62,867 nt of DNA. Origin: a virus. Taxonomy: Duplodnaviria; Caudoviricetes. The stretch covers positions 1 to 62,867 of the IMG/VR virus record IMGVR_UViG_3300042905_000668. One strand, written 5' to 3'. Of the stretch, positions 1 through 62,867 are shown in pieces; within the stretch, counting starts at the first letter, position 1, and each line of letters starts with the position of its first letter. The position numbers were made by a program, and so were the translations under genes. Below the pieces are notes generated by a model. The model searched no databases and had not been told where the DNA came from. It saw nothing but the letters and a program-made list of their open reading frames with translations.

Positions 1-352
1 CGCTTGCACCACCAACAGGGTTGTATCCCCATTGAAAGACCCGACTGCCTTGCTCTGGGTAACCAAACCCATCTTGAGTAGTGCTGTCCGTTAACAGAAT
101 CTGTAAGCCACTTTGACCAGAGACTTGGTAGCTCACATCGGGACGTGGCTCACGCACAGCTTGCGGATCATTAACTGGATACATACCCAGTTGTAACTGT
201 GGCTGATCGGGATCCCAGCATGCGGGGCAAACCTTGACCTTAAACGGCTTAGTCTTCACTGTCTGTGTCTTTAATTCCTTGAGCATGTACCTCTGCGCAC
301 AACGGTCGCATTCAGCAATTGCATGCTTACCGGAAGCAAACCGATTAGGCAT
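1..352 (-). CDS. Partial copy (truncated by window edge) of the CxxC...CxxC protein at 61953-62381
   Basis: Reads MPNRFASGKHAIAECDRCAQRY... from the ATG at 352; allele of 61953-62381. Confidence 0.85.
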   Translation of the reverse strand, partial: MPNRFASGKHAIAECDRCAQRYMLKELKTQTVKTKPFKVKVCPACWDPDQPQLQLGMYPVNDPQAVREPRPDVSYQVSGQSGLQILLTDSTTQDGFGYPEQGSRVFQWGYNPVGGAS

Positions 353-838
353 AGAACAAGTTCCTTGGCACAAACCTCAACGGAGAGGTATCGCGGTCTT
401 CTGACTGGGCCAATTCCCACTGCTGTTCATACTCAGCCTTTAGACCCATTACACGGTTTGGATCAACATCAGGCAACTTCATGCTCAACAGATAGGCCAA
501 TCCTGCCACCATGCAGGGGATAAAACGGAATGGAATGTCTTGGACAGTTACACCCGTACCAGCATCCTGAATACGGCGCATGCGGTAGTACACAAACATG
601 TACTGATCACCGGGGGCGTTAGGCGTAGGCCACACGTTAATAGCAGGTAGGTTCTGCACGGTTATAGCTGCACCAGTAGTATGCGCCGCAGCGGTTGTGC
701 CGTTCTGTCCACGAGCGCAGTTTAACAACTGGTTGTTTACAGGATCTATGTTGGGGTAACTGATGGTCTCATTATCAATCTTGATAAACCCAGCAGTGGT
801 CAAACCATCCACATTAGACAACGTGATTGTGGTGGCTG
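1..838. repeat. Left copy of imperfect terminal direct repeat (partner 62030-62867)
   Basis: Gap-free alignment at offset 62029; about 72 mismatches in 838 nt by hand count, mostly synonymous. Confidence 0.95.
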
Positions 839-1277
839 TAGATGAAATGGTTCCGTTAAGGGTAACCGTAGTGCTGTTCTCTTGACCAGACTGACGGTTG
901 TACCAGACCTGAATTGGTCGACCTTGTGCCAACTTGTTTGGCAGACTCATGTAGGTCGATTCTGAAATACCGCTGATGTTGATGTCGATCTGGTTAGATG
1001 TGGCATTACTCTGGCGTATAACCATGTCTAGAAGATTGATTGTGTCCGTAGGCATGGGGTAGATAGCCTGACCCGTCACCATTGGGATCTGGCCCTGCTC
1101 TACAGTCCAGAAGTTCAGACCCCGGTTTGCCCACTCAATCGTCAGCAGGTTCAACGACCGCCGCGCTGTGCGGAAGTTGTAACCCGTGCGAAGTTCTTGA
1201 CCGCAACGCTCAAACGCCTCTTCAATGAGGTCGTTCATGTCGAGATCAAAAGCTGTGGTTCCGGTGGTCTTAGCCAT
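345..1277 (-). CDS. Putative head-tail adaptor (tail tubular A / P22 gp4-like) with an inserted Thr-rich beta domain
   Basis: DLIEEAFERCG...ARRSLNLLTIEWAN helical N-terminus, GRP and VWPTP motifs, GLAYLLS C-terminal helix typical of podovirus adaptors. Confidence 0.65.
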   Translation of the reverse strand: MAKTTGTTAFDLDMNDLIEEAFERCGQELRTGYNFRTARRSLNLLTIEWANRGLNFWTVEQGQIPMVTGQAIYPMPTDTINLLDMVIRQSNATSNQIDINISGISESTYMSLPNKLAQGRPIQVWYNRQSGQENSTTVTLNGTISSTATTITLSNVDGLTTAGFIKIDNETISYPNIDPVNNQLLNCARGQNGTTAAAHTTGAAITVQNLPAINVWPTPNAPGDQYMFVYYRMRRIQDAGTGVTVQDIPFRFIPCMVAGLAYLLSMKLPDVDPNRVMGLKAEYEQQWELAQSEDRDTSPLRFVPRNLFYA

Positions 1278-1510
1278 TATCTATACCCTGCGGTTTTCTT
1301 TGCGATTGTTTTGGGTTGGGCTACGAATTGTTTTCCGGCGGCTTTTCCTGCCCGCTTGGCTTTGGTCGTCGCAGCGTACTCAGCAGGGCTGAGACTTTTG
1401 ATCGCAGCACTTGGAAGGTATCTTTCACCAGTGTCAGAAGATTTTTTACCACTTTTGGTTCTCCATTTTTGGTCGCCCCAATCCTTCAATGATTTTTGAG
1501 GAGCTTTCAA
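1277..1510 (-). CDS. Small basic protein, C-terminal half of a DUF5872-like domain (TTG start)
   Basis: QKSLKDWGDQKWRTKSG...RYLP motif; start overlaps the upstream stop (TTGA). Confidence 0.7.
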   Translation of the reverse strand: MKAPQKSLKDWGDQKWRTKSGKKSSDTGERYLPSAAIKSLSPAEYAATTKAKRAGKAAGKQFVAQPKTIAKKTAGYR

Positions 1511-1782
1511 TCTCGATAACCCCCGCCAGCCGCCTTGTACTTCTTGGCAACAAGCTGTGCTTTACGCGCTGACCACTGACCTGCGCCAGTGCCTTGCGTT
1601 GCTGCGGCTTTTACCTGCGACACAATCCGCTTTCGCAGACTAGGCTTCGTGTAATTACCAGCGGCGTTTACCTTACCACCCTCTTTGAACTGGGTGAAAT
1701 CAGTGTCATCCCGCCGCGCTTTTGTCTTAGCGCCGGGCATTTTTGAGGGGCGGATATCGCCCATACCACGGGATGCCATCAT
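1507..1782 (-). CDS. Small basic protein, N-terminal half of a DUF5872-like domain, with FKEGG motif
   Basis: NYTKPSLRKRI...GQWSARKAQLVAKKYKAAGGGY motif. Confidence 0.75.
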   Translation of the reverse strand: MMASRGMGDIRPSKMPGAKTKARRDDTDFTQFKEGGKVNAAGNYTKPSLRKRIVSQVKAAATQGTGAGQWSARKAQLVAKKYKAAGGGYRD

Positions 1783-1785
1783 AAT

Positions 1786-2172
1786 TTAACAGGCGTAACC
1801 GCCGCCTTTCATGGTGATCATAGTACCGCGAGTTTTACCCTTGGTAGCAATACCGTCAGCCCGCTTAGAAGCCGTCATACCGCCTTTTTTCATCTCACGG
1901 GGAGATGGGGGCATCTTCTTACCCTCAGTAAAAATACCAGCATTTTGCTTACGCTCGTAATCAGCAAGTTCTTTGGCTGTAGGGCCACCTTGACCGCCAC
2001 GACCCGCACCGGGTTTAGGGTATTGACCGTATTGTTTTGGGTCAGCGTAACGCATAGCTTTTTGGTCAGGCATATTACTTTCACGCAATTCCGCACTGCC
2101 TTTTTGCACACCTTCAATATCAAATTTATCATCCGGTTTGCCACCAGAAGTGGTATACATGTATTTAGCCAT
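1786..2172 (-). CDS. Small basic protein with xxGG motifs and C-terminal RADGIATKGKTRG tag
   Basis: AGGAG RBS; operon context; tail shared with 2824-3210. Confidence 0.8.
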   Translation of the reverse strand: MAKYMYTTSGGKPDDKFDIEGVQKGSAELRESNMPDQKAMRYADPKQYGQYPKPGAGRGGQGGPTAKELADYERKQNAGIFTEGKKMPPSPREMKKGGMTASKRADGIATKGKTRGTMITMKGGGYAC

Positions 2173-2186
2173 AATAGCTCCTTAGA

Positions 2187-2582
2187 TCAGCAAGTTTTGC
2201 CGCCCTTTTTCATTACACGGGAACCGATGCCACCGGGGACACCAGAACCAGCCATCTTGATCTGCGTACCTTTGGTCTTGCCTTTAACAGCAACACCATC
2301 TTTGCTAGGAGCAGCAGTTTTAACTTTGCCCATAGAGGATGCAGCCATGCCACCTTTATTCATAAAGATAGGCACTTTTTTGCCGTCTTTCATTTTCATG
2401 GGCATGCCACCTTTTTTCATCATTTCTGCTTTCATATCACCACCTTTTGAAAATTTGCGGTTCTTGTCCGCGTTAGAAAATTCTTTGCCCACGGACTGTG
2501 GGACGCCTACTTTCTTAGCAAACGATGGGTTGTTGGCCACCGCCGCCATGAAATTGTGTTGCTTCTTACTCGTGCTTGGCAT
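2187..2582 (-). CDS. Small Lys/Met-rich protein with four xxGG motifs
   Basis: FSKGG, MKKGG, MNKGG, MKKGG; KDGVAVKGKTKG tag. Confidence 0.8.
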   Translation of the reverse strand: MPSTSKKQHNFMAAVANNPSFAKKVGVPQSVGKEFSNADKNRKFSKGGDMKAEMMKKGGMPMKMKDGKKVPIFMNKGGMAASSMGKVKTAAPSKDGVAVKGKTKGTQIKMAGSGVPGGIGSRVMKKGGKTC

Positions 2583-2827
2583 TACTTGCCCCCGGCATAC
2601 CAGTTAACAAGCTGAACTAAGCCTGCGCCTACAACGCTACTAGCTCCACCGACTAACATCAAAACCTTCCAGCCACCACGGGCCTCAGACAACGTTTTGT
2701 CGATAGCAGACAGCGTTGCCTGCATAGCCTTCATGTTCTCCAACATCCTGTCCATATCATCTTGCAAATGCTTGATATCAGACGCATGCGTAGCGAGTTC
2801 ACGGGCAGTTTGAATAGCATCGCTCAT
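2582..2827 (-). CDS. Coiled-coil protein with C-terminal membrane anchor (XhlA/holin-like architecture)
   Basis: Heptad-like N-terminal region followed by hydrophobic WKVLMLVGGASSVVGAGLVQLV. Confidence 0.65.
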   Translation of the reverse strand: MSDAIQTARELATHASDIKHLQDDMDRMLENMKAMQATLSAIDKTLSEARGGWKVLMLVGGASSVVGAGLVQLVNWYAGGK

Positions 2828-3210
2828 ACCATTCGACCTTTTGTCTTACCACGCTGGGCAATGCCATCGGCACGTTTAGAAGCAGTCATACCGCCTTTAG
2901 CAAGTTTGCCCCGTGTTTCACGTTTGTATTGGTCTGCAAGTTCACTTATTTTTTGACGCTCGGCAGCAATGTTCTTCTTTGCCATTGGTCGTAAATTTTC
3001 GCCGTCTTCAACTTCAGCGGCGGCGTAATCCCGCATAGTATTTTCCATTGGCTCTGCGCCTTCCGCAAGACGTGCGGCACGAGAGGCGGCTGGTAACTTA
3101 CTTTTTATTGCAGGAAATCTACCACCTACGGCTTCTGTTGGAACCCGTATGTACTTCCCCAATTTTTCTTCGGCGGTTTCACCACCATCAGCAAATTTAA
3201 GTTTTTTCAT
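2824..3210 (-). CDS. Small protein with FADGG/LAKGG motifs and C-terminal RADGIAQRGKTKG tag
   Basis: ORF track; shares GGMTASKRADGIA with 1786-2172. Confidence 0.8.
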   Translation of the reverse strand: MKKLKFADGGETAEEKLGKYIRVPTEAVGGRFPAIKSKLPAASRAARLAEGAEPMENTMRDYAAAEVEDGENLRPMAKKNIAAERQKISELADQYKRETRGKLAKGGMTASKRADGIAQRGKTKGRMV

Positions 3211-3211
3211 A

Positions 3212-3457
3212 TCAGCAATTCCAAGCCCGTAGGCTCTTATTGATCCGTGAATCCGGATCGTTGGCGGTCTTGGCCGAAGTCAGCTTCTTTTTCATGCCGC
3301 TCATCCTCGCACAGAAAGAGTCTCGCCGGGAGCCGCCTTCTGGCTGGGGACGTTTCAAGTTCATGCCTTGCGCTTTCGCAGAGGCTCGGCCTTTGGCGTT
3401 CAAGCCGCCCTCGGGATTCTTGCCTTCTTTCCTCTGCCATGCTGGACTCTTAGCCAT
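3212..3457 (-). CDS. Small basic phage protein (DUF6321-like)
   Basis: MAKSPAWQRKEGKNPEGGLNAKGRAS...SFCARMSG signature, recognised from memory. Confidence 0.7.
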   Translation of the reverse strand: MAKSPAWQRKEGKNPEGGLNAKGRASAKAQGMNLKRPQPEGGSRRDSFCARMSGMKKKLTSAKTANDPDSRINKSLRAWNC

Positions 3458-3932
3458 AATAAATCGTTGCCGTTACAGAATTACCAAGGCCAACGTAAAC
3501 ACCGTTGGGACAATAAATACCTTCACCGGGAATCCTGATTGGCAAGCCTACCGTGCTGAATGTGTCCAATTCCAACAACAAAGTTGTGTACATAGTCACG
3601 TTGCCGGATGTACTAGCGGTTGTAGAAGTTACAGTAAACACGTTTGCATTTGTTACCGTTACTGCAAATACTGCGTCTCTTGATGTGCCGGTTGTAAAAT
3701 CCAAAAAAACACGTTGACCGTTGACCAGCCCATGTCCAGTAATGGTCACGGTAATTGTGGTTGTTGTTTGGCTGTATGTGCCTGATTTGCTCACTGTAGG
3801 ATCGGCAACAGCCATATTACGTATTGAAGATGTGCCAGAAGTTACAGTAATGCCTTTTAACCGTGTAGCGTAACTTACCGCCGTGCCCGAAGCACTTTGA
3901 TGGATTGCTTTAACGTCATACTGCATTGTCAT
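3450..3932 (-). CDS. Thr-rich virion (decoration/spike-like) protein, paralogue A
   Basis: Beta-rich; TITGHGL...FTVT insert; IPGEG...YVGL C-terminus; paralogous to 3943-4431. Confidence 0.65.
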   Translation of the reverse strand: MTMQYDVKAIHQSASGTAVSYATRLKGITVTSGTSSIRNMAVADPTVSKSGTYSQTTTTITVTITGHGLVNGQRVFLDFTTGTSRDAVFAVTVTNANVFTVTSTTASTSGNVTMYTTLLLELDTFSTVGLPIRIPGEGIYCPNGVYVGLGNSVTATIYYG

Positions 3933-3942
3933 GGCTTACCCC

Positions 3943-4431
3943 TTATCCATAAAAAATGGTTGAGGTTACGACACTTGCTGCGGGTAATCCCACATAAATA
4001 CCATCTAAAGCCAAAACACCTTCGCCCGGAATGAACGTATAGAACGAAGTGGCAGTTGAGCAATCAATCTCAACCAAAATTTGGTTGTACACAGTCACAT
4101 CACCAGAGGTGGTTAACGTCCCTGTTGTCACCGTAAAAGTATTTTGTGTTACCGCTGTTACCACATACATATTGCTAACGCCATCACCATCAGCAAACTG
4201 TAGCCACACACGTGAACCCACAGCAACACCATGACCTGCAATAGTCACTGTACAAACTGTAGTCCCGGGGATGTCATACGTACCAGACTGGGCCACATTA
4301 TTGGCAAAAGCTATGTTGTATGTAGTAGACGTTGTAGGAGAGAGCACAACGCCCTTCAAACGGGTGCGATAAGGCACGGCTACGCCCGAAACGGTATTGT
4401 GATACGACTCTACGTCATATTGCATCGTCAT
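3943..4431 (-). CDS. Thr-rich virion protein, paralogue B (start re-called at MTMQYD)
   Basis: Same MTMQYDV start, TRLKG and IPGEG motifs as 3450-3932. Confidence 0.65.
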   Translation of the reverse strand: MTMQYDVESYHNTVSGVAVPYRTRLKGVVLSPTTSTTYNIAFANNVAQSGTYDIPGTTVCTVTIAGHGVAVGSRVWLQFADGDGVSNMYVVTAVTQNTFTVTTGTLTTSGDVTVYNQILVEIDCSTATSFYTFIPGEGVLALDGIYVGLPAASVVTSTIFYG

Positions 4432-4579
4432 TTTGTTGCTCCGGTGCATCTAATCTGTTTATGAGCATCTTGTACGCTTGGATTGTGGCTTGAGCCTGAG
4501 TCAAAAAGGTTTGGGCCTTATGTGCTTCAGTCTCAAGTTCACTAATCTCAGACTCCAAGAATTCCTTGGTGATCTGCAT
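4415..4579 (-). CDS. 54-aa coiled-coil protein (not in ORF track)
   Basis: MQITKEFLESEISELETEAHKAQTFLTQAQATIQAYKMLINRLDAPEQQNDDAI; TAATG overlap with the upstream stop; fills the operon gap. Confidence 0.75.
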   Translation of the reverse strand: MQITKEFLESEISELETEAHKAQTFLTQAQATIQAYKMLINRLDAPEQQNDDAI

Positions 4580-5181
4580 TATGCAAAGGTCGAGTACGCA
4601 GGAACGTAGTACACAGTGCCGCCAATCATCACTTTGATTGCTTTGGCTACAGTAGTAACGCTGGTTGCTGTAGGCGCAATCGTAGCAGCAGGGGCTGTTT
4701 CAATGTTCATCAACAAAGGAATCTCACCAGTGTTTGTGCCGCTGTCAGACACGCGAATGAACGAAGCAGTTGCAGGCAAAGTTGCATTAACTGTGTAGGC
4801 GGTGTCCAGTTGAATAACAGACAAAGTACCGCCGGGAGTAGCGTCAGACCCGCCTAAAGTAGCGCGGATTGCATTAGCTGCGCCGGAGATGGTTGCTGAT
4901 GCGCCGTCAACACTTAAAGAAATGTGTGCACCGTTGATTGTGCCGCCTGTTGCAGCAGCAGTGCCCGTTACAACGGAGAAAGCACGTAGCGTCTCGCCTG
5001 AACCTGTAGAGGTAAAGGTAAGTTTATTGTAGCTTAGACGTGTATCGCCAGTAGCGGCGGATGTTGTAGCAAATGCAGCGTTAATGTTTTCTGCTGTAGT
5101 TACTGCAAGAGGAGAAGCAGAAGTGCCCGTTTCAAAGCCGTTGTTAGATACGACTGGGCCGGAGAACGTGGTGGTTGCCAT
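4579..5181 (-). CDS. Ala/Thr-rich capsid fibre/decoration protein
   Basis: MATTTFSGPVVS N-terminus, located just after MCP; C-terminal IKVMIGGTVYYVPAY. Confidence 0.65.
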   Translation of the reverse strand: MATTTFSGPVVSNNGFETGTSASPLAVTTAENINAAFATTSAATGDTRLSYNKLTFTSTGSGETLRAFSVVTGTAAATGGTINGAHISLSVDGASATISGAANAIRATLGGSDATPGGTLSVIQLDTAYTVNATLPATASFIRVSDSGTNTGEIPLLMNIETAPAATIAPTATSVTTVAKAIKVMIGGTVYYVPAYSTFA

Positions 5182-5187
5182 GATGTG

Positions 5188-5262
5188 TCCTTACATACAA
5201 GTGAAGTGCATTAGTCTGTATGTCGTCAGCCGGGACTGTCTAATGCACCGGATAACCCCGGG
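5188..5262 (-). ncRNA. Candidate structured cis-regulatory RNA (interlocked double pseudoknot) abutting the SD
   Basis: Three complementary pairs in a-b-a'-c-b'-c' order: 5256-5261/5230-5235, 5240-5248/5206-5214, 5217-5223/5193-5199. Confidence 0.55.
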
Positions 5263-5270
5263 TTGAAAGC

Positions 5271-5299
5271 AATATACAACAAAAGAAAAGGGGGCACAA
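5271..5299 (-). promoter_or_regulatory. Putative sigma70 promoter TTGTGC-N17-TATATT
   Basis: -35 lies in the loop of the capsid terminator; 17-nt spacing; start site would fall just before the structured leader. Confidence 0.5.
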
Positions 5300-5310
5300 G
5301 CCCCCTTCTC
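5281..5310 (-). terminator. Rho-independent terminator after the major capsid gene
   Basis: GAAGGGGGC-TTGT-GCCCCCTTTTCTTTT on the minus strand. Confidence 0.85.
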
Positions 5311-5330
5311 CAAATATTTCCTAAGAAATA

Positions 5331-6239
5331 TTAAGCACCGGCAGAACCGAACATGCCCAATGGGTCAGACCAGCCGAAGCTGTAACGCTCACGAGACTTG
5401 TAACGAACGTTACCTGTATCGAAGTCGCCGTCCATTGACTGAGCCAAAGGCGAACGCACAAAGTGCTTCATACCGTTAGGCACGTCTGTGCACAAGAACC
5501 AAGCGTTGGTATCAGTCAAGAAGTGGTTAATGGTATATCCACCGGGGATAGAGCCATTGTTCTTCAATGCGTTGATATCATTGTCAGCAGTAGCCACACG
5601 CAATTCAGTCTCAAGCAAGCGAGTTGCCGTAAACTGGAGTGCAGGTGGAACCACCAATTTGCTAGGTTTAGCGGCGATCAACAGGCCACGCTCGTCTGTC
5701 CACAAGCTAATCTGAATAACAGCGTTTTCCAACGATGTTTCGTTCAAGTCAGCAGGGGTAGATGGGATGTTACTGTTAGTACCACCAGACACCAAGGGGT
5801 GTGCTGCACTGAACAATGCAACACCGTCACCACCAGCGTAAGCATTGCTGAAGCCGTTATTCAAAACAGCGGCAGCTTTAACTTGCTTGGTGTAAGCCAT
5901 AGCGCGGGCCAAAGCCTTCGTGTAACGAGCAGACAGTGAGTCATACAAGTTATCTTCGATAGCCTCTTCAGTCAAGCTGAAGCCCAAAGCGATGGTTTCG
6001 TGGTTGTATCGGGCAGTCCATGCTTCTTGCGCATTGTCATAAGCAATGGCAGAACCCTCGTTTTTAACGGGGGCAGCAGAGAAACCAGACAGTTTTGTCT
6101 CTTCTTCAAAAGAACGCTCAGAGGTTTCAGTTTCATAAATTTCTTTATGCTCTTCACCATATTTTGCGTACTCCAAACCGAACAAAGCGTTCAGGCCGGG
6201 GAGAAGTTCTTTAAGTAGTTGTGCGCGTGAAATAGCCAT
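5331..6239 (-). CDS. Major capsid protein (HK97 fold, Mu gpT-like family)
   Basis: MAISRAQLLKELLPGLNALFG, ALFSAAHPL, KLVVPPAL, RYSFGWSDP motifs; strong RBS and terminator. Confidence 0.9.
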   Translation of the reverse strand: MAISRAQLLKELLPGLNALFGLEYAKYGEEHKEIYETETSERSFEEETKLSGFSAAPVKNEGSAIAYDNAQEAWTARYNHETIALGFSLTEEAIEDNLYDSLSARYTKALARAMAYTKQVKAAAVLNNGFSNAYAGGDGVALFSAAHPLVSGGTNSNIPSTPADLNETSLENAVIQISLWTDERGLLIAAKPSKLVVPPALQFTATRLLETELRVATADNDINALKNNGSIPGGYTINHFLTDTNAWFLCTDVPNGMKHFVRSPLAQSMDGDFDTGNVRYKSRERYSFGWSDPLGMFGSAGA

Positions 6240-6250
6240 GATTTAGCTCC

Positions 6251-7087
6251 TTAGACGGCTGTGCCAGTGTAATAGGAATGTGTGCCAAAGTTTAATTTGA
6301 CAAGCATTTCTGGATACTGGGTGAAAAGAATAGTAGAAGCGGCTGGAATAGCCGTAATACCGCCGGGAACTGCAATCGCAGAATTGATGGTCACTGTTGT
6401 TGCACCAGCAGCCGCAGCCGCAGATACGTACGAACCAGATTGAATGTACTGACCATTAGCAGCAAGGTAGCCAACTTCTGTACCCACCACCAACGCGCTA
6501 GGTAAACCAGAGCCAGTCAATGTAATGGTAGTAGAAGAAGATGAACCAGTTGCGCTAGTTTGAATGGCAGTTTCTTCAACCAAACCAACTGCACGTAGAG
6601 CAAAATCAACACTTGTGCTTGATGAGCCATACAGAGCGGCAACAGCAGAATTACCTGTGTTGACGTTACCTGCATTTTGAATCAAACCAAAGTTTTGACC
6701 TAACAGAGCAGTAGAAGCAGAAGCAATGACCGTTGTAGCGGAACACATTACTACTTTAAACACTGTGTCAGGATCATCACAGACGATAGCTCTACCAGTA
6801 GCAGTAGTACCAGCGGGCCAATACTGAGCAAATTGCGTTTGCTTAGTTGTAGGGTTTACATATTCACAACCCAAGAACACACCAACCAAACCGTTGCCAG
6901 TAGAGTCAGTAGTGTCAGTGTTTTTAACAATAGAACCACGAACAATATTGACCAAATCACCGTAAAAGATGTTTGACGCAAAACCATACTGGATCGAGTA
7001 AATGCGGGTAGAACCAGCAAATACCTGACCACCGATCAGGTTGATCGGCTTTAGGCCGTAGGGGGCCGAGACGACGGGATAAGCCAT
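6251..7087 (-). CDS. Capsid-associated (cement/decoration) protein
   Basis: APYGLKP..., IFYGDLV, GVFLGCEY, VCDDPD motifs; directly upstream of MCP. Confidence 0.65.
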   Translation of the reverse strand: MAYPVVSAPYGLKPINLIGGQVFAGSTRIYSIQYGFASNIFYGDLVNIVRGSIVKNTDTTDSTGNGLVGVFLGCEYVNPTTKQTQFAQYWPAGTTATGRAIVCDDPDTVFKVVMCSATTVIASASTALLGQNFGLIQNAGNVNTGNSAVAALYGSSSTSVDFALRAVGLVEETAIQTSATGSSSSTTITLTGSGLPSALVVGTEVGYLAANGQYIQSGSYVSAAAAAGATTVTINSAIAVPGGITAIPAASTILFTQYPEMLVKLNFGTHSYYTGTAV

Positions 7088-7105
7088 TTAAGACTCCTTA
7101 AAAAT

Positions 7106-7564
7106 TTAAGTACCTTTGCCAAAGCTGGACGAGGACTTACGCTCTTGGAAGAGCGGCATCCGCGCATCACTTTGACGCATGAAACTATTGTCCACAGCAT
7201 CTGTCTGAGATTGAGTGACTTTGGCGAAATGGGCATTTCGCTGGTCTACAAAATCAGTAGGTGTCTTGCAAAGCAATAATCCACCAACCTCAATGTTGTC
7301 TTTAAAACGACTATTGGGATCGGCTAACAGTCTAAATTTGGGTTGTTCTTCGACGGGAACTGGCTCCCAACCTTCTCGGAGTTTGGCCGATAAGTTACGT
7401 GGGTCAGCATTGTTCATCGTAGAAACACGAATCCAGCGATAGTTGTATCCGGGCTGTTTGTCTGGCTCGGGCAACAGTTCAGGTTGCGCCCACTGCTTGG
7501 GACGTTCCTGTACCGCACGTGTTGTCAACTCGCGTGTGAGTTTGTTGTCTTTAATATCAGCCAT
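7106..7564 (-). CDS. Conserved head-module protein (start re-called at MADIKD)
   Basis: YRWIR...EGWEPV...VGGLLLC motif; lies between scaffold and cement genes. Confidence 0.7.
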   Translation of the reverse strand: MADIKDNKLTRELTTRAVQERPKQWAQPELLPEPDKQPGYNYRWIRVSTMNNADPRNLSAKLREGWEPVPVEEQPKFRLLADPNSRFKDNIEVGGLLLCKTPTDFVDQRNAHFAKVTQSQTDAVDNSFMRQSDARMPLFQERKSSSSFGKGT

Positions 7565-8519
7565 TACGGGCCTCCAATTCAAGTTGTGCCTTCACATATT
7601 GCTCTGGCGTTAAACCCAGTTTTCGGGCTAGGTTTACTTGGCTTTGCTTTAGCTTAACCTTATGAGGGGCCGTGCTACGAACTGCCGGGGCGACTACAGT
7701 ACCGGGTCTTGTCCGGGTCTGCTGTCTATTGTCTTCTTGGCTTTCAAATTTCTCTGAAAACCGTTTGCGCATTGTATTGTCCAATTCGCGGTAATACTCA
7801 TCAGAACCAACCTCTACACCATTGTCTCTCAGGTCTTCGTGTAAACCTAGAGCAAAGGCCGTCATACTCCGATCCTGTCCAAACCAGCTATTGCGCTTTT
7901 GCCACGCTACTGCTTTATTGTCCGGTTCAGGTATGTTCGGTGCAGGTTGATACTGCACTTGTTGCTGTTGTACCTGAAATTCTTCCTCTTGTAAAGAGGG
8001 CATACGAAAGTTTTTTACCTGTATGGCTTTCAGGTTGGCCATCTGCAATGCTTGATTGGCCTCCATCATCTTGTCGGAGTCACCTGCCTCATATGCTTCT
8101 TTATAAGCACGTTGAGCAATCTTCAACTCCATATCAGCATTACTCTGAATGGTAGAGACGTACTCTTTTTCACCATTGGTAAGAATGCCTTTGATGCGCT
8201 TATTCTCTTCAAGCAGGCGTTGTGCTAAACCGACAGCTTCTTGCTGTTCGCGCAGGGCAGACTCTTTCTCACGGCGTTCGTCATGCCAAACCTTGCGCAT
8301 TTGCTTGAGTTTGGTTTTTACGTTGTCGTCGTACTGGTCTAGCTCATCCTTCTCTAGTTCTTCAACCAGAGGTTTGGGTAGAGGCTGTCGGCCACGGTCT
8401 TCAGCCGGGGCGTCGTCTTCAATCTCGATTTCAATTTCAGGTTCCGCGTTTTGTGCGGGTTTACCCTTACTTTCAACTTCGTCTGGAAACTTGAATTCTG
8501 TGTCGTCGTCTAAAGGCAT
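7557..8519 (-). CDS. Putative scaffolding protein
   Basis: Acidic N-terminus, long coiled coil, NSWFG motif, C-terminal LARKLGLTPEQY. Confidence 0.75.
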   Translation of the reverse strand: MPLDDDTEFKFPDEVESKGKPAQNAEPEIEIEIEDDAPAEDRGRQPLPKPLVEELEKDELDQYDDNVKTKLKQMRKVWHDERREKESALREQQEAVGLAQRLLEENKRIKGILTNGEKEYVSTIQSNADMELKIAQRAYKEAYEAGDSDKMMEANQALQMANLKAIQVKNFRMPSLQEEEFQVQQQQVQYQPAPNIPEPDNKAVAWQKRNSWFGQDRSMTAFALGLHEDLRDNGVEVGSDEYYRELDNTMRKRFSEKFESQEDNRQQTRTRPGTVVAPAVRSTAPHKVKLKQSQVNLARKLGLTPEQYVKAQLELEARNG

Positions 8520-8531
8520 TTTGTGCTCCTT

Positions 8532-8960
8532 TTATTTACGTTTGATACCACGGGGATCGTCTACGACGGCCTCGACAGTATCGTCATTGATGATGCGGAA
8601 CTCACGGCCATGTATGACCAAGCGAGAACCTGAGTGTGGACGCACGAGGACAAAATCCCCGGGTTTACACCACGGCCCAGTAGGGAACTTAGATGGGTCT
8701 TGATAGCAGTCTGGCCCCATATCAACAACAAATAAGACCGTTGTGAGGGTCTCCTCGTTGCGCATGGTTTCATCAGCTTTGATAATACCAATCTCACTGT
8801 CCTCAAACTCTTTCTCTGCCTCTGGAATTGCACAAAGGATTCGGTAGCCAGATGGCCTTGGTAATTGCTTACCTTTTTCCTCCATTGATGATTGCCAGTT
8901 ATAGGTTCCCACGACTTGTGGGTTATTGGCGTCTGTAGCCAATAGGATGGAACTAGTCAT
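8532..8960 (-). CDS. groES: GroES/Cpn10-like co-chaperonin
   Basis: PSGYRIL...GIIKADET...VVDMGPDCY...KPGDFV...G-EFRIINDDTVEAVV matches the Cpn10 pattern. Confidence 0.8.
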   Translation of the reverse strand: MTSSILLATDANNPQVVGTYNWQSSMEEKGKQLPRPSGYRILCAIPEAEKEFEDSEIGIIKADETMRNEETLTTVLFVVDMGPDCYQDPSKFPTGPWCKPGDFVLVRPHSGSRLVIHGREFRIINDDTVEAVVDDPRGIKRK

Positions 8961-9144
8961 CCGAAGTCTCCAATCGTTGTTTCAGGTCTAGGGTGTATCC
9001 CCGCATGATGAGCAGACCACGAATCTCACCACACAGTTTCTTGTAATCCTCAAAGGACTCGGCCTTGCCCTCGGCCAAGTAGTCCTTGAGTTGGTCAATC
9101 TTCTCATCCGCTTGTTGGATGAGAACTTCAAATGCGTTCATCAT
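8953..9144 (-). CDS. Small helical head-module protein
   Basis: DYKKLCGEIRGL motif; ATGA overlap with the portal stop. Confidence 0.75.
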   Translation of the reverse strand: MMNAFEVLIQQADEKIDQLKDYLAEGKAESFEDYKKLCGEIRGLLIMRGYTLDLKQRLETSDD

Positions 9145-11666
9145 TCACCTTTAGGTTGTCTTTGTCTCATTTGGATACGCTCCTGCATTGCCCGCAGTTG
9201 CTCTTCTGCACTCTTGTTAGAAAGTTGTTTGAGAACATCAACACTCATGTCCATCATGTGGCGCTGCTTGTCTTCTTGCATCTGCGCGGCCATCTTCACT
9301 GCGTCCATCTTGATGCGTTTGTCATCAGTGGCTTGCTGTGTCTGGATGCGGTCACGCTCGACTTGCAACTGCGCTGCTTTGATGGCGTTGTCGGCTTGGT
9401 CTTTAGCAGCTTTACGCTGGTTCTCTTGCGCCTTGAGTTGCAACTCTTGCATTTGCATTTGCACGATGGGGTCTTGCGCTTGTTGTTGCGCTTGGGCCTG
9501 CTGTGCTTCCTGCTGATTCTTCTGGAGCAACTGCTGCGCGGCTTGCGCCAACATCGGAGACAGACGTGCTTCCACTTCTGGAGACATCTGAACTTCTTCA
9601 CCAGACTCATCTATCTGTGGTGGCAACTGCATACCAAGCGTCTGCTCAATCTGCTTGCGATACTCAAAGCCCAAGTGCTCGTTGATGTGAGCCATCATGG
9701 CTTGCTGCATCTGCTGCGCCATCGGGTTCTGTTGCAAGAGTGCCTGAATCTTGGGGTCTTGCATCGCTGACATGTGCACAACAATGTGAGCCTGATGATC
9801 TTGCGACAGGAACGCTTTGACCGGCTTGCCTTTGAGCACGTTCTGGTTCTCTGACACTGGGTCAGTCGGCTTCTGGTCATCGTCCATCGGCACGAGCTTG
9901 TTACCATCTTTGATACCCAACACTTCTAACATCTGACGATGCAGGAGTGGCAAGTTGTAGAGTTGCGGTGCACCTTGAGCAAGCTGGAGAACAGCTTGAT
10001 ACTGCACAATCTTCTGCGCCATTGTTGACGCATTAGGATCACTGACTGGTATGACATCCACATCGTCGTAGTCAGACTTCTTGGCTTTGCGACTGCCTTC
10101 GCTTGGCTGGTAGTCGTAGTCGTCTGGTGTGTACTCAGCAATGATGTGCTTCAAGAGACCCAACTCTTGCTTCATCGAGTAGTGAACACGTGCCTGAATG
10201 GCAGACATGTTCTTCAACGTACGTTCAAGAATTGCAAGGGTAGTACCCACAGGCGCTTGCGCACTCATGTCACTCAGTGTCAAGTCCGCTGTGTTAGCAA
10301 AACGTCTGCCTTCTTCAACGATCTGACCAAGCAAGGCCATCAGTGTCTGGCTAGGCTCTTTGTACGGCAGGGGCAATAAGTTGTCTTTCAGTGTGCCGCT
10401 TGCCACATCCGCATCGCGCCATTCACCCGGAGCAATCGGTGTGTCGTCTCCCTTGACACGCATGCCGCGAGTCTTGAAGCCGCCGGGCAGGTTACTTAAA
10501 GTACCAGCATCGACAAGCTGACGAATAAGAGAAGTGCCTGACTTAGCAAAAGCCCCAATGAGGTGAATGAGGCCAAAGCAGTAAAAACCAAATCCCGGAA
10601 CGTAACCATAATGGACAAAGTGTTGTCGTTTTGTGTAGGTCTCATCATCTGGCTCCCAGTTACGGCGAATGGCCAGCACGTTGCTGGTTCCCTTTTCAAT
10701 AGTGACAACGTACGGCAGTGCGATGCCAGTCTTCTCACCCTTCTTGTCTTTGTGCTCATAGCCTTCTAAGTCAAGGTCTACGTTCATCTCCAAGAGTTTG
10801 AAGCGATCATCGGCAGTGGCTCTAAAGCCCATCTTCTCTGCGATCTTCTTCTCAACTTCGTCGAGCACGTTGTCAGGTGTGCCTAAGTCCACGTCCATGT
10901 AGAACCCTGCAACCTGCAACTTGCGCAACTCATTCTCGGTCTTACGCATCACATGAGTAATACGTGGAGAAGACTCTAAGTTAGACGCGCCGTAAGGCAC
11001 AACGATGTCTTCCGCAGGAACAAAGAACGACACCTGACGATCAAGCGATGGGTCAAAGTACACCTTCTTGAACGCGTTACCAGACAGACCCAAGCCCCAC
11101 AACATGCGCTCATGCTCTGGCCTGTATTCTTTCATCACATCAGTTAACTGATAGTTCATATCGTCTGCTACGCGCTGTGCAGACTCTTTCTTAGCAGGTG
11201 TTTCTTTGCCAATGATCTGGGTCTTGACTGGCCCAGCGGCAGGAAACGTTGCCATCATTGTCTCTGACTGAAACTTCACCAGAGCTTCAGATAACATGGG
11301 GTGGAACACACCACACGCACCTTCCCAAGGTTCTGTGCGTTCTTCAATCTTCATGCCCAACAACTCTAGGCCATCAACGTAAGTCTGCATCCAATCTTTG
11401 CGACTGGCCACGTCTTCGTCATAGTCACTGATCAATTCTTCAGCGAGACTTTGCAAAACATCTTCGCCAATGAACTCAGCCAAGTTGGCATTAAAGTCAT
11501 GTTCTGAATCTTTGTCAGGCTCGATCTCAATCTCCATATCACCCATGCCAATGGTTACGGACTCAGGGTCTTCGATCTCAATCTCAATTTGAGGAGATGA
11601 TTGATCCATCGCGGCCAGTTCTTCCAAGCCTTGTGGCGCTGCATATAGTGACTTCTCAATAGCCAT
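9141..11666 (-). CDS. Portal protein (P22-like, with Gln-rich C-terminal barrel)
   Basis: 841 aa immediately after TerL; HPMLSEA, GNAFKKVYFD, LVDAGTLSNLPGG motifs. Confidence 0.9.
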   Translation of the reverse strand: MAIEKSLYAAPQGLEELAAMDQSSPQIEIEIEDPESVTIGMGDMEIEIEPDKDSEHDFNANLAEFIGEDVLQSLAEELISDYDEDVASRKDWMQTYVDGLELLGMKIEERTEPWEGACGVFHPMLSEALVKFQSETMMATFPAAGPVKTQIIGKETPAKKESAQRVADDMNYQLTDVMKEYRPEHERMLWGLGLSGNAFKKVYFDPSLDRQVSFFVPAEDIVVPYGASNLESSPRITHVMRKTENELRKLQVAGFYMDVDLGTPDNVLDEVEKKIAEKMGFRATADDRFKLLEMNVDLDLEGYEHKDKKGEKTGIALPYVVTIEKGTSNVLAIRRNWEPDDETYTKRQHFVHYGYVPGFGFYCFGLIHLIGAFAKSGTSLIRQLVDAGTLSNLPGGFKTRGMRVKGDDTPIAPGEWRDADVASGTLKDNLLPLPYKEPSQTLMALLGQIVEEGRRFANTADLTLSDMSAQAPVGTTLAILERTLKNMSAIQARVHYSMKQELGLLKHIIAEYTPDDYDYQPSEGSRKAKKSDYDDVDVIPVSDPNASTMAQKIVQYQAVLQLAQGAPQLYNLPLLHRQMLEVLGIKDGNKLVPMDDDQKPTDPVSENQNVLKGKPVKAFLSQDHQAHIVVHMSAMQDPKIQALLQQNPMAQQMQQAMMAHINEHLGFEYRKQIEQTLGMQLPPQIDESGEEVQMSPEVEARLSPMLAQAAQQLLQKNQQEAQQAQAQQQAQDPIVQMQMQELQLKAQENQRKAAKDQADNAIKAAQLQVERDRIQTQQATDDKRIKMDAVKMAAQMQEDKQRHMMDMSVDVLKQLSNKSAEEQLRAMQERIQMRQRQPKGE

Positions 11667-11675
11667 GTTTCATCC

Positions 11676-13235
11676 TTAGTAGTACGGTTCTTTCCTGCGG
11701 AAAGACTTCGGTTCATCTTCCTCATCAGACGCCAATTGAATAAAGCCACCGCGCCTGTAACGCAGTAATGCCTGAGTCATTGAGTCCACCAAGTCATCAT
11801 GTTCACCTGACGGGAACGATGCGACCTCTTCAACCAATTCTTCTGCCCAGTGCGTATTAGGCACCCAAACGTGGCCGGATGCAAACATATCAGCCACCGC
11901 ATTTAGCCGCGCAATTTTATCGTTACCTTTGCTTGGTGTGAACTCCTGCACCGGGATTCCCATCGCCCGCAGTTCAAAAATCAGGGGAGATCCCGCCGCC
12001 TTGGCCTCAACAATCAGTGAGTCCACTTCCCATTCTTTGTATTCTTCAAACGCCCGCTGTTTGAGTTCTGGAAACTCCATGCGTTTCTTGAACGCATTGA
12101 GCAATATGATATTTGCCCGGTTTACACCCAGATCATCGTCTTGATAGAACACACCCCATGTCGTGCATGCTGAATAGTCAGCCCGTTCTGTCTTTAAGAA
12201 CGCCGTATCCCACGACTGAATGATGAATTCACAGCTTGGGGGGCTGTCATGCTCCCAAATCTTCCACCATTCCCGCTTTACGATGGCAGACACGTCCGAT
12301 GTGGGCGACTGCATGTACTGCGCTTGCCATTTGGCGTTGGGAAGTTCTTCTTTGAGGGCTGACAACTCCTTAAGTGACCAAAACTCAGGCCATAAGGGTT
12401 TACCCGAAGGCAAAATAGCCGGAAACTCAATCACTTCCCACTCTTCGCCCGACCTTTGGGCCGCAGCTTTGATCACTTGACCCGTTAAGTCTCGTTTAGA
12501 CCACCTAGTCATCACCATCACGATAGAGCCACCCGGCTGGAGACGTTGACGAGGGCCAGATGTGTACCACTCATACGTCTTATCGTAGATTTCTGGGTTG
12601 GACTGGGCCATCGCGGCCTCTTGCTCCGAGTGCGGGTCGTCAATAATCAGAATATCCGCACCTTTACCGGTCACAGCACCGCCAATACCGATAGCAAAGT
12701 ACTCTCCGCCAAAGTTTGTTGCCCATCGACCCGCCGCTTTAGAGTCAGACTGCAAGTCTAGGGCCGGAAATATCCGCTTATAGTTAGCAGAGTCCACCAA
12801 GTTACGGACTTTTCGGCCAAAACCCACCGCCAACTCGGCAGTGTGGCTGGTCTGGATGATCTTTTTACCCGGAAACTTGCCAAAAAACCACGCTGGTAGC
12901 AGGTAACTGGCAAATTCTGACTTGGTATGTCGTGGCGGCATGTTAATGATGAGTCTTTTGCACTCACCCCGAGCCACCCGCTCAAATGCTCGGGCCATTT
13001 TCTCGTGATGCCGACCGTGGATAAAGTTAGGCCACATCTCCCTGATGAACACCATGAAGTCATCAGACGCAAGGGTACGCAACTTGCGGGTATTTAGCTC
13101 ATCCAGAATTTCTGCAATGGCTTCTTGCTCGTCTTTGGGGAATTTCTTGAGCAGCATCTGCTGCTGACCATACGGCAAGGTCTGGAGTTTCTCCAGCACC
13201 AATTCAAGTTTCGTCTTTTCGGCAACTTCAGTCAT
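11676..13235 (-). CDS. terL: Terminase large subunit
   Basis: Walker A PPRHTKS, Walker B ILIIDD, MTRW coupling motif, nuclease SWDTA and HDDLVDS. Confidence 0.95.
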   Translation of the reverse strand: MTEVAEKTKLELVLEKLQTLPYGQQQMLLKKFPKDEQEAIAEILDELNTRKLRTLASDDFMVFIREMWPNFIHGRHHEKMARAFERVARGECKRLIINMPPRHTKSEFASYLLPAWFFGKFPGKKIIQTSHTAELAVGFGRKVRNLVDSANYKRIFPALDLQSDSKAAGRWATNFGGEYFAIGIGGAVTGKGADILIIDDPHSEQEAAMAQSNPEIYDKTYEWYTSGPRQRLQPGGSIVMVMTRWSKRDLTGQVIKAAAQRSGEEWEVIEFPAILPSGKPLWPEFWSLKELSALKEELPNAKWQAQYMQSPTSDVSAIVKREWWKIWEHDSPPSCEFIIQSWDTAFLKTERADYSACTTWGVFYQDDDLGVNRANIILLNAFKKRMEFPELKQRAFEEYKEWEVDSLIVEAKAAGSPLIFELRAMGIPVQEFTPSKGNDKIARLNAVADMFASGHVWVPNTHWAEELVEEVASFPSGEHDDLVDSMTQALLRYRRGGFIQLASDEEDEPKSFRRKEPYY

Positions 13236-13848
13236 CGGTCTCGTCCAACTCTTTGCCGGTCATACCAAGTTCTTCATCCAGATCAATCACTTGCACCGCA
13301 GGTGCGCCGTTCAAGTACTTCTCTTCTGTTGGTTGTAGTTGCTTGGCTTCTACATCAATGATGCCGTCCATATAAGAAGACAGCTTGGTCGCCAGTTCAG
13401 CCTGTAACTCTTCAGTGGTGCGGTGCGTGACGTTGATCTCCATGCGTTCTACAAACGCACCTACATCACTCATCTTACCAAGAAGTTCTAACGCCTTTAA
13501 CTGGGTGGACTCTTTGTCCGAACCTGTCAGCATGAGAAGCCGCATCTTCACGTAGTTTCTAACCTGCGCCGCATTACGCACGACCTCAACGTCGTACTCA
13601 TTCAACATGGCCTTCAATAAAACAGCGGCTGCTGTAGTAAGTTCTTTGCCCGCAGTCGGAGACTCAAAGAATTGAGCGTGAGCTTCTTTCTTGTCTGCCG
13701 TTGTGATAGCGGGTACTTGCATTCCGTTAGCCGTCAGAAATTCGACGGTGTTGAATGCAGCTTGCGCTCGTGCATGCAAGTCTTTGGCCTCCTCGGTAGT
13801 TAGCGAGAAAGGCAGGGGGACATCTAGTTCTGGTGTAACAAGAATCAT
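13228..13848 (-). CDS. terS: Probable terminase small subunit
   Basis: Directly upstream of TerL; QLKALELLGKMSDVGAF oligomerisation-like motif. Confidence 0.7.
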   Translation of the reverse strand: MILVTPELDVPLPFSLTTEEAKDLHARAQAAFNTVEFLTANGMQVPAITTADKKEAHAQFFESPTAGKELTTAAAVLLKAMLNEYDVEVVRNAAQVRNYVKMRLLMLTGSDKESTQLKALELLGKMSDVGAFVERMEINVTHRTTEELQAELATKLSSYMDGIIDVEAKQLQPTEEKYLNGAPAVQVIDLDEELGMTGKELDETDD

Positions 13849-13998
13849 GGGTAGCGGTTTGTGGCTCCAATTTGTGCGGAGTGTACACGCTTTTAAAAAA
13901 ATAATATAGGGGGGTGGGGTTTGTGATTAAAAAAGGTGACGGGGGGTGTTCCCCCAAAATGGGGGAAGTATGCAGAGTAAAAGTTGCGTAGGGGGTAC

Positions 13999-14106
13999 CC
14001 TACAAGATGTTGTGGTGTTGTCATGACAAGCGTACGTTGGCCCGGGTTTGAAAACTATACCGGTAAATGCCGGACACTCTATAAGATGTTGTAGTGTTGT
14101 AACTGA
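13999..14106. repeat. Repeated CTA(C/T)AAGATGTTG motif (14000, 14079; third copy at 15086)
   Basis: Near-identical 13-27 nt direct repeats; reverse complement resembles an NrdR box. Confidence 0.6.
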
Positions 14107-14232
14107 AAATTTGGTGGCCACCGGATCGTTTCTTCGCACGGTTTAGATTGGCGGCTGTGATCTTTTGAGTAAAACACAGTGTATATACGCGCCACAGACA
14201 AGCCGCCCAATCTAGGGGGTGCCCCCTCCCAA

Positions 14233-14249
14233 TTTCCCACAGTGGGAAA
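14233..14249. promoter_or_regulatory. Palindrome TTCCCAC-N-GTGGGAA, copy 1
   Basis: TTTCCCACAGTGGGAAA. Confidence 0.8.
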
Positions 14250-14380
14250 ATCAATGCCCCGCCCTTGTAAATTTAGCCCTATCCCGTGCAAGCTATAACG
14301 TTTTATGGTGTAATACATTCATGGATCGAGAAGGTGCACTCGATACATACTCTTATTAACTTGCACTGATGAAAGTCTAT

Positions 14381-14890
14381 ATGACAAAACTCTCTTACGC
14401 GGCACAAGCCGCATCCGTTGCCACTGACTTAGTGGAAGCCAAAAAACACGATGATGCATCCGCATCATGCCGTGAAAGCGCAAATAAGCGCATTGCCGTC
14501 CTACACAAGGATAAGGTTGTTGTAGGACGCTACAGCAAAGACGGCACCGGATGCTCTACGGCAACGTCATTCGTTGATACGTTGACACAAGCCGGTTGGG
14601 CTAAAAAGACGGCTCAAAACTATTTGAGTCTTTTCAGGGAAGCCGTGAAAACCGGTAAGCCGGTGACTGACTGGGGCGGCACGAAAGCCGGAGGACGGCA
14701 AGCCGCCGCCGGTGCAAAGGGCGCGAAGGGCAAAAAAGAGTTTGCCGATAAGTTGGCAACATGTTTTCGTGATGCTGAATTCGAAGGGTTTTTAAATGAC
14801 CTCGAAGCATCTTTTCAAGATGATGAAATTGAAACCCTGATGGATGGTGTTAAATCCTACCTCGAAGCATCCGGCGTCAAGATCGACTGA
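14381..14890 (+). CDS. Early hypothetical protein (first gene of the + arm)
   Basis: Open ORF with GAAAG leader, followed by its own terminator. Confidence 0.8.
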   Translation: MTKLSYAAQAASVATDLVEAKKHDDASASCRESANKRIAVLHKDKVVVGRYSKDGTGCSTATSFVDTLTQAGWAKKTAQNYLSLFREAVKTGKPVTDWGGTKAGGRQAAAGAKGAKGKKEFADKLATCFRDAEFEGFLNDLEASFQDDEIETLMDGVKSYLEASGVKID

Positions 14891-14899
14891 TGCAACCCC

Positions 14900-14934
14900 A
14901 AAACCCCTGACCGAAAGGTTGGGGGTTTTTTTTT
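14900..14934 (+). terminator. Rho-independent terminator
   Basis: CCCCTGACC-GAAA-GGTTGGGGG followed by T9. Confidence 0.9.
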
Positions 14935-14998
14935 CGCCCAAAATTCCCCAATGAATACTTTTCCATTACCCTCATGCTTTTCCACGTGGAAAAGTTTT

Positions 14999-15178
14999 GA
15001 TAACTGTTCCCTCGATGCGGGCCGTAAGACGCGCAATCTAATCATCCTACAAACAAGTTGCCACGTGTTTTATTTTTCAATCACACTACAAGATGTTGGC
15101 TGTGTGTTTTCTATCCTATTTCCCACAGTGGGAAATAGTAACAACTTATACCGATAACTGTTCCCTCGATGCGGGCCG
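14999..15178 (+). repeat. 26-bp exact direct repeat GATAACTGTTCCCTCGATGCGGGCCG (14999-15024, 15153-15178)
   Basis: Read directly from the sequence. Confidence 0.9.
15116..15138. promoter_or_regulatory. Palindrome copy 2 (11-bp arms)
   Basis: CTATTTCCCAC-A-GTGGGAAATAG. Confidence 0.8.
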
Positions 15179-15222
15179 CATTGACGCATACTGCGTTATG
15201 CCTCTTCCCACTGGTTGGAACG

Positions 15223-15241
15223 TTTTCCCACTGTGGGAAAA
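15223..15241. promoter_or_regulatory. Palindrome copy 3
   Basis: TTTTCCCAC-T-GTGGGAAAA. Confidence 0.8.
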
Positions 15242-15270
15242 GTAAAGATGGTACAACGCAGTACTGCATA

Positions 15271-15598
15271 GCGTTTTATTCAATTATGCAAGAAAGTTCT
15301 GTGGCAACAGAATAATATAAACCTCAATCAAATCAAGCACTTGCAGTGGGTTTTCCCCCTATTATTCTATTATTCTCTAAAAATATATATATGAAGAGAC
15401 AATTTCAAAAACTACCAACTCTCCCCCATTTTTCTTTCTCTCACGTGATCTCTCACGCTCTTTCTCTTGTTTCTCTCTTATCTCGCAAATCAACAGAATA
15501 TTAGAACATTACCCCAAAACTCCCCCGCAACCCGCATCAGTACTGGCTTTGCTTTATTCCACGCTCACAGAACTTTGTTGCTTAATTGAATAAAACGC
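15271..15598. other. Putative replication origin: 33-bp inverted repeat around an AT/pyrimidine-rich core with an IHF-consensus site
   Basis: 15271-15303 vs 15566-15598 differ at 2 positions; AATCAAGCACTTG at 15331-15343 fits WATCAANNNNTTR; AGAATA/TATTCT short repeats. Confidence 0.6.
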
Positions 15599-15632
15599 CA
15601 TACAGCAAGCACATATAACACACAGTAACAGC

Positions 15633-15661
15633 TTGACAACGGAGACTCTTTGTGTTAAAGT
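15633..15661 (+). promoter_or_regulatory. Sigma70 promoter TTGACA-N17-TAAAGT (extended -10)
   Basis: Consensus -35, 17-nt spacer, TGn before the -10. Confidence 0.75.
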
Positions 15662-15704
15662 AGAGGCTCAACACGTGAAAACATGTTGTAACGAAGTAGG
15701 GCAA

Positions 15705-15721
15705 TTTCCCACGGTGGGAAA
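15705..15721. promoter_or_regulatory. Palindrome copy 4 (5' UTR of 15746 gene)
   Basis: TTTCCCAC-G-GTGGGAAA. Confidence 0.8.
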
Positions 15722-15745
15722 ACCCAATTAACCAAAGGAATCATC

Positions 15746-16102
15746 ATGACGAAAGCAAGAGTAAGTAACCGTGAAACACGTGACTACATCAAGAACCTGA
15801 AAGAGTTCAAGGCCAACAACATTTGGTCTGAGTGGTTGCGTGACGAGAACACCGACACCAACGATGCCCGTTACGTGGTCTATTCATACGACCGCCACTG
15901 GCCACTGTTTATCTACGAGGTCAAGACCGACATGTGGTTTGAGAACGCCAGTAAGTACAGCGTCACCACATCCAAGCACAAGACGCAAAGTCACCCACAT
16001 ACTGCCACGACCATGCTACACGTAGACGACATGATCAAAGTCAAGAACAATGGCGTAGTTGGCATGATCACACCCTTAACTTGGAGAGAGGTAACAGTAT
16101 GA
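15746..16102 (+). CDS. Early hypothetical protein
   Basis: YVVYSY...HWPLF...KYSVTTSKH motif of a common phage early family; AAGGA RBS. Confidence 0.8.
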   Translation: MTKARVSNRETRDYIKNLKEFKANNIWSEWLRDENTDTNDARYVVYSYDRHWPLFIYEVKTDMWFENASKYSVTTSKHKTQSHPHTATTMLHVDDMIKVKNNGVVGMITPLTWREVTV

Positions 16103-16272
16103 AATACCGAGGAACATTAGTTGTGTCTTACACCCAACAAATAGAAGTTGATGCCGAGACGCAAGCCGAAGCTGAAGACTTGATGCGAGAAGCATTTGAC
16201 CCAACACGTTGCTACAACACCGCCGAGTGCCAAGCATACGATGTAGAAGAAATTAAAGGGGAAGCAAAATGA
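16099..16272 (+). CDS. Small early protein (IEVDAETQAEAE motif)
   Basis: ATGA overlap; GGAGAGAGG RBS. Confidence 0.75.
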   Translation: MKYRGTLVVSYTQQIEVDAETQAEAEDLMREAFDPTRCYNTAECQAYDVEEIKGEAK

Positions 16273-16358
16273 CACGTGGAGAAAAGTTTGAGCGGGTAGT
16301 GTTCTTACTCTGCGTCATCGTACTGCTACTTGATCTCTTGTACTGGAGACCGGATTGA
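16269..16358 (+). CDS. 29-aa single-pass membrane peptide (not in ORF track)
   Basis: MTRGEKFERVVFLLCVIVLLLDLLYWRPD; ATGA overlap with upstream gene. Confidence 0.65.
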   Translation: MTRGEKFERVVFLLCVIVLLLDLLYWRPD

Positions 16359-16369
16359 TCGGCCACTAT

Positions 16370-16398
16370 TTGACACTCACCTGTCAACCTGTTATAGT
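16370..16398 (+). promoter_or_regulatory. Sigma70 promoter TTGACA-N17-TATAGT
   Basis: Near-consensus elements; the -35 is part of a TTGACA-N6-TGTCAA palindrome. Confidence 0.8.
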
Positions 16399-16435
16399 TA
16401 AGTCTGTGTTAGTTAAATGTGTAAGCAGATGTAAC

Positions 16436-16450
16436 TTCCCACTGTGGGAA
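16436..16450. promoter_or_regulatory. Palindrome copy 5
   Basis: TTCCCAC-T-GTGGGAA. Confidence 0.8.
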
Positions 16451-16477
16451 AACATCAACAACTGAAAGGTAATCATC

Positions 16478-17368
16478 ATGAGTAATTTTGCAATCGACTT
16501 GGGCAACTTCAGTGTGTCCAAACTTTCAAGCTCTGCGCTTATCGTCAACCTGTCCTTGTCTGTATGGACTGGCCGCAAACTGGACAAGCGTGTGTCCGAA
16601 GAGGTGGATCAACAGAACAGCACGAAGACCCGTGCCGGTAACTACCACAAGAATCTTTTGGCAGGGTCAAGCAAGCTGACCGAGATCACCAAGATCGCCA
16701 ATGCCATACGTGGTTGGATGTATGGTGTGACGCAACCATGGGGTGACAACGGTGACCGCATCTTGAACATGGCCTACTTCATGGAGTTCAAGGATCGACT
16801 GACTGACTACGAGTCTCAGTTCTCAACTGCTGTCAACAACTTTCTCAGTGACTACGACACACTGGTTGCGGCGGCGGCTTTCCAACTCGGTGACCTGTTC
16901 AACCGTGAGGACTACCCCACACGTGAGACCATCGAGGCCAAGTTCGGGTTCCGGTACAGCATGATCCCACTGCCACAAGCGGGTGACTTTCGTGTAGACA
17001 TCGGTGAGGATGGACTCAAGCAACTGCAATCACAGTACGAGGCTGTCTTACAGCAACGTGTTACTGGTGCTATGACCGAGGCATGGGAGCGTCTGCATGA
17101 CTGCCTGTCACGTATGTCAGAACGTCTTGAGGATAGCGATGATGGCAAGCGTAAGATTTTCCGTGACTCTCTTGTCGAGAACGCCATCGAGATTTGTGGC
17201 CTGTTGAAATCATTCAACATCACCAACGACACACGTATGGATGAGATGCGTAAGCAACTCGAAGATGCTATGCGTGGCGTAGATGCCGAGGCACTGCGTG
17301 ACAGCGACTCACTGCGTGAGCAGACCAAGCGCAAGGTCGATTCAATCTTGTCGAAGTTCGACATCTAA
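16478..17368 (+). CDS. DUF3150-like protein
   Basis: LSVWTGRKLD, TQPWGDNGDRIL, FNREDYP motifs; usual neighbour of phage AAA/VWA pairs. Confidence 0.65.
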   Translation: MSNFAIDLGNFSVSKLSSSALIVNLSLSVWTGRKLDKRVSEEVDQQNSTKTRAGNYHKNLLAGSSKLTEITKIANAIRGWMYGVTQPWGDNGDRILNMAYFMEFKDRLTDYESQFSTAVNNFLSDYDTLVAAAAFQLGDLFNREDYPTRETIEAKFGFRYSMIPLPQAGDFRVDIGEDGLKQLQSQYEAVLQQRVTGAMTEAWERLHDCLSRMSERLEDSDDGKRKIFRDSLVENAIEICGLLKSFNITNDTRMDEMRKQLEDAMRGVDAEALRDSDSLREQTKRKVDSILSKFDI

Positions 17369-17383
17369 TTCCCACAGTGGGAA
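17369..17383. promoter_or_regulatory. Palindrome copy 6
   Basis: TTCCCAC-A-GTGGGAA immediately after a stop codon. Confidence 0.8.
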
Positions 17384-17418
17384 AATACAACCAACCCTTA
17401 ACCAACCGAAAGTAAACC

Positions 17419-18495
17419 ATGTACAACTCAATCACTCTCAAACAATGTGCTGACCTTATCGCCGCCGTGGGCGACAAACAAACTGTCCTAGTGCAGGGCG
17501 AGATGGGCATCGGCAAGTCTGCCATCCTCAAGATGCTCAAGTCATATCCTCAATTCAAGGACGCGTTCTTTTGCTACGTGGACATCACTACCAAAGATGT
17601 TGGTGACTTCCTTATTCCCAAGATACGTGACATTGACGGTGTAGAAGTATGTTCATTCATACCCAACGAAGAGTTCGGGTTCCACTTCAAAGGCCGCAAG
17701 GTTGTGATGATGCTTGACGAGATCGGCAAGGCACGTGGTGGTGTGATGAACGCATGCTTGCGTCTGATGAACGAGCGGTCACTGGGTGTGAATGTGCTAG
17801 ACGGTGTTGTGTTTGGTACAACTAACTTGTCTGTCGAGGGACTAGGTGACAACGTGCCGCCACATGCTCTCAATAGGGTGACTCGTGTACGTGTCAAGAA
17901 GTCTGACGCACCGACATGGATCGAGGACTATGCGATTCCCATGGGTATCAACCCTGTCATCATCGGCACTGTTGCTGAGTACCCCGAGATGTTTGCTACG
18001 TTCGAGGACTACGAGAAGCCCGAGCAGAATGTTTACATCAGTGATCCCCGTACTGTGCGTGGTGCTGTTGTGACACACCGTTCTATGGAGCGTGCCGCCT
18101 ATGTGTATGAGCACACTCGTATCTTGGGTGATGCTGTGATGTGTCACGCACTGGCTGGTACCGTGGGTGAAGCGGCTATGCACAACATCTTGACGATGGA
18201 CAAGATGGACTCACAACTTACACCGTGGGATGAGTTGATCAAGTCACCCGAGACTGCGACTGTGCCTACGTCTGCCGCCGCTACATGTATGTTGGTAGCC
18301 AAGGCTGTGCATCGTATTGAGAACAGCAACATCGTTGCATGGATGAAGTTCTTGAACCGCATCCCCAAAGAAGCGCAAGGTTTGTTTGCACGTAGTGTCA
18401 TGTCAGACAAGTGCCCCAAGCGTGACGTTGCCGCACGTAACACCGAGTTTGCTTTATGGGCGGCGGCTAACAACTTCATGTTCGCCAAGAAGTAA
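17419..18495 (+). CDS. AAA+ ATPase (MoxR/dynein-related type)
   Basis: Walker A GEMGIGKS, Walker B MMLDE, sensor TTN, ALNR. Confidence 0.9.
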   Translation: MYNSITLKQCADLIAAVGDKQTVLVQGEMGIGKSAILKMLKSYPQFKDAFFCYVDITTKDVGDFLIPKIRDIDGVEVCSFIPNEEFGFHFKGRKVVMMLDEIGKARGGVMNACLRLMNERSLGVNVLDGVVFGTTNLSVEGLGDNVPPHALNRVTRVRVKKSDAPTWIEDYAIPMGINPVIIGTVAEYPEMFATFEDYEKPEQNVYISDPRTVRGAVVTHRSMERAAYVYEHTRILGDAVMCHALAGTVGEAAMHNILTMDKMDSQLTPWDELIKSPETATVPTSAAATCMLVAKAVHRIENSNIVAWMKFLNRIPKEAQGLFARSVMSDKCPKRDVAARNTEFALWAAANNFMFAKK

Positions 18496-18525
18496 TCAGC
18501 TTCATATCATATTAAGGAGAGAGCT

Positions 18526-19710
18526 ATGTCATTCCTCACACAACTCAACACGTTGACACCAACGCAACGTATCCAACGAGCACACGTAGAGCTTATGGGT
18601 CATCCTGACACGATGGAGTATGCGTCTGTCATCATGGTCGGTAAGTACGAAGTGCGTGACGATGTGCCCACTGCATGCACCAACGGCATCGACTGTAAGT
18701 ACGGTAGCAAGTTCATCAAGGACATGCCTGACTCTGACTTACGTGGCTTGATCATGCACGAGAACCTACACAAGGTATTCCAACACATGTTCTTGTGGCA
18801 ACATCTCTACAAGGAAGATGGACGCACGGCTAACATGGCATGCGACTACGTGATCAACATCATCATTGACGATATCCGTGTACGTACTGGTGGGTTTGTC
18901 ACACTGCCCAAGGGTGGGTTGCTTGACCGCAAGTACGAGGGTATGGATTCGCAGACTGTGTACAACATGTTGCGGGAAGAGGGTGACGGTGGTGGATCTG
19001 GTGGTGGTGAAGGTGACGGCTTTGACGATCACGATTGGGAATCGGGTGAGGCCATGTCACAAGAAGATATCGAGCAGATCGGCAAGGACATCAACCAAGC
19101 TATTCGTCAGGGTCAACTGATGGCGGGTAAGTTGGGTGGCAATCAGTCACGTGCATTGGGTTCGCTCATCGAGCCAAAGGTTGACTGGCGTGAACAGTTA
19201 CGTGAGTTCGTTTCATCTACTGCTGTAGGCAAGGACATCTCTACGTGGCAACGTGTTAACCGTAGGTGGTTGCAACATGATACGTACATGCCCTCTACTA
19301 TCACTGAGAATGTTGGTCGCATCGTGGTTGCCATTGATACATCCGGTTCTATTGGTACTGCTGAGTTGTCCAAGTTCTTGTCTGAGGTGCAAGGTATCTG
19401 CGTCAACACCAAGCCTGAGAAGGTTGATCTGTTGTATTGGGACACCGACGTCGCAGCTCATGAAGTGTACACACAGGAACAACTTGATAAGCTCACATCA
19501 TCTACTAAGCCCGCCGGTGGTGGTGGCACTGACGTGGCATGTGTGTCCAAGTATCTCAAGGACAATCAGATTCGTCCTGAGTGTGTAATTGTCTTGACTG
19601 ACGGTTACATCTACGGTGATTGGGGTACATGGAATGCCCCCGTGCTGTGGACTATCGTAGGTGGTAACAAAGTTGTACCCCCCATGGGCACGACCATCCA
19701 TCTCGACTGA
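18526..19710 (+). CDS. Metallopeptidase-like + VWA domain protein (DUF2201-like)
   Basis: HENLH (HExxH), ANMACDYVIN, MIDAS DTSGS...GGT...LTDG. Confidence 0.9.
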   Translation: MSFLTQLNTLTPTQRIQRAHVELMGHPDTMEYASVIMVGKYEVRDDVPTACTNGIDCKYGSKFIKDMPDSDLRGLIMHENLHKVFQHMFLWQHLYKEDGRTANMACDYVINIIIDDIRVRTGGFVTLPKGGLLDRKYEGMDSQTVYNMLREEGDGGGSGGGEGDGFDDHDWESGEAMSQEDIEQIGKDINQAIRQGQLMAGKLGGNQSRALGSLIEPKVDWREQLREFVSSTAVGKDISTWQRVNRRWLQHDTYMPSTITENVGRIVVAIDTSGSIGTAELSKFLSEVQGICVNTKPEKVDLLYWDTDVAAHEVYTQEQLDKLTSSTKPAGGGGTDVACVSKYLKDNQIRPECVIVLTDGYIYGDWGTWNAPVLWTIVGGNKVVPPMGTTIHLD

Positions 19711-19771
19711 CGTATGGGTCTCTCTATAGAGACCTGTTCCCTCCCCCTCCTAACCTAACTGAAAGTAAATC

Positions 19772-20668
19772 ATGAAAACTACACGCGAAAACTTTGTTGG
19801 TAACATTGACTTTGATCGTTTCCAACGTAACGCAGAGAAGGCACGTGAGCTTGGCCACGAGCACTGGATCGGTGACATACCAGTGCGCAAAGAAATGGTG
19901 GCGTTCTTCAAAGCATTCAAAGACAAACGCTACAACATCGTGCCGTGCATTGACGATAACACCAAAACCATTTGGAAGCGTAGCGATGACGGTGAGTCTA
20001 TTGCCGTACCCGTATACAACACATTGGGTATCACGTTCCCTGATGCGACTGACTTCAGGTCAGGCAAGCTACACATCATGGGTGATGCCGAGGTGCAGTA
20101 CTGTGTAGAGTCAAAGAAGATTGAGAATGAGAAGTATGCTTGCCACAGTGATGGCTACAACATTCGTCAGTCCAAAGATGTTAAAAAGGCACTGAAGGTT
20201 GCGATGACTTATCTCAAGCCGCTTACATACGATGACATCTTGGACAGATGCCGTGACCCACTGCACCGAGGTATCGAGCACTTGCGTTCACCCGCCCGTG
20301 AGAAGTTACACGACAACCTGAGCATTCAACGTGGTGACGTAGCACAAGAAGTTGCTCACATGATTGCATCGGGGTATGTACCAAGTACAAAAGCATTTAA
20401 AGATGCGTTAGACTTGCTAGTCAAAGACGGTGCAGAGCTTAAACGTATGCAGGACTACAAACCCCGTGCATGCTTTGTGTGGGTCAAGCCTAACAGTTTG
20501 TCCTACAAGTTCACCGATGAAATGCAAGTGACAGAGTGCACTAGCATGGATGATGTGCCTGAGTTCGTTCGTAATAAGTTAGCCGTGTTGCAGATCGCAA
20601 AGAACGGGGACGCTATTGCGGATGTTGGCGTCCGTGTGTCAGACATTACTTATTGGGTATTCGCATGA
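19772..20668 (+). CDS. Hypothetical protein
   Basis: 298-aa ORF with AACTGAAAG leader. Confidence 0.85.
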   Translation: MKTTRENFVGNIDFDRFQRNAEKARELGHEHWIGDIPVRKEMVAFFKAFKDKRYNIVPCIDDNTKTIWKRSDDGESIAVPVYNTLGITFPDATDFRSGKLHIMGDAEVQYCVESKKIENEKYACHSDGYNIRQSKDVKKALKVAMTYLKPLTYDDILDRCRDPLHRGIEHLRSPAREKLHDNLSIQRGDVAQEVAHMIASGYVPSTKAFKDALDLLVKDGAELKRMQDYKPRACFVWVKPNSLSYKFTDEMQVTECTSMDDVPEFVRNKLAVLQIAKNGDAIADVGVRVSDITYWVFA

Positions 20669-21030
20669 GTCAAGATGACCTAATGAAACTACGTGTACAG
20701 GCGGCACTTGATGAGGTGCAAGTTAAGTTTGAGGCACAGAAAAATTTACGTGAATGGACATGGATGATGCAAAAGGGAGAGCTAAGTACAAACGATGTTA
20801 TCCGTGTGGAAGTGAATGATAATGGGACAGTTAACTTGTATGACTTCACGTTACCGAGCAAAGGAGGAATGAAACGTTTAGACATGCCACAAGAAGATGT
20901 AGAGCCGTGGATCATGGAGACAATATCCATGCTCCGTATTGCAGAAACAAACGATCTGATACCTGAGTTGGGTTTCAAAGTATCGGACACGTTGTATTAC
21001 ATATTAAACAGAGAAGGAGAGATGAGATGA
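20665..21030 (+). CDS. Hypothetical protein; C-terminus weakly similar to the preceding gene (VPEFV/VEPWI...LGFKVSDTLYY)
   Basis: ATGA overlap; shared G-x-[RK]-VSD-x-x-Y end. Confidence 0.75.
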   Translation: MSQDDLMKLRVQAALDEVQVKFEAQKNLREWTWMMQKGELSTNDVIRVEVNDNGTVNLYDFTLPSKGGMKRLDMPQEDVEPWIMETISMLRIAETNDLIPELGFKVSDTLYYILNREGEMR

Positions 21031-21203
21031 CACCCGAAGAAATTGAAGCACGATATGGTAAAGACTCATTAGATATGATCTATGACGTACTGTTACAAAA
21101 CCCAGTACATGAGTTAGCCGATTGGATTCTGACTTTTTATTCAGATGAAGAAATTGGTAAGTGGATTAACGAATTAAAAGCAGATCAAGAGGAGACAGAA
21201 TGA
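21027..21203 (+). CDS. 58-aa acidic protein (not in ORF track)
   Basis: MTPEEIEARYGKDSLDMIY...; ATGA overlaps at both ends. Confidence 0.75.
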   Translation: MTPEEIEARYGKDSLDMIYDVLLQNPVHELADWILTFYSDEEIGKWINELKADQEETE

Positions 21204-21406
21204 AAGACGTATACAGAACAAGTACAGGGATTGAGATTGGTTGCATGTACAAAAAACCTATGCACCAACTTAACCATGACGAGGAAGAAATTCAACGGGC
21301 ATTGCTAGGGATACGAGGCCCAGATCACATGTCAATGACACTGTACATAATCTTTTTAGTTGCGCTGTTCACAACGCTGGTACTAACCGTTGGGAGTGGA
21401 CGATGA
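21200..21406 (+). CDS. Small protein with C-terminal TM helix
   Basis: YRTSTGIEIGC motif, hydrophobic C-terminus. Confidence 0.75.
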   Translation: MKDVYRTSTGIEIGCMYKKPMHQLNHDEEEIQRALLGIRGPDHMSMTLYIIFLVALFTTLVLTVGSGR

Positions 21407-21609
21407 ATGATCATGAGAGCAACTTATACGATTTGTATGCGGGGTTCGCCATGATGGCGATGCTGAATAAAGCACCCAAGTCAACCAAGCCCGAAGAGAT
21501 TGCAAGCGTTGCACATGAGCAAGCCAGTGCCATGCTCAAAGAGCGTAGCAACTTACGCAAAGTACAAGAGGGCGGTATTGCTGACATCATTAACAAGTGG
21601 GAGGGTTGA
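21403..21609 (+). CDS. Small helical protein, same family as 23251-23469
   Basis: DLYAGFAM...IASVAHEQASAMLKER. Confidence 0.7.
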   Translation: MNDHESNLYDLYAGFAMMAMLNKAPKSTKPEEIASVAHEQASAMLKERSNLRKVQEGGIADIINKWEG

Positions 21610-21612
21610 AGT

Positions 21613-21813
21613 ATGCCAAGACCTAAACCGCCAATGCCACTGATAGGACGCCAAGTGCGTATGTCAGATTTAGATTGGTTGATATTTCAAGACATGGGAG
21701 GTGCTGATTGGTTACGCAAATACTTAAAGGCCAAGGCAAGACTGCCCATGAAACATTACGAAGCACAACTGAAAGGAGAGAAGAATGACACCGGAAAAGA
21801 AAGTCAAAACTAA
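21613..21813 (+). CDS. Small putative DNA-binding protein (ribbon-helix-helix-like)
   Basis: MPRPK...QVRMSD...GGADWLR pattern. Confidence 0.55.
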   Translation: MPRPKPPMPLIGRQVRMSDLDWLIFQDMGGADWLRKYLKAKARLPMKHYEAQLKGEKNDTGKESQN

Positions 21814-22180
21814 AGTGGTTGCCATACTCAAAGAGTTTGGGGCGTACTACTTCTACCCCGTCACCGGAGGTTACGGTGCATCGGGCGTACCCGACATAGT
21901 TGGGTGCTACAAGGGTAAGTTCTTTGCGATTGAATGCAAAGCAGGGAAGGGTAAGACAACTGCGCTTCAAGAGAAGAACATTGCTCAGATCATTGCACAG
22001 GGTGGCGCGGCTATCGTGGTCAATGAGGACAACATTGATGACGTGCGCAACTTACTGGTGTGTATGAATAGCGTTGAGTTTGAAAGGGCGTGGCTTGAAA
22101 CCACAGTGCAAGACACCACAAAAGAACTTATAGAAGCACGTAGATTAACAAACGAAGTAATAGCAAGGAGTAGCAAATGA
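21785..22180 (+). CDS. VRR-NUC domain nuclease (Holliday-junction resolvase-like)
   Basis: PEKKV...GVPDIV...FAIECKA...TALQ. Confidence 0.9.
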   Translation: MTPEKKVKTKVVAILKEFGAYYFYPVTGGYGASGVPDIVGCYKGKFFAIECKAGKGKTTALQEKNIAQIIAQGGAAIVVNEDNIDDVRNLLVCMNSVEFERAWLETTVQDTTKELIEARRLTNEVIARSSK

Positions 22181-22374
22181 ACATAGATGAGAACAGCATA
22201 GATGAGAACAGATTATTGATTGCATTGAAACGTCTCGCTGAGTCTGCGGATGGGTACATAGACGATGGCTCTTGGTGTGATGCGTTAACACAAGACATTG
22301 CAGATGCACATAAATTGATAGACCAAATGCTCGAAGCGAGGAACTTTAAAAAATCAAAAGGAGTAACCAAATGA
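22177..22374 (+). CDS. Hypothetical protein
   Basis: AAGGAG RBS; ATGA overlaps. Confidence 0.7.
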   Translation: MNIDENSIDENRLLIALKRLAESADGYIDDGSWCDALTQDIADAHKLIDQMLEARNFKKSKGVTK

Positions 22375-22955
22375 ACACCGTGATGGAAGAGAAGATCAAG
22401 CAAGCATTTCAAGAGTGGAAACAAACCGAAGTAAAGGAACAGATCGTGGAAACAAATAGCAGAAACAAACAACTGTCCAACACGTTGTTGGATATGATTT
22501 CAAAGAACCCCGGGATAACTGGTAAAGAGTTACGTGCATACATTGCACAGGCAATGCCAACCGTACCCGTAACGTATGTGCCTGCAATCCTCAAAGGTTT
22601 TTATGACAAGAACTTTGTGAATCGCATCGAGGTAGCCCCTGATGGTAACAAGGGCAGGACAACATTTTCCTACACAGCAGTGCCAGTAGCAGTACGTGCG
22701 AACATGCCCAAGCGTGAGAAGGTCAAGGCATATACAAAGAAGAAGGTTAAGGTAGCCAAGGTTAAAGAAGACAAAGGCATCACAGGTTTGGTACCCGCAG
22801 AACGTACAGAGCGCGTGGTGACCCGCCCACTGGCTGTTGGTGCAACAACTTTGCACATCACTATCTCTACATCACTCGGCGCTTACTCTATGCAGTTAGA
22901 CGAGGCCAAGTTTATCTACACACAACTCAATCAAATCTTTGGGGGTGTGCGATGA
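22371..22955 (+). CDS. Putative winged-helix DNA-binding protein
   Basis: MISKNPGITGKEL...followed by a beta-wing-like segment and a Lys-rich region. Confidence 0.55.
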   Translation: MNTVMEEKIKQAFQEWKQTEVKEQIVETNSRNKQLSNTLLDMISKNPGITGKELRAYIAQAMPTVPVTYVPAILKGFYDKNFVNRIEVAPDGNKGRTTFSYTAVPVAVRANMPKREKVKAYTKKKVKVAKVKEDKGITGLVPAERTERVVTRPLAVGATTLHITISTSLGAYSMQLDEAKFIYTQLNQIFGGVR

Positions 22956-23242
22956 GCAAGGTTAAAGGTTTATCGGAGCAATTAAGAGAACGTATGGACG
23001 AGCAACTAACTGATCACACACCCCGTATGTTTGGAGAAGTGTTTGCGGATGGACAATTCCGTGGGCACTACAAGGTAGATGACGTGCCAAGACATGCCAT
23101 GGTGATAGGTGACTATCTAATATGGGTGTTGGATGACCCTGAAGAGATTGGCATGGGGTTCCGTCCCACAGGCGAGATGGGTATCTTTAAGACGGCTGAC
23201 TTTGAGCCGTACTTGAAGGCATTTTTTGGTTTGAACTTTTAA
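22952..23242 (+). CDS. Hypothetical protein
   Basis: ATGA overlap in operon. Confidence 0.75.
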   Translation: MSKVKGLSEQLRERMDEQLTDHTPRMFGEVFADGQFRGHYKVDDVPRHAMVIGDYLIWVLDDPEEIGMGFRPTGEMGIFKTADFEPYLKAFFGLNF

Positions 23243-23250
23243 GGAGAGAG

Positions 23251-23469
23251 ATGATGAACAACAGTATTAAAGACCAAGCGTTTCCCGATGAAAATAACTA
23301 CGGCGTTAGCATACGCGATTACTTTGCGGCCAAGGCTATGCAGTCTTACATAAGTGACAAAGAGTTTGTGGATGCTTGCGTATTTATGGAAAAAGATGTC
23401 AAGGAAGAGATAGCCCGAGTTGCTTATGCACAAGCGGATGCAATGCTCATATACCGAGAAGAACCATGA
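23251..23469 (+). CDS. Small phage protein (AFP...RDYFAAKAMQ...AYAQADAML family)
   Basis: Recognisable widespread phage motif; AAGGAGAGAG RBS. Confidence 0.85.
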   Translation: MMNNSIKDQAFPDENNYGVSIRDYFAAKAMQSYISDKEFVDACVFMEKDVKEEIARVAYAQADAMLIYREEP

Positions 23470-25286
23470 AGCTCATAACACTGGACTTTGAGACGTACTA
23501 CACCACTAAGGACTTGGGATTCAAAACCCAAACGACTGAAGAATATGTACGTGACCCACGGTTTGAGGTGATCGGGGTGGCGGTCAAGGTTAACGATGAG
23601 CCTACACAATGGTGTAGTGATTCGTTGGATGAGATCGACCTTTGGTTACATCAATTCGATTGGGACAACAGCATGGTGGTTGCACACAATGCAATGTTCG
23701 ACATGGCGATATTGAACTGGCACTTTGATATCAGACCAAAAGCTATTGCAGATACCTTGAGCATGGCACGTGCTATCAACGGCATCGAGGTGGGCAACAG
23801 TCTCAAGAAGTTGGCACTGCATTATCAACTAGGCGTGAAGGGTGAGGAAGTGTTACAGGCCGTTAACCTGCGGCGGCGTGACTTCTTAGAGCAACAGCTT
23901 GCAGAGTATGGGGCGTACTGTAGAAATGACGTCGACCTGACCTACGATTTGTTCCTGACCCTGCTACCTATGTTTCAGAAGGTTGAGTTGAAGCTGATCG
24001 ACCTGACGATCCGTATGTTCACAGAGCCACAGCTCCGCCTAGATGAGTCTCTCTTACAACAACATCTTATAGATGTGAAGTTACGCAAGCAGCTCCTGCT
24101 CGATGAATGTGGTGCCAACATCGAAGACCTGATGTCCAACCAAAAGTTTGCCGAAGTCTTGCGTGGGTTAGGCGTTGAGCCGCCCATGAAGATCAGTCTG
24201 ACTACGGGTAAGGAAGCGTTGGCCTTGGCTAAGTCTGACGAGGGGTTCAAGGCGTTGGCCGAGCACCCTGATGAGCGCGTACAGACACTTGTTGCGGCAC
24301 GATTGGGTAACAAGACTACGTTGGAAGAGACACGTACCGAGCGTCTCATCGGGATTGCGGGAAGGGGAAAGATACCTGTTCCCCTCTCTTACTACGCCGC
24401 ACACACCGGACGGTGGGGTGGTTCAGATAAGATCAATTTCCAAAACTTTCCCTCACGTGGTGATAACGCAGGAAAGCTCAAGAAGGCCATCCTTGCACCC
24501 GAGGGTCACGTGATCATTGACTGCGATTCTGCGCAGATCGAGGCGCGGGTACTTGCATGGTTCGCACAGCAAGATGATTTAGTGGAGGCATTTAAAAATG
24601 GCGAGGACGTATACAAGATCATGGCATCGGCTATCTACCGCAAGGAAAGAGAAGAGGTCACCCCGTCTGAAAGATTTGTTGGCAAAACCACCATTCTTGG
24701 AGCGGGTTATGGCATGGGCAGTGCGAAGTTCCAAACGCAACTCAAGACTTTCGGCGTGTCGGTCAGTGCAGAGGAGTCTGCAAGGATTATCTCTACCTAC
24801 CGTGGTACCTATCCTAGTATCCCCACCCTATGGAAGTCCGGTTCCACGGCGATTGATGCTATGAGTAAGAAGCGTACCGCTACGTGGGGTAATGGGTGTA
24901 TCAGCATAAGTGCAGAGGGAATCCTCATGCCCAACGGGTTGTATCAAAGATACCCAAATTTACGAAAAGTACGAGACAAAGACGGAAAAGACCAGTATAT
25001 TTATGATTCACGCAAAGGCGCGGTGAAGCTGTACGGCGGCAAGTTAACAGAGAACATTTGTCAGGGCTTGGCACGTTGCATCATTGGCGAACAGCTAATC
25101 AAGATCAGCAGGAAGTATCGTGTGGTACTCACTGTTCATGATGCCGTAGCGTGTGTGGCACCAAAAGAAGAAGCACAGGAAGCTATGGCGTATGTGATGG
25201 AGTGCATGCGATTTGTACCATCATGGGCACAGGGCATTCCATTGAACTGCGAGGCAGGGATTGGAGAGAGTTATGGAGACTGCTAG
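23466..25286 (+). CDS. polA: Family A DNA polymerase with 3'-5' exonuclease (start re-called at MKLITLDFET)
   Basis: Exo I LDFET, Exo II HNAMFD, Exo III YCRND; motif A DSAQIEAR, motif B KTTILGAGYG, motif C VHDA. Confidence 0.95.
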   Translation: MKLITLDFETYYTTKDLGFKTQTTEEYVRDPRFEVIGVAVKVNDEPTQWCSDSLDEIDLWLHQFDWDNSMVVAHNAMFDMAILNWHFDIRPKAIADTLSMARAINGIEVGNSLKKLALHYQLGVKGEEVLQAVNLRRRDFLEQQLAEYGAYCRNDVDLTYDLFLTLLPMFQKVELKLIDLTIRMFTEPQLRLDESLLQQHLIDVKLRKQLLLDECGANIEDLMSNQKFAEVLRGLGVEPPMKISLTTGKEALALAKSDEGFKALAEHPDERVQTLVAARLGNKTTLEETRTERLIGIAGRGKIPVPLSYYAAHTGRWGGSDKINFQNFPSRGDNAGKLKKAILAPEGHVIIDCDSAQIEARVLAWFAQQDDLVEAFKNGEDVYKIMASAIYRKEREEVTPSERFVGKTTILGAGYGMGSAKFQTQLKTFGVSVSAEESARIISTYRGTYPSIPTLWKSGSTAIDAMSKKRTATWGNGCISISAEGILMPNGLYQRYPNLRKVRDKDGKDQYIYDSRKGAVKLYGGKLTENICQGLARCIIGEQLIKISRKYRVVLTVHDAVACVAPKEEAQEAMAYVMECMRFVPSWAQGIPLNCEAGIGESYGDC

Positions 25287-26082
25287 AAGACAACACGGTA
25301 GCACGTACAAAGGGCACACCGTACCCTACGGTACTTTTGTGGGTGCAAGTGATGAATTAAAAAAAGTGTATTACACGCATGGTTATCTGCGCGATGAAGA
25401 TTTACCTGAGTTGCCATGCCTACCCACTGATGACAGAGAGTATGTTGACCCCGTAGAAGAGTTGCACAAGAAAGAGATGATTAGAGTTGTTGAGGAGGTG
25501 TTGGACACACTAACCCCAAGATCAAAGAAGGTGCTGTGTTTACGGTATGGGATTGGTTTGACACACGACTACACACTAGAAGAAGTTGGCACTAGGTTTG
25601 ATGTAACACGTGAGCGCATTCGGCAGATCGAAGCCAAGGCACTACGTCACATGAAGCACCCACAACGTTCGGATGTACTTAGGCAGTTGATCGGGTACTA
25701 CGTATCGACAGCAGAGAAGAAAGCGGAAGAAGAATCTGCTAGAACAAGATGGCAAAAGGAACGAGCAGAAGCCGAGGAGCAGAGAAAAGCACGAGCACAA
25801 GCAAAGATAGACCGTGACCATGCCATATTTAAGCAAAGGCGAGAAGTAGAAGAGAGAATGTACAAGGCTGATCGTGAGCTACGTAAGAAGTGGGATGAGC
25901 TAAAACCAATGGTCTCTGATGTTGAATGGGTAGAACATTTGAAGACAGCAAACCCTGATATGTATCAAGAGTTAAAGTATTTGGTTGGAGATATTTGGGG
26001 TACTAACGCAAAAATTGTTTGGGAAATGTACGCAGAAAAGGAGAAAAGATATGAACGAAGAAGACTATCAAGCGGTACGTAA
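25273..26082 (+). CDS. Protein carrying an RpoD-like sigma70 region 4 plus a coiled-coil tail
   Basis: VLDTLTPRSKKVLCLRYGI...TLEEVGTRFDVTRERIRQIEAKALRHMKHPQRS; no region 2 visible. Confidence 0.9.
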   Translation: METARRQHGSTYKGHTVPYGTFVGASDELKKVYYTHGYLRDEDLPELPCLPTDDREYVDPVEELHKKEMIRVVEEVLDTLTPRSKKVLCLRYGIGLTHDYTLEEVGTRFDVTRERIRQIEAKALRHMKHPQRSDVLRQLIGYYVSTAEKKAEEESARTRWQKERAEAEEQRKARAQAKIDRDHAIFKQRREVEERMYKADRELRKKWDELKPMVSDVEWVEHLKTANPDMYQELKYLVGDIWGTNAKIVWEMYAEKEKRYERRRLSSGT

Positions 26083-26227
26083 AGTGTTGCTTGACACACT
26101 GGAACAAATGAACAACACACGCAACGACGCTATAGAAGAAGTTGCCAAAGAGATTGAGAAGATGACTGTGTTTGGTAAAGACACGATTGACAGTTTTACT
26201 GTAGTTATTAGGGGGATGAAGCGATGA
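26051..26227 (+). CDS. Small hypothetical protein (RNDAIEEVAKE motif)
   Basis: GGAG RBS; start re-called at MNEEDY. Confidence 0.7.
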   Translation: MNEEDYQAVRKVLLDTLEQMNNTRNDAIEEVAKEIEKMTVFGKDTIDSFTVVIRGMKR

Positions 26228-26466
26228 TCAAATACGACCACTACGATGATGCAATCATTGGCCCTGCGCTTATATGGCGCGACCAACAACGTGTTGGTGT
26301 GTTGGTATATGACGCTGAAAAGATCAGGGAGATTCTGATGCGCGATGGTATGGATGCCGAGGAAGCCCGTGAGTTTATTGAGTTTAATATCGAAGGCGGT
26401 TACTTAGGTATTGATACCCCTGTACTGGTGTGGCCTCAAGATGAATGGGATGGTGAGTATGACTAA
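26224..26466 (+). CDS. Conserved small phage protein
   Basis: DDAIIG...VYD...GMDAEEAREFIEFNIEGGYLG..TP motif. Confidence 0.85.
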   Translation: MIKYDHYDDAIIGPALIWRDQQRVGVLVYDAEKIREILMRDGMDAEEAREFIEFNIEGGYLGIDTPVLVWPQDEWDGEYD

Positions 26467-26707
26467 AGATGAAGTAATAGCCCTTGCCGAGAAGTGCAAG
26501 CTGGCTGTGCTTATACACAGTCAATGGACGGCAGAGATTAAAGAGTTCACTGTTGTGGACTATGTTGTTGAGGGTGATCTTGGAAACCTGATGCAGTTTG
26601 CCGACCTAGTAGCCAATGCCGAGCGTGAGGCGATTCTTGCGGTCATTGGGGATAACCAATGCGAGTGCAGATGCTCAGAGGTTGTTAGAGATAGAGGTAA
26701 AGTATGA
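26459..26707 (+). CDS. Small hypothetical protein (FADLVANAEREA motif)
   Basis: Start re-called at MTKDEV; operon context. Confidence 0.7.
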   Translation: MTKDEVIALAEKCKLAVLIHSQWTAEIKEFTVVDYVVEGDLGNLMQFADLVANAEREAILAVIGDNQCECRCSEVVRDRGKV

Positions 26708-27387
26708 AAAAAGCACCCGCATGGAGTTACTCAAGCATCACGTTGTTTGATCAGTGCCCAAAGAAGTATTACCACATGCGTGTGGTGAAAGATATCAAAG
26801 AGCCTGAGAGTGAAGCGATGCTGTATGGCACTGCGGTACACACCGCCGCCGAAGAGTACGTGCGGGATGGCAAACCGATCCCCGAGCAATACAAGTACAT
26901 GGAACCCATGCTTGAGAAGCTGATGAAGATTGACGGTGAAAAGATTTGTGAGTTGAAGATGGGCATCAAGAAGGTGGACGGTAAGTTCGCACCTTGTGGC
27001 TTCTTTGACAAAGATGTTTGGTATAGAGGCATAGCCGATCTGCTGATCATCGACAGTAAAAAGAAAGAAGCCCGAGTCATTGACTACAAGACGGGCAAGA
27101 GCAGTCGCTACGCAGACCCAAAACAACTGGCACTGATGGCGGCATGTGTGTTTGTGCATTACCCTGAGATTGAGTTCGTTCGGGCAGGGTTATTGTTTGT
27201 AGTCTGCAAGGACTTTATACCCGTGGATTTTCCCATCCACAACAAGTTTGATATCTTTGCCAAGCTAGATGATGTACTTGTTTCACGTGAAACAGCGTAT
27301 GAAACTGGGGTGTTCAACCCGAAGAAAAACTTCACTTGCAAAGCATGGTGTCCTGTATCAGAATGTAGCCATAACGGAAGGAATTGA
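26704..27387 (+). CDS. PD-(D/E)XK exonuclease (Cas4/RecB-like, probable Fe-S)
   Basis: WSYSS...CP, GTAVH, GIADL, DYKTG, QL, C-x3-CP-x3-C. Confidence 0.9.
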   Translation: MKKAPAWSYSSITLFDQCPKKYYHMRVVKDIKEPESEAMLYGTAVHTAAEEYVRDGKPIPEQYKYMEPMLEKLMKIDGEKICELKMGIKKVDGKFAPCGFFDKDVWYRGIADLLIIDSKKKEARVIDYKTGKSSRYADPKQLALMAACVFVHYPEIEFVRAGLLFVVCKDFIPVDFPIHNKFDIFAKLDDVLVSRETAYETGVFNPKKNFTCKAWCPVSECSHNGRN

Positions 27388-27388
27388 C

Positions 27389-27709
27389 ATGCCCTATAAG
27401 AACCCCGCTGACCGTAACGTCAAGCGCGAATACGAATTAGAGAAGCAACGAGCCGGTGCACACGAAGCGCGAATGGAGCGACAACGTGCACGGCGTAAGC
27501 TAGACAAAGAAGGTAAAGATGCCAACGGTAACGGCAAGGCTGACATGCGTGAAGGCAAAGATGTTGCCCACACAAAAGCCCTGTCCAAGGGTGGCAGTAA
27601 CAAGAACGGTGTGCGTATTGAGAGCGCATCGGCCAACAGATCATTCAAGCGCGGGTCGAACCACAAGGTGGTGTCCGAGACAAGTGCAAGAGAGCGCAAG
27701 AAGAAATAG
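27389..27709 (+). CDS. Small HNH-like protein
   Basis: GKDVAHTKALSKGGSN...SANRS; start re-called at MPYKNP. Confidence 0.7.
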   Translation: MPYKNPADRNVKREYELEKQRAGAHEARMERQRARRKLDKEGKDANGNGKADMREGKDVAHTKALSKGGSNKNGVRIESASANRSFKRGSNHKVVSETSARERKKK

Positions 27710-27935
27710 TTTCGGAAGTAGTCTGCGAGGTAAGGTACGAGTGGTAGCAGACGGGGGTGGGTTTGAGATTGACCCTAGATAACCGTATCAGTCAACGATG
27801 TTTTAAACTTTCGACAGTGAGTTGACCGTCTTGGACACGCAGACGTAAAAGCGAAGTGGGATCGGGTGGAAGCCCCGAACTTATAAAAAGAACCTGACGC
27901 ACACCGTGTTCAGGACGTTAGTCATTGGAGATCAG

Positions 27936-28115
27936 ATGAGAAAAATTTCAGAGCGAGAGATGAGAGTGACGATTGGCATTATGCGTTCGATGGCAAATTG
28001 CAAGCCCATAAGCCCGTTTCACTTGCAAGCGTCAAAAGATATGGAGCGCATGCTAGAAGAATTATTAGAGTTGCGTAAGCAAACAAAGGAGAAGAAGAGT
28101 GCAGATCATAGATAA
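27936..28115 (+). CDS. Small hypothetical protein
   Basis: GGAG RBS before MRKISER. Confidence 0.6.
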   Translation: MRKISEREMRVTIGIMRSMANCKPISPFHLQASKDMERMLEELLELRKQTKEKKSADHR

Positions 28116-29649
28116 CCGTGCGTTACTGCTGAAGGTACGCAATCCCGACAGAATCACTACGGTGATTCCAAAGAGCAAAGTTGTGTCAGATGATGGGGAG
28201 ATAGCAGAAGTCTTGGTGAATTGGGATTTGGAGGAGTCGATTGTCTTGAAGAACCTCAAGATCAAAGATGTACCCTCGCCCATCAATGCTTCATACAACT
28301 GGCCCGGGCTGTATAAACCTTTCGCACACCAAAAAGTTACAGCGTCTTTCTTGACGATGCACCGGCGCTCGTTCTGTTTTAACGAACAGGGTACAGGCAA
28401 GACTGGCTCAGTGATTTGGGCATCGGACTACCTACTATCAAAACGCATCATCAAGCGGGTACTGGTGATCTGCCCACTGTCTATCATGGAGTCGGCATGG
28501 CGTAATGACTTGTTTAAGTTCGCTATGCACCGCAAGGTGGACACTGCCTACGGCAAGCCCGAGAAGCGCAAAGAGATCATCGCAGGGGATGCTGAGTACG
28601 TCATCATCAACTATGACGGGGTGGAGATTGTTGCCACTGACATCATCAAGGGCGGCTTTGACCTCATCGTGATTGACGAGGCTAACGCCTATAAAAATCC
28701 CTCTACAAAACGTTGGAAGGTGTTAAACAATCTGCTGAAGCCACACACATGGCTGTGGATGCTGACGGGTACACCCGCCTCACAGTCGCCACTGGATGCC
28801 TACGGGATTGCCAAGCTAGTAAACCCCGAGGGTATCCCACGCTTCTATGGTGGGTTCCGCGATCAGGTCATGCACAAGATCACGCAGTTCAAGTGGGTTC
28901 CCAAGTTAGAGTCAGAGCAAGTTGTTCATAAGGCACTACAACCCGCCATACGTTTTACCAAAGAGCAGTGCTTGGACTTACCTGAGATGACTTACGTAAC
29001 GCGAGACGTACCTCTTACTGCCCAACAAGAGAAGTACTACGAGCTACTACGCAAGCGTCTTATCGTACAAGCGGCTGGTGAGGAGATCACTACAGTCAAC
29101 GCCGCTGCGAATTTAAACAAACTCCTACAATTATCTGGTGGTGCGGTGTACTCAGATACAGGAGAAGTTATCCATTTCGATGCAAGCAACAGACTTGCAG
29201 TTTTACGTGAGGTGATCGAAGAGTCTAGCCATAAGGTGTTAGTGTTTGTGCCATACAGACACGCCATCGAGGTGGTTGCAGATGACCTACGTAAGCACGG
29301 GTACCCGACAGCCGTCATTCATGGCGGTGTGTCGGTGGGGAAACGATCAGAAATCTTTGAGCGTTTCCAAACAAAGGATGACCTACAAGTACTGGTCATC
29401 CAACCACAAGCGGCCTCGCACGGGGTAACTCTGCATGCCGCCAACACCATCGTCTACTGGAGTCCAGTAATGTCGGTCGAGACCTATCTCCAAGCCAATG
29501 CGCGTGTTCACCGAGCGGGGCAAAAGAATCCCTCAGTGGTGGTGCACTTGCAAGGCAGTGGGGTAGAACGCCGGATGTACAAGATGCTAGAGAACAAGGT
29601 AGACATTCACAATCGCATGATCGACTTATACGGGGAAATACTTAGATGA
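28099..29649 (+). CDS. SNF2-family (SF2) helicase
   Basis: EQGTGKT, DEAN, LTGTP, HGVTL, QANARVHRAGQ. Confidence 0.95.
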   Translation: MQIIDNRALLLKVRNPDRITTVIPKSKVVSDDGEIAEVLVNWDLEESIVLKNLKIKDVPSPINASYNWPGLYKPFAHQKVTASFLTMHRRSFCFNEQGTGKTGSVIWASDYLLSKRIIKRVLVICPLSIMESAWRNDLFKFAMHRKVDTAYGKPEKRKEIIAGDAEYVIINYDGVEIVATDIIKGGFDLIVIDEANAYKNPSTKRWKVLNNLLKPHTWLWMLTGTPASQSPLDAYGIAKLVNPEGIPRFYGGFRDQVMHKITQFKWVPKLESEQVVHKALQPAIRFTKEQCLDLPEMTYVTRDVPLTAQQEKYYELLRKRLIVQAAGEEITTVNAAANLNKLLQLSGGAVYSDTGEVIHFDASNRLAVLREVIEESSHKVLVFVPYRHAIEVVADDLRKHGYPTAVIHGGVSVGKRSEIFERFQTKDDLQVLVIQPQAASHGVTLHAANTIVYWSPVMSVETYLQANARVHRAGQKNPSVVVHLQGSGVERRMYKMLENKVDIHNRMIDLYGEILR

Positions 29650-29656
29650 AATATTC

Positions 29657-29683
29657 TTGACATTGTAAAGTTTATGTTATTAT
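29657..29683 (+). promoter_or_regulatory. Possible sigma70 promoter TTGACA...TGnTATTAT
   Basis: Consensus -35 and extended -10 but only 15-nt spacing. Confidence 0.45.
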
Positions 29684-29711
29684 CCATACACAAAACAAAA
29701 AGGAGAGAGCT

Positions 29712-30119
29712 ATGACCGAGACAATATCGGTTGATAAACTCGTCGCCGTCTACATCAAGATGCGCGACAAACGTGCCGAACTTTTACGTTCATACGAAGA
29801 AGCTGACAGCACGGTAAAGACACAGATGGAAGTTGTGGAGACCAAGCTATTGGACATCTGCAAGGAGATCGGTGTTGATCGTCTTGGTAGCACTCACGGT
29901 ACGGTAATGCGTACGGTGAAGACCCGCTATTGGACAAGTGACTGGGAATCAATGCACAAGTTCATCTTGGAAAAGAAGATGCCCGAACTGCTTGAACGCC
30001 GTATCAGTCAGACAACCATGAAACAACTGTTGGAAGAGAACCCCGAGCTTATGCCTATGGGTTTGAACACTGACAGCAAGTACAGCGTAACTATAAGGAG
30101 AACCACAAGTGGAACTTGA
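29712..30119 (+). CDS. Conserved replication-module protein
   Basis: LVAVYIKMRD coiled coil, THGTV, DWESM, LLERRI motifs; precedes SSB-like gene. Confidence 0.8.
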   Translation: MTETISVDKLVAVYIKMRDKRAELLRSYEEADSTVKTQMEVVETKLLDICKEIGVDRLGSTHGTVMRTVKTRYWTSDWESMHKFILEKKMPELLERRISQTTMKQLLEENPELMPMGLNTDSKYSVTIRRTTSGT

Positions 30120-30300
30120 ACAATCATTGACCGTGCCCGAAGTGGCAAAGATGTTGCGGATGTCACGTCAGACAATCTACAACATGGTCAAGGCGGGGGA
30201 CATCCCCCATTTTAGAGTAGGCAACAAAGTGCGTTTCAATCGCGCAGACCTTGATGCCTTAATGCAAACCAAACCTGTAACAACTGGAGAAACCAAATGA
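30109..30300 (+). CDS. Excisionase-like (HTH_17) DNA-binding protein
   Basis: LTVPEVAKMLRMSRQTIYNMVKAGDIPHFRVG..RF. Confidence 0.85.
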   Translation: MELEQSLTVPEVAKMLRMSRQTIYNMVKAGDIPHFRVGNKVRFNRADLDALMQTKPVTTGETK

Positions 30301-31187
30301 GCGAAATGACACTATTTTCTAAGGGCGGCAACACACTACCCGCCCACCTGAAGAACCTACAATTAGACGCAACCACAAAAGCCTTGATGGGTGGCAGTGG
30401 TAACGGCGGCGGTAAGCGTATCTCCATTCGCGGCAACGTGTTCCGCATGATGGTTGATGGCAAAGAAATTGCACAGAACGAAGACCGTGCAATGAACATT
30501 ATTATTGCGGCGGCTAACGCCAACGTATCGAGAACATTTTATGCAGGAACTTATCAAGAAGGCCAAGCCATGGCACCCACATGTTGGTCAAACGATGGTG
30601 TCACACCCGACATCAAGTCTGAGCAACCACAAGCAAGCAAGTGTGCTTCATGCCAACAAAACATCAAAGGCTCCGGCCAAGGTGATTCCCGCGCATGCCG
30701 ATTTAGTCAACGCCTTGCCGTCCTCTTGGAGAACGATATTCGTGGAGACATTTATCAACTGACTCTCCCCGCGCAATCAATCTTTGGTGCGGCTGAGAAT
30801 GGCAAGATGCCTTTGCAGTCATACGCAAAGTTTTTGGGCAGTCATGGTTTGCCAGTAACCGCAGTCGTTACCGAGATGCGTTTTGATACTGCAAGCGCAA
30901 CACCACGCCTGACGTTCAAGGCAGTGCGTCCTTTGAACGAAGAAGAATTGGCAATGACCCAAGACAAGGGTCAGTCTACCGAAGCCAAACTTGCTATCGC
31001 CGCAACTGCCGCGCAGATGGATGGTGCTACTAAAGCGGAATTCATACGTCCCGCCGCAGTCGAAGCTCCCAAAGCGGAACCCAAGGTAGAGGCTGAAGCT
31101 GTTGAAACAGCAGAGCCAACTAAACGCGCTAAGAAAGCCGCACCAAAAGATGTGGCTGACATCTTGGACGATTGGGCTGAAGAGTAA
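30297..31187 (+). CDS. Putative ssDNA-binding/annealing protein
   Basis: RISIRG, PTCWS, CASC...GSG...AC motifs; Ala/Glu-rich linker and acidic-aromatic tail DILDDWAEE. Confidence 0.6.
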   Translation: MSEMTLFSKGGNTLPAHLKNLQLDATTKALMGGSGNGGGKRISIRGNVFRMMVDGKEIAQNEDRAMNIIIAAANANVSRTFYAGTYQEGQAMAPTCWSNDGVTPDIKSEQPQASKCASCQQNIKGSGQGDSRACRFSQRLAVLLENDIRGDIYQLTLPAQSIFGAAENGKMPLQSYAKFLGSHGLPVTAVVTEMRFDTASATPRLTFKAVRPLNEEELAMTQDKGQSTEAKLAIAATAAQMDGATKAEFIRPAAVEAPKAEPKVEAEAVETAEPTKRAKKAAPKDVADILDDWAEE

Positions 31188-31195
31188 TTGGTTTC

Positions 31196-31251
31196 GGGGG
31201 GAACGCTGTGCAAAGGCTTTTTGAGCTTGCAGACGAGCAGTTAGTACCCCC
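31196..31251 (+). ncRNA. Candidate hairpin RNA with loop-E (GAA/AGUA) motif
   Basis: GGGGG-GAA...AGTA-CCCCC closing inner stems GCT/AGC and TGCAA/TTGCA. Confidence 0.45.
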
Positions 31252-31269
31252 ACCTCAAAGGAGAGCATC

Positions 31270-31632
31270 ATGGACATACTAGAACTTGCGGCAGAACACG
31301 AAGAGTTGTTTAGCAAAGAGTTTATGAAGTGGTTACCTGACAACTTGCATGTATGGGAAGCGTTTTGTGACCAAACATTTAAGATCAGAAAAACTGGTTT
31401 TAAACATTACTCTGCACGTACCATCGTGCACTACTTGCGACATCACTCTGCAATCACTGAAGCTAGTGGACAGTGGAAGATTAACAATAACTACAGTCCG
31501 TACCTTGCACGATTATTTGATAAGAGATTTCCAAACCTTGCGGGGCTTTGGGAATACCGAGAAACAAAACGTGCCAAGTTAGACCACACACCACTATTTA
31601 ACAACTATGAACAACAGAGGCTATTCCCGTAA
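31270..31632 (+). CDS. Hypothetical protein (HYSARTIVHYLR...INNNYSPYLAR family)
   Basis: AAAGGAGAG RBS; conserved-looking motif. Confidence 0.8.
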   Translation: MDILELAAEHEELFSKEFMKWLPDNLHVWEAFCDQTFKIRKTGFKHYSARTIVHYLRHHSAITEASGQWKINNNYSPYLARLFDKRFPNLAGLWEYRETKRAKLDHTPLFNNYEQQRLFP

Positions 31633-31855
31633 ATTTGTTGATGCGAACAATAAGGCAGACCCATTTCATGTGGGTGTGCAACTTGGACGTATTTGCATAC
31701 AACGTGACATTCCAGTACAGGATGTAGCCGAACACTTAGACGTATCACGTCAGGCCATTTACATGTGGTTCTTGGGGAAAGCACTGCCACACCCGAGCAA
31801 ACGCAAAGTATTATGGGAACTGCTTGACCGCCTAACGGCCAACGCCGTAACTTGA
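31607..31855 (+). CDS. Cro/C1-type HTH protein
   Basis: VQDVAEHLDVSRQAIYMWFLG..P. Confidence 0.8.
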   Translation: MNNRGYSRKFVDANNKADPFHVGVQLGRICIQRDIPVQDVAEHLDVSRQAIYMWFLGKALPHPSKRKVLWELLDRLTANAVT

Positions 31856-31918
31856 TCCCGCGCCCATGGTCTATCGCCAGTAGACCGGAAGGCTTATCTG
31901 TCTGTAAAAGAGAAAACA

Positions 31919-34762
31919 ATGACAACACGGAACCCCTTTCTCACATCTGTACTTGCCTCTGAAGGTTTGTACTGTGTGGTTGGATTGAAGAAGGGTGCGC
32001 CGAGGCAGACTTTTGTAGAAACGATTGATGAGATTGATGGAGTCGTAGATGGACTTATCTCGCAGGGTTTTGACGCATACTTTGGATGCGCTAAATATCT
32101 TTTGGAAGATGAAGGTCGCACAGCAAAGAACGCAAAATGGTTTAAGGCTTTTTGGCTTGACCTAGATTGCGGTGAAAACAAACCATACGACACGCAAGCA
32201 TCCGCATTGGATGCACTCAGAATATTTGTTAAAGCAACAGGGTTACCTCGACCCACTATCATTAACTCAGGACGTGGCATACACGTTTACTGGACGCTGA
32301 AGGAGACCATCGGTTACAACGATTGGAAACCAACAGCCGAAGCACTGAAGAAATTCTGTGCCTCATACAATCTGCTTGCTGACCCTGCGGTCACGGCAGA
32401 TGCCGCACGAATACTGCGTATACCCGAGACGTTGAACTTCAAGGACAACCCGCCAAAGCCTGTATCTGTAATGGTCGAGTCGCAGCCGGTAGAGTTCACA
32501 CGGTTCAAGACGTTGATAGGTGTAGAAGAGGAAGACGATGAACCGAAAGGTTTGTTTGGTTCTGACGCACCACCACGCCGCCCAATAGATGCAACGACCC
32601 GCGCATTGATGGGTAACAGTGTGTCCCGTTTTGGGACTATCATGCGCAAGAGTGTCGAGGGTGAGGGGTGCGCACAACTACTGCGTATCTATAAAGAGCA
32701 AGAGACCGTTGAGGAGCCGCTATGGAGAGCGGGTCTGTCTATCGCCATTAACTGCGAAGACGGTGAGAAAGCGATCCACAAGATCAGCAATCAGCACCCT
32801 GAGTACGACCCGCAAGAGACGTTCAACAAAGCACACGCATTATTGGAGAAGCCATACAAGTGCGCTACGTTCTCAAGCATTAACTCTGCACCCTGCAACG
32901 ACTGCCCACACAAGGGCAAGATTACTTCACCGATTCAGATTGGTTCACGCATTGCCGAAGCCAAGGCAGAAGACAACATCGTTGTCATGCGCAACGCCAT
33001 ACTGGAAGAGGAAGTCACGGTTGAAATACCTGACTACCCATACCCATACTTTCGTGGCAAGAACGGCGGTGTGTACAAGCGGGGTTGGGGTAAAGATGAG
33101 AAGGGTGAAGATGAAAAGGACGAGTTGATCTACGAGTACGACTTCTATGTCGTGAAGCGGTTGACTGATCCTGATACAGGAGAATCTTTGTGGATGCGCT
33201 TGCACATGCCCAAGGATGGAATCCGTGAATTCTCCGCGCCACTATCAAGCGTTTTATCTAAGGACAAGTTGCGGGAAGTCTTGGCATACCAAGGCGTCAC
33301 TGCATACAACAAGAGATTGGATTTACTTATGGGCTACATCACCAAGTGGGTGCAAGAACTTCAGCACCTGACAGAAGCAGAAAAGGCACGTCAACAATTT
33401 GGTTGGCATGAAGACGATACCAAGTTTGTTATTGGTAATCGTGAGGTCACGGCATCGGGCGTGAACTACAGCCCGTCATCTAATGCCACTGCGGAGATTG
33501 CAAGCTACTACACCAAGAAAGGTACAGTTGCCGAGTGGAAGAAAGTTGCCAACATCTACGCCGCCGCAGGGAATGAAGTACGTGCGTTCACACTTTTTGC
33601 AGGATTTGGTTCAGCGTTATTTAAGTTCACAAAACTTAATGGCTCCATCATTCACCTGACAAACAATGGCTCCGGTGTAGGTAAGACAACAATTCAGCTT
33701 GCGGTCAACAGCATTTGGGGTAGACCCCTTGAACCCTTGATGAACCAAGAGGATAAGTACTTGGCACGTATGCACCGTATCGCAGTGCTTGGCAATATAC
33801 CCCCTACCATTGATGAGTTGACCAACATGGGGGATGAGGAAGTCAGTGCGATGGCGTACGCTATTACGCACGGTCGGGGTCGCAACCGTATGCAGTCACA
33901 GTCTAATGCTGAACGTAGTAATTCACTGCGCTGGAATTCGATTGCGATTACATCAGGCAACAAGAGTTTGTACGATCAGTTGTATAACCTCAAAGACTTT
34001 CCGGAGGGCGAACTGATGCGGGTACTGGAGTTTGCAGTTGCCAAGAACGACACCCTGAGTAAGGCCGAGTCTGACTTGATGTTCAACCCCATGTACGAGA
34101 ACTACGGTGTAGCCGGAGAAATCTTTATACGTTATGTGATTGCCAACCTACCGGAAGTTCAACGTCTATTGAATGCGATTCAACGCAAGTTTGATAAGGC
34201 CGCAGGGTTTACACAACGTGAACGCTTTTGGTCTGCGACAGCGGCATGTGCTCTGACATCCGGCATCATTGCTAAGAAGTTAGGCTTGCATGATATTGAT
34301 GTATCCGCAGTCTACAAATGGGCAGTGGAAACTCTAAGCAGTATGCGCATTGAAGTCCGCGCTGACAGCATGACACCACTGAGCCGCATCGGTATGTTCT
34401 TGAACGAGAAGAACAACAACATGTTGATCGTGAAGAGCACGGTTGATAAGCGGTCGGGTTTGTTTGAATCACCAATACGGGAACCCCGTGGGGAGTTGAT
34501 GACCCGCTACGAGCCGGATACCAAACTGTTGTTTATCTCCACTAAGGCACTGCGTGAGTGGTGTAGCGAGAACCAAATATCCTATAAGATGGTGTGCGCT
34601 GATCTACAGAAGGCCAAGATCATCAAAGGTATTATTAAGAAGAGCATGTCTAAAGGTTCTGATATGACCACACCCTCGGTGTTTGCACTGATGATTGACT
34701 GCGCTGTTGCTACTGACCTTGATCCGGAAGTAGAAACTATTACCCATGACGATAACGGCTGA
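31919..34762 (+). CDS. Primase-helicase (AEP primase + PriCT + DUF927 helicase)
   Basis: FWLDLDCG, SGRGIHVYW, DAARILRIP; C..C..CPH; QFGW; Walker A GSGVGKTT, IDE, GRGRNR. Confidence 0.9.
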   Translation: MTTRNPFLTSVLASEGLYCVVGLKKGAPRQTFVETIDEIDGVVDGLISQGFDAYFGCAKYLLEDEGRTAKNAKWFKAFWLDLDCGENKPYDTQASALDALRIFVKATGLPRPTIINSGRGIHVYWTLKETIGYNDWKPTAEALKKFCASYNLLADPAVTADAARILRIPETLNFKDNPPKPVSVMVESQPVEFTRFKTLIGVEEEDDEPKGLFGSDAPPRRPIDATTRALMGNSVSRFGTIMRKSVEGEGCAQLLRIYKEQETVEEPLWRAGLSIAINCEDGEKAIHKISNQHPEYDPQETFNKAHALLEKPYKCATFSSINSAPCNDCPHKGKITSPIQIGSRIAEAKAEDNIVVMRNAILEEEVTVEIPDYPYPYFRGKNGGVYKRGWGKDEKGEDEKDELIYEYDFYVVKRLTDPDTGESLWMRLHMPKDGIREFSAPLSSVLSKDKLREVLAYQGVTAYNKRLDLLMGYITKWVQELQHLTEAEKARQQFGWHEDDTKFVIGNREVTASGVNYSPSSNATAEIASYYTKKGTVAEWKKVANIYAAAGNEVRAFTLFAGFGSALFKFTKLNGSIIHLTNNGSGVGKTTIQLAVNSIWGRPLEPLMNQEDKYLARMHRIAVLGNIPPTIDELTNMGDEEVSAMAYAITHGRGRNRMQSQSNAERSNSLRWNSIAITSGNKSLYDQLYNLKDFPEGELMRVLEFAVAKNDTLSKAESDLMFNPMYENYGVAGEIFIRYVIANLPEVQRLLNAIQRKFDKAAGFTQRERFWSATAACALTSGIIAKKLGLHDIDVSAVYKWAVETLSSMRIEVRADSMTPLSRIGMFLNEKNNNMLIVKSTVDKRSGLFESPIREPRGELMTRYEPDTKLLFISTKALREWCSENQISYKMVCADLQKAKIIKGIIKKSMSKGSDMTTPSVFALMIDCAVATDLDPEVETITHDDNG

Positions 34763-34949
34763 TACTGTACCAGTTGCTATAGAATGGCATAAGTTTGTAG
34801 TGGGTAGCTCCTTCTACATCCCTTGCCTAGACCGGCAAGATGTTGCCACCCAAGTTGCCGCCTCTGCCAAAGAGCGCGGCATGAAAGTTAAATTCCGTTT
34901 TGTTTTGGAAAGAGGCACCCAAGGAGTGAGATTCTGGCGAATCACTTAA
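34746..34949 (+). CDS. Small conserved phage protein
   Basis: W.KF.VGSSFYIPC...GVRFWRI motif. Confidence 0.8.
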   Translation: MTITADTVPVAIEWHKFVVGSSFYIPCLDRQDVATQVAASAKERGMKVKFRFVLERGTQGVRFWRIT

Positions 34950-34969
34950 CAATGTGCTAGAGTTCGCCC

Positions 34970-35037
34970 TAGCAACTTGTTACTCTCTCCTTTGGTTGCT
35001 ATCTCCTTGAGCCCCGACTTCGGTCGGGGTCTTTTTT
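34970..35037 (+). ncRNA. Candidate anti-Shine-Dalgarno sRNA
   Basis: Extended -10 TGcTAGAGT at 34955-34963; stem TAGCAAC/GTTGCTA with CTCTCTCCTTT in the loop; ends in a terminator. Confidence 0.55.
35011..35037 (+). terminator. Rho-independent terminator at the junction of the two arms
   Basis: GCCCCGAC-TTCG-GTCGGGGT-C-TTTTTT. Confidence 0.9.
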
Positions 35038-38000
35038 ATTCACCGTATGCTTCTGCGGCGGCTTGCTTCAAGTAGGGAGCCAGTTTACGGTCGAGCGTTA
35101 CACCTTGGTACATTTCGTTTGAGATACGCTCACGTGCCTTCACCGACTGAGTAATTGTCTTTTCACTGATGCCCAGTTCAGGGTACTTAGCACCAAGCTC
35201 AAACAACTTCTCACGTGCATCCATCATCCCGTCGGCGTCGCCCTCTCGCATAGCCGCATAGTACTTCTTCAGTGCGTTTTTTTCGATGGACTTGATGGCC
35301 TTACCCTTCTCGGTCATGTACGCATTTTCTTCGTACTGCTTCATCAAGTCAGCAGGGGCAAACCCAAGCACTTGCATAGCGGCGTTGTAGCCGTTTACAT
35401 CTCCAACCGTATCACCACGCAGAGTGTTAGCGCCTTCGGTTGCATAACGGCCACTCTTCAAGATGTTACGCAGTGCAATAGGTAGTATGGCCTCAATGCC
35501 GCGCTCGTACTGGCCTTCAGCAATTAAGTCTTTACCACGCAAAATACTGTCCACAATAGAGTACGGCGCACCAAGCAAGCTCTCCATGAACTGGGATAAC
35601 TCACTTGCATCTGCTTTGCTACCCTTTTGCTCACGCCACAACAAGTCAGTCCAACCCACACGGTCGGCAATGCTCAAGTTGGTAAGGTAGTTGACTGGGC
35701 CTTTGTAGAAGAAGTCACCAAGGAAGCTACGCATGACAGTATCAAAATCATCGTCATCATCCTCTTGGAACATGTTGTAAGCGGCTTCTGCAACCCAGTA
35801 CAAGGGTAAACCTTTTGCACCCGCAAACAGCGCAGACATTCCATACACACCTGCAAGTTGCCTACGAGCCGCTTTGATTGCTTCAAGCTGTTCACCTGTT
35901 GCACCTTTGACGGGGAGTGAACGCATCATGGTGTCAAACAACATGTAGTACATGCTGAATGCAAAACGCTTAAACACCATCAAAACTTTTCCTATGTCAC
36001 TCTGACCGAGGCTGGGGCCAGATAGCGTACTACCTGCACCGTGCGAATACTCCACCATTGCAAGAGCTTTATCAATCGCCTTGGTTTCTTTTTCTGCGGG
36101 GGTCAAACGCTTTTCTTCCGCAGTCATTTTGGCAGGGTTATTAAGCCGCGTTTTTTCCAAGTCATAAGCGGCAACGGCTGTGATCTCACGGTTCATGCGC
36201 TCGGCATGATGGAACATAAAAGAACCTACCAACGTAGTGACACGTACAAGTTTGTTTGTGCTGCCGTACCCTGATGAATCGTTGTTCTCAGAACTTAACG
36301 CACTCCGTGCAGTAGACGTAGCCAGCAGACCACGGTCTTTCATAGCCCCAATGAGTCCTGCATATTGAGGAGCCTTGCCATTGTTGACCAAGTTCTCAAT
36401 AGAAGTCATGGCCTTCTGGTCACTAGACTCACCTGTCAACTCAGCAACTTTGCGTGTGAACCCACTGCTCATGTAGAGCTTACGGGCGTTGTTTAGTGCC
36501 ACACCTGCATCTTTGAACCCATACTCACCACCAAGTTGCGGGTAGACAATCAGAGGAGTTTGCAGTGTGTTGATTACTGCGGAAGAGATGTTACCTGCAA
36601 GGTTGTAGTAGAACGCACCGGAGCTTGCATACTGGGAGAATGCAGTTAACGTAGGGTTCATTGCAAAATCGCGGCGACCATCAAACTCTTTAAGAAGTTC
36701 ACCACCGTAGGTATTAACATCGCCCCGTGAGGAATCAACAGTTTCCTTCATGTCTTTTACAATGCGTTGCAATTCGGGGCCATACTGCATACGGGCCAAC
36801 TGACGTGCAGTGTTACTGCTCACACGGTCAAACACATAGGCGGCGTTATCAATATAGCCACCAATACCAGTACGCTTTTGACGGCTCTTCAGAATGCTGG
36901 CTTCAGGCATAGCCTTGACAACAAGTTGTATCAAGTCATCAATCGCTTTATCCCCGGCTTGATTGTCCTTCATGATCTTCATGATGTCGGCCAACATAGT
37001 GCCAGACGGTACATTGTCTGAAGTCAGTTGATCTGCACGGGAATAAACGTCAATTTTTGTAGCACCTTTGGCCTCAAGCTGTCTACGCGCAAAGTCACGT
37101 TCAGCTTCGGATTCAAAAGATTCTTTTTTAGTGTCACCGTTCATGTCGTACTGCAACCAGAACGGGCCTTCGCGGAACAGCGGCGCATAGTGGTCAACAC
37201 GCACGGTGCTTAACTCAAACAGAATCTTTTGATAGGCAGATGCGGCTTGCGACTTGTTACCCACCGTAGCCTCGATGTTGCGCTCCAACGATTTCAAGAA
37301 CTCCCCATCAAGAGTTTTGTAGGTGGCAAATAGATCGTGGTATAACTTCTTGCCATCCGGTGTAAGTTTGTTAAACCGTGCGTTGAGTTGTTTCCACTCG
37401 GCTTCTTTCTCAGGACTGCCTTTGTACTTGTCCAACTTCGCTTCAGGGTTTACGTCCACACGAGTGGAGTCGTTTACCAAAGTAGACCACGCCTGATACT
37501 CAGGGGTTTGTCGAAATTCGGCCAAGCGGTTATGTAATGGGTACATGGCTTCAAGAAGTTTCTCTTGATAACCGGCCATCTCTTCAACAGTAGCGGCAAA
37601 ACGTTTAGCTGAATCACCTAGATATTTGCTACCAGCCTCACCCAAGGCAGATAAGTTTAGTGCCTTGTACATCAACTGACGGCCAGTCGTACCAATTGTT
37701 TCTGCGGCTTTCCAAAACCCAACAGCGTTCTCACTGTTCATGATGGGTTGCTTGCGGATGGTGGCACCCATCTTTGTGAACATCTCTTGCACAACATTAG
37801 GGTTGCTCAGAGATTGCGCATACATAGTTTCACCTGTGCGTGTCTCAGGTGGAGGGCTAATGATGTCGTTCAGCATGCGGTCAATCGCATCTAACGCAGT
37901 CTCGGTCTTAGGGGGCAAGCGGAGCAACTGACGCATGGCATTAACCAAACGCTCCCAACCAGTGAGCTTCTCACCAGTAGGTTTGAATTCTTTTAAGCGG

Positions 38001-41000
38001 TTGCGAAACGCATCATTACTCCACGCTTCCGCAGCGAACTCTTGTATATCTTGCGCACCATAAGTTCCTTCAGTGCCTTTCTTCATTTGATCGAAGAGGG
38101 TTGTGACCTGACGAGTGACAGGATGCGATGGGTTGTCCAAAGTGTGGGACATGGTGGCATGTGAAGACTCATGCAGAATCTCATACTCAGTAGCACCATC
38201 ACGCAGATACACTGTGTTGGTCTTTGGATCGTACATGGACTTCTCAGCGCCATATACTAAGTTGACGTTACCAACTTGTTTAGACAAAGACTCTGCAAAA
38301 AGTTCTGCTGTCTTAGATGAACCGCTATCCGCCAGCCCTTGTAAAGCACCTACCAAGTTATTGTTGGCAAGCTGTTGGAGCACCACCGGGTGAGCCTGTG
38401 TATGTAATGCGGCAAGGTCTGCATCAGCAAGCAAGCCATTGAGGTCGGTGTCAGCGTTATCATCTAAATCACCAAAGTACACATCACCAATGATCTTTTG
38501 CATTGACGCACGTTTGGGAGCTTGGTTTTCTTTTTTGATTTGCTCTTTAGTGGCTTTGCGAATGTCTTGTTGCTTCTGCTGTTTTGCACGTGTCTTGATA
38601 GACCCCTTTTCTCCCTTTTCTTCTTTCGTGTACTGAGCAATCTTTTGATCCATAAAAGCTACAGCTTCAGGAGACAAGTTAGCACGTGCCCATGCTTCGG
38701 CATTTTTGGTGTGAATACCACCTTGGCCTTTAAAGAATGTGGCTTCTGCTTCAGTACCAAATGTTGGTTCTGGGCCTAGTGGGCTTTTCTCAAAGGCTTT
38801 CATCTTTGAGTTGCGATAGGCAGTTGGCGCAAGCACCAAATCATTTGCAATTGCGTCAAGCGCAAGTTCAGGGACTACCTTGCCAAAATAAGCGCGGGCA
38901 TCTTTGGCGACTTGATCTAACTTAGACATTGCCACACCAAGTTTTTGTTGGATGATTGGCAGTTCTGAAGATAAGTCAGGGCGATCTAAGATGCCTCGTG
39001 GGGTAGTTGTTGCCGTTTGTCTTTGCGCTTCTGCTTGCTGGGTTTGAGTGGTCGTAGTGCCATCGGTTGCGGTTCCTTCAGTTAATGTAGTGGGCTGTTG
39101 TCCTTCTCGTCCAGTAGCGTCTCTAACATCCGGCTGAGTAGAAACATCTCCACCTCCGACAGTTGTTTCATCGGTTGTGGTATCTTCAATACTAGCGGGT
39201 TCGCTAACCACGCTAGTGCTTCCTCCACTTGGGGCGGCGTCAGGTCTTGTAACATCAGGTACTCCAAATGCAAATTGGCGGGTTTGTTCTTGCTGTCCTT
39301 GCTTGGTAGCAGAGATGTCTTCTACTTGCATCTCCTGTCTAGCCGCATCAATTTCCGCGCCATATCCATCAGCGTATAACTTGTCGAGGATTCCGGTATA
39401 CACATCGTCGTTGATATTGACCATGTTTTTGGGGCTTTCAATTACTTGAACAAAACGGCGAATGCCATTGCGGTTAGTAAGATCAAGTCCTTTTAACTTA
39501 GGAGTCAAGAGAGAGTTAGGTGGAATACGCAGTCCACGTAACAAGTTAGGCGTTACTGTGGTTTCTTGGGTGATAGCTTTCTCTACACGCTTTTCCTCAA
39601 GCGCGGGTTTAAACATACCGCCAGTGCCGGGAGTTGGTGTTTCTTCAGCAAATGCTGACCCTGCCTGTTTATTACGCATGCCTTCGTTGTATTCGGTTTC
39701 GGCTTGTGTAAGTTCTTGATTAGCTTTAGCGGTTGCTTTTGCTTCTGCATCCGCATCTTCTGCTTTACGAGCGGCTATGGCGGCATCTAACTCACCATAG
39801 ATACGATCATACGCACCGGGATTTTGTTCTTTGATTGCCTCTGCACGTTGTTGCAGTGCGGCAAGTGATACTGCGCCAACATCTTCTGGTACGTTTTTGA
39901 ATGCAGAGGTTAAGTCTGCTTCACGTTGTTTACGTGCGGCCTCAATGGCAATGTCATACTCAGCTTGTTTCTCTGGCGTAAGAGTACCGGCTTTAGCCTC
40001 GGCATCCATTTGCGCTTTGAGTGCTTCTTCGGCTTCTTTGGTATCTTTAAATTCTTTGCGGGCAGTCAAGCCTTGGCTTGCACCACCAACAGTACCAAAC
40101 GCACCGCCACCGATTGCGCCCTTAACAAACGATTCTTTGAACCGCTGAATGTTCTCAGGGCCAAACATATCTTTAGTACTACCTGCAACTTGTTCTGCGG
40201 CGGCATTGATAGACTCTTGTGCTGCCTCAGTCAAACCTTCAGACCCTGCGGTCTTGGCGGCTTCTTTGCCAATGTACTTCCACACCTTTGGTGCGGCACC
40301 AGATTCTTTGGCCATCTTCTCGATAACCTTCATCTTGCCGTAACCACCAAGTTCACCCAACAATTTGCCGGGGACAATAGCGTCCAATACAGAAGACAAG
40401 CCACCAGCAAGCGCGGCAATACCCGGCTCCATCTTGTCAGTTTCTTGATAGATGCTTTCAAATACTTCGGGTGCGTTCTGTGCAAATGAGCCAAGGTACA
40501 CACCACCATACATTGCGCGTTTACCTGCTACTTCACCAGCCTTTTTAGCGGCAGTCTCTGCGGCGGCACGGCCAGCCATGGATAGTGGGCCAGCTTCCAA
40601 AGCGGCACCCATAGCACCACGAGCGGCAATCCTACTACCCACTGCCCCAGCGCCTATACCGGGGATCATTGCAGTCAGTGCAGTAGGGCCAAGTTCACCT
40701 AGAGTTTCAGCAATAAACTGTGCGCCCTCATACGGGCTTTCAACTTCAGTGTATGATTTGAACTGCGTAGGGTACTTGGCTTGTAACGCTTGGCGTGAGG
40801 CATCGGCTTCAGCCATCTGACGTTGTGCGTACTCATCAAAGCCAAGCGCAGATGCACCCATAGCGGGGAGCGTGTCCCCCAAAGCGATACCTGTTTCCCC
40901 CATGCCACGCATGAAGCCCTCTTTCAAGAGGGTGCCAATCCCTACATCTCGCTTTGGAATCTTAAAGTCATATTGCTTGGCAAGAAGACCAACCTGCTTA

Positions 41001-41068
41001 TTTAATTCCTCGGTAGAGATATTGTCATCAAACCGTACGGGGCCAATCTTAGGCAGGGTAATGATCAT
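35036..41068 (-). CDS. 2010-aa internal virion/ejection protein (large polyvalent protein) with zincin-like and PLxRFG-like regions
   Basis: Gly/Ala-rich hydrophobic N-terminus, EGLTEAAQE motif, ILHESSH...EFAAEA, YAPLFREG. Confidence 0.75.
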   Translation of the reverse strand: MIITLPKIGPVRFDDNISTEELNKQVGLLAKQYDFKIPKRDVGIGTLLKEGFMRGMGETGIALGDTLPAMGASALGFDEYAQRQMAEADASRQALQAKYPTQFKSYTEVESPYEGAQFIAETLGELGPTALTAMIPGIGAGAVGSRIAARGAMGAALEAGPLSMAGRAAAETAAKKAGEVAGKRAMYGGVYLGSFAQNAPEVFESIYQETDKMEPGIAALAGGLSSVLDAIVPGKLLGELGGYGKMKVIEKMAKESGAAPKVWKYIGKEAAKTAGSEGLTEAAQESINAAAEQVAGSTKDMFGPENIQRFKESFVKGAIGGGAFGTVGGASQGLTARKEFKDTKEAEEALKAQMDAEAKAGTLTPEKQAEYDIAIEAARKQREADLTSAFKNVPEDVGAVSLAALQQRAEAIKEQNPGAYDRIYGELDAAIAARKAEDADAEAKATAKANQELTQAETEYNEGMRNKQAGSAFAEETPTPGTGGMFKPALEEKRVEKAITQETTVTPNLLRGLRIPPNSLLTPKLKGLDLTNRNGIRRFVQVIESPKNMVNINDDVYTGILDKLYADGYGAEIDAARQEMQVEDISATKQGQQEQTRQFAFGVPDVTRPDAAPSGGSTSVVSEPASIEDTTTDETTVGGGDVSTQPDVRDATGREGQQPTTLTEGTATDGTTTTQTQQAEAQRQTATTTPRGILDRPDLSSELPIIQQKLGVAMSKLDQVAKDARAYFGKVVPELALDAIANDLVLAPTAYRNSKMKAFEKSPLGPEPTFGTEAEATFFKGQGGIHTKNAEAWARANLSPEAVAFMDQKIAQYTKEEKGEKGSIKTRAKQQKQQDIRKATKEQIKKENQAPKRASMQKIIGDVYFGDLDDNADTDLNGLLADADLAALHTQAHPVVLQQLANNNLVGALQGLADSGSSKTAELFAESLSKQVGNVNLVYGAEKSMYDPKTNTVYLRDGATEYEILHESSHATMSHTLDNPSHPVTRQVTTLFDQMKKGTEGTYGAQDIQEFAAEAWSNDAFRNRLKEFKPTGEKLTGWERLVNAMRQLLRLPPKTETALDAIDRMLNDIISPPPETRTGETMYAQSLSNPNVVQEMFTKMGATIRKQPIMNSENAVGFWKAAETIGTTGRQLMYKALNLSALGEAGSKYLGDSAKRFAATVEEMAGYQEKLLEAMYPLHNRLAEFRQTPEYQAWSTLVNDSTRVDVNPEAKLDKYKGSPEKEAEWKQLNARFNKLTPDGKKLYHDLFATYKTLDGEFLKSLERNIEATVGNKSQAASAYQKILFELSTVRVDHYAPLFREGPFWLQYDMNGDTKKESFESEAERDFARRQLEAKGATKIDVYSRADQLTSDNVPSGTMLADIMKIMKDNQAGDKAIDDLIQLVVKAMPEASILKSRQKRTGIGGYIDNAAYVFDRVSSNTARQLARMQYGPELQRIVKDMKETVDSSRGDVNTYGGELLKEFDGRRDFAMNPTLTAFSQYASSGAFYYNLAGNISSAVINTLQTPLIVYPQLGGEYGFKDAGVALNNARKLYMSSGFTRKVAELTGESSDQKAMTSIENLVNNGKAPQYAGLIGAMKDRGLLATSTARSALSSENNDSSGYGSTNKLVRVTTLVGSFMFHHAERMNREITAVAAYDLEKTRLNNPAKMTAEEKRLTPAEKETKAIDKALAMVEYSHGAGSTLSGPSLGQSDIGKVLMVFKRFAFSMYYMLFDTMMRSLPVKGATGEQLEAIKAARRQLAGVYGMSALFAGAKGLPLYWVAEAAYNMFQEDDDDDFDTVMRSFLGDFFYKGPVNYLTNLSIADRVGWTDLLWREQKGSKADASELSQFMESLLGAPYSIVDSILRGKDLIAEGQYERGIEAILPIALRNILKSGRYATEGANTLRGDTVGDVNGYNAAMQVLGFAPADLMKQYEENAYMTEKGKAIKSIEKNALKKYYAAMREGDADGMMDAREKLFELGAKYPELGISEKTITQSVKARERISNEMYQGVTLDRKLAPYLKQAAAEAYGE

Positions 41069-41071
41069 GGG

Positions 41072-42799
41072 TTATTCCGTTGCTTTGTACAAGTCGTTAA
41101 ACGAAGGAATACTAGCACCACCGCCTTGACCAGCAAGCAATGAAGGCATTGCATTCGCGCTGTATTTCATCCATTCCTGTTGCATAAACCGTTGAGCTTC
41201 AATTGGGGCCATTTTTTTGGCTTGCGCTTGCGCTTGTTGGAATTGTGGGCTGGTCTGGAAAGCGGTATAGGCTTTCTGTTCCGCTGTAGCAAGAGTTGCC
41301 GCCGCACGTTTATCCCCCGCCGCAATTTGATCTTTAAGGATACCAAGCCTTTCACGACCAAGCTGCAACTGCGCGTTAGCGGTTGCTGCACTTTGATTAA
41401 GTTGATCTTTTCTAAGCCCTAACTCACTCAAACCTAATATACCCGACTGCGCCAAACTAGCTTTTTGGAAATTGCCTTGTTGTTCAATTTGTTGGCGTTG
41501 TATAGCTTGATTATTACCAGCAGAAGCGGCGTTTAAATTTAAGCTAGTGTACTTATACAAGTTATCAGCGGCACGTTCTCCAGCCGCTTGAGCGGCTTGA
41601 TAGTTACCTTTTTTGGCGGCAACCTTCTGTTGCTCAAGGTTATCACGATAATCTTCTAACTTATCTTTAGCGGCACGATTTGCGGCTTCGCCACGAATAA
41701 GGTCTTCAATACCCTGACTGCCTTCGTTACCCAAAGCACCTGCAAGGGTACGCTCTTTACTACCGGCAATACGTAGACCCGTTTTAATACCGGTCAAAGC
41801 GCGACTAATTGCATTTTCTCTTTCAAGGCCAGCTTCCCGTTTACCAAGACGTTCTTCACGGGCTTCAAAACCGGGCCTGTCCATTTCTTCCAACTTTGTC
41901 TGCGTAAGCTCAACAGCGGTTTTTGCGTCCCTTTTTGCGTCTTCTGGTAACTTTTTGGTAAGTGCATCAAGGTTGGTTAATACGGGAGCGGCGGCCTCTT
42001 TCATTGTGGGCAACGTAGGCATCTTGAAATTACCAGCACCGGGGATTGCGGGGGCAACGGGAGCCACAGGAGCGGCGGGGGCTGGAGGTTGTGCTTGTCC
42101 CTCAAACATTGAACGGCGAGTAGCCGTCGCTGGGTCGTATGGCATAGCCGCAGGAGTAGCTGTAGGTGCTACAGCAGGAGGCATGGGGAGCCCCATAGAT
42201 TGACCCATTGCTCCAACAGGGCCACCAGTTATTGAACGTTCAGCATTGGATAAAGCATCTTGTGCTTCTTTAGCGGCGGCCTCTGCGGCGATGTACCCTT
42301 GGGGGTCTTGTTGGCGTTGGCGCAAACCATAGGTGCGTAACTTAGCCATTGCTTCTTCAACGCGTTTTCTTTCGCTTTCGCCTGTATACCCAGTGTTCTG
42401 ATAACGCTCAACCTTACCGCCATCTTCAAACGCAATAATGCCACCACCGGCGTAGGACTCGGGCAAGTTAGATTGTAGAGCTTCAACACCCTGAGACTGA
42501 TCTGCTTGAGCGGCTTGTGCCATCACCTGTTGGGCAATCGGAACACCGCCCTGTTGTGGTTGTTGCATGCCAGCACCGGCAATGTTTTGCGCCATCTTGG
42601 CTTTGACTTCTGACAACTTTTTGGTAAGTTCTTGAATGAGGGGGATTCCCACATACGATTTAATTGAACCGCTTTGAACACCCGCAATAAGACTTCTCTG
42701 TATGGCTTGAATTTCGTCTGGGCGGTTTGCACGTTTAGCCATTGCCGCCATAGAAGCGGCGCGGCGTGACATATCATCTTGTAGGCTATTGAGGCTCAT
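41072..42799 (-). CDS. Internal virion/ejection protein with YAGGG/FEDGG motifs
   Basis: Ala/Gln-rich helical protein between other ejection-type genes. Confidence 0.65.
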   Translation of the reverse strand: MSLNSLQDDMSRRAASMAAMAKRANRPDEIQAIQRSLIAGVQSGSIKSYVGIPLIQELTKKLSEVKAKMAQNIAGAGMQQPQQGGVPIAQQVMAQAAQADQSQGVEALQSNLPESYAGGGIIAFEDGGKVERYQNTGYTGESERKRVEEAMAKLRTYGLRQRQQDPQGYIAAEAAAKEAQDALSNAERSITGGPVGAMGQSMGLPMPPAVAPTATPAAMPYDPATATRRSMFEGQAQPPAPAAPVAPVAPAIPGAGNFKMPTLPTMKEAAAPVLTNLDALTKKLPEDAKRDAKTAVELTQTKLEEMDRPGFEAREERLGKREAGLERENAISRALTGIKTGLRIAGSKERTLAGALGNEGSQGIEDLIRGEAANRAAKDKLEDYRDNLEQQKVAAKKGNYQAAQAAGERAADNLYKYTSLNLNAASAGNNQAIQRQQIEQQGNFQKASLAQSGILGLSELGLRKDQLNQSAATANAQLQLGRERLGILKDQIAAGDKRAAATLATAEQKAYTAFQTSPQFQQAQAQAKKMAPIEAQRFMQQEWMKYSANAMPSLLAGQGGGASIPSFNDLYKATE

Positions 42800-42808
42800 A
42801 ATTTAACC

Positions 42809-45238
42809 TTATCGTGGAGTCAAAGCGTTGTTTAACGCCAAAGCACTAACACCGGCTGTACCAAAACCCGCTAATTGATTACCCAATGTAGGCTGTGCTT
42901 GATATTGAGTTGTAGTCTGGCCGGGAACGGCATAACCACGCAACAAAGCGTTGTATTGATTGAACGCAGTCATAGGCGCTTCTTGCGCTTGCGCGTAGTT
43001 TTGGATCGCTTGGTTGATAATCTGCTGTTGCTGACTTTGTTGCTGTCCACCAATCTGATTCTGCAAACCAAGAATGCCTGTCTGTGCAGCAAGTTGCTGT
43101 GTGCCAAGTTGACCAAGCTGCCCGGCAGCCTGATTAGCTAACCCGTAACCAGCTTGTTGTGCGCCAACACCTTGTAGACCTGCTTGTGCACCTTGCATAC
43201 CTTGAGCAGTACCTTGTAGACCAACACCTGCACCTTGCAAACCAAGCTGACCTGCGTTGATAGCTTGGCCAACACCTTGAAGACCCATACCGGCACCTTG
43301 CATAGCTTGCGCAGTACCTGCCAGTCCTGTATTGGCTCCTTGTTGAGCAAGTTGACCTGCGGCAATTGCACGGTCTGCGGCAGAAAGGCCAATCTGTGAC
43401 CCTTGCATACCTTGTGCCGTACCGGCCAATTGACGATCCACACCGGATAAACCAACTTGCGCACCTTGCATAGCCGCTTGCGCACCCTGCATACCTTGGG
43501 CTGTGCCAGCCAGTTGAGCGTTGACACCTTGCAAGCCCATACCAGCACCTTGAATGCCAGTTTGGAACGCTTGATTTGCGGCGTTGACACCAGACAGACC
43601 TGCTTGCGCACCCTGCATACCTTGGGCTGTACCTTGAAGTCCTGTCTGCGCGGCTTGAAGACCCATACCTGCGCCTTGCATGCCAAGGCCATATAAAGAC
43701 CCAGCTTGACCAAGACCTGCAAGACCCGCTTGTTGACCGGCCATAGCTTGACCAATACCAGACAAACCAAGTTGACCACCTTGTAAGGCAGTACCTAGAC
43801 CGGATTGCGCACCACCCAAACCTTGAAGACCAAGATTGGAGCCATACTGCATAGCCTGAATGGCTTTGTCGTAAGCGGTTTGCTGGCCTTGGGCGCGAAT
43901 GGCGTCCATCTGTGAAGCCAAAGCACGGTTAGCTTCAGCATTTTCAATAGCCTGACGTGACCCACCAAACGCACCCGCACGAGCGGCGGCAGACTTACGG
44001 CCTTGAGCGGCAATATCAGCTTGGCGTTGAGCGGCTTGAATTTGAACATCAGTCACAGCAGACTGATATGGGTTCATGTACTGCTGAATAGCGTATGGGC
44101 TTGTCATTTGACGAGCGTAATCTTGCCCTGCGGCGGCTTGTTGGGCCGCATAGTTACGTGCTTGCCCTGTAATATCTTGCCCTAACGCTTCTGCACGAAG
44201 ACCCATCCGACCAATGTCGGCGGCAGACTGTCCATACATTTGCGCTTGGGGAGCCATTGCGGCGGCTTGTGCGCCATAACCTGAACCCATTGCACCATAA
44301 CGATTAGCGGCTTCAAGGGCAAGTTGCTGACCAATCTGACCAGAGCCAAACCCAGCTTGACCGTAACCTAACGCTTGATTGGACAAGCCAGCGGCTTGTT
44401 GGCCATAACCCGCACCCATACCACCATAGTATTGACCGCCCTGAATACCTAATTGTTGGCCAAGCAAACCTGATTGCTGACCTTGCAGACCAGCTTGAGC
44501 GCCCATCTCACCAAACCGTGCGCCACCTTGAATGCCAATGTCTTGACCCATGAGGCCAGACTGCATGCCTTGAGCGCCAGCTTGTTGCGCCATACCAGTA
44601 GCCATATTTGCACGAGCTAAAGCGTCTTGTGCAGCAAAAGCTCCAATACCTTCACCACGGCTACCAGCCTGCGCACCTTGCGCACCGTAACCATAGGCTT
44701 GGTTTTGAGCCATGGCCGCGTTTCGGGCAGCGTTTTGCGCGGCTTGTTGGCCCAACATTTGGCCCATCTGACCAGATTGGAACCCTGCTTGACCGTAACC
44801 TGCGCCTTGAGCGGCAGTGTTTATACCCCCTTGAGCCGCCATGTTTGCCAAGCCTGTAGCTTGATTGTATTGGCCGGGCACCATCAAATTGGCCGCGTTG
44901 TACTGCACCTGCTGTTGCAGGGGGCTAAAGCCCGCTACGTATTTAGAGGGGTCGGTACTGTAAGGTGTAAACGGACGGGTGCCTGTAATTTCATCTGATA
45001 CCGCGCCTGTTGTTGGGTCAGTTACTTGCCTAGTTTGGAACAAGTTTTTACCTGCGCCCATGAGCACGTTTTCAACTTGGGGGCGCAACCAGTCAGGCAC
45101 ATTGGATTGCGTAACCGTAGTGCTTGTTGGGCCTCCACCGCCGCCACCGCCATAAATAATGCGACCACCTTCTTTACGGGTTACGGATTCGCCAAGGGGT
45201 TCACCCATAGCATAAAGTTCTCGGCGGGAATAGCTCAT
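42809..45238 (-). CDS. Ejection (DNA pilot-like) protein with long Gly/Gln/Ala repeats
   Basis: GGGGGGG...TTVTQSNVPDW, VAGFSPLQ, YMNPYQ, AGAFGGSR motifs of podovirus ejection proteins. Confidence 0.75.
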   Translation of the reverse strand: MSYSRRELYAMGEPLGESVTRKEGGRIIYGGGGGGGPTSTTVTQSNVPDWLRPQVENVLMGAGKNLFQTRQVTDPTTGAVSDEITGTRPFTPYSTDPSKYVAGFSPLQQQVQYNAANLMVPGQYNQATGLANMAAQGGINTAAQGAGYGQAGFQSGQMGQMLGQQAAQNAARNAAMAQNQAYGYGAQGAQAGSRGEGIGAFAAQDALARANMATGMAQQAGAQGMQSGLMGQDIGIQGGARFGEMGAQAGLQGQQSGLLGQQLGIQGGQYYGGMGAGYGQQAAGLSNQALGYGQAGFGSGQIGQQLALEAANRYGAMGSGYGAQAAAMAPQAQMYGQSAADIGRMGLRAEALGQDITGQARNYAAQQAAAGQDYARQMTSPYAIQQYMNPYQSAVTDVQIQAAQRQADIAAQGRKSAAARAGAFGGSRQAIENAEANRALASQMDAIRAQGQQTAYDKAIQAMQYGSNLGLQGLGGAQSGLGTALQGGQLGLSGIGQAMAGQQAGLAGLGQAGSLYGLGMQGAGMGLQAAQTGLQGTAQGMQGAQAGLSGVNAANQAFQTGIQGAGMGLQGVNAQLAGTAQGMQGAQAAMQGAQVGLSGVDRQLAGTAQGMQGSQIGLSAADRAIAAGQLAQQGANTGLAGTAQAMQGAGMGLQGVGQAINAGQLGLQGAGVGLQGTAQGMQGAQAGLQGVGAQQAGYGLANQAAGQLGQLGTQQLAAQTGILGLQNQIGGQQQSQQQQIINQAIQNYAQAQEAPMTAFNQYNALLRGYAVPGQTTTQYQAQPTLGNQLAGFGTAGVSALALNNALTPR

Positions 45239-45666
45239 ATTAGTACCTCAACTAAGGTGTTGCGCGGTTCAAAGTTGTAACGTTTCCACAAGCGCACAAT
45301 GGCTTCACGGCCACTACCTTGTATTTTCGTTGCCCCATGCGATTTAAGCAACTCTTTTAATTGCTCAAAAGTAGCTTGGTTAGAAATCAATTTACCGCCA
45401 ATGCAAGTAACAAACGCTACCCTATGAAGCGGGTAGTTTATAAAGGACACAGTGCAAGCACCATGGATTTGTTTCTCTTCGTCAATAGCAACTAACAGAA
45501 GCCACTGCCCAGAAGTTACATATTGTTGTACGTGGTCGATGTTGTAACAATACGCCCAGTCAGGAAAATCATGACCTTTGTTTAATGCGTCTTCAATGTA
45601 CGGTTTTACCGTAGGCCATATTTGGTGGATATAGCTTACATCTACAGAACGGATTGTTAGGTTCAT
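45235..45666 (-). CDS. GNAT-fold acyltransferase-like virion assembly protein
   Basis: IWPTV..IEDAL, IHGA, AFVTCIGG, GATKIQGSGR..VRLW..YNF; position analogous to T7 gp13. Confidence 0.6.
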   Translation of the reverse strand: MNLTIRSVDVSYIHQIWPTVKPYIEDALNKGHDFPDWAYCYNIDHVQQYVTSGQWLLLVAIDEEKQIHGACTVSFINYPLHRVAFVTCIGGKLISNQATFEQLKELLKSHGATKIQGSGREAIVRLWKRYNFEPRNTLVEVLI

Positions 45667-46805
45667 TCGACATCATCCATCAAAGATGCAATACCGCCTT
45701 CAGCACGGCGCATCACGTTAGGGGTGCCACGGAGACCAGCAGACCTACCCACAATAGGAGATGTTGGGCCAGACGATGTACGTTGTGGCACAGGCTGTGG
45801 CGCGGGTTGTGCAGGGGCAAAGTACCCAGAATTGTCATACCCACTACCGTAACCCCCATAAGAGGATTGGTAGCTTGGTTGGTAGCTTGACTGATAGCTA
45901 GGTTGTTGAAAGCTAAATGGAGATTGCATCTGGGGTTGGTAGCTTGGTTGTTGAAAGCTAAATGGGGATTGCATTTGCATCTGTGGTTGATAGCTTTGTT
46001 GTTGAAAGCTAAATGGGGACTGTGCTTGAGTACGGAACAAACCATCAGGATAGCCACCGCCGGAGCCACCACCAAACCCACCACCAAAGCCACCACCAAA
46101 GCCACCACCAAACCCAGAACTATTGGTGTAAGGGTTAAATGGCTGTTGTGTCTGCGGCATAGACATCTGAGGGCCGTAGTTGTTATAACCACCAAACGAT
46201 TGAATATCCGTGCGGTTAATACCACTATCTCGCATGAAATCTAAAGTATTACTTATATTTGAGTTTGGATTTTGTTGAAAGTAATTACCAATTGTGTTGT
46301 TAATGTTGCCACGAGACATGCCGGAGTTAAAAGCTGGCGATTGCACGGGCTGTGTGCCATATGTGCTTGTATCAAACTGCGTAGCAGGCCGAGCGTAGTT
46401 TTGGTATGACGTGTTGTAGATGGGCTGAAAAAATTGATCAGAACCCGCCATGGGTCTGCCAGTAGGTGAAGTCATACCAGCGTTCTGCACCATTCCACTC
46501 CAGTTAGAGTCAGACGGTTTGCCATACATTTGGCTTGCGGAATCTTTAATTTGATTACTGGTAAACCCTTGGTTTAACAATTCGTTGTATGCAGTGCCGG
46601 ATTTTTCCCAAGGAATACCTTTCATAGCACTTAGAGTGTCATACCCTTGTTGGGTATTGACAGCCATATTAGCGTACGGAGGGGGAGGAGGAGCGATTAC
46701 AGCAGGTGTCGCAACTTCTGCGGAACCACCGCCTCCACCTCCACCGCCGCCAAAGCAACGACGTACACCGTTATAGTAGCCATTAAATTTGTTTGGAATG
46801 ATCAT
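45663..46805 (-). CDS. Low-complexity S/Y/G/Q-rich protein with leader + poly-Gly N-terminus and C-terminal AEGG motif
   Basis: AAGGA RBS, ATGA overlap with GNAT gene; composition read from the translation. Confidence 0.75.
   Translation of the reverse strand: MIIPNKFNGYYNGVRRCFGGGGGGGGGSAEVATPAVIAPPPPPYANMAVNTQQGYDTLSAMKGIPWEKSGTAYNELLNQGFTSNQIKDSASQMYGKPSDSNWSGMVQNAGMTSPTGRPMAGSDQFFQPIYNTSYQNYARPATQFDTSTYGTQPVQSPAFNSGMSRGNINNTIGNYFQQNPNSNISNTLDFMRDSGINRTDIQSFGGYNNYGPQMSMPQTQQPFNPYTNSSGFGGGFGGGFGGGFGGGSGGGYPDGLFRTQAQSPFSFQQQSYQPQMQMQSPFSFQQPSYQPQMQSPFSFQQPSYQSSYQPSYQSSYGGYGSGYDNSGYFAPAQPAPQPVPQRTSSGPTSPIVGRSAGLRGTPNVMRRAEGGIASLMDDVE
45867..46115 (-). repeat. Coding tandem repeats (QSPFSFQQxSYQ x3; GGGF x3-4)
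   Basis: 45/51-nt units containing GTTGTTGAAAGCTAAATGG and 12-nt CCACCACCAAA(G/C) units. Confidence 0.85.
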
Positions 46806-46814
46806 GGCTGTTCC

Positions 46815-47861
46815 TTATGCGTATGTGGGCATGTACTTGCGCGGATCAATCTCTTTACCCTGAGACTTACGACCTGTGCGGGCTTTACGCACTTTGTCCA
46901 TCATGGCGTAGAGTTGTTTAGCGCCTGCATCAGAGGAGCCGTTACCAAGGTGGGAGACCACATCAGCGGGGACTACAAACTCTTCAGTGGCTAAACGAGC
47001 GGGGCGCTTACCTCCGATGCTTGCAGGGATGCTGTCAGACATACCATCACCCGGGCCTTTGAGCATGCGGCCACCACGTGCGTAATCAGAGTAACTACCT
47101 AGATTAGAGATACCACCAGCGGCCATATTAGAAGAATACATAGGCTCTTCGCCAACCATACGGTCATAACCACCTGCGGTTAGATCAGTGATACCACCCT
47201 CTGCGTAAGGAGTAACGCCACGATAGTCCGAACTAAGACGAAAACGTTTTAGAGGGCCGTTATATTCTTCAGGTTCAAAGGGGTCGGGTCTTGCGCCAAT
47301 AGCACCGGCTAAACCAGCGGAGGCGGCAGTAAAAGGATTAGCCTTTAATGAAGCCATTGGGTCACTGGCAAACTTAGCCATACCCTCACCAAAGGTTGGA
47401 GCGGGTGGAGGGGGAACCACTGAAGGTGCGGTAGGTAAAAACGGAGAAGTAGAAGCGGCGGGTAGGCCAGAGATACCTGCATTTGCCGACAATGGAAACG
47501 CCTGATTCATTGCCGCATTAACACCAGAGGTGGTGTTTGCCAACTGGCTTGCTTGCGCAAAACTTTGACCCGCTGGAATTGGTGTAAACCCAGTAGTAGC
47601 AACTGGGTTAGCTAACATATTTGATACAGGCAAAGCATTAGACATTGCCGCATTTGTAGCCGCCTCAGTACCCGCAGTAGCCAAAGCCGCTTCTGTACCA
47701 GCAGCCGCACTACCGCCCAAAGCACCACCGATACCAGCACCGGCACCACCGGTCAAGCCTCCAAGAAGAGCACCTTTAAGAGGATCGCCACCAGTCAAAG
47801 CGGCAGAGCCACCACCCATTGCCGCGCCAAGCAGCATTGCTTCACCAACTCCAGTACCCAT
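46815..47861 (-). CDS. Ejection-type protein: Gly-rich hydrophobic N-terminus, four xxGG motifs, C-terminal GPGDGMSDSIPA...EFVVPA domain
   Basis: Motifs read from the translation. Confidence 0.75.
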   Translation of the reverse strand: MGTGVGEAMLLGAAMGGGSAALTGGDPLKGALLGGLTGGAGAGIGGALGGSAAAGTEAALATAGTEAATNAAMSNALPVSNMLANPVATTGFTPIPAGQSFAQASQLANTTSGVNAAMNQAFPLSANAGISGLPAASTSPFLPTAPSVVPPPPAPTFGEGMAKFASDPMASLKANPFTAASAGLAGAIGARPDPFEPEEYNGPLKRFRLSSDYRGVTPYAEGGITDLTAGGYDRMVGEEPMYSSNMAAGGISNLGSYSDYARGGRMLKGPGDGMSDSIPASIGGKRPARLATEEFVVPADVVSHLGNGSSDAGAKQLYAMMDKVRKARTGRKSQGKEIDPRKYMPTYA

Positions 47862-47895
47862 GATAGGCTCCTCTATGTTTTGTCATATTCTAGTA

Positions 47896-48342
47896 CTAAG
47901 GGGTCATTGTGCCAACTGCCCCAGCCCCAGAAATACCGGTTAATTCAATTGTTTTTGTAACACCAATTGTTCCTACCGTTCCAACCCCAGAAATACCCGT
48001 TAACCCAAATATTTCTGCAAAGCTAACCGATCCAACTGCGCCAGAAGCAGAAACTCCAACTACACTGCCCGGCACTTTGATACGCAAGACATTGGTTCCC
48101 TCATGCAAGGTTCCACCTTCGGTATCTCTGTAAACGTCACCTAGCCGCAAATTAACATAATCTGCATCGGTTGGTAATGTACGTAAGTCAAGATTCAAAC
48201 TTGCTAAATTAAGTTGTTGTACCGTGTTAATGTTATTAAAAAATAACCGAATTACATTACTCAAAGCATTCATGTACGCAACATCGTACTGAGCCGGTGC
48301 TTGTGGTATGTTTGGTGAAGATCGGTTCTGAAGCATGGACAT
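47896..48342 (-). CDS. Virion protein with C-terminal TGxSxxGxVG repeats
   Basis: Follows the nozzle gene; repeats resemble 58868-59593. Confidence 0.7.
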   Translation of the reverse strand: MSMLQNRSSPNIPQAPAQYDVAYMNALSNVIRLFFNNINTVQQLNLASLNLDLRTLPTDADYVNLRLGDVYRDTEGGTLHEGTNVLRIKVPGSVVGVSASGAVGSVSFAEIFGLTGISGVGTVGTIGVTKTIELTGISGAGAVGTMTP

Positions 48343-48345
48343 AGG

Positions 48346-50469
48346 TTATCTCCTACCGTCCGCTTTAATGTCTAATCTAGGCGCACCTAATTGCCATGTT
48401 GTACCAAGTTGGGTAGATGCGATTTTAAATATCATCTGGCGACCACGAGCACGGGTGTAAATAATCCCAGTGTATTCTTCTGTAATGTTGTAGGTAGAAC
48501 CTTTAGTAACAGTACCATTAGCCGCAGTGCCAGTGCCGGAACCAGAGCTTTGCAGAGGGTATAAAGTCATAGTCACCGCAGGGGCTGGAATTCCCGAGCC
48601 TGATGTGCCCGCCGTACTAGATGAACCTGTAAATGTTAAGTCGGGTACTACACGCCACACATAACCAAAATTATGACCATCACCAATGTCAAATTCTGAC
48701 GAAGAAATATAAGCCTCAATAGGCGTAATGTTGCCAAGATCGTAAGCATCAACACCGTCTTCGTGTTGAACCAATTCGTAGTTGTAAGTAGCCGCAACAG
48801 GTAAAGGTAACAGACCTGAATCAAGCCATGCAGTACGGCCCAAGTTACCGTAATACCAAACGTTTTCTATGTAGTTGTACACTACATAACGGTCATTTTC
48901 CAAACTGTCTGCGGAACAATAGAACCACCAGATTTCGTTAAAACCTTCGTTTGTACCGGCGTAGACTTGTTCTGTTTGAAGTGTATTAAAGTCACTAAAA
49001 ATATAGCGGCGTAAGTCGCAATTTAAAGTTTGTACACGGCCATCGTATTTGTAAAACTTATCAATACCCATCCAATACACCGCGCCTGATGCAATGACAG
49101 CGGCATTAGGGCCAATGATAGATACGTTATCTGCAATAAGTTGTGCTGTCCACACAAAAGGCGGGCCTACGTACTGAAATGAATACAGCGAAGAATCTGT
49201 AAACACCACAATCTCTTGGCGAGACTGCACAGCGGTAACAATTTGGGAGCCGTGGGATAGTTGCAAACTACCTGCTTGATTTGTAGCCTGTGGAGTCCAT
49301 GTGTATGGGTCATCTGAATCAGACCAACGAATTAACATTGGGTTTAGTACGCTACTACCATAATCGTTTGTACCAAATATAACCACAAAACGGCTGGCAT
49401 CAGATACAAGAAGATAGTTTTGATAAATAGGCGTATCGTCATCGCCTGCATCAGCCAGATCAATACCGCGTTGAGATATACGCTGGATGCCAGACTGACC
49501 ACCAGAAGTTGTAATTGGAGAGCCAGCAATACTGGTAGATACATTGAATGTACCACCCGTGGAGTTCACTACAAAATACACTTGCCCAACAGTTAGTCCT
49601 GTAGGTAATGCGCCTGTAGAAGTAAATGAAATAGTTGTACCATCAGGGAACGAAAACCCAGCGGGCAGAGTAATTTGCCCCGGTGCGGCAATACTGATTG
49701 TGATTTGAATAGGTGAGTAACCTACGTTGGCACTCCAATAGTAGATGCCTTGACCGCGAGGGCCATAGATTAAATCTTCACCAAAGTTTTGCTGACTCCA
49801 CAGTTGCAAAGCCGTAGATGTAGTTTGCCCATTACCCCATGTACCTGCACCCCAAGGGCCAGCACCCCAACCAACCAACGGCACCTGATATGCGGGGCCA
49901 GTATTTACTTCGTATTGCGTTACGACCGTACCACCACCGGGGGAGCCAGAAGCATCTGTGGCATTTGCAGTAGCCGATACTGTAATGGTGTAGTTGTCAT
50001 CGTCAACAAACGTAATTTGAAAAGCGCCTGTTAGCACTGCGGCAGTGATGTTGCCACCAAGCCCTACGATACCCGCACCACTATAAATAACCGTATCACC
50101 ATCGGTACATCCATGGTCTACATCAGAAACCGCTATGACGGCTGAACCATTAGTTGCCGTAAATGGGTTTGTTAATGTAACCGTTGTACGTATTGGCGTA
50201 ATATCATAATAGTCACTACCTTTAAGAATATAAAAATATAAGTTAGTGCCAACACCAACTAAACTTTCACCCGTAAGCGTAATCCAGTTCCACAGAGAAC
50301 GGCATACGCCTTCAAAAGTACTACCAGCAAATGGAGTCCAACCACCAATCTTCTCAGGGTTGCCTTGACGAAAACGAATCTTGTCGCCCTCATACCAACC
50401 GCCCTCGGTGGTATAGCGTGTGTTTTCCCGGTTAACCCCCGGCTTAAACAGAAATTTTTGTAATGGCAT
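48346..50469 (-). CDS. Tail nozzle/stabilisation protein (tail tubular B / P22 gp10-like) with inserted beta domains
   Basis: KPG...RFR.G.PEKIGGW, LIRWSD, AGSLQL, YWMG..FY.YDG, EIWWFY, RARGRQ, DGRR C-terminus. Confidence 0.8.
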   Translation of the reverse strand: MPLQKFLFKPGVNRENTRYTTEGGWYEGDKIRFRQGNPEKIGGWTPFAGSTFEGVCRSLWNWITLTGESLVGVGTNLYFYILKGSDYYDITPIRTTVTLTNPFTATNGSAVIAVSDVDHGCTDGDTVIYSGAGIVGLGGNITAAVLTGAFQITFVDDDNYTITVSATANATDASGSPGGGTVVTQYEVNTGPAYQVPLVGWGAGPWGAGTWGNGQTTSTALQLWSQQNFGEDLIYGPRGQGIYYWSANVGYSPIQITISIAAPGQITLPAGFSFPDGTTISFTSTGALPTGLTVGQVYFVVNSTGGTFNVSTSIAGSPITTSGGQSGIQRISQRGIDLADAGDDDTPIYQNYLLVSDASRFVVIFGTNDYGSSVLNPMLIRWSDSDDPYTWTPQATNQAGSLQLSHGSQIVTAVQSRQEIVVFTDSSLYSFQYVGPPFVWTAQLIADNVSIIGPNAAVIASGAVYWMGIDKFYKYDGRVQTLNCDLRRYIFSDFNTLQTEQVYAGTNEGFNEIWWFYCSADSLENDRYVVYNYIENVWYYGNLGRTAWLDSGLLPLPVAATYNYELVQHEDGVDAYDLGNITPIEAYISSSEFDIGDGHNFGYVWRVVPDLTFTGSSSTAGTSGSGIPAPAVTMTLYPLQSSGSGTGTAANGTVTKGSTYNITEEYTGIIYTRARGRQMIFKIASTQLGTTWQLGAPRLDIKADGRR

Positions 50470-50478
50470 GGGCTACCT

Positions 50479-50916
50479 TTATTTACTGGCAACGCCTTTG
50501 GTCTTCTCAAAAGAACGCATACCGGCAATGCCCAAGATGCCTGATAATATCACCCAAAGCTGGTCTGCGTCTAGTACCGGAGGGGGATCCATACCCACTG
50601 GAACCCAACCCATAGCCTGCAAATATTTCCAGCACCACTGGAATAGTGGGTAGAGTAGAAACTGATACCCCATAGCTGCTACGCCGATCCAACCGATGGC
50701 GGGACGCCAGCCACTGACAAACACGCTACTGGAAGCGGCTTCAATTTTGTTGACCTCGATCTGGGCTAGGTCTGTAGCTTGGTCTATGCGCTTCTCTTCA
50801 AGATCGAGCTTACGTTGCTCAATCTCCATCTCCATCTTTTCTTTGTCAGTGGTGATTAGATCGCCCGCAACCTTGCCAACAGCTTCAATAATTGATCCAA
50901 CAGCAAGCAGGCTCAT
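50479..50916 (-). CDS. Holin (3TM GTA-type holin-like; start re-called at MSLLAV)
   Basis: EAASSSVFVSGWRPAIGW, ILGIAGMRSFEK; overlaps endolysin stop. Confidence 0.85.
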   Translation of the reverse strand: MSLLAVGSIIEAVGKVAGDLITTDKEKMEMEIEQRKLDLEEKRIDQATDLAQIEVNKIEAASSSVFVSGWRPAIGWIGVAAMGYQFLLYPLFQWCWKYLQAMGWVPVGMDPPPVLDADQLWVILSGILGIAGMRSFEKTKGVASK

Positions 50917-51428
50917 TTCAAACCTTTCAGTGTGCGGTTTAGCCAGCCCTTGAGGAACTTTACTTGCACGGGGTTCTTGTTGCAAATCTCAACGTAACGG
51001 GCAATCTTTGCCAAGGCATAGGACTCTTTAAACCGCTGGCCGTCTGAAATCTGGTTGAGCTTCTCAATGGTTTTAGCACCAATACCACCATCTGGCGTAG
51101 CACCTACCACGAGTTGCGCCAGCTTTACAGCCATGCCCATACCAGCATTGACGCCAAAGTTGAAGATGGTGTTGGCTACGTCTTGATTTGAAATCTCGTT
51201 ACCGCGCATCTTGTCCCAAAATTCAATCCGGTAGAACTCGCGCACCATAGGAGTCAGGGAGCCACCAAACTCCTTCTTATCCACAAGCGCCCAGCCGGGC
51301 CACTGAGGGTTTTTATTACGTGCTATGCCAGCATAGGTCATACCCCCGGTGTCGCCGGGTACTTCGTGGAGGACGTAGCCGCCCTCGTCTTGCATCATTA
51401 ACTCAAAGGCTGGTTCAAACTGCGCCAT
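50913..51428 (-). CDS. Endolysin, glycoside hydrolase family 108 with C-terminal PG-binding-3 motif
   Basis: EGGY, DTGGMTYAGI, FNFGVNAG, DGGIGAKT, FLKGWLNR. Confidence 0.9.
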   Translation of the reverse strand: MAQFEPAFELMMQDEGGYVLHEVPGDTGGMTYAGIARNKNPQWPGWALVDKKEFGGSLTPMVREFYRIEFWDKMRGNEISNQDVANTIFNFGVNAGMGMAVKLAQLVVGATPDGGIGAKTIEKLNQISDGQRFKESYALAKIARYVEICNKNPVQVKFLKGWLNRTLKGLK

Positions 51429-51432
51429 TTCT

Positions 51433-51888
51433 TTACCCCTTCAAGTCAAAACTAAGATTGGGATGGCGGGGATACTGCACAACACGCTCACCTTCAGGGC
51501 ATTTGTATTTGATGGTCGCAAGCAAGGTGGCTTTGCCGGGGGCAATCTTTTCTTTTCTTACCATCGTGAGTTGGTATGTGAACGTGTCAATTTCTGGCCC
51601 CGCTGGGCCGCTGAACTTGCTTGCAGTAGTGGTTGCTTCATGCACCATACCTGCCGCATCACGGATGCTTGGCGTAAAACTTTCAACAGAACAGTCGTCC
51701 CGCTTTTTGATCCGAGCAACCGTCACATTAATGGGCTTACCCGCCTCGGCCACAATTTTAAAATGCTCTGGAGTCCATTCAATGATGGCTCGGTCAAAAA
51801 AGCCAAACTTATCGGCAAGCGTGTAACTACCCCCTAGTGCGGCAACACTAGCGGCAACGGCTCCGATGGCTTTGGTAAGGTCAACCAT
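51433..51888 (-). CDS. N-anchored membrane protein with periplasmic beta domain (lysis cassette)
   Basis: Hydrophobic IGAVAASVAALGG; two Cys (DDC, YKCP); start re-called at MVDLTK. Confidence 0.65.
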   Translation of the reverse strand: MVDLTKAIGAVAASVAALGGSYTLADKFGFFDRAIIEWTPEHFKIVAEAGKPINVTVARIKKRDDCSVESFTPSIRDAAGMVHEATTTASKFSGPAGPEIDTFTYQLTMVRKEKIAPGKATLLATIKYKCPEGERVVQYPRHPNLSFDLKG

Positions 51889-51982
51889 ATAAACTCCAAC
51901 TCCATGCAATCATGTACGTGCCAAAGATCACGAAGGCCACAATAAGGGCCGCCGCAATGAATGCTTCAGCCCAGTCCCACAT
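51881..51982 (-). CDS. 33-aa hydrophobic peptide (not in ORF track)
   Basis: MWDWAEAFIAAALIVAFVIFGTYMIAWSWSLYG fills the gap between two genes. Confidence 0.55.
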   Translation of the reverse strand: MWDWAEAFIAAALIVAFVIFGTYMIAWSWSLYG

Positions 51983-51984
51983 GA

Positions 51985-52326
51985 TCAGGCGTTCAGTGCA
52001 TCCAAACGACCCCATGCCCAATCGGTAGCGGCAGAGGGATCAAACGGAATAGTGGCTGTAGGATCGCCGGGGTTTGCTGGGTCAGGTAATGTCCAACCTG
52101 CGCCCACTGTTGTCAAATACGCCAACAGGTCAGCTTTAGTTGCGATAGCTTCAGCGTCACCAATGTCATCGGTTTCAGAGATGCCAACCATAACCATGTC
52201 ACGGGGGCTAGGGGTGCTAGGGTCAGCAACCACGTACACACCGCCAACGCCTTCAGCGTGTAGGCAGAGGAATGTAGGGACTGTGCCGTCAGCGGCTAAA
52301 CGATACTTCATCATGCGATGTGCCAT
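51985..52326 (-). CDS. Hypothetical protein
   Basis: KYRLAADGTVP motif; AAGGAG RBS. Confidence 0.8.
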   Translation of the reverse strand: MAHRMMKYRLAADGTVPTFLCLHAEGVGGVYVVADPSTPSPRDMVMVGISETDDIGDAEAIATKADLLAYLTTVGAGWTLPDPANPGDPTATIPFDPSAATDWAWGRLDALNA

Positions 52327-52328
52327 TT

Positions 52329-53039
52329 TTATGCTCCTTGGGCGTACTGCCCGCTAAAAAGATATGCGCCAAAATGTCCAAGTTCGCACCAAGGTGCAGC
52401 CCAGACAGTTCCACCATGCTCACGGTACAAGTGGCAGAAGTTGTAGTCCTCAGACAGAAGTTCGTGGTCGTAGTTCTGTACCTTAAAGTAGTCGTACACC
52501 TTCTCGCCTTTGGGGATAGTTACACCCCCGTTGTCATACCAGCCCACATGAGGCTGTAGTTTCTCAAAAACATCGCGGCGGATCAACATAAACCCTGTGC
52601 CGATATGCTTGACCTGAAACGGCAAGTCTGGGCTAATCATCTCGTGACCATCCAGCTTGTTTAAATTAAAAATGCCCGTGAGGGCAGCTAAGTTAGGATG
52701 GTTCAGAACAGCGCCCTGACGCACTCTGTCCCAGTTGATCCCCTTCATGGGGACTGGGCCACCCACAATACCTTTGTCAGCTTTAATCATTCGGGCAATG
52801 TCGTTTGCCACAAACTTCTGGTCAGCGTCAATAAAGATCAGGTGGGTTGCATCCTGCATCTGCATAAAGTGGTGCGCTATGGTATTCCTGCCACGTTGCA
52901 CCAAACTTTCATTGCCAAGGAATACGCAGGTCAGTTTGATGTTGTTCATCAAGCAGGCTTCCTTGAGCGCCAGCAGGGACTGCACGTATTCCGAGCAGCA
53001 CTGGCCACCATACATTGGAGTTCCAACAACGAGGTGCAT
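52329..53039 (-). CDS. Glycosyltransferase (GT-A fold)
   Basis: TPMYGG, ESLVQRGRN, THLIFIDAD (DxD), GTGFMLIRR, LSEDYNFC, LGHFG. Confidence 0.85.
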   Translation of the reverse strand: MHLVVGTPMYGGQCCSEYVQSLLALKEACLMNNIKLTCVFLGNESLVQRGRNTIAHHFMQMQDATHLIFIDADQKFVANDIARMIKADKGIVGGPVPMKGINWDRVRQGAVLNHPNLAALTGIFNLNKLDGHEMISPDLPFQVKHIGTGFMLIRRDVFEKLQPHVGWYDNGGVTIPKGEKVYDYFKVQNYDHELLSEDYNFCHLYREHGGTVWAAPWCELGHFGAYLFSGQYAQGA

Positions 53040-53884
53040 TACGCGGCCTTCTGCTCTGGGTTAGGAGCCATCTCTAGCGCAGGAGAGTTGGTCAAAGACG
53101 AACGGTCAAATACGGAGAAGCCACGGCGGGCAGCAAAGGTAGCAGGGTCTTTGGCCCACTTTGCTGCGCAGGCTTCCAGCCAACGCACGGTCATTTCGTG
53201 TGTAGGAGCAGTACCGCTGGAGATCAGTTGGTTCTCCATGTTCAAGTATGCAAACACTTCAGCCTGCGCTTGAGCGGCGTTAATGCCCAAGTCAAACAAG
53301 TAGATCATGTTGCCTTCATCAATCGTGCCATTGCGTGAACGCGCCGCATTGAGGGCCTGCTTCATGCAGGTCATGATGTGGTACTTGGACTCTTCCTGCT
53401 CGTAGTCTTCTTCGGTGATCTCGTTCTTGCCAACAGCTTCTAGCAATTGCTTGTGCTGATTCACCATGAAGTTCATTTTGCGCAATGCACCATTGACATG
53501 GTTCTGCGTTCCTTCGAGGTGGCTGTTGAGTTCCAAAATCTCAATCTCAAGCAGTTCACGGTCAAGCGGATCGGTCGAGGCTTCCAGATCACGCTCTTTC
53601 TTTTTTAACTCGTTTTGCTTTTTACGCAGGCCGATGTAGGCTTCTTGCAAGGCAGACTTGGTTCTGTCAATCTCGGCAAGGGTGTGCTTAATAGAACGGA
53701 TCGGGGTGATGGCTGTTACGTCCAGCGTCACCGACATGAATTGGCTATGAGACTTGTGGAAGTTGCTGGTGTCGCGTGTGACAGCAGGCATCCGGTCTTG
53801 GATGTTTTTCAACATCAAGTTGTACTCTGGTTTTGTTACGACCAGCGCAGTGTTCATGTTGCCAAGAATCAGTTCATTGCTCAA
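53039..53884 (-). CDS. Coiled-coil protein associated with the propeller cassette (TTG start re-called)
   Basis: AGGAG RBS before TTG; central heptad region; DEGN..YL..LGI motif. Confidence 0.75.
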   Translation of the reverse strand: MSNELILGNMNTALVVTKPEYNLMLKNIQDRMPAVTRDTSNFHKSHSQFMSVTLDVTAITPIRSIKHTLAEIDRTKSALQEAYIGLRKKQNELKKKERDLEASTDPLDRELLEIEILELNSHLEGTQNHVNGALRKMNFMVNQHKQLLEAVGKNEITEEDYEQEESKYHIMTCMKQALNAARSRNGTIDEGNMIYLFDLGINAAQAQAEVFAYLNMENQLISSGTAPTHEMTVRWLEACAAKWAKDPATFAARRGFSVFDRSSLTNSPALEMAPNPEQKAA

Positions 53885-53912
53885 AGGGTTCTCCTGTTTG
53901 TGGGGGATTCCA

Positions 53913-54923
53913 TCATAAACCACCGTGGCAGTTGGAACAAGCTCCAACTATATTGTTTGCGTCTACTGCGGTTAATGTTAAGTCACCAAAATCTGTAGCA
54001 TTGCCTGTAGTGGCAATAGTTATGTAATCCATCACATTAGAATTAGAACCAGTAGTTCCTCCGCCAAAGACTCCTCTAGTTGGAGACGAGCAGCCTGCAA
54101 GTCCATAACGTGCAACTGTTAAATCACCAAAATCTGTGGCATTACCAGCAGACGCAATTGTTACGTAATCAATAATGTTTGAATACCCACCACCAAAACC
54201 TCCAGCAAAAACACCTCTTGTATTTGATGAACAAGAAGCAGGCTGATATCTTGCAAGGGTTAAATCACCAAAATCCGTTGCGTTGCCCGTGGATGCAATA
54301 GTAACGTACTGAATTACATTAGTTGCGGCAGCGGCATTTTCTCCACCGCCGATTATTCCTCGGGTTGTAGAAGCGCAGCCCGTTGAATTGTCTAAGACAG
54401 TAGTTAAATCTCCAAAGTCTGTAGTGTTTCCTGTTGATGCAATAGTGACATATTGAATGACGTTGACGCGCCCAATACTTTCACTACCCCCAGCCCAAAT
54501 GCCTCTTGTCTCATTTGAAAGAGCAGCTAATCGCTCTATCCTTGCTAATGTATTTCCAAAAACTACAGAGTTTCCTAATGTTGCAATGGTGACATAAGCT
54601 ATAGAAGTTGGAGTATCGTAATCGGTTCCAAAAAGTCCTCTTGTTGAAGACGCGCATCCAGCATTCTGGGGCATGCTAGGCTGAAGATTTCCAAAATCTA
54701 TTGAATTACCTGTAGATTGAATAGATATGTAGGTAATATCATCTGACTTGCCAAACAATCCTCGCTGAAAAGTATTCCCAGCAATCGGCCACAGCCCTTG
54801 CTGAATCCAAAATGTTGCTTGATCCAATGTCCAGACACCGGGAGCCGCGCCGTCTTGAAACGGGCCAGCAGGAGCAACGGGTACGGGTCTGATGATCCCT
54901 GCGTTCCATGAAGAGATTGCCAT
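53913..54923 (-). CDS. Kelch-like beta-propeller virion protein 3 (6 xGNxxDFGDL repeats)
   Basis: Repeat YVTIASTGNATDFGDL...ACSS.TRG.F.GG; ends SNCHGGL. Confidence 0.8.
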   Translation of the reverse strand: MAISSWNAGIIRPVPVAPAGPFQDGAAPGVWTLDQATFWIQQGLWPIAGNTFQRGLFGKSDDITYISIQSTGNSIDFGNLQPSMPQNAGCASSTRGLFGTDYDTPTSIAYVTIATLGNSVVFGNTLARIERLAALSNETRGIWAGGSESIGRVNVIQYVTIASTGNTTDFGDLTTVLDNSTGCASTTRGIIGGGENAAAATNVIQYVTIASTGNATDFGDLTLARYQPASCSSNTRGVFAGGFGGGYSNIIDYVTIASAGNATDFGDLTVARYGLAGCSSPTRGVFGGGTTGSNSNVMDYITIATTGNATDFGDLTLTAVDANNIVGACSNCHGGL

Positions 54924-54925
54924 TT

Positions 54926-55870
54926 TTATAGACCTCCGTGGGCGTTAGAACAAGCGCCGAGTTGCCCTCTAGCCACCGTCAAGTCGCCAAAGTCTGTAGC
55001 GTTTCCAGTGGTTGCAATTGTGACGTATTGAATTACGTTTGTTGGGCCGCTACCGCCACCGACTAATCCGCGAGTATCGGAAGAACACCCAGCGGCATCC
55101 GAAGTAGACGAAACTAAATCACCAAAATCAGTTGCGTTGCCTGTAGACGCAATAGTAACGTAATCAATTACATTACTTTCACCGCCCAAAAACAAACCCC
55201 GTGTGCTAGAAGAACACGCTGATAAACGCGTTCGTGCGGTCGTTAAATTACCAAACGTGGTTGTGTTTCCTGTTGACGCAATTGTGATGTAAGTGATTGA
55301 ACTTGTTGTTACGTCTGAAACATCTTTACCACCACCAAAAAGACCTCTTGTTGGGGACGAACATCCAGCAAGCGCGTAAATTCCAGTTGTTAGATCACCA
55401 AAGTCTGTAGCGTTTCCCACCGACGCAATGGTTACATACGAAATAACGTTTGAAGGCCCGGCCTCACTGCCCGCAAAAATACCTCGTGTGCTAGAAGAAC
55501 ACGCCGCTAAACGGCTTTGCGCTAGAGTTAAATCTCCAAAATCTGTGGAATTGCTTGCACTAGCAAACGTAATGTACTCAATAATATTTATGGCTGTACT
55601 ACCACTGTTTATACCGCCACCAAACAACCCTCTGCTGGCTGATCCGCATCCGGCTAATTTTGCTCTGGTAGCTGTCAAGTCGCCAAAATCGGTGGCATTT
55701 CCTGTTGTGGCAATATTGACATAATCAATCGTGTTGTAAAAAGTACCGCCAGCATCGTCATAACCTCCAGCAAACGCCCCGTATGCTGGAGGGCCGGGCG
55801 GGTTCCATAGTCCACCCCCTTTAGCTTGGTACTGCGCAGTGAGTGTCCATACACCTGAATAACTTGGCAT
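54926..55870 (-). CDS. Kelch-like beta-propeller virion protein 2 (6 repeats)
   Basis: Same repeat; SGVWTL N-terminus; ends SNAHGGL. Confidence 0.8.
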   Translation of the reverse strand: MPSYSGVWTLTAQYQAKGGGLWNPPGPPAYGAFAGGYDDAGGTFYNTIDYVNIATTGNATDFGDLTATRAKLAGCGSASRGLFGGGINSGSTAINIIEYITFASASNSTDFGDLTLAQSRLAACSSSTRGIFAGSEAGPSNVISYVTIASVGNATDFGDLTTGIYALAGCSSPTRGLFGGGKDVSDVTTSSITYITIASTGNTTTFGNLTTARTRLSACSSSTRGLFLGGESNVIDYVTIASTGNATDFGDLVSSTSDAAGCSSDTRGLVGGGSGPTNVIQYVTIATTGNATDFGDLTVARGQLGACSNAHGGL

Positions 55871-57076
55871 TTATATACCTCCGTGGGCGTTGGATGTAGC
55901 AGAAACCAAGGACGCAGCAAAAATTAAATCACCAAAATCTGTGGCGTTGCCTGTTGAGGCAATTGTTATGTAATTTAAAACATTTGTATTTGCACTATCT
56001 AAACCTATTCCAAAAACACCTCTTACAGAAGAACTGCAACCACACCCCTGTTGACTGCCCTGCGTTAAATCCCCAAAGTCTGTCGTATTGCCTGTATTTG
56101 CGATGGTTATGTACTCGATGACGTTGCTATACGTGGCGGCAGCAGTATCTCCTCCGGCAAATACACCCCTAGTTGCAGAAGATATGCCTGAAAAATTATA
56201 AGTCCCAGTACCTAAACTTCCAAAACTTGTAGAATTTCCAGTAGATGCTATTGTGACGTACTGCATTCCAATTTGACGAGTACCACCATAATCAGTTCCA
56301 CCAGCAGAAACCGCTCTTGTTGATGAAGCACAAGCCGCCGATTGGTATTTAATTAAACTTAAATCACCAAAGTCAGTTGAGTTTCCAATGCTTGCAATCG
56401 TGATGTATTGGATTACATTAACAATAGCACTACCCGCGTTTCCATTAGTGCCGCCAAACATTATTCCACGAGTGCTGTTAGAGCAACCTGCCAAATACCC
56501 GGTTGGAAATAAAGCATCGCCAAAGTCAGTTGCATTACCTGCGGATGCAATGGTAACGTATTGGATTACGTTGTTTTCATAAACGGCATTGGCAAAACAA
56601 ATTGCCCTTGTAGCATCAGCGCAAGCACCGGCTCCATAACAAATAAGATCTAAATCACCAAAATCCGTAGCGTTTCCGGTAGTTGAAATCGTAATATATT
56701 GAATTGTGTTGTATGTACTAGCGCCACTACCACCAAAAAATATACCCCTTGGAGCCGCAGGTGTCACACTATTACTTGCCGCACTGAATGCGCTAGGCCC
56801 ATAAGAATTGATGGCCCATACAGCAAACGTGTAAGCCGTGCCGTTGGTAAGCCCCGTGACGCTGATTGGCGAAGAAGCCGCCGTTGCAGTGATGTTATCG
56901 GGGGTTGAACGAGCGCCGTACCCAGTGATAGCCGAGCCACCCACATTGGCAGGTGCAGTAAAAGTTACAGACGCAGAAGCATCACCACCCGTAGCCGTCC
57001 CGATGGTCGGCGCATTAGGGTTGTTCAGCGGATCATAAAAGGCTGAGATAAACCCAGCAGGAGGACGTAGTGGCAT
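55871..57076 (-). CDS. FN3 domain + Kelch-like beta-propeller protein 1 (6 repeats; start re-called at MPLRPP)
   Basis: PNAPTIGTA...VTFTAP...ITGY...GLTNGTAYTF.V.A.N FN3 signature; ends SNAHGGI. Confidence 0.8.
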   Translation of the reverse strand: MPLRPPAGFISAFYDPLNNPNAPTIGTATGGDASASVTFTAPANVGGSAITGYGARSTPDNITATAASSPISVTGLTNGTAYTFAVWAINSYGPSAFSAASNSVTPAAPRGIFFGGSGASTYNTIQYITISTTGNATDFGDLDLICYGAGACADATRAICFANAVYENNVIQYVTIASAGNATDFGDALFPTGYLAGCSNSTRGIMFGGTNGNAGSAIVNVIQYITIASIGNSTDFGDLSLIKYQSAACASSTRAVSAGGTDYGGTRQIGMQYVTIASTGNSTSFGSLGTGTYNFSGISSATRGVFAGGDTAAATYSNVIEYITIANTGNTTDFGDLTQGSQQGCGCSSSVRGVFGIGLDSANTNVLNYITIASTGNATDFGDLIFAASLVSATSNAHGGI

Positions 57077-57087
57077 GATGCCCCCCT

Positions 57088-57474
57088 TTATGCGTTGATC
57101 TCTTCCCACGAGCAAGTAACAACCAGATCGTTGGCTACACTTGCCGTAGCACCAATAGACTTGTCTTCCAGCAGGTAGAACGATGTGGTCTTGTCGGTCA
57201 CGATCAGTGTGGCGTCAGCAGGCACAGAAATGGTAGAAACAATCGCTGTTCCTGTGCCGCCAAGATCGTCTTGAGAAAAGATTTTGATCGTAATATCTGC
57301 CGCAACAGAGCCATCTACGTTGGCTACAACAATCGAGTTGATCTTATAGACCTTGCCGCTAGAGGCTGCGTTATTAACCAGTGCAGTTGCAAACGGGTCG
57401 TTTGTAGATGAAATTAAATTTGTAGACGTATTACCGTAAATGGCGGCTACGTTTACTATGTTGGGATTTGCCAT
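57088..57474 (-). CDS. Small tail/fibre-associated beta protein
   Basis: MANPNIVNV...KINSIVVANVDG...VPADATL...YLLE family. Confidence 0.7.
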   Translation of the reverse strand: MANPNIVNVAAIYGNTSTNLISSTNDPFATALVNNAASSGKVYKINSIVVANVDGSVAADITIKIFSQDDLGGTGTAIVSTISVPADATLIVTDKTTSFYLLEDKSIGATASVANDLVVTCSWEEINA

Positions 57475-57484
57475 GAGAACTCCT

Positions 57485-58405
57485 TCAGATAGAGAATACT
57501 AAATCAAAAGCGATAGATTGACCAGCGGTGATACCACCACCGCCAGACGAGGGAGAAGAAACCCACGAGGTTCCGGTTGAAGTTAGTACATTACCCGCAG
57601 TTCCGGGGGCGATAAAGCTAAGGTTGGGGGTTGTTCCACCGGTAGACGATATAGGAAGTGACGCCGTAACCGCTGTAATTGTTCCACCAGAACCCGTAGC
57701 GGCAATTGTTTGATTTGGCCAAGTACCTGAAATAGATACGCCAGACCCCGCCACTAACGCAGGGGTTGCAGTGGCCGTTCCACCGTTAGCAATAGGCAAA
57801 ATACCCGTTACCCCTGTAGTTAAGGGAAGGCCAGTGGCGTTTGTAAGCGTTGCAGATTGCGGCGTACCTAGAATAGGAGTAACAAGTGTTGGCGAATTAG
57901 ACAACACAACATTAGTGCTACCCGTTGAAGTAGTTACCCCTGTACCACCATTAGCAACAGGCAATATACCCGTGACTTCTGAAGTTAAATCAATCACGCT
58001 AGATGCAATCTGAACAAAATCAGACCCATTCCAAGCTACTAACGCTTTTTCACCATTCGGAATAGTTACGCCAGTAGTGGGGCCGGAGCCTACCAATTTG
58101 ACTGCGTATCCACCTGATGTAGCATTGATAATAATGTATGTTTTAGATTGCGCTGGGGCTGTAATGGTTTTAATACTGGTACGTGCACCAGTGCACAAGA
58201 GAATGGCTTCACGCGCTTGATTTGCTGCGCCGTTGGTAGTGCTCAACGTGACGTTAGCATCTGTACTGAGAGTTGTTGTACCGGCAATAGCAGAGTCAAT
58301 TAAATCAGTAATCGCTGTATTAACTACAGTGCCCCATGTACCAGACAAATCTCCTGTTGTGGGAAGCGCCAGACCAAGGAGCGGTGAGAAATTAGTTACT
58401 GCCAT
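57485..58405 (-). CDS. Tail fibre protein
   Basis: GTWG N-terminus; VTGILPVANGGTG repeats; GNVLTS.G..W motif. Confidence 0.75.
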   Translation of the reverse strand: MAVTNFSPLLGLALPTTGDLSGTWGTVVNTAITDLIDSAIAGTTTLSTDANVTLSTTNGAANQAREAILLCTGARTSIKTITAPAQSKTYIIINATSGGYAVKLVGSGPTTGVTIPNGEKALVAWNGSDFVQIASSVIDLTSEVTGILPVANGGTGVTTSTGSTNVVLSNSPTLVTPILGTPQSATLTNATGLPLTTGVTGILPIANGGTATATPALVAGSGVSISGTWPNQTIAATGSGGTITAVTASLPISSTGGTTPNLSFIAPGTAGNVLTSTGTSWVSSPSSGGGGITAGQSIAFDLVFSI

Positions 58406-58414
58406 TTTTTATCC

Positions 58415-58858
58415 TTATAGTCCATTTAGGATGCTTATTGCCTGTACATACGATTTTGATGCCGCAGTGCTTGTCTGGAATGTAGGAGCTACACCCGTAC
58501 CATTAGAAGTTAACAACTGCCCTGATGTACCCACATTAGTAGAAGCCACAGCATATCCTGCTGGGTACGTTACAAATACGTCTTTTGTTCCAGCAGAAAA
58601 TGTTAATGCAGTGGGTTGTGTTCCCGCGCTATTGGCTAAAACTGTAGTACGAGCAAGAAGGGTTCCAGCGGATGTATACGTGCCAATACCAACTTCCCAC
58701 TCGCTCCCGGTTTGCGCAGCAATTGTGTAATAAGTTGTATTACCATTACCTACAACGGCAAAAGATTGAAACCCTGTAGCTGCGCCAGCAAGCGTGACCG
58801 TTCCCGTACCAGCCGTGGTAGTGGTTTCTTTAACGCGATCTGCTAATACAAGTGCCAT
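58415..58858 (-). CDS. Tail fibre-associated protein
   Basis: MALVLADRVKETTTTAGTG, EWEVGIGTY, FSAGTKDVFVTYPA. Confidence 0.75.
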   Translation of the reverse strand: MALVLADRVKETTTTAGTGTVTLAGAATGFQSFAVVGNGNTTYYTIAAQTGSEWEVGIGTYTSAGTLLARTTVLANSAGTQPTALTFSAGTKDVFVTYPAGYAVASTNVGTSGQLLTSNGTGVAPTFQTSTAASKSYVQAISILNGL

Positions 58859-58867
58859 AGTATTTCC

Positions 58868-59593
58868 TTACACCGTCATTTCAACATTTTGCCAGTTTGG
58901 AGTTTGATTGTCATCTATTGTCGTCCAATAAAAATAATTCATTGTACCAACCTGACCTCTAGCTTGTACTCCGGTTATTGCAACCGTCCGACTTGACCCC
59001 ACTGAGCCTACACTACCTGTAGCTACAACACCGTCTTCGGTTGGGTTGTTTGTTTCAGTAACATCACCAACTGCACCAGAAGCTAAGACACCAGTCAGCG
59101 CAATTTCACGATCTGCAAGAGTTACTGTACCAACACTACCAATCGCTACAAGTCCAGTAGGTGTCGGGCTAAAAGAAATAGTCCCTGCCGCTCCAGAGGC
59201 CGCGACACCAGTCAGCGCAATACTTCTTTCCGCAACTGTTACCGTGCCAACTGCCCCTGTAGCTTCAGTTCCCTGAAGCCCTGCATCAATACCAAAAACA
59301 CCAATTGATCCAACTTCACCAGAAGCACTAACTCCTGTAAGCGCAATGACTCGTTCTGCGACTGCAACTGTACCAACCACTCCAATAGCTTCAACGCCGG
59401 TTAACTCATACGTTACTAAGTCTGTAACTGTACCTACCGCGCCTTCTGCGCCAACCCCTGTTAGTGCTTCTTCACGTGTATAAACAACTGTCCCTACCGC
59501 GCCAGATGCCTGAACGCCGGTAAGGTCAACAATAATCGTCTGCCCCGCAAGCGAGGCGAACGGCGCTTCAGCAAAGGCGGAGATTCCAAACAT
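58868..59593 (-). CDS. Repeat-rich fibre/whisker protein
   Basis: About ten LTGVxAxGxVGTV repeats at roughly 19-22 aa spacing; MFG.SAFAE.PF N-terminus. Confidence 0.75.
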   Translation of the reverse strand: MFGISAFAEAPFASLAGQTIIVDLTGVQASGAVGTVVYTREEALTGVGAEGAVGTVTDLVTYELTGVEAIGVVGTVAVAERVIALTGVSASGEVGSIGVFGIDAGLQGTEATGAVGTVTVAERSIALTGVAASGAAGTISFSPTPTGLVAIGSVGTVTLADREIALTGVLASGAVGDVTETNNPTEDGVVATGSVGSVGSSRTVAITGVQARGQVGTMNYFYWTTIDDNQTPNWQNVEMTV

Positions 59594-59625
59594 GGCTACT
59601 CCGGCGGGTTACCCCGCCAGTCCTA

Positions 59626-60135
59626 TTAGGTTGTAGCCAAACGAATCAAAGCAGTCGAAGTCGTGTTCGATGGCATTGTCAAAGTAAACGTGCCAGCAGT
59701 GATTGTTTGTGAACCAAACGTATGGATACTTACAGCAGGATATGCGCCGCCAGTGCCTTGCGTAGAGTTGTAAATCATCACAGCGTCAAACGCCGTGGCA
59801 AGCGTCACGGTTGTGTAGGTGATGCTGGCAGAGGGAGTCCAAAAAGCCACACCGGCAGTAGCCGATGAATTGGTAGCCGTAGGAGGGTTTGCATTGGTAA
59901 TAGCCACGCCACCCGGCGTGTAGCCCGTACCAGAAACTTCGCCTGCCATAGCAGTAGCACCAATTGTGCCGGTGTAGTCAGAAGACGAAGCGTTGAATGT
60001 GCCACTTGCCAGCAACAAAGCACCGTAATACGTGTCTGCGCCAGTACCAGCGCGAACAACACCTACGCCAAAATTGTGTGTACCTGTCATGAGCTTGCCC
60101 ATGAATCCCGTGACCATTGATTGTGTATTTGCCAT
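59626..60135 (-). CDS. Virion beta protein, paralogue of 60349-60771
   Basis: GEVSGTGYTPGG, AVMIYN, FG...GTFTLTMP...ALIRL. Confidence 0.7.
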   Translation of the reverse strand: MANTQSMVTGFMGKLMTGTHNFGVGVVRAGTGADTYYGALLLASGTFNASSSDYTGTIGATAMAGEVSGTGYTPGGVAITNANPPTATNSSATAGVAFWTPSASITYTTVTLATAFDAVMIYNSTQGTGGAYPAVSIHTFGSQTITAGTFTLTMPSNTTSTALIRLATT

Positions 60136-60145
60136 GTTAGGCTCC

Positions 60146-60340
60146 TTAAGTAAAAGACGCTGCTTCCGCAGAAAACGTCACAGCTTTTTTCAATTGAACA
60201 TGGGCAGAACGATGCACAAGTTCTCCATCTAACCAATACTCCACCCAAGTGGTGTACTCGTTGTCATTATCTACGAAGCCTTCTTTTTTCTCAAGAAGAG
60301 AATCGTCCATTTCGCCTTTGGTGGTTGTGACCAATGCCAT
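60146..60340 (-). CDS. Small conserved phage protein
   Basis: TTTKG.MD.SLLEK...WVEYWLDGELVHRS; AGGAG RBS. Confidence 0.8.
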   Translation of the reverse strand: MALVTTTKGEMDDSLLEKKEGFVDNDNEYTTWVEYWLDGELVHRSAHVQLKKAVTFSAEAASFT

Positions 60341-60348
60341 ATTTTCTC

Positions 60349-60771
60349 CTATACAAGTCTAATGAGTGCAGCCGTGCTGGTGTCAGCAGGCATCGTTACG
60401 GTGAAAGTTTGTGTCGATGTTATGTTATTTCCAAAGTCCAGAACACAGACAGCCGCGCCAGTAGTCACGTCATAAATTAACGCCCCACGAGCAGTGATTG
60501 CACCAGCCCACGCTGGGCTGGAAAAATTAACATAAATAGTGCTACTGTTTGAACCAAGCGCGGTATTAACCGTTGCCGTGACTACTTGACCACCAGCCAC
60601 GTAGTTACCACCAGAAGTCTCGCCATCTGATGTATACGCCGCAGTCAGTTGATTCAATGTAGCTGAGTTGGTATACAACGCCAAACGAAACGTATCTGTT
60701 GCAAATCTCAACGTACCGTTAATCAAGCCTGTGCGCAACGTATTGCAGGAGTAGTTACCTGTGAAAGCCAT
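60349..60771 (-). CDS. Virion beta protein, paralogue of 59626-60135
   Basis: FRLALYT, GETSGGNYVAGG, ARGALIY, VLDFG...FTVTMP...ALIRL. Confidence 0.75.
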   Translation of the reverse strand: MAFTGNYSCNTLRTGLINGTLRFATDTFRLALYTNSATLNQLTAAYTSDGETSGGNYVAGGQVVTATVNTALGSNSSTIYVNFSSPAWAGAITARGALIYDVTTGAAVCVLDFGNNITSTQTFTVTMPADTSTAALIRLV

Positions 60772-61469
60772 CAGGTCACCGCCTGTCTATATTGACCAGA
60801 ACGATAAGCATCCTGACGCTCCATACCATCACCCAAACGTTTGGCTTGAGCCAAGGCTTCTTTGTATTTACCGTCGTACAAGGCAAGCATGTCTGTCTCG
60901 CCCTTCATAAAGGTATAAGCCTCAACCAGTGAACCATACAAGAGCACCGTGTCAAAGTTATCACCAAGCCATGACGTACCCGCAGTCGTGATTGACTCAG
61001 GGTAGTAATAGAAATGAAGCTCTGCCGTATAAGTAGTATCAGGAGTTGGGCCAAGAATAAACGTTAGTTCAGTTGTAATTGCGCTACCCACAATTGCAGG
61101 GCCAAACAATGCGTAGTACTTTGGAATCCCAGTATCTGTCGTAGGATTAGGGTACGACTGGCGAATGAAGTTTACGTCTTTGTTTAACAAGTATTCGTAG
61201 TTACCAGACGCATCTATCACTGCCAAAGAGTATGTAGCAAGATAATCGTTTGGAGCTTGAAGATATTTGTTGCCTGACTGGATATTACCCGTCATGTTTT
61301 TGCGCAAAAACGGAAACTGCACCGTGTTATAGATGCGTAATTCAGCTTGCTCAATAAACCTGTTAATCTGTTCGGTAGTTGTCTCTATCCCGCCACTGGC
61401 AAGAGTAAAGTCCGGAAAATTATTTTCCGTATACGACTGAATAGTATCAAACAGTTGGGTGTAATTCAT
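60771..61469 (-). CDS. Second head-tail adaptor-like protein
   Basis: MNYTQL..I, FIEQAELRI, G.PKYYA, GPTPD..Y..ELHF, LLYGSLVEA. Confidence 0.7.
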   Translation of the reverse strand: MNYTQLFDTIQSYTENNFPDFTLASGGIETTTEQINRFIEQAELRIYNTVQFPFLRKNMTGNIQSGNKYLQAPNDYLATYSLAVIDASGNYEYLLNKDVNFIRQSYPNPTTDTGIPKYYALFGPAIVGSAITTELTFILGPTPDTTYTAELHFYYYPESITTAGTSWLGDNFDTVLLYGSLVEAYTFMKGETDMLALYDGKYKEALAQAKRLGDGMERQDAYRSGQYRQAVT

Positions 61470-61470
61470 A

Positions 61471-61737
61471 TCAAGCCATTGGGCCTCGCGCCATTACGCC
61501 TTTGGTAGCTGCGCCAGTACCACGGATTTTTATACCAGAAGTCTTTGGCTCTTTGTATGGGTCACGACTGATGTTACCAACAGACATGTTTACATCATTA
61601 GCGGTCAAACGGTTACCACCGTTATAGCCACTGTTCTTGATGTCCACACCAGCTTCACCATTCATATTGTGGGGCGGAGCATAGACGCTGGCATCGCCAA
61701 CTTCTTTACCCATCATCTTTTTGCTAAACGTGGCCAT
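61471..61737 (-). CDS. Small protein ending in RGTGAATKG..ARG tag (start re-called at MATFSK)
   Basis: GGAG RBS; C-terminal tag related to those at 1786-3210. Confidence 0.8.
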   Translation of the reverse strand: MATFSKKMMGKEVGDASVYAPPHNMNGEAGVDIKNSGYNGGNRLTANDVNMSVGNISRDPYKEPKTSGIKIRGTGAATKGVMARGPMA

Positions 61738-61738
61738 A

Positions 61739-61942
61739 TCAAGCTCCCTTTTTATAAGTGAATGAAGACTTCTTTTGATTAGCCACTTTGGCCAAACCAC
61801 GACCCAGAGCTTTCATCTGAGCATTTGTCTTGCCACCTTTGGCAAGTTTTGTCATAGGCTGACCGGGATGTAGCTTTTTCTCGTGCTTGTGCACGGCTCC
61901 AGCCACCATCTTCTTGTCTTGTTTCAAATCTGCTTTGTCCAT
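61739..61942 (-). CDS. Small basic protein with LAKGG motif (start re-called at MDKADL)
   Basis: AAGGAG RBS; AVHKHE..H...LAKGG...GRGLAK. Confidence 0.8.
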   Translation of the reverse strand: MDKADLKQDKKMVAGAVHKHEKKLHPGQPMTKLAKGGKTNAQMKALGRGLAKVANQKKSSFTYKKGA

Positions 61943-61952
61943 TTCAGGCTCC

Positions 61953-62381
61953 TTATGTAACTGTAACCGTAACTGTACCAAGTTCTATCGCTAACACCAA
62001 GTTATTTGGCGTTAAAAGTGTATCAAACCCACTTGCACCACCAACAGGGTTGTACCCCCACTGAAACACCCGACTGCCTTGCTCTGGATAGCCAAACCCA
62101 TCTTGAGTGGTGCTATCCGTTAACAGAATCTGTAAGCCACTTTGACCAGAGACTTGATAGCTCACATCAGGACGCGGCTCACGCACAGCTTGCGGATCAT
62201 TGACTGGATACATACCCAGTTGCAACTGCGGCTGATCGGGATCCCAGCATGCGGGGCACACCTTGATATTAAATGGCTTGGTCTTGACAATCTGTGTCTT
62301 TAATTCCTTGAGCTTATACCTCTGCGAACATCTGTCGCATTCAGCAATTGCATGTTTGCCTGATGCAAATTTACTAGGCAT
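61953..62381 (-). CDS. Zinc-finger-like (CxxC...CxxC) late protein
   Basis: AECDRC...VCPACWDPDQPQ...DPQAVREPRPD. Confidence 0.8.
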   Translation of the reverse strand: MPSKFASGKHAIAECDRCSQRYKLKELKTQIVKTKPFNIKVCPACWDPDQPQLQLGMYPVNDPQAVREPRPDVSYQVSGQSGLQILLTDSTTQDGFGYPEQGSRVFQWGYNPVGGASGFDTLLTPNNLVLAIELGTVTVTVT

Positions 62382-62867
62382 AGAACGTATTCCTTGGCAC
62401 AAACCTCAACGGAGAGGTATCGCGGTCTTCTGCTTCAGCCAAAAGCCATTGCTGTTCATACTCAGCCTTTAGCGCCATCACACGATTGGGATCCATATCT
62501 GGCAACTTCATACTCAACAGATAAGCCAATCCTGCCACCATGCAGGGGATAAAACGGAACGGAATATCCTGCACGTTTACACCTGTGCCAGCGTCCTGAA
62601 TACGGCGCATGCGGTAGTACACAAACATGTACTGATCTCCGGGGGCGTTAGGTGTAGGCCACACATTGATAGCAGGTAGGTTCTGCACGGTTATAGCTGC
62701 ACCAGTAGTATGCGCCGCAGCGGTTGTGCCATTCTGTCCACGAGCGCAGTTTAACAACTGGTTGTTTACAGGGTCTATGTTGGGGTAACTGATGGTCTCA
62801 TTATCAATCTTGATAAACCCAGCAGTGGTCAAACCGTCCACATTAGACAACGTGATTGTGGTGGCTG
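62030..62867. repeat. Right copy of imperfect terminal direct repeat
   Basis: Aligns with 1-838. Confidence 0.95.
62374..62867 (-). CDS. Partial allele (3' part) of adaptor gene 345-1277
   Basis: Same protein with a few substitutions (DVDPNRVMGL vs DMDPNRVMAL); 5' end beyond the window. Confidence 0.9.
   Translation of the reverse strand, partial: ATTITLSNVDGLTTAGFIKIDNETISYPNIDPVNNQLLNCARGQNGTTAAAHTTGAAITVQNLPAINVWPTPNAPGDQYMFVYYRMRRIQDAGTGVNVQDIPFRFIPCMVAGLAYLLSMKLPDMDPNRVMALKAEYEQQWLLAEAEDRDTSPLRFVPRNTFYA

Follow-up and report, generated by a model that had tools for sequence, protein, structure and literature searches.

The stretch of viral DNA under study (the window, 62,867 nt) carries on its minus strand, at 5331–6239, a gene for a Mu gpT-like major capsid protein of 302 residues, an assignment based on the open reading frame and on matches in Pfam (Phage_capsid_4, 1.7e-14; Mu-like_gpT, 9.7e-09) and PHROG (major head protein). 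On the same strand follow an intrinsic terminator at 5284–5311, recognised by the terminator scan as a 12-pair stem and then a T run, the RNA element examined here (5261–5193), a Shine-Dalgarno (SD) sequence AAGGA (5188–5192, read directly) and, from its ATG at 5181–5179, an open reading frame (4579–5181) whose 200-residue product is a putative capsid cement or decoration protein. Two promoter-like hexamers are also present, TTGTGC (5294–5299), inside the terminator loop, and TATATT (5271–5276), which lies 17 nt further on and ends 9 nt before the first helix of the element. The terminator loop of the capsid gene is at the same time the −35-like hexamer, being TTGTGC or TTGCGC here and TTGCAA in other clades (for example L040, L044, L054 and L082). 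In aquatic phages of a very abundant group, the element makes up the whole 5′ leader of the gene that comes after the one for the major capsid protein. Terminator-like sites near it were reported by the scan only at 5311–5282, that is, upstream, and the element itself has no G+C-rich hairpin with a U run such as an intrinsic terminator or attenuator possesses, its last strand running into AAGGA. A contig of 202 nt from an RNA library spans 5176–5366 and so links the capsid gene's end with the terminator and the element; it could be a read-through transcript or DNA. A second one covers 5011–5242. These contigs carry no information on starts, ends or strand, and the low RNA-library cover over 4579–5136 is uninformative.

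A preliminary description of this site had claimed three interlocking helices of 6, 9 and 7 bp, and these are present in the window in the strand order a, b, a′, c, b′, c′. Helix a joins CCGGGG (5256–5261), at the predicted 5′ end of the transcript, to UCCCGG (a′, 5230–5235) through five Watson-Crick pairs and one G-U; helix b joins GUGCAUUAG (5240–5248), a strand defined by covariation, RNAalifold and the single-sequence centroid, to CUAAUGCAC (b′, 5206–5214) through nine Watson-Crick pairs; and helix c joins ACAUACA (5217–5223) to UGUAUGU (c′, 5193–5199), which abuts the SD, through seven. To these the alignments add a fourth helix that the preliminary description did not contain, h, formed by CAG (5236–5238) and CUG (5227–5229), which turns a′ into the loop of a small hairpin. 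The unpaired letters are few: an A between b and h (5239), ACG after the 3′ strand of h (5224–5226), GA before b′ (5215–5216) and, between b′ and c′, UUCACU. Within c′ of the window and its relatives an AUG is directly followed by UAA (UGA in another clade) that overlaps the SD; this start-stop mini-frame occurs in some clades and is missing from others, and we have not treated it as a feature.

Taken alone, the window sequence gives mixed evidence on whether this fold exceeds chance. Dinucleotide-shuffling the 112 nt (5188–5299) 20,000 times never produced an interlocked triple of 9, 7 and 5 Watson-Crick pairs, and gave a stem of at least 9 bp in 155 cases. The minimum free energy of the nested fold is unremarkable (z +0.46, with 130 of 200 shuffles folding equally well), a value that is uninformative because pseudoknots lie outside the folding model. 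A first helix scanner, permissive and allowing G-U pairs, returned spurious interlocked triples in unrelated sequences and at many loci, and we replaced it by covariance models. The case thus rests on comparison with relatives, for which we fetched 80 IMG/VR loci with capsid proteins 86–99% identical to that of the window; the regions downstream of their capsid genes show the element with plain compensatory changes. Two covariance models were constructed, one on helices b and h from 20 seeds (R1) and a second on helices a and c (R2), each with an alignment fitted to its own helices (A2 to b and h; A3 to a and c, with 74 distinct rows), and each set of helices finds support on the alignment fitted to the other.

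The covariation that the preliminary description had named among its checks was found, and is strong, at all four helices, across about 75 related loci. For the four-helix structure on the alignment fitted to a and c, whose figures include one spurious row (window 43713–43794), 87.7% of the cells are paired and 400 show double changes, where shuffles give 69.1% (0/500) and 124; the covariation score is 0.553 as compared with 0.225, and sliding the partners by one to three columns lowers pairing to 29–41%. The alignment fitted to b and h gives a similar picture. Helix b is 94.8–97.4% paired, with all nine pairs changing on both sides, and helix h is 97.7% paired, its first pair being CG in 74 of 74 rows and its middle pair UA in 33, AU in 28 and CG in 6. 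Helices a and c are 82–92% paired, and both-side changes are seen at five of six and six of seven pairs, respectively, the variants of helix a including CCGGG/CCCGG, CUUGG/CCAAG, CCAGG/CCUGG and CUAGG/CCUAG. Applied to the alignment fitted to a and c, RNAalifold independently predicts b and h, 12 of whose 13 predicted pairs changed on both sides. Besides the pairs, a set of letters is at least 90% conserved, namely C.GG of strand a, an A and a C before h, the G of h, a C and GC in the region of a′ and the 3′ strand of h, and then GAC and GA; the junction letters pointed out earlier as GAC are among them, as are the junction A, AC and GA. A comparison of G-U with A-C cells as an indication of strand gave 61 against 41, which is weak.

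The local 5′ hairpin in which strand a would alternatively pair with CCGG (5248–5251), overlapping the first base of b, is backed modestly and in a subset of sequences (78.8% against 72.8% paired; 19 double changes against 6.9) and is absent from whole clades. A second match of the models within the window, at 43713–43794 on the plus strand (E 0.21 with R1 and 3.6e-05 with R2), was rejected as chance, as it lies antisense in an 809-residue open reading frame, in a repetitive stretch, and lacks the helices; the repetitive, low-complexity sequence of this minus-strand frame extends over 43600–43900. Altogether, we consider it practically certain that the element is a real structured RNA, evolutionarily conserved and doubly knotted.

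The promoter-like TTGTGC-N17-TATATT noted previously gains comparative support: a box of the form TTGNNN-N16–18-TAnnnn, in which TAnnnn shares at least four of six letters with TATAAT and ends 6–11 nt before helix a, precedes the element in 56 of the 74 distinct sequences upstream of it, where shuffles yield 1.2. It is kept in three settings, with the −35 in the terminator loop, within a spacer, or at an endonuclease gene's 3′ end. A stricter scan for consensus promoters reported nothing at the element site in the window or in two relatives (three sources), because the −10 is often TATAAA or the −35 is weak. Judged from sequence, the conserved box 6–11 nt upstream means that the fold probably begins the transcript. 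At the other end, the statement that the last helix ends at the SD holds in 72 of 72 rows: the SD starts 0–3 nt after c′, and the end of c′ lies 8–15 nt from the AUG in all of them. In one clade c′ is GCAUGAGG and includes the SD. In the window the SD and the AUG are unpaired and b′ (5214–5206) lies 13 nt upstream of the SD; simple occlusion is therefore inapplicable to the window's form.

The first model finds the element in 72 of the 80 capsid-anchored loci and once convincingly in the window, and the second matches the same 72 loci and two GenBank phages. Among the eight loci without it, two end within 85 nt of the capsid gene (L004, L039) and four end 400–710 nt past it (L008, L047, L064, L075), three of these inside an inserted reading frame; the other two (L028, L076) give no model match despite 1.4–1.9 kb of downstream sequence. 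Searched alone, a 15-letter core pattern returned 71 loci, all 71 of them model matches, and a capsid homologue (50–92% identical) lies upstream on the same strand in 70, either 41–108 or 590–1675 nt away; in the last one the sequence reaches only 51 nt upstream. Free-standing endonuclease genes have repeatedly been inserted between the capsid gene and the leader (L012:3129-3719 and L013:2655-3458; also, for example, L008, L016, L028, L029, L046 and L047). These homing endonucleases are of a GIY-YIG type with NUMOD3 and of an endonuclease-VII or HNH-like type, and behind them the leader keeps its own promoter-like box. In loci that have both such an insert and the element, the element stands 3′ of the insert and directly before the next gene: it travels with the downstream gene and not with the capsid terminator.

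This record contains a single copy of the element, as do four of five others. The fifth, a 65-kb contig (G001), has two matches, at its ends (L287 and L288), each end carrying a capsid gene, an endonuclease gene, a leader and an accessory gene; compensatory changes distinguish the two leaders, and the accessory genes belong to different classes. A tandem pair was rejected for this contig, since two diverged versions stand at opposite ends, which look like two co-assembled strains or a module swap. Among phage contigs binned with metagenome-assembled genomes the element is present in 25 of the 43 loci searched, a count that leaves out L128–L132, which end inside the capsid gene. The expanded form, as we call the type found in the window, occurs in Pelagibacter phage HTVC023P (E 5e-13) and in the metagenome-assembled phage DSL-LC04, where a second, weak match has E 0.005; HTVC027P holds at best a diverged copy, and Roseobacter phage CRP-901 carries the form described by the Rfam family RF03012 (72.3 bits; see below). 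Planktothrix phage Pag-Yong1 has a different, G+C-rich leader at the same site, perhaps a third way of meeting the same need. Inspected by eye, this leader (L083:3900-4010) shows a CCCGGGG/CCCCGGG helix interlocked with CCGUCUCC/GGAGACGG, the strand GGAGACGG covering the SD.

The gene behind the leader varies strongly in both length and sequence. In the window its product has a conserved N-terminus, MATTTFSGPV, and a variable body; it has no match in Pfam or PHROG, tblastn against phages found nothing, and AlphaFold2 reached a pLDDT of 34.8 alone and 37.1 with 11 sequences. Its designation as a putative capsid cement or decoration protein derives from its first ten residues, which are identical to those of a DSL-LC04 protein annotated 'cement protein', from the GenBank annotation of the equivalent Pag-Yong1 gene as 'minor capsid protein' and from a weak lead to Phage_cement_2 in the Atlas (score 0.78). 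The window's version of the gene is found in only 5 of the 80 close relatives. Across the relatives (L001–L286) the downstream proteins are hypervariable, with 64–329 residues, and most begin M-(A/G/S)-x-T-T-F-S-G-P; at least two other N-terminal classes, MAVSTTQSIWRSGGGD and MGFATHLGPWLLGT, were observed. Variants of the RNA core (GAU/AA in L006, L034 and L022) do not track the N-terminal class of the protein, which argues against autoregulation by the accessory protein.

The preliminary description had not recognised the element as a named family, a statement that stands as far as direct matches go and needs amending in view of an orphan family in sister phages. The proposed comparison with Rfam (release 15; window 4800–5700) gave no family matching the element at E up to 10; rows for ctRNA_p42d, sraA, sX14 and L20_leader were sub-threshold, lie over the capsid-gene terminator and were discarded. 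RF03012, named Mu-gpT-DE, likewise has no match in 4800–5700 (E up to 10) or in the whole 62.9-kb record, nor in 12 diverse relatives at E up to 1; its gathering threshold is 49 bits, positive controls scored 50–74.5 bits and the window lies below. Mu-gpT-DE is said to come from a set of 224 candidate RNAs presented by Weinberg and colleagues in 2017, and Rfam lists it under the type 'Gene; sRNA' with function unknown. The string 'gpT' is absent from the main text of Weinberg et al. 2017, where the motif drawings are placed in the supplement. Of the papers searched, Rivas 2020 alone mentions Mu-gpT-DE, in a single passage that counts it among the families with differing Rfam and ZWD structures.

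However, RF03012 matches (74.5 bits) a phage contig (L110) whose capsid protein is 76% identical to that of the window, and it does so at the same site. We examined 80 loci centred on the L110 capsid, 46 of which are matched by the expanded-form model. Among the first 20 of these loci RF03012 matches 8, and among 20 more that were model-negative it matches 11; five model-negative loci were left out of the Rfam scan. The two forms were never found together: in the 20 loci tested with both models, 8 match RF03012 only, 11 the expanded form only and 1 neither. Like the window's element, which itself lies just 3′ of a Mu-gpT-like major capsid gene, Mu-gpT-DE follows the terminator of such a gene, begins a few nucleotides from a −10-like box and precedes a gene for a protein starting M-(A/G)-x-T-T-F-S-G-P. 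Furthermore, inspection of the RF03012 consensus (CCUG, A, a C-G-closed hairpin, AC, 8–9 nt, GA, CAGG, then AG) beside our alignment A3 suggests a common core, in which an outer helix encloses an A, a C-G-closed hairpin (CAG..CUG), AC, a stretch of 7–9 nt that pairs with a 3′ partner in both forms, and GA.

The differences between the two forms lie in what surrounds this core. The window's element has an extra 5′ strand, a, which pairs with the hairpin loop, and its outer helix has 9 bp and keeps clear of the SD, in contrast with the 4–5 bp of Mu-gpT-DE, whose 3′ strand CAGG overlaps the SD. It also has a dedicated c′ strand upstream of the SD, whereas Mu-gpT-DE uses the start codon instead, and the expanded form extends over about 70–80 nt against 53. 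Indeed, in all 21 RF03012-type leaders that we have aligned (A4, including L214:2614-2674), the 8–9 nt junction pairs with the start-codon region through 4–6 Watson-Crick pairs, with GCCA/UGGC where the second codon is GCU and CCCA/UGGG where it is GGU, two sequences using a shifted register. By this reading of the sequences the internal junction of Mu-gpT-DE appears to be knotted with the start codon and the next two to three bases, a pairing that corresponds to helix c. As the last position of the Rfam model is the G of AUG, this pairing probably falls outside it. Similarity between the models is not significant: positions 22–54 of R1 align onto the RF03012 site in L143 and L147 at E 2.6 (2 of 11 loci), and the expanded-form models miss the other RF03012 sites. 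Homology of the two forms thus rests on the shared site, skeleton and downstream gene, and on these grounds the window's element would be best filed as an expanded, hitherto undetected double-pseudoknot variant of the Mu-gpT-DE family and not as a wholly new class.

Since strands of the RF03012 form pair with the SD and the start codon, we read the fold as a cis-acting 5′ leader that serves as translational operator of the capsid-accessory gene. The preliminary description had offered translational control, a small ribozyme and a structural or packaging RNA as alternatives; the first is favoured by context, the fold being the whole 5′ untranslated region, abutting the SD in 72 of 72 rows and staying with its gene despite inserts, and the other two are unsupported, the packaging option facing one copy per genome. 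A sigma-70-like promoter would start transcription 0–3 nt before helix a. In the RNA b, h and c make up a compact three-helix junction, and helix a, by pairing the 5′ end with the loop of hairpin h, locks it into a double pseudoknot, as the covariation shows. This fold would set or switch ribosome loading on the accessory-gene message, in the minimal RF03012 form presumably by direct occlusion of the SD and AUG, and in the window's form through a rigid knot, open to recognition, on the side of the SD that faces the ribosomal platform. It would also keep the 5′ end buried and so guard it against decay. The near-invariant junction (A, AC, GA and the C-G pair closing h) would be the recognition surface, and its invariance suggests recognition by a conserved partner such as a phage structural protein, the 30S subunit or a small ligand; the hosts being unrelated (Pelagibacter, Roseobacter), a universal or phage-encoded partner is argued for. 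Of the components of this reading, action in cis on the downstream message is quite likely, and an effect exerted mainly at translation initiation is about evenly balanced; control might perhaps also extend to message stability. The operator reading as a whole is the best overall explanation, and we give it an even chance.

The most probable of the alternatives is a constitutive shield of the 5′ end, in which the knot blocks decay by RNase E/RppH or by a 5′–3′ exonuclease (RNase J), as viral exonuclease-resistant RNAs do, so that the message of an abundant structural protein outlives the rest and closeness to the ribosome-binding site reflects merely a minimal untranslated region. It agrees with helix a, or the outer helix of RF03012, starting a few nucleotides from the predicted transcript start and with the entire untranslated region being fold plus SD; exonuclease-resistant RNAs also have a similar topology, a helical junction with two pseudoknots engaging the flanks. 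However, a simple 5′ hairpin would suffice for this, the invariant junction letters and the SD and AUG pairing of the minimal form indicate more than protection, and the transcript start is only predicted; we judge the shield unlikely.

Doubtful to a greater degree is a riboswitch, whose three-way junction with invariant A, AC and GA would be a small-ligand pocket and in which binding would stabilise or release the helices touching the ribosome-binding site. Pseudoknots, covarying helices, several unpaired letters conserved at 90% or more, presence in phages of different hosts and the involvement of the SD and AUG in the closing helices of the minimal form all go in this direction, and small pseudoknot riboswitches likewise hold the SD in closing helices. 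Yet only about seven unpaired letters are conserved, the regulated gene is structural and has no metabolic logic, there is no ligand candidate, and in the window's form the SD is not sequestered. The broader idea that the fold is a sensor, either a new class of riboswitch or a protein-sensing switch tying accessory-protein output to a signal at the junction, we regard as similarly improbable.

The remaining alternatives are weaker still. A put-like processive antitermination RNA, whose nascent fold would bind RNA polymerase and allow it to read through the terminators of the structural operon, would suit the element's place, which directly follows a promoter-like site and precedes a long series of genes on its own strand, but leaves the strict abutment of the SD and the SD and AUG pairing of the relatives unexplained, and is very unlikely. 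A trans-acting small RNA, as implied by the Rfam type of RF03012, is slightly less probable again, as no terminator follows the fold, which leads into the SD and AUG of a reading frame in 72 of 72 rows. Least probable is a self-cleaving ribozyme that would process capsid read-through transcripts: the fold is compact and pseudoknotted with a conserved junction, and CUGACGA of the window resembles the hammerhead CUGANGA box, but a search at E up to 10 gave no match to any Rfam ribozyme class (hammerhead, twister, pistol, hatchet, HDV-like and others), CUG is the covarying 3′ strand of helix h, the GA that comes next varies among the aligned sequences (GA, UU or GC) and a promoter-like site directly upstream would make processing unnecessary.

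These results give the orphan Mu-gpT-DE a function-oriented context, since both it and the expanded form look like 5′-terminal leaders of one gene and not like free small RNAs, and they join the two in a larger family, part of which escapes the current models. Its members provide a natural series, from a minimal knot that swallows the SD and AUG to a four-helix double pseudoknot that stops at the SD, and thus a ready experiment on the tuning of translation by leader pseudoknots; its presence in the cultured phages HTVC023P and CRP-901 makes an RNA common in nature open to experiment. Were the sensor idea true, the switch would be carried by HTVC023P-type phages and their freshwater relatives, which are among the most abundant phage groups known.

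Leaders that control ribosome loading through structures at the ribosome-binding site include those of ribosomal-protein operons (the double pseudoknot of the S4/alpha operon, S15/rpsO and the L20 leader) and, in T4 gene 32 mRNA, a 5′ pseudoknot. The element resembles these operators in being a 5′-leader pseudoknot that abuts or includes the ribosome-binding site, and differs in that there is no similarity in sequence or model and that their binding proteins have no known counterpart here. PreQ1-II and SAM-II/V are small pseudoknot riboswitches that sequester the SD; like them the element is a short pseudoknotted leader with 3′ strands reaching the SD, and unlike them it has no Rfam match and no ligand and stands before a structural gene. 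Flavivirus exonuclease-resistant RNAs share the outline of the element: in some 70 nt they too combine a helical junction and two pseudoknots, through which both flanks, 5′ and 3′, are engaged. The partners are, however, swapped, the 5′ end of the element pairing with a loop and its junction with the 3′ flank.

Follow-up and report, generated by a model that had tools for sequence, protein, structure and literature searches.

The only point at which the two gene arms of the studied phage genome converge carries an element that probably encodes a + strand RNA of about 68 nt. Its loop is predicted to pair with the region from the Shine-Dalgarno sequence (SD) to the start codon of three early genes, g135, a helicase gene and g394, and to block the initiation of their translation. 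We infer that the RNA is a discrete species transcribed from an active promoter, and that it represses its targets rather than activating them.

The window, which is the whole stretch of DNA that was analysed, is a complete viral record of 62,867 bp. Between approximately 14.4 and 34.9 kb, its + strand contains genes of replication and nucleotide metabolism, and protein family scans identified a DNA polymerase, a sigma-70 region 4 protein, an exonuclease, a helicase, and a primase/helicase among their products. The packaging and virion genes, including those for the terminase, the portal, and a protein of 2010 residues, are located in two blocks on the − strand, according to the same type of scan. 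The element spans positions 34953–35037 of the + strand and is present in the window in a single copy. It occupies the sole convergence point of the + and − arms and is bounded by the stop codons of a 67-aa + strand ORF (g67, 34949), which is the last early gene, and of the 2010-aa − strand ORF (35036), which is the last late gene. The 67-aa ORF is itself conserved. The features of the element and of the gene run that leads to it are as follows.

29657–29683, + strand: promoter-like hexamers upstream of g135, read directly from the sequence (TTGACA, a 15-nt spacer, TGtTATTAT)
29712–34949, + strand: gene run ending at the element, from ORFs and protein families (g135, an HTH_17 protein of 63 aa, g296, g120, the primase/helicase of 947 aa, g67)
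34953–34963, + strand: extended −10-like motif TGTGCTAGAGT (TG-n-TAGAGT; hexamer at 34958–34963), from the sequence
34970–35037, + strand: putative small RNA (about 68 nt) or, alternatively, the last section of the operon 3'UTR, from the MFE fold and covariance model R1
34970–34976, + strand: 5' arm of stem 1, TAGCAAC, which pairs with 34995–35001
34977–34994, + strand: CU-rich 18-nt loop TTGTTACTCTCTCCTTTG (as RNA, UUGUUACUCUCUCCUUUG), the proposed anti-SD seed, from sequence, fold, and co-variation
34995–35001, + strand: 3' arm of stem 1, GTTGCTA, completing a 7-bp stem, from folds and pairing over 27 variants
35002–35010, + strand: single-stranded linker, which holds UCUCCUU (TCTCCTT at 35002–35008)
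35011–35037, + strand: intrinsic terminator with the GC-rich hairpin CCCCGAC-TTCG-GTCGGGG followed by a T-run, from the terminator scan

The genes from g135 to g67 presumably form one operon, because their junctions are tight or overlapping: g135 overlaps the HTH_17 gene, which in turn overlaps g296. The promoter scan, which needs a spacer of 16–18 nt, calls nothing at 29657–29683; AT-rich −10-like blocks occur at the same place upstream of g135 in the related phages. We left g135 without an assigned function. The protein has no Pfam match and matches PHROG 13900, which is labelled 'minor head protein'. Its AlphaFold model has a pLDDT of 86.7, the top Foldseek match to the model has an E-value of 0.43, and the VIA-align matches reach Z scores of at most 6.0 and are confined to the long N-terminal helix. 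No integrase was found among the window proteins scanned, and the tRNA/tmRNA search of the window identified neither. Near-identical DNA was not found among isolated phages. The closest isolate, as judged from the primase, is Pseudomonas phage Rollin with 31.6% identity, in which the convergent genes overlap and no such element is present.

A −10 motif, a stem with its loop, a UCUCCUU linker, and a UUCG terminator, about 68 nt in total, had been described from the letters of the DNA alone (hereafter the sequence-only reading), and all of these parts are in place. The terminator scan places the hairpin of the intrinsic terminator at 35011–35030 of the + strand, followed by the tail CTTTTTTATT. 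When the window sequence is considered by itself, the + strand folds modestly better than its shuffled versions (z = −2.29; 5 of 200 shuffles fold equally well). The fold of the − strand is better still (z = −3.81; none of 200 shuffles is equally good), which counts against a quick decision about the strand. No Rfam family reaches its gathering score in the whole window, and a search of positions 34850–35150 with E-values up to 10 produced sub-threshold matches only. The best of them, RF02278, has a score of 19.2 bits (E = 0.12), whereas the family requires 50, and covers only positions 35000–35037. Two small ORFs, one of nine codons on the − strand after an SD-like sequence and the other of 32 aa on the + strand at 34977, were rejected because the loop lengths and an indel vary among the relatives, so that neither reading frame is kept. 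A further hairpin upstream (GCTAGAG..CCCTAGC) was also discarded; it is lost in the L018/L024/L067 group of relatives.

The extended −10-like motif begins 4 nt past the stop codon of the 67-aa ORF, and stem 1 follows the hexamer at a distance of 7 nt, at the position expected for the start of a transcript. The block reads TG-n-TA[G/C]AGT; among the 38 rows of the alignment, the equivalents of the TG, T-12, A-11, and T-7 are kept, and the 'n' varies among C, T, and A. The apparent promoter of g135 has a TG in the same place ahead of its −10 hexamer (TG-t-TATTAT). The sigma-70 scan does not call the motif at 34953–34963, because there is no −35. The possibility that the block is a repeated phage promoter was rejected: with 5 matches, TGNTASAGT is about as frequent in the genome as expected (4.28), and the 16-mer at the block is unique in the genome when up to 3 mismatches are allowed. 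Judging from its sequence, the block may function as a promoter. The adjacent GTTCGC is equally invariant in the relatives, and we found no explanation for this.

A search with the primase identified 75 related viral loci, 37 of which span the junction sufficiently and were aligned with the window. Related uncultured phages, with primase identities down to about 73%, contain the element in 27 different versions. All 27 have the same predicted fold, in which a 5' hairpin bearing a CU-rich loop is joined by a linker to the terminator. They have the common stem GCAAC/GUUGC and loops of 14–21 nt, which almost always contain UCUCC, and the short linker includes UCUCC or CCUCC in most variants. The mean column identity is 0.87–0.95 in the promoter-like block and the stem arms, compared with 0.80 and 0.64 in the flanking coding ends. 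In the alignment, 94.3% of the cells of the structure listed above are paired, compared with 88.8 ± 0.7% in shuffled controls, none of which reaches the observed value in 500 attempts, and with at most 56% in controls in which the structure was slid along the alignment. Over the 27 variants, 93.1% of the cells of helix 1 and 95.4% of those of the terminator are paired. Changes on both sides were observed in 7 of the 15 pairs, five of the eight in the terminator and two of the seven in stem 1. Stem 1 is supported mainly by its invariance.

The covariance model R1, which was built from the alignment of the element, matches the window once, with 80.3 bits, and each of five related genomes likewise once; it also matches 22 of the 29 loci identified by a pattern scan of viral sequences. 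When bacterial genomes were scanned for this block, at least 120 matches were obtained in unrelated taxa, which is about the number expected by chance. R1 confirmed none of the 120 bacterial loci, and they were rejected as a clue to the host.

The helices of the + strand contain 18 G·U or U·G cells against at least 3 A·C or C·A cells; 11 further unpaired cells are outside this count and were not itemised. The hairpin of the terminator is followed by a T-run on the + strand only, and the − strand has no U-run. The + strand is favoured as the strand of the putative RNA because of the T-run together with the G·U bias. The sequence-only reading had preferred the same strand to a CsrA sponge on the opposite one because of the terminator polarity, and this preference holds.

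Three initiation regions (TIRs) of the + arm co-vary with the loop.

29698–29717, + strand: TIR of g135 (135-aa gene, start codon 29712), the strongest candidate target, with a duplex from −14 to +5
28084–28104, + strand: TIR of the 516-aa helicase (GTG start 28099), the second co-varying target, from own-versus-other tests
18513–18524, + strand: TIR of g394 (394-aa DUF2201/VWA-like gene, start codon 18526), the third target, from own-versus-other tests and Pfam

The own-versus-other test compares the pairing of each loop with its own TIR to its pairing with the TIRs of relatives and evaluates the difference by permutations. The energies were calculated using RNAduplex for loops defined by the MFE folds, with accessibility ignored. 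The loop of the window is predicted to pair with the g135 TIR through an 11-nt perfect complement, AAAGGAGAGAG, and across AUGAC, with an energy of −18.0 kcal/mol, and the duplex covers the sequence from the SD to the start codon. For the 27 distinct loop/leader pairs from 32 loci including the window, the energy is −18.1 kcal/mol for a loop with its own g135 leader and −15.6 kcal/mol with the others, and this difference was reached in none of 10000 permutations. It was also reached in none of 5000 permutations when the test was repeated alongside neighbouring genes. At the same loci, the regions from −30 to +6 of the helicase, HTH-63, g296, primase, and g67 genes gave no signal (p = 0.09–0.81), and neither did the control with reversed loops (773 of 5000 permutations). 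When the comparison was restricted to 15 clade representatives, one per loop type, the corresponding energies were −18.5 and −15.0 kcal/mol (p = 2e-5), and the removal of row and column means by double-centring resulted in p = 1e-5. A check of co-variation between loop and ribosome-binding site in related phages had been proposed in the sequence-only reading, and it thus gave a positive result for g135, as well as for the helicase and g394.

The signal of the helicase was detected when the TIR was extended to the region from −30 to +15, for which the observed value was equalled or exceeded in 11 of 5000 permutations; it appears only with codons 3–5 included. The pairing of the helicase TIR in the window itself is weak, at −14.5 kcal/mol. 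In the lineages in which the loop starts with UGAUCUCC, the helicase gene begins AUG GAG AUC A, so the loop can bracket the start codon. The TIR of g394, AAGGAGAGAG, pairs with the loop at −16.8 kcal/mol. Among 14 testable early gene families in 10 genomes, only g135 (p = 0.0018), the helicase (p = 0.0014), and g394 (p = 0.0046 over 9 genomes) gave a signal, and the remaining 11 families in the same genomes did not (p = 0.14–0.92). The targets listed in the sequence-only reading are supported in part: the sites at 29699 (g135) and 18514 (g394) co-vary with the loop, and those at 21772 (p = 0.20) and in front of the sigma-like gene at 25263 (p = 0.92) do not. The sites at 16083, 23241, and 31257 belong to genes with orthologues in 1, 3, and 1 of the 10 genomes, respectively, and are outside the testable families. 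The helicase at 28099 was absent from that list, yet it co-varies. None of the TIRs tested co-varies with the linker.

The matched differences can be followed in individual genomes. The loop of G003 contains CUCCC, and GGGAG is present in all three of its TIRs; the g135 TIR of this genome is the best non-self site for the loop genome-wide, with −25.7 kcal/mol. The loop of G006 starts with UGUCAC and ends with CCUGUU, and the TIRs carry GUGAC and AACAGG. The loop of G002 matches the 11-nt sequence GAAGGAGAGGA. In L013, L036, L029, L041/G005, and L067/G001, the g135 leader of the same phage does not rank with the better partners of the loop. In the window, the g135 site is one among several similar matches in the genome.

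The sub-segment of the loop that is matched differs from one TIR to another, which is expected of RNA–RNA pairing and not of a motif shared for the binding of a protein. The wobble-compatible and A·C-type differences in the loop:TIR duplexes (19 versus 30, and 21 versus 14) have no direction. They therefore do not separate complementarity, as expected for a + strand RNA, from identity, as expected for a − strand mimic, and the mimic is countered only by the intramolecular G·U bias, the terminator, and the promoter-like block. The loop has the property expected of the seed of a trans-encoded small RNA, since its predicted complementarity to the targets is accompanied by compensatory changes. 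The central idea of the sequence-only reading, that the loop would pair with GGAGAGAG-type ribosome sites of the + arm, is supported by these comparisons, and its interpretation as a whole is partly supported.

The sequence GGAGAGAG occurs seven times in the window, compared with 0.84 copies expected, and none of 100 shuffled sequences contains seven copies. Six of the copies are on the + strand, and the sole copy on the − strand is the element itself. Five of the + strand copies are positioned 0–8 nt ahead of start codons, and that at 4337 is not a ribosome site. The complementary leaders noticed from the letters alone are thus real, and so is the difference between early and late ribosome sites. 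GGAGAG precedes 8 of the 41 early-strand ORFs and none of the 58 late-strand ORFs (Fisher p = 5.6e-4), whereas GGAGC precedes 1 of 41 and 8 of 58, respectively. Pooled over six genomes, GGAGAG was found ahead of 20 of 258 early-strand and 0 of 340 late-strand ORFs. All these counts are based on our own crude ORF caller. The apparent avoidance of GAGAG in late mRNAs (4 copies on the whole late strand against about 25 expected) was not used as evidence, because the motif is depleted within the genes of both arms and the picture in the relatives is inconsistent.

Seven of the 22 listed runs are recorded as RNA, and four RNA-labelled runs were examined, all as Logan contigs, which show neither the ends nor the strand of an RNA. 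Contig X1 (34004–35209) spans the whole convergent junction. Contig X2 (34813–34995) extends from inside g67 and ends within the element, at 34995. Contigs X8 and X10 cover the 67-aa gene only. The four contig sets neither support nor refute expression of the element.

Based on the structure of the element and its co-variation with the early TIRs, a mechanism can be proposed. The + strand RNA would consist of the 5' hairpin, the single-stranded linker, and the intrinsic terminator. The CU-rich loop would pair with several early mRNAs of the phage itself, no fewer than three, across their SD and start codon, and the pairing would block the binding of the 30S subunit and thus lower the translation of the targets as the RNA accumulates. 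The RNA may be transcribed from an extended −10 promoter of its own, represent the end of the replication operon, or arise in both ways; in each case, early and replication functions would be subject to negative feedback with a delay. Since the element ends the run that begins with g135, the RNA would accumulate together with early transcription. The overlaps between g135, the HTH_17 gene, and g296 may enable the repression to spread by translational coupling. Late transcripts probably read through the element, because the − strand lacks a U-run and a terminator there, and they would be perfectly antisense to the RNA. We speculate that the phage has two translational classes of messages, early ones with GGAGAG and late ones with GGAGC, GGAGT, or GGAGG, that an RNA resembling the tail of 16S rRNA masks the early class, and that the antisense late read-through tunes or removes this RNA. 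This broader scheme is conceivable but rather doubtful. If true, the phages would have an RNA-only switch from early to late translation, and the switch and its targets would co-evolve in each lineage.

The element could alternatively be a purely cis-acting 3'UTR, the hairpin of which pairs with the g135 leader of the same mRNA, by folding back or between molecules, and covers the g135 ribosome site, in the manner of icaR (PMC3868564) and with no separate small RNA. The icaR precedent, the position of the element directly 3' of the last gene in the run headed by g135, and the strongest co-variation being that of the g135 leader are all consistent with such a role, as are the RNA-run contig that continues from inside g67 into the element (34813–34995) and the lack of a sigma-70 scan call at the promoter-like block of the element. 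However, the helicase gene, which is upstream of the promoter-like block of g135, and g394, which is 16 kb upstream, co-vary with the loop as well, and a diffusible RNA fits these observations better. The non-coding TG-n-TAnnnT block upstream of the hairpin is conserved with a variable 'n', and primary small RNAs typically have a hairpin that begins, as here, precisely where transcription is expected to start. A function exclusively in cis is therefore unlikely. It is improbable that the − strand is the functional one, either as a late read-through RNA with GGAGA decoys in its loop or as DNA in which one protein binds a double-stranded motif shared with the leaders. The factor titrated by such decoys could be a translational repressor, a CsrA/RsmA-like protein, a nuclease, or 30S subunits. 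The − strand carries AAGGAGA and AAAGGAGAGAG, its fold is the better one in the window sequence (z = −3.81; 0 of 200 shuffles), late transcripts probably pass through it in the absence of a U-run, and two cells of one stem-1 pair are A·C on the + strand and G·U on the − strand. Identity and complementarity are also not distinguished by the wobble counts. Nevertheless, the terminator polarity and the promoter-like block belong to the + strand, as does the excess of 18 G·U cells over at least 3 A·C or C·A cells, and the TIRs match differing segments of the loop complement, whereas a protein motif would predict a common core. An extra hairpin of the − strand is lost in the L018/L024/L067 group, and the strand has two GGA motifs with one in a loop, far fewer than Csr/Rsm sponges. 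A CsrB/RsmZ-type sponge was rejected, as there is one looped GGA, no U-run, and no match to the Csr/Rsm families of Rfam.

A further explanation, that the junction is an ordinary operon end with a terminator and a stabilising hairpin and that the anti-SD likeness results from composition alone, is in our opinion very improbable. Convergent gene ends usually have terminators, and the clearest structural co-variation of the element is indeed that of the terminator. No RNA family matches the element, the RNA-run contigs, which show neither ends nor strand, lend no support to a separate RNA, and some complementarity to an SD is expected of every CU-rich loop. However, the complementarity of the loop to the three TIRs is specific to the lineage and reaches past the GGAG core, and the permutation, neighbouring-gene, and reversed-loop controls were all negative. 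Furthermore, the loop, the linker, and the upstream block are more conserved than the flanking coding sequence.

To our knowledge, few phage small RNAs that regulate the phage's own genes in trans have been described, and most of them are from temperate model phages. The comparison of the relatives presented here provides an RNA family absent from Rfam, its candidate targets, and natural compensatory mutations that link them, and this compensatory evidence is unusually good for something known from metagenomes alone. Co-variation of loop and target across metagenomic relatives can thus replace missing expression data when phage small RNAs are nominated. If confirmed, the loop and the ribosome site constitute a compact programmable pair, the specificity of which has already been varied by evolution. 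Neither the open-access text searched nor the available part of the review PMC12197685 contains a description of this RNA family or of the regulation of this phage group. We classify the element as a putative phage base-pairing RNA that occludes ribosome sites, belongs to a family absent from Rfam, and is a member of none of the families with which it was compared.

The closest parallels in mechanism are the c4 RNA of phages P1 and P7 and the 3'UTR of icaR. The c4 RNA is released from an operon transcript by cutting and does not end at a terminator of its own. As described in PMC12197685, c4 is a phage small RNA of the immI operon, the loops of which pair with the ribosome-binding region of its own mRNA and block translation, and its specificity differs between related phages through matched differences in the RNA and the targets. 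c4 is located upstream of its targets and serves lysogenic immunity by controlling the antirepressor, whereas the element is at the 3' end of replication genes. The element also has several apparent targets and its own terminator, and it resembles c4 in neither sequence nor structure, so that the two are alike only in mechanism. Membership in the c4-type repressors was rejected on the grounds that no Rfam family is reached at threshold and the position differs. In Staphylococcus aureus, the 3'UTR of icaR contains UCCCCUG, which pairs with the SD of its own mRNA, blocks initiation, and creates a substrate of RNase III, according to PMC3868564. The element is similarly located at the 3' end of a gene run, the first TIR of which matches it best. 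However, icaR acts within one monocistronic host mRNA, whereas the element has a loop beside a terminator, a promoter-like block, and co-varying TIRs outside the run. Its position and its complementarity to g135 fit the icaR type, with co-transcription presumed; the two other co-varying TIRs are upstream of the run.

The 3'-end small RNAs DapZ, MicL, CpxQ, and SroC share the terminator of an mRNA and are produced from an internal promoter or by processing. They are encoded by the host, depend on Hfq, and act on unrelated host genes. The gene layout of the element, at the end of an operon with a shared terminator, resembles that of such RNAs. RF02278, the toxic small RNA of Betaproteobacteria, is likewise short and has a pyrimidine-rich stretch before its terminator; the element does not belong to this family, since the match of 19.2 bits against the required 50 includes the linker and terminator only. 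In phage T4, RegB and RegA distinguish the GGAG of early leaders from late messages, and early translation is shut off by a nuclease and a repressor. T4 uses proteins for this purpose, whereas the discriminating agent in the phages studied here would be an RNA. If confirmed, the element would demonstrate that an RNA-based shut-off of replication genes, a task performed by proteins in T4, exists in environmental phages.

The terminator of the predicted + strand small RNA (the element) lies at the convergent junction with the late arm, and a second hairpin of this type is found in the early arm.
35011-35040: convergent terminator of the element; read on the - strand, it is a hairpin followed by CUCAAGGAG, with no U-run
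14865-14933, + strand: second terminator-like hairpin with a long T-run, 3' of a 169-aa ORF
Judged by its sequence, the convergent terminator works in one direction, since its U-run has no counterpart on the - strand. Thus, no obvious intrinsic terminator serves the late operon there, and late transcripts would be predicted to continue in antisense orientation across the element and the 67-aa gene upstream of it. The hairpin at 14865-14933 is the sole match in the window, besides the element itself, to model R1, the covariance model of the element. The match is weak (18.1 bits, E = 0.38), and the hairpin looks like a plain terminator.

The start of the element is shared with a second potential structure.
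34956-34973: CTAG-based inverted repeat GCTAGAG..CCCTAGC, overlapping stem 1 (its 5' arm) as well as the promoter-like block
In transcripts reading through the site, this repeat would compete with the formation of stem 1. Its - strand version is the stronger one, owing to a G.U pair, and the repeat is lost in the group of related loci L018, L024, and L067. The adjoining GTTCGC is invariant, and we found no reason for this.

The late coding strand (1-13848 and 35036-62867, -) contains four GAGAG motifs, where order-1 and order-2 Markov models predict about 25, and the early strand contains 23, where the same models predict 29-33. Within gene bodies of at least 80 aa, the motif is depleted in both arms (12 versus 25.3 and 5 versus 19.5 expected). 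The rarity of GAGAG on the late strand could reflect avoidance of the CUCUC core of the element RNA, or it could be a codon effect; the depletion is not consistent among relatives.

Two further features of the record were noted.
17419-19710: ATPase-like gene (PHROG 1297), then g394, the 394-aa co-varying candidate target gene (DUF2201 metallopeptidase/VWA-like)
361-403 and 62390-62432: 43-nt exact direct repeat near both record ends, at - strand ORF junctions
The annotations of g394 are in conflict, because PHROGs assigns it as an HNH endonuclease, whereas its Pfam domains are DUF2201 metallopeptidase/VWA-like. The first 30 bases of the record do not occur a second time within it, and the 43-nt repeat is therefore not a simple terminal overlap.

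The loop shared by L067, L054, and L020 (record G001) is a near-perfect complement, over about 19 nt, of the leader of g135, the strongest candidate target, in L018 (record G009), with a pairing energy of -32.3 kcal/mol. Pairing of the L067-group loop with its own g135 leader reaches only -18.2 kcal/mol, and its top early-strand site in G001, which is 86% complete, is weak. The region upstream of the g135 leader in the L067 group is without the promoter-like block present elsewhere. The g135 leader may have been swapped out in the L067 lineage, leaving the loop 'orphaned'.

What the first reader, a model, noticed from the sequence alone, without database searches (positions are those of the whole stretch)
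45100..46805. GNAT-like gene between two proteins with leader + aromatic + poly-Gly N-termini: candidate cleave-and-acylate system
Seen: 42809-45238 begins with 29 aa ending ...RIIY then G7; 45663-46805 begins with 18 aa ending ...RRCF then G9; the GNAT-like ORF lies between them, coupled by ATGA overlaps on both sides; the upstream gene starts MG followed by a hydrophobic Gly-rich segment. Established: N-terminal Gly is the acceptor of N-myristoyltransferases, which are GNAT-fold enzymes, and many eukaryotic virus entry proteins are acylated this way. Inference: leader removal exposes Gly for acylation, giving ejection proteins a membrane-inserting tip, a modification not well established for phages.
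Basis: partly seen in the sequence, partly recalled or inferred. Interest (0 to 1): 0.75.

Follow-up and report, generated by a model that had tools for sequence, protein, structure and literature searches.

The report
Phage ejection-protein cassette with GNAT-fold helper
This is the cassette of proteins that a short-tailed phage shoots into its host; it holds a small acetyltransferase-fold helper gene and proteins with optional, swappable leader peptides in front of a glycine run. This resembles what is known from phages P22 and T7, and nothing found here shows that the glycine ends are acylated.

Summary
The 143-aa ORF (45235-45666, minus strand) has no Pfam or PHROG hit, but its model (pLDDT 88) is a GNAT fold (Z 10.5 to GCN5). 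It overlaps both neighbours by ATGA. One neighbour starts with an 18-aa leader then G9, the other with a 29-aa leader then G7.

The context is the internal-virion (ejection) protein cassette of a complete 62.9-kb podovirus-like phage. A small acetyltransferase-like, non-virion "IVP-A" at this position is already described for T7 gp13, P22 and epsilon15. P22 gp7, the gene after gp14, loses a 20-aa leader to host OpdA, leaving Lys-Gly-Gly-Lys-Gly.

What is new:
- In 61+7 related metagenomic loci the leaders are optional and interchangeable, and always joined at the Gly run. In the 809-aa family, 31 of 41 distinct N-termini carry a leader and 10 start MS/MA-GGGG.
- The same leader types occur on three protein families.
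- A YAxGGI motif recurs in four cassette proteins.
- The 2010-aa protein carries an invariant HExxH…E motif (9 of 9 sequences), so it is a candidate processing peptidase.

Acylation has no support. Leaderless forms would expose Ser or Ala rather than Gly, the canonical CoA motif is absent, and mature P22 gp7 could be Edman-sequenced. Verdict: a new variant of a known kind.

The parts
46815..47861 (-). 348-aa ejection-type protein (family F1). It is leaderless here, with an N-terminal Gly/Ala 'zipper' hydrophobic segment (MGTGVGEAMLLGAAMGGG...). It carries two YAxGGI-type motifs, with the GGI at residues 222 and 249.
   Evidence: Relatives: 17 of 22 distinct N-termini are leaderless, 4 carry a 21-aa type I leader, and 1 was not classified by the pattern.
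45663..46805 (-). 380-aa Gly/Gln/Ser/Tyr-rich protein. The type I leader is at 46752-46805 (18 aa, MIIPNKFNGYYNGVRRCF) and the G9 run at 46725-46751. The C-terminal motif is RRAEGGIASLMDDVE.
45235..45666 (-). 143-aa minimal GNAT-fold protein (order b1-a1-a2-b2-b3-b4-a3-b5-short a4-b6). It is the positional and structural analogue of podovirus IVP-A (T7 gp13, P22 gp14, epsilon15 gp13). ATGA overlaps it on both sides.
   Evidence: The family has 1082 proteins at E<=0.001 and 385 cluster representatives.
42809..45238 (-). 809-aa ejection-type protein (family F3). The type II leader is at 45152-45238 (29 aa) and the G7 run at 45131-45151. A conserved N-domain follows (TQSN[IV]PDWLRPQVE ... PF.PYS ... 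AGFSPLQQQ), then Gln/Gly/Ala-rich repeats.
41072..42799 (-). 575-aa cassette protein with the motif ESYAGGGIIAFEDGG near residue 117.
35036..41068 (-). 2010-aa giant ejection-type ('polyvalent') protein. It has an LPD39 domain at residues 1127-1287, and its C-terminal ~670 aa match the C-terminal part of the PHROG 'DarB-like' family.
38039..38173 (-). Gluzincin-type metallopeptidase motif in the 2010-aa protein: HESSH (residues 966-970, 38159-38173) and Glu1010 (38039-38041).
   Evidence: H, E, H and the downstream E are invariant in 9 of 9 aligned giant proteins, down to 18% identity. The model puts three beta-strands just before the HExxH helix. The Pfam hit to Tox-MPTase4 is weak: E 0.0083, below the cut-off.

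Best explanation
The region is the internal-virion (ejection) protein cassette of a complete ~63-kb podovirus-like phage.

The 143-aa gene is a minimal GNAT-fold protein of the IVP-A kind. IVP-A is a small helper placed with the ejection-protein genes; in T7 it is needed for morphogenesis but is not kept in the virion. Here it is translationally coupled to its neighbours.

Three mid-size cassette proteins share a Gly-rich mature N-terminus. In this genome two of them (380 aa, 809 aa) are made with an 18-aa and a 29-aa leader.

Inferred steps:
- The leaders are dispensable pro-peptides, cut off at or next to the aromatic/Gly junction.
- The Gly run gives the flexible, unstructured stretch that a peptidase needs.
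- The peptidase is either a host oligopeptidase, as for P22 gp7, or the conserved HExxH...E domain of the 2010-aa cassette protein.
- The leader would keep the protein inert or address it to the procapsid.
- The recurrent YAxGGI motif is a second candidate address tag.

What the GNAT-fold protein does chemically is not shown. My estimate is about 55% a non-catalytic or peptide-binding assembly helper and about 45% an active acyl-CoA transferase; within the latter, N-terminal capping of these proteins is about 10% overall.

Sub-probabilities: cassette identity and IVP-A analogy about 0.85; leaders actually removed about 0.55.
For: Cassette identity
- The window is a 100%-complete virus record with terminase, portal, head, DNA polymerase, holin and endolysin genes.
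- The homologue in phage Venkman (39% identity) sits between the tail genes and four large unnamed proteins. The homologue in a Thiohalocapsa phage sits upstream of an 'internal virion protein with endolysin domain'.
- Residues 880-1120 of the 2010-aa protein match a chain of the PhiM1 pre-infection ejectosome at Z 9.1, rmsd 3.2 A over 138 residues. The next row scores Z 4.0.

GNAT fold. The profile search against PDB sequences gave only a weak match, E 0.019 to GNAT 1vkc.

IVP-A analogy
- PMC4819975 section 9 was read. It states that T7 IVP-A and the syntenic genes of other podoviruses match acetyltransferases, that IVP-A is not in the virion, and that P22 and epsilon15 have standard homologues.
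- The GenBank note on epsilon15 gp13 cites an HHpred match to a GNAT.
- BFVD fold hits include small proteins of T7-group phages.

Leaders
- In F3, 41 distinct N-termini split into 31 with leaders of 18-31 aa and 10 with only 2-3 residues. None has 5-17, and the junction is always at the Gly run.
- In F1, 17 are leaderless and 4 carry a 21-aa leader.
- Locus L019 carries type I leaders on all three families. L006 and L014 carry type II on both flanks.
- More distant relatives, with GNAT identity of about 41-43% to the window, keep leader+G4. Venkman gp46 has a 57-aa leader then G5.

Precedent: the P22 gp7 leader of 20 aa is cleaved by OpdA (note). The mature end is KGGKG, and deleting the leader leaves about 60% of the burst (passage; sequence).

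Candidate peptidase: HExxH...E is invariant in 9 of 9.
Against: - No data here show cleavage. No virion proteome or reads exist for this uncultured phage.
- The GNAT-fold protein has no detectable sequence homology to T7 gp13, P22 gp14 or epsilon15 gp13 (hhalign probabilities 0.1%, 0.3% and 1.0%), nor to PF11090. The link is by fold and position only, and could be convergence or replacement.
- The gene lies inside the cassette, with two cassette genes upstream, not at its head.
- The best-conserved residues (G90, G91, K/R92, G111-A112-T113, R120, R125) lie at strand 4, its loop and strand 5. From recalled knowledge of GNAT structures, that is where the enzymes hold CoA, so an enzymatic role is not excluded.
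- The similarity of the 809-aa protein to P22 gp7 is not significant (E 0.14).
- Two of the 10 related genomes searched gave no match to the peptidase region.
- Foldseek found no significant PDB match for the peptidase region, and known zincins reach only Z 3-4.
Confidence: 0.6

Rival explanations
1. A protease removes the leaders, and the GNAT-fold enzyme then acylates (myristoyl- or acetyl-type) the newly exposed N-terminal Gly. This would give the ejection proteins a lipid or capped tip for membrane insertion.
For: - GNAT fold.
- Among the structural neighbours tied at the top are protein N-terminal acetyltransferases: NatD Z 10.2, NatC 9.9, RimI 9.5. Rows within 1 Z unit are ties.
- The gene is tightly coupled to two proteins with Gly runs.
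- Conserved Gly and basic residues sit at strand 4/5.
- Leaderless relatives start MS/MA-GGGG, so a Gly-rich extreme N-terminus is a conserved feature in itself.
- T7 gp14 and epsilon15 gp14, which follow their GNAT-like genes, both start Met-Cys. This is a lead only.
Against: - It is a single 143-aa domain, not the tandem-domain N-myristoyltransferase (architecture recalled).
- 10 of 10 leaderless F3 ends and 14 of 17 leaderless F1 ends do not begin MG.
- The canonical Q/R-x-x-G-x-G/A motif is absent. In the profile alignment to 1vkc, RGLGIG falls on G-K-L-I-V-N.
- The position of the usual catalytic Tyr is W 41%, L 22%, Y 20% (the register is my reading).
- The mature P22 gp7 N-terminus was read by Edman sequencing as Lys-Gly-Gly-Lys-Gly, which requires a free amine.
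- GNAT proteins 96-100% identical to each other sit next to unrelated leader types.
Confidence: 0.1
2. The leaders are not cleaved. They are optional N-terminal add-on modules held on a flexible Gly linker. They would stay on the mature protein and act in procapsid loading, portal docking, or first contact with the envelope during ejection.
For: - Leaders are well conserved within a type and differ in character: type I MIIPNKFNGY..., type II MSYSRR.LYAMGEPLGE..., and hydrophobic/amphipathic ones such as MNLLQSFWNPLAIIKNFTLW. That suggests specific partners rather than mere peptidase bait.
- Type II contains EGGRIIY, which resembles the YAxGGI motif found inside the other cassette proteins.
- Gly runs are classic linkers.
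Against: - Leaderless forms keep the Gly run at the very N-terminus, where a linker has nothing to link.
- The P22 precedent is cleavage.
- The bimodal length distribution (0 or 18-31 aa) and the fixed junction fit a pro-peptide equally well.
Confidence: 0.3
3. The GNAT-fold protein is an active acetyltransferase with a target other than these N-termini. Possible targets are lysines of the ejection proteins, a host envelope or defence component, or a small molecule. Its place in the cassette would then reflect only timing of expression.
For: - The family is conserved and large: 385 representatives at E<=0.001.
- Residues at strands 4 and 5 are conserved.
- Neighbouring Atlas clusters of viral proteins partly carry PF00583, in 10%, 47% and 67% of their members. 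These are leads only.
Against: - The gene is kept next to the same protein families by 4-nt overlaps in 51 of 56 and 48 of 49 loci, and in phages as distant as Venkman. That argues for a function tied to the cassette.
- T7 IVP-A is reported as a morphogenesis factor.
Confidence: 0.15

Closest known systems
Podovirus IVP-A: T7 gp13 (Pfam PF11090), P22 gp14, epsilon15 gp13
   Same: All are small proteins (138-154 aa against 143 aa here) with an acetyltransferase-like fold, placed with the internal-virion-protein genes downstream of the tail genes.
   Different: No detectable sequence similarity. Here the gene lies between cassette genes rather than before all of them. Whether it is absent from virions and needed for morphogenesis is untested.
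P22 gp7 / host oligopeptidase A (OpdA) processing
   Same: It is an ejection protein encoded right after the GNAT-like gene. It has a ~20-aa N-terminal leader followed by a Gly-rich stretch (…SYPE|KGGKGG), and the leader is dispensable.
   Different: Here the Gly stretch is a pure run of 4-10 Gly. Leaders occur on three protein families, come in at least four unrelated types, and are naturally absent in many relatives. The protease is unknown. Sequence similarity to gp7 is not significant.
Zincin-like metallopeptidase (MPTase) domains of phage 'polyvalent proteins' (Iyer et al. 2017, PMC5512222; passages read)
   Same: A giant packaged-type protein with an LPD domain (PF18858) and an HExxH helix plus a downstream Glu, preceded by three strands. 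The paper proposes processing roles for such domains.
   Different: The Pfam match to an MPTase family is below threshold. No substrate is known. Acting on the leaders of neighbouring proteins is my inference and is not in the paper.
Eukaryotic N-myristoyltransferase and N-terminal acetyltransferases (NatD, NatC, RimI)
   Same: GNAT fold. NatD, NatC and RimI are among the top structural neighbours, at Z 9.5-10.2.
   Different: There is no sequence relationship. It is a single minimal domain with no canonical CoA motif. Differences in Z from other GNATs are under 1, which counts as a tie. No activity is shown.
T4 capsid-targeting sequence of internal proteins, cut by the prohead protease (recalled; no call)
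   Same: The idea is shared: a short N-terminal address peptide on packaged and ejected proteins that is removed after loading.
   Different: No prohead protease was found in the head-module ORFs scanned. The leaders show no similarity to the T4 sequence.

Membership tests
GNAT superfamily | Mixed alpha/beta fold in the order b1-a1-a2-b2-b3-b4-a3-b5-a4-b6(-b7) | tested here: met
   The model has pLDDT 88 with elements in that order; b7 is absent and a4 is short with low confidence. VIA-align gives Z 10.5, rmsd 2.8 A over 116 residues to GCN5, and 272 of 999 chains reach Z>=8. Foldseek agrees.
GNAT superfamily | Motif A, Q/R-x-x-G-x-G/A, in the b4-a3 loop that binds CoA pyrophosphate (motif recalled) | tested here: not met
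   The family consensus at that place is G-G-[KR]-x-[IVL]-x-[NST]. In the profile alignment to 1vkc, RGLGIG aligns to G-K-L-I-V-N. A variant loop built on the invariant G91 and K/R92 is not excluded.
GNAT superfamily | Sequence match to a curated GNAT family | tested here: not met
   No Pfam family at E<=10 and no PHROG. The best PDB profile hit is E 0.019.
GNAT superfamily | Binds acyl-CoA and transfers the acyl group | not testable with these tools
   Needs the protein. CoA rode along in the complex job but is not scored.
Podovirus IVP-A (T7 gp13 class) | Small acetyltransferase-like protein encoded with the IVP genes after the tail genes | tested here: met
   Here there are two cassette genes upstream of it.
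Podovirus IVP-A (T7 gp13 class) | Sequence homology to PF11090, P22 gp14 or epsilon15 gp13 | tested here: not met
   No PF11090 hit. hhalign probabilities are 0.1%, 0.3% and 1.0% against single sequences. Profile against profile was not tried.
Podovirus IVP-A (T7 gp13 class) | Needed for morphogenesis but not retained in the virion | not testable with these tools
   Stated for T7 in PMC4819975 section 9. No data exist for this phage.
P22 gp7-type ejection protein with cleaved leader | N-terminal leader of about 20 aa followed by a Gly-rich stretch, encoded next to the GNAT-like gene | tested here: met
P22 gp7-type ejection protein with cleaved leader | Leader dispensable | tested here: met
   This is indirect: 10 of 41 (F3) and 17 of 22 (F1) distinct natural N-termini lack it.
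P22 gp7-type ejection protein with cleaved leader | Leader removed by a peptidase | not testable with these tools
   Needs N-terminal analysis of virion proteins.
P22 gp7-type ejection protein with cleaved leader | Sequence homology to gp7 | tested here: inconclusive
   The best BLASTP segment has E 0.14 (the …PFTP… stretch).
N-myristoyltransferase | Substrate has Gly as the first residue after Met removal | tested here: not met
   0 of 10 leaderless F3 N-termini and 3 of 17 leaderless F1 N-termini begin MG. The cut site of the leader-bearing forms is unknown.
Zincin-like MPTase (for the 2010-aa protein) | HExxH helix plus a downstream Glu, after a three-stranded sheet | tested here: met
   H966, E967, H970 and E1010 are invariant in 9 of 9. 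Strands 57-62, 66-68 and 73-77 precede helix 82-98 in the model, which has pLDDT 72.
Zincin-like MPTase (for the 2010-aa protein) | Match to a curated peptidase family or a solved zincin | tested here: inconclusive
   Tox-MPTase4 scores 16.5 bits against a cut-off of 25. Foldseek found nothing at E<=0.001. Zincins (PPEP, lethal factor, ArdC) reach Z 3.1-3.5.

The most novel reading that the evidence does not exclude
IVP-A proteins of podoviruses are real N-terminal acyl- or acetyl-transferases. They would cap the Gly-rich N-termini of ejection proteins, which are exposed directly in leaderless forms and after leader removal in the others. The cap would be needed for loading into the capsid or for inserting into the host envelope. 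That would be a phage counterpart of the acylated penetration proteins of animal viruses, and it would give a biochemical role to T7 gp13 and P22 gp14.
Probability: 0.1. Interest if true: 0.85.

Novelty: new variant of a known kind. Interest (0 to 1): 0.5.

Why it matters
How short-tailed phages load their ejection proteins into the capsid and keep them harmless in the producing cell is poorly understood. The role of the acetyltransferase-like IVP-A (T7 gp13, P22 gp14) has been open for decades.

This uncultured but abundant phage group offers a natural experiment. There are more than 1000 homologues of the 143-aa protein in metagenomes. Three ejection-protein families share a Gly-rich N-terminus, with leaders that come, go and swap between proteins. 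The same operon holds a conserved metallopeptidase motif.

Three ideas become directly testable: that the leaders are pro-peptides or address tags, that the Gly run is the processing joint, and that the GNAT-fold protein acts on these N-termini. A cultured relative (Methylophilales phage Venkman) and the P22 and T7 genetics are available for the tests.

Tried and rejected
- Complex prediction. I submitted the GNAT-fold protein (alignment A1), residues 1-95 of the 809-aa protein (alignment A2), and CoA. Score 0.00 in both runs; verdict 'no answer'. I draw no conclusion for or against binding.
- Sequence routes to name the 143-aa protein gave nothing significant: Pfam at E<=10, PHROGs, phmmer against PDB (best E 0.39 to an unrelated glycosylasparaginase).
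- hhalign of the family profile against single sequences of T7 gp13, P22 gp14 and epsilon15 gp13 gave probabilities <=1%.
- DNA search of 42000-48000 against named phages found no match.
- Pfam and PHROGs on the 348-, 380-, 809- and 575-aa proteins gave no hits.
- The search for related loci with the whole alignment failed for lack of a conserved stretch. Two distant members as queries gave no loci.
- Search for a prohead protease among the head-module ORFs found none.
- Foldseek of the peptidase-region model against PDB found nothing at E<=0.001.
- A Sec-type signal peptide was considered for the leaders. I rejected it by eye, because types I and II have no hydrophobic core.
- I looked for covariation between the GNAT sequence and the leader type. 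GNATs 96-100% identical to each other sit next to type II or an unrelated leader, and GNATs at ~72-74% identity to the window sit next to leaderless, type I and type II forms. The a1-a2 loop insertion DFPDWA occurs with both states. So there is no sign that the GNAT-fold protein reads the leader sequence.
- Earlier findings of this scan were not open.
- Conlin et al. 1992 (PMC207121) is not held. I know it only from reference lists and the GenBank note.
- Searches for printed evidence of acylated or acetylated ejection proteins turned up none. That covers only the held open-access library. No supplementary files were consulted, and those of PMC4819975 may list more IVP-A homologues.

Full report
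**What is in the sequence**

On the minus strand the window carries this gene order:
- a 707-aa virion structural protein (48346-50469; PHROG 3287)
- a 148-aa ORF
- a 348-aa protein starting MGTGVGEAMLLGAAMGGG (46815-47861)
- a 380-aa protein (45663-46805)
- a 143-aa ORF (45235-45666)
- an 809-aa protein (42809-45238)
- a 575-aa protein (41072-42799)
- a 2010-aa protein (35036-41068)

The 380-aa protein begins with 18 residues ending RRCF, then nine Gly. The 809-aa protein begins with 29 residues ending RIIY, then seven Gly. The 143-aa ORF overlaps both neighbours by ATGA. In all six-frame ORFs of at least 100 aa there are only four runs of four or more Gly, and these two are the longest.

**The 143-aa protein**

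Sequence searches do not name it. There is no Pfam family even at E<=10, no PHROG, and nothing significant against PDB sequences.

It belongs to a large family without annotation. The word-indexed search found 1082 proteins at E<=0.001 among 1095 candidates, and none of the 120 listed carries a Pfam domain. The full HMMER scan found 385 cluster representatives at E<=0.001.

With an alignment of 116 members (A1), AlphaFold2 gives a confident model: pLDDT 88.2, pTM 0.82. The order of elements is that of a GNAT. The last strand is missing, and the region 121-136 has low confidence.
- Foldseek returns at least 500 PDB matches at E<=0.001, and the rows shown are almost all GNAT acetyltransferases.
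- VIA-align gives Z 10.5, rmsd 2.8 A over 116 residues for GCN5; Z 10.2, rmsd 3.5 A over 137 residues for NatD; and 9.5-9.9 for NatC and RimI. These rows are ties.
- A profile search of PDB sequences gives only E 0.019 to GNAT 1vkc.

The canonical CoA motif, which I recall as Q/R-x-x-G-x-G/A, is not present. The family has G-G-[K/R]-x-[I/V/L]-x-[N/S/T] at that place. The most conserved residues are W17, G53, G69, G90, G91, G111, A112, T113, R125, L126 and G131. Several lie at strand 4, the following loop and strand 5. From recalled knowledge, GNAT enzymes hold CoA there. Activity is therefore neither shown nor excluded.

**Context: an ejection-protein cassette**

The window is a virus record judged 100% complete. 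It encodes terminase, portal, major head protein, DNA polymerase, helicase, primase, holin and endolysin.

Named phages with a homologue of the 143-aa protein are Methylophilales phage Venkman (39% identity) and a Thiohalocapsa phage (31%). In both, the gene lies after the tail genes and before a row of large proteins. In the Thiohalocapsa phage one of these is annotated as an internal virion protein with an endolysin domain.

The 2010-aa protein has these features:
- an LPD39 'polyvalent protein' domain
- a C-terminal ~670 aa that match the C-terminal part of a PHROG family named DarB-like
- a region 880-1120 whose model matches a chain of the pre-infection ejectosome of phage PhiM1 at Z 9.1, rmsd 3.2 A over 138 residues, with the next row at Z 4.0

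The PhiM1 paper (passages read) describes that ejectosome as tetrameric and octameric ejection proteins.

**What is already known about such a gene**

Hardies et al. 2016 (PMC4819975; section 9 read) state the following. The T7 internal-virion-protein operon starts with IVP-A, which is required for morphogenesis but is not kept in the virion. T7 IVP-A, and the small non-structural gene at the same place in other podoviruses, match acetyltransferases in HHpred. [quoted passage not shown]

The GenBank record of epsilon15 annotates gp13 with an HHpred match to a GNAT. Fold hits in the viral library include small proteins of T7-group phages named 'host range protein' and 'host specificity protein A'. 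That these names denote gp13 homologues is my recollection and was not tested.

The 143-aa protein shows no sequence similarity to T7 gp13, P22 gp14 or epsilon15 gp13. It is therefore an analogue by fold and position, and I do not file it as a member of PF11090.

**The leaders**

P22 gives the closest precedent. The record notes that the N-terminal 20 residues of gp7, the gene after gene 14, are cleaved by host OpdA. The sequence reads …SYPE then KGGKGG. A passage of PMC8402733 reports that the mature N-terminus was sequenced as Lys-Gly-Gly-Lys-Gly, and that deleting the 20 residues leaves about 60% of the burst. [quoted passage not shown]

I fetched 61 related loci from IMG/VR (GNAT identity 51-100%) and 7 more through a distant family member (GNAT identity to the window about 41-44%).

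Of the 61, 56 hold a full copy of the 143-aa gene. The upstream gene overlaps it by 4 nt in 51 of 56, and the downstream gene in 48 of 49 that have one.

The downstream family (F3) is marked by the conserved motif SN[IV]P[DEQ][WYE]. It shows 41 distinct N-termini including the window's:
- 31 have a leader of 18-31 residues.
- 10 have only Met plus one or two residues (MS, MA, MSS) before the Gly run.
- None has 5-17 residues.

The family of the 348-aa protein (F1) shows 22 distinct N-termini. Of these, 17 are leaderless, 4 carry a 21-residue leader of the MLIPNKFNGY type joined exactly at the GG of the zipper, and 1 was missed by my pattern.

The upstream family also comes in two forms: with a leader plus Gly run, or starting MAGGG/MSGGGG.

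Leader types are shared between families. Locus L019 has the MIIPNKFNGY type on all three proteins. L006 and L014 have the MSYSRR…RIIY type on both flanks. Other leaders are unrelated and hydrophobic or amphipathic. The more distant loci keep leader+G4 followed by the same conserved motif. Venkman gp46 has a 57-residue leader, then G5.

So the leaders are optional, interchangeable modules always joined at a Gly run, and the Gly run is kept at the extreme N-terminus when the leader is absent.

**How it most likely works**

Shown:
- the fold of the 143-aa protein
- the coupling and synteny
- the two-state, modular leaders
- the P22 precedent

Inferred: the leaders are pro-peptides removed at or near the aromatic/Gly junction. 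The Gly run provides an unstructured joint that a peptidase can reach.

There are two candidate peptidases.
- One is a host oligopeptidase, as in P22.
- The other is a domain of the 2010-aa protein. Its HESSH (residues 966-970) and a Glu 40 residues on are invariant in 9 of 9 aligned giant proteins, down to 18% identity. Two of the 10 related genomes searched gave no match. The model places three strands before the HExxH helix, as Iyer et al. 2017 describe for the zincin-like peptidases of polyvalent proteins, for which they propose processing roles (passages read).

The database support for a peptidase fold is weak: the Pfam hit is below its cut-off, Foldseek found nothing significant, and zincins reach only Z 3-4.

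A second shared signal is the motif [Y/F/M]-A-x-G-G-I-x-x-[L/F]. It occurs twice in the 348-aa protein, at the C-terminus of the 380-aa protein, and near residue 117 of the 575-aa protein. It occurs as EGGRIIY inside the type II leader. That is six matches in four cassette proteins, against three loose matches in all other ORFs of at least 100 aa. It is kept in relatives. It may be an address tag for loading, but that is speculation.

**The acylation idea**

For it:
- the fold
- the tight linkage
- the conserved Gly-rich extreme N-termini
- N-terminal acetyltransferases among the tied top structural neighbours
- the Met-Cys starts of T7 gp14 and epsilon15 gp14, a lead only

Against it:
- It is a single minimal domain without the canonical CoA motif.
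- There is no conserved Tyr at the usual catalytic place.
- Leaderless proteins would expose Ser or Ala, and in the F1 family often Met-Asp, rather than Gly.
- Mature P22 gp7 could be Edman-sequenced.
- GNAT sequences do not covary with leader type or leader presence.

My literature searches found no report of acylated ejection proteins in the held library. I put N-terminal capping by this protein at about 10%.

**Verdict**

The finding is real. The cassette is a new variant of a known kind, combining a podovirus IVP-A-type GNAT-fold helper with P22 gp7-type leader-bearing ejection proteins. The modular leaders, the Gly-run joint shared by three families, the recurrent motif and the conserved peptidase motif were not found described in the papers I searched and read. 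The 'acylate' half is unsupported.

Noticed in passing
window 46815-47861, 45663-46805, 42809-45238, 41072-42799 (residues given in the parts list): A short motif, [Y/F/M]-A-x-G-G-I-x-x-[L/F], recurs in four neighbouring cassette proteins and inside the type II leader. There are six matches there against three loose ones in all other ORFs of >=100 aa, and the motif is kept in relatives. It may be a shared docking or address motif.
   Followed up: partly
window 38039-38173 (-), in the 2010-aa gene: An HExxH plus downstream Glu is invariant in 9 of 9 giant-protein homologues. The surrounding 241 residues are 78-100% identical in the 120 listed homologues, more conserved than the GNAT-fold protein.
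   Followed up: partly
window 37709-38431 (-): The model of this region matches a chain of the PhiM1 pre-infection ejectosome (8vb2_A residues 289-524, Z 9.1). Whether that PhiM1 domain also has a peptidase motif was not checked; the paper's text has no mention of a peptidase.
   Followed up: no
L064:3729-4319 (T7 gp14) and L082:6587-7129 (epsilon15 gp14): Both proteins, encoded right after the GNAT-like IVP-A, start Met-Cys followed by a hydrophobic Gly/Ala-rich segment. This is much like the Gly-zipper start of the 348-aa protein here.
   Followed up: no
L001:9390-10298 (Venkman gp46) and L066:2082-3989: A longer conserved leader-type segment (…L.H..P.E…GGSGTINP.TGL.E…) precedes the G5 run in Venkman gp46. 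It also occurs near the start of the gene upstream of the GNAT-fold gene in L066. Its function is unknown.
   Followed up: no
L013:6477-7590, L022, L024:~6430-6830, L026: In some relatives extra genes sit between the GNAT-fold gene and the F3 gene. L013 has a 222-aa ORF with a VVDLGCGSG stretch, which by recall is methyltransferase-like. L024 has a 135-aa ORF that looks like a second copy of the GNAT-fold family.
   Followed up: no
window 8532-8960 (-): A 142-aa ORF in the head module matches the PHROG family for co-chaperonin GroES (E 4.7e-08).
   Followed up: no
window 50479-51428 (-): Holin and endolysin genes lie between the tail-side structural genes and the ejection-protein cassette. In relatives this lysis pair is replaced by unrelated holin/endolysin types, a sign of mosaic exchange at that spot.
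   Followed up: no
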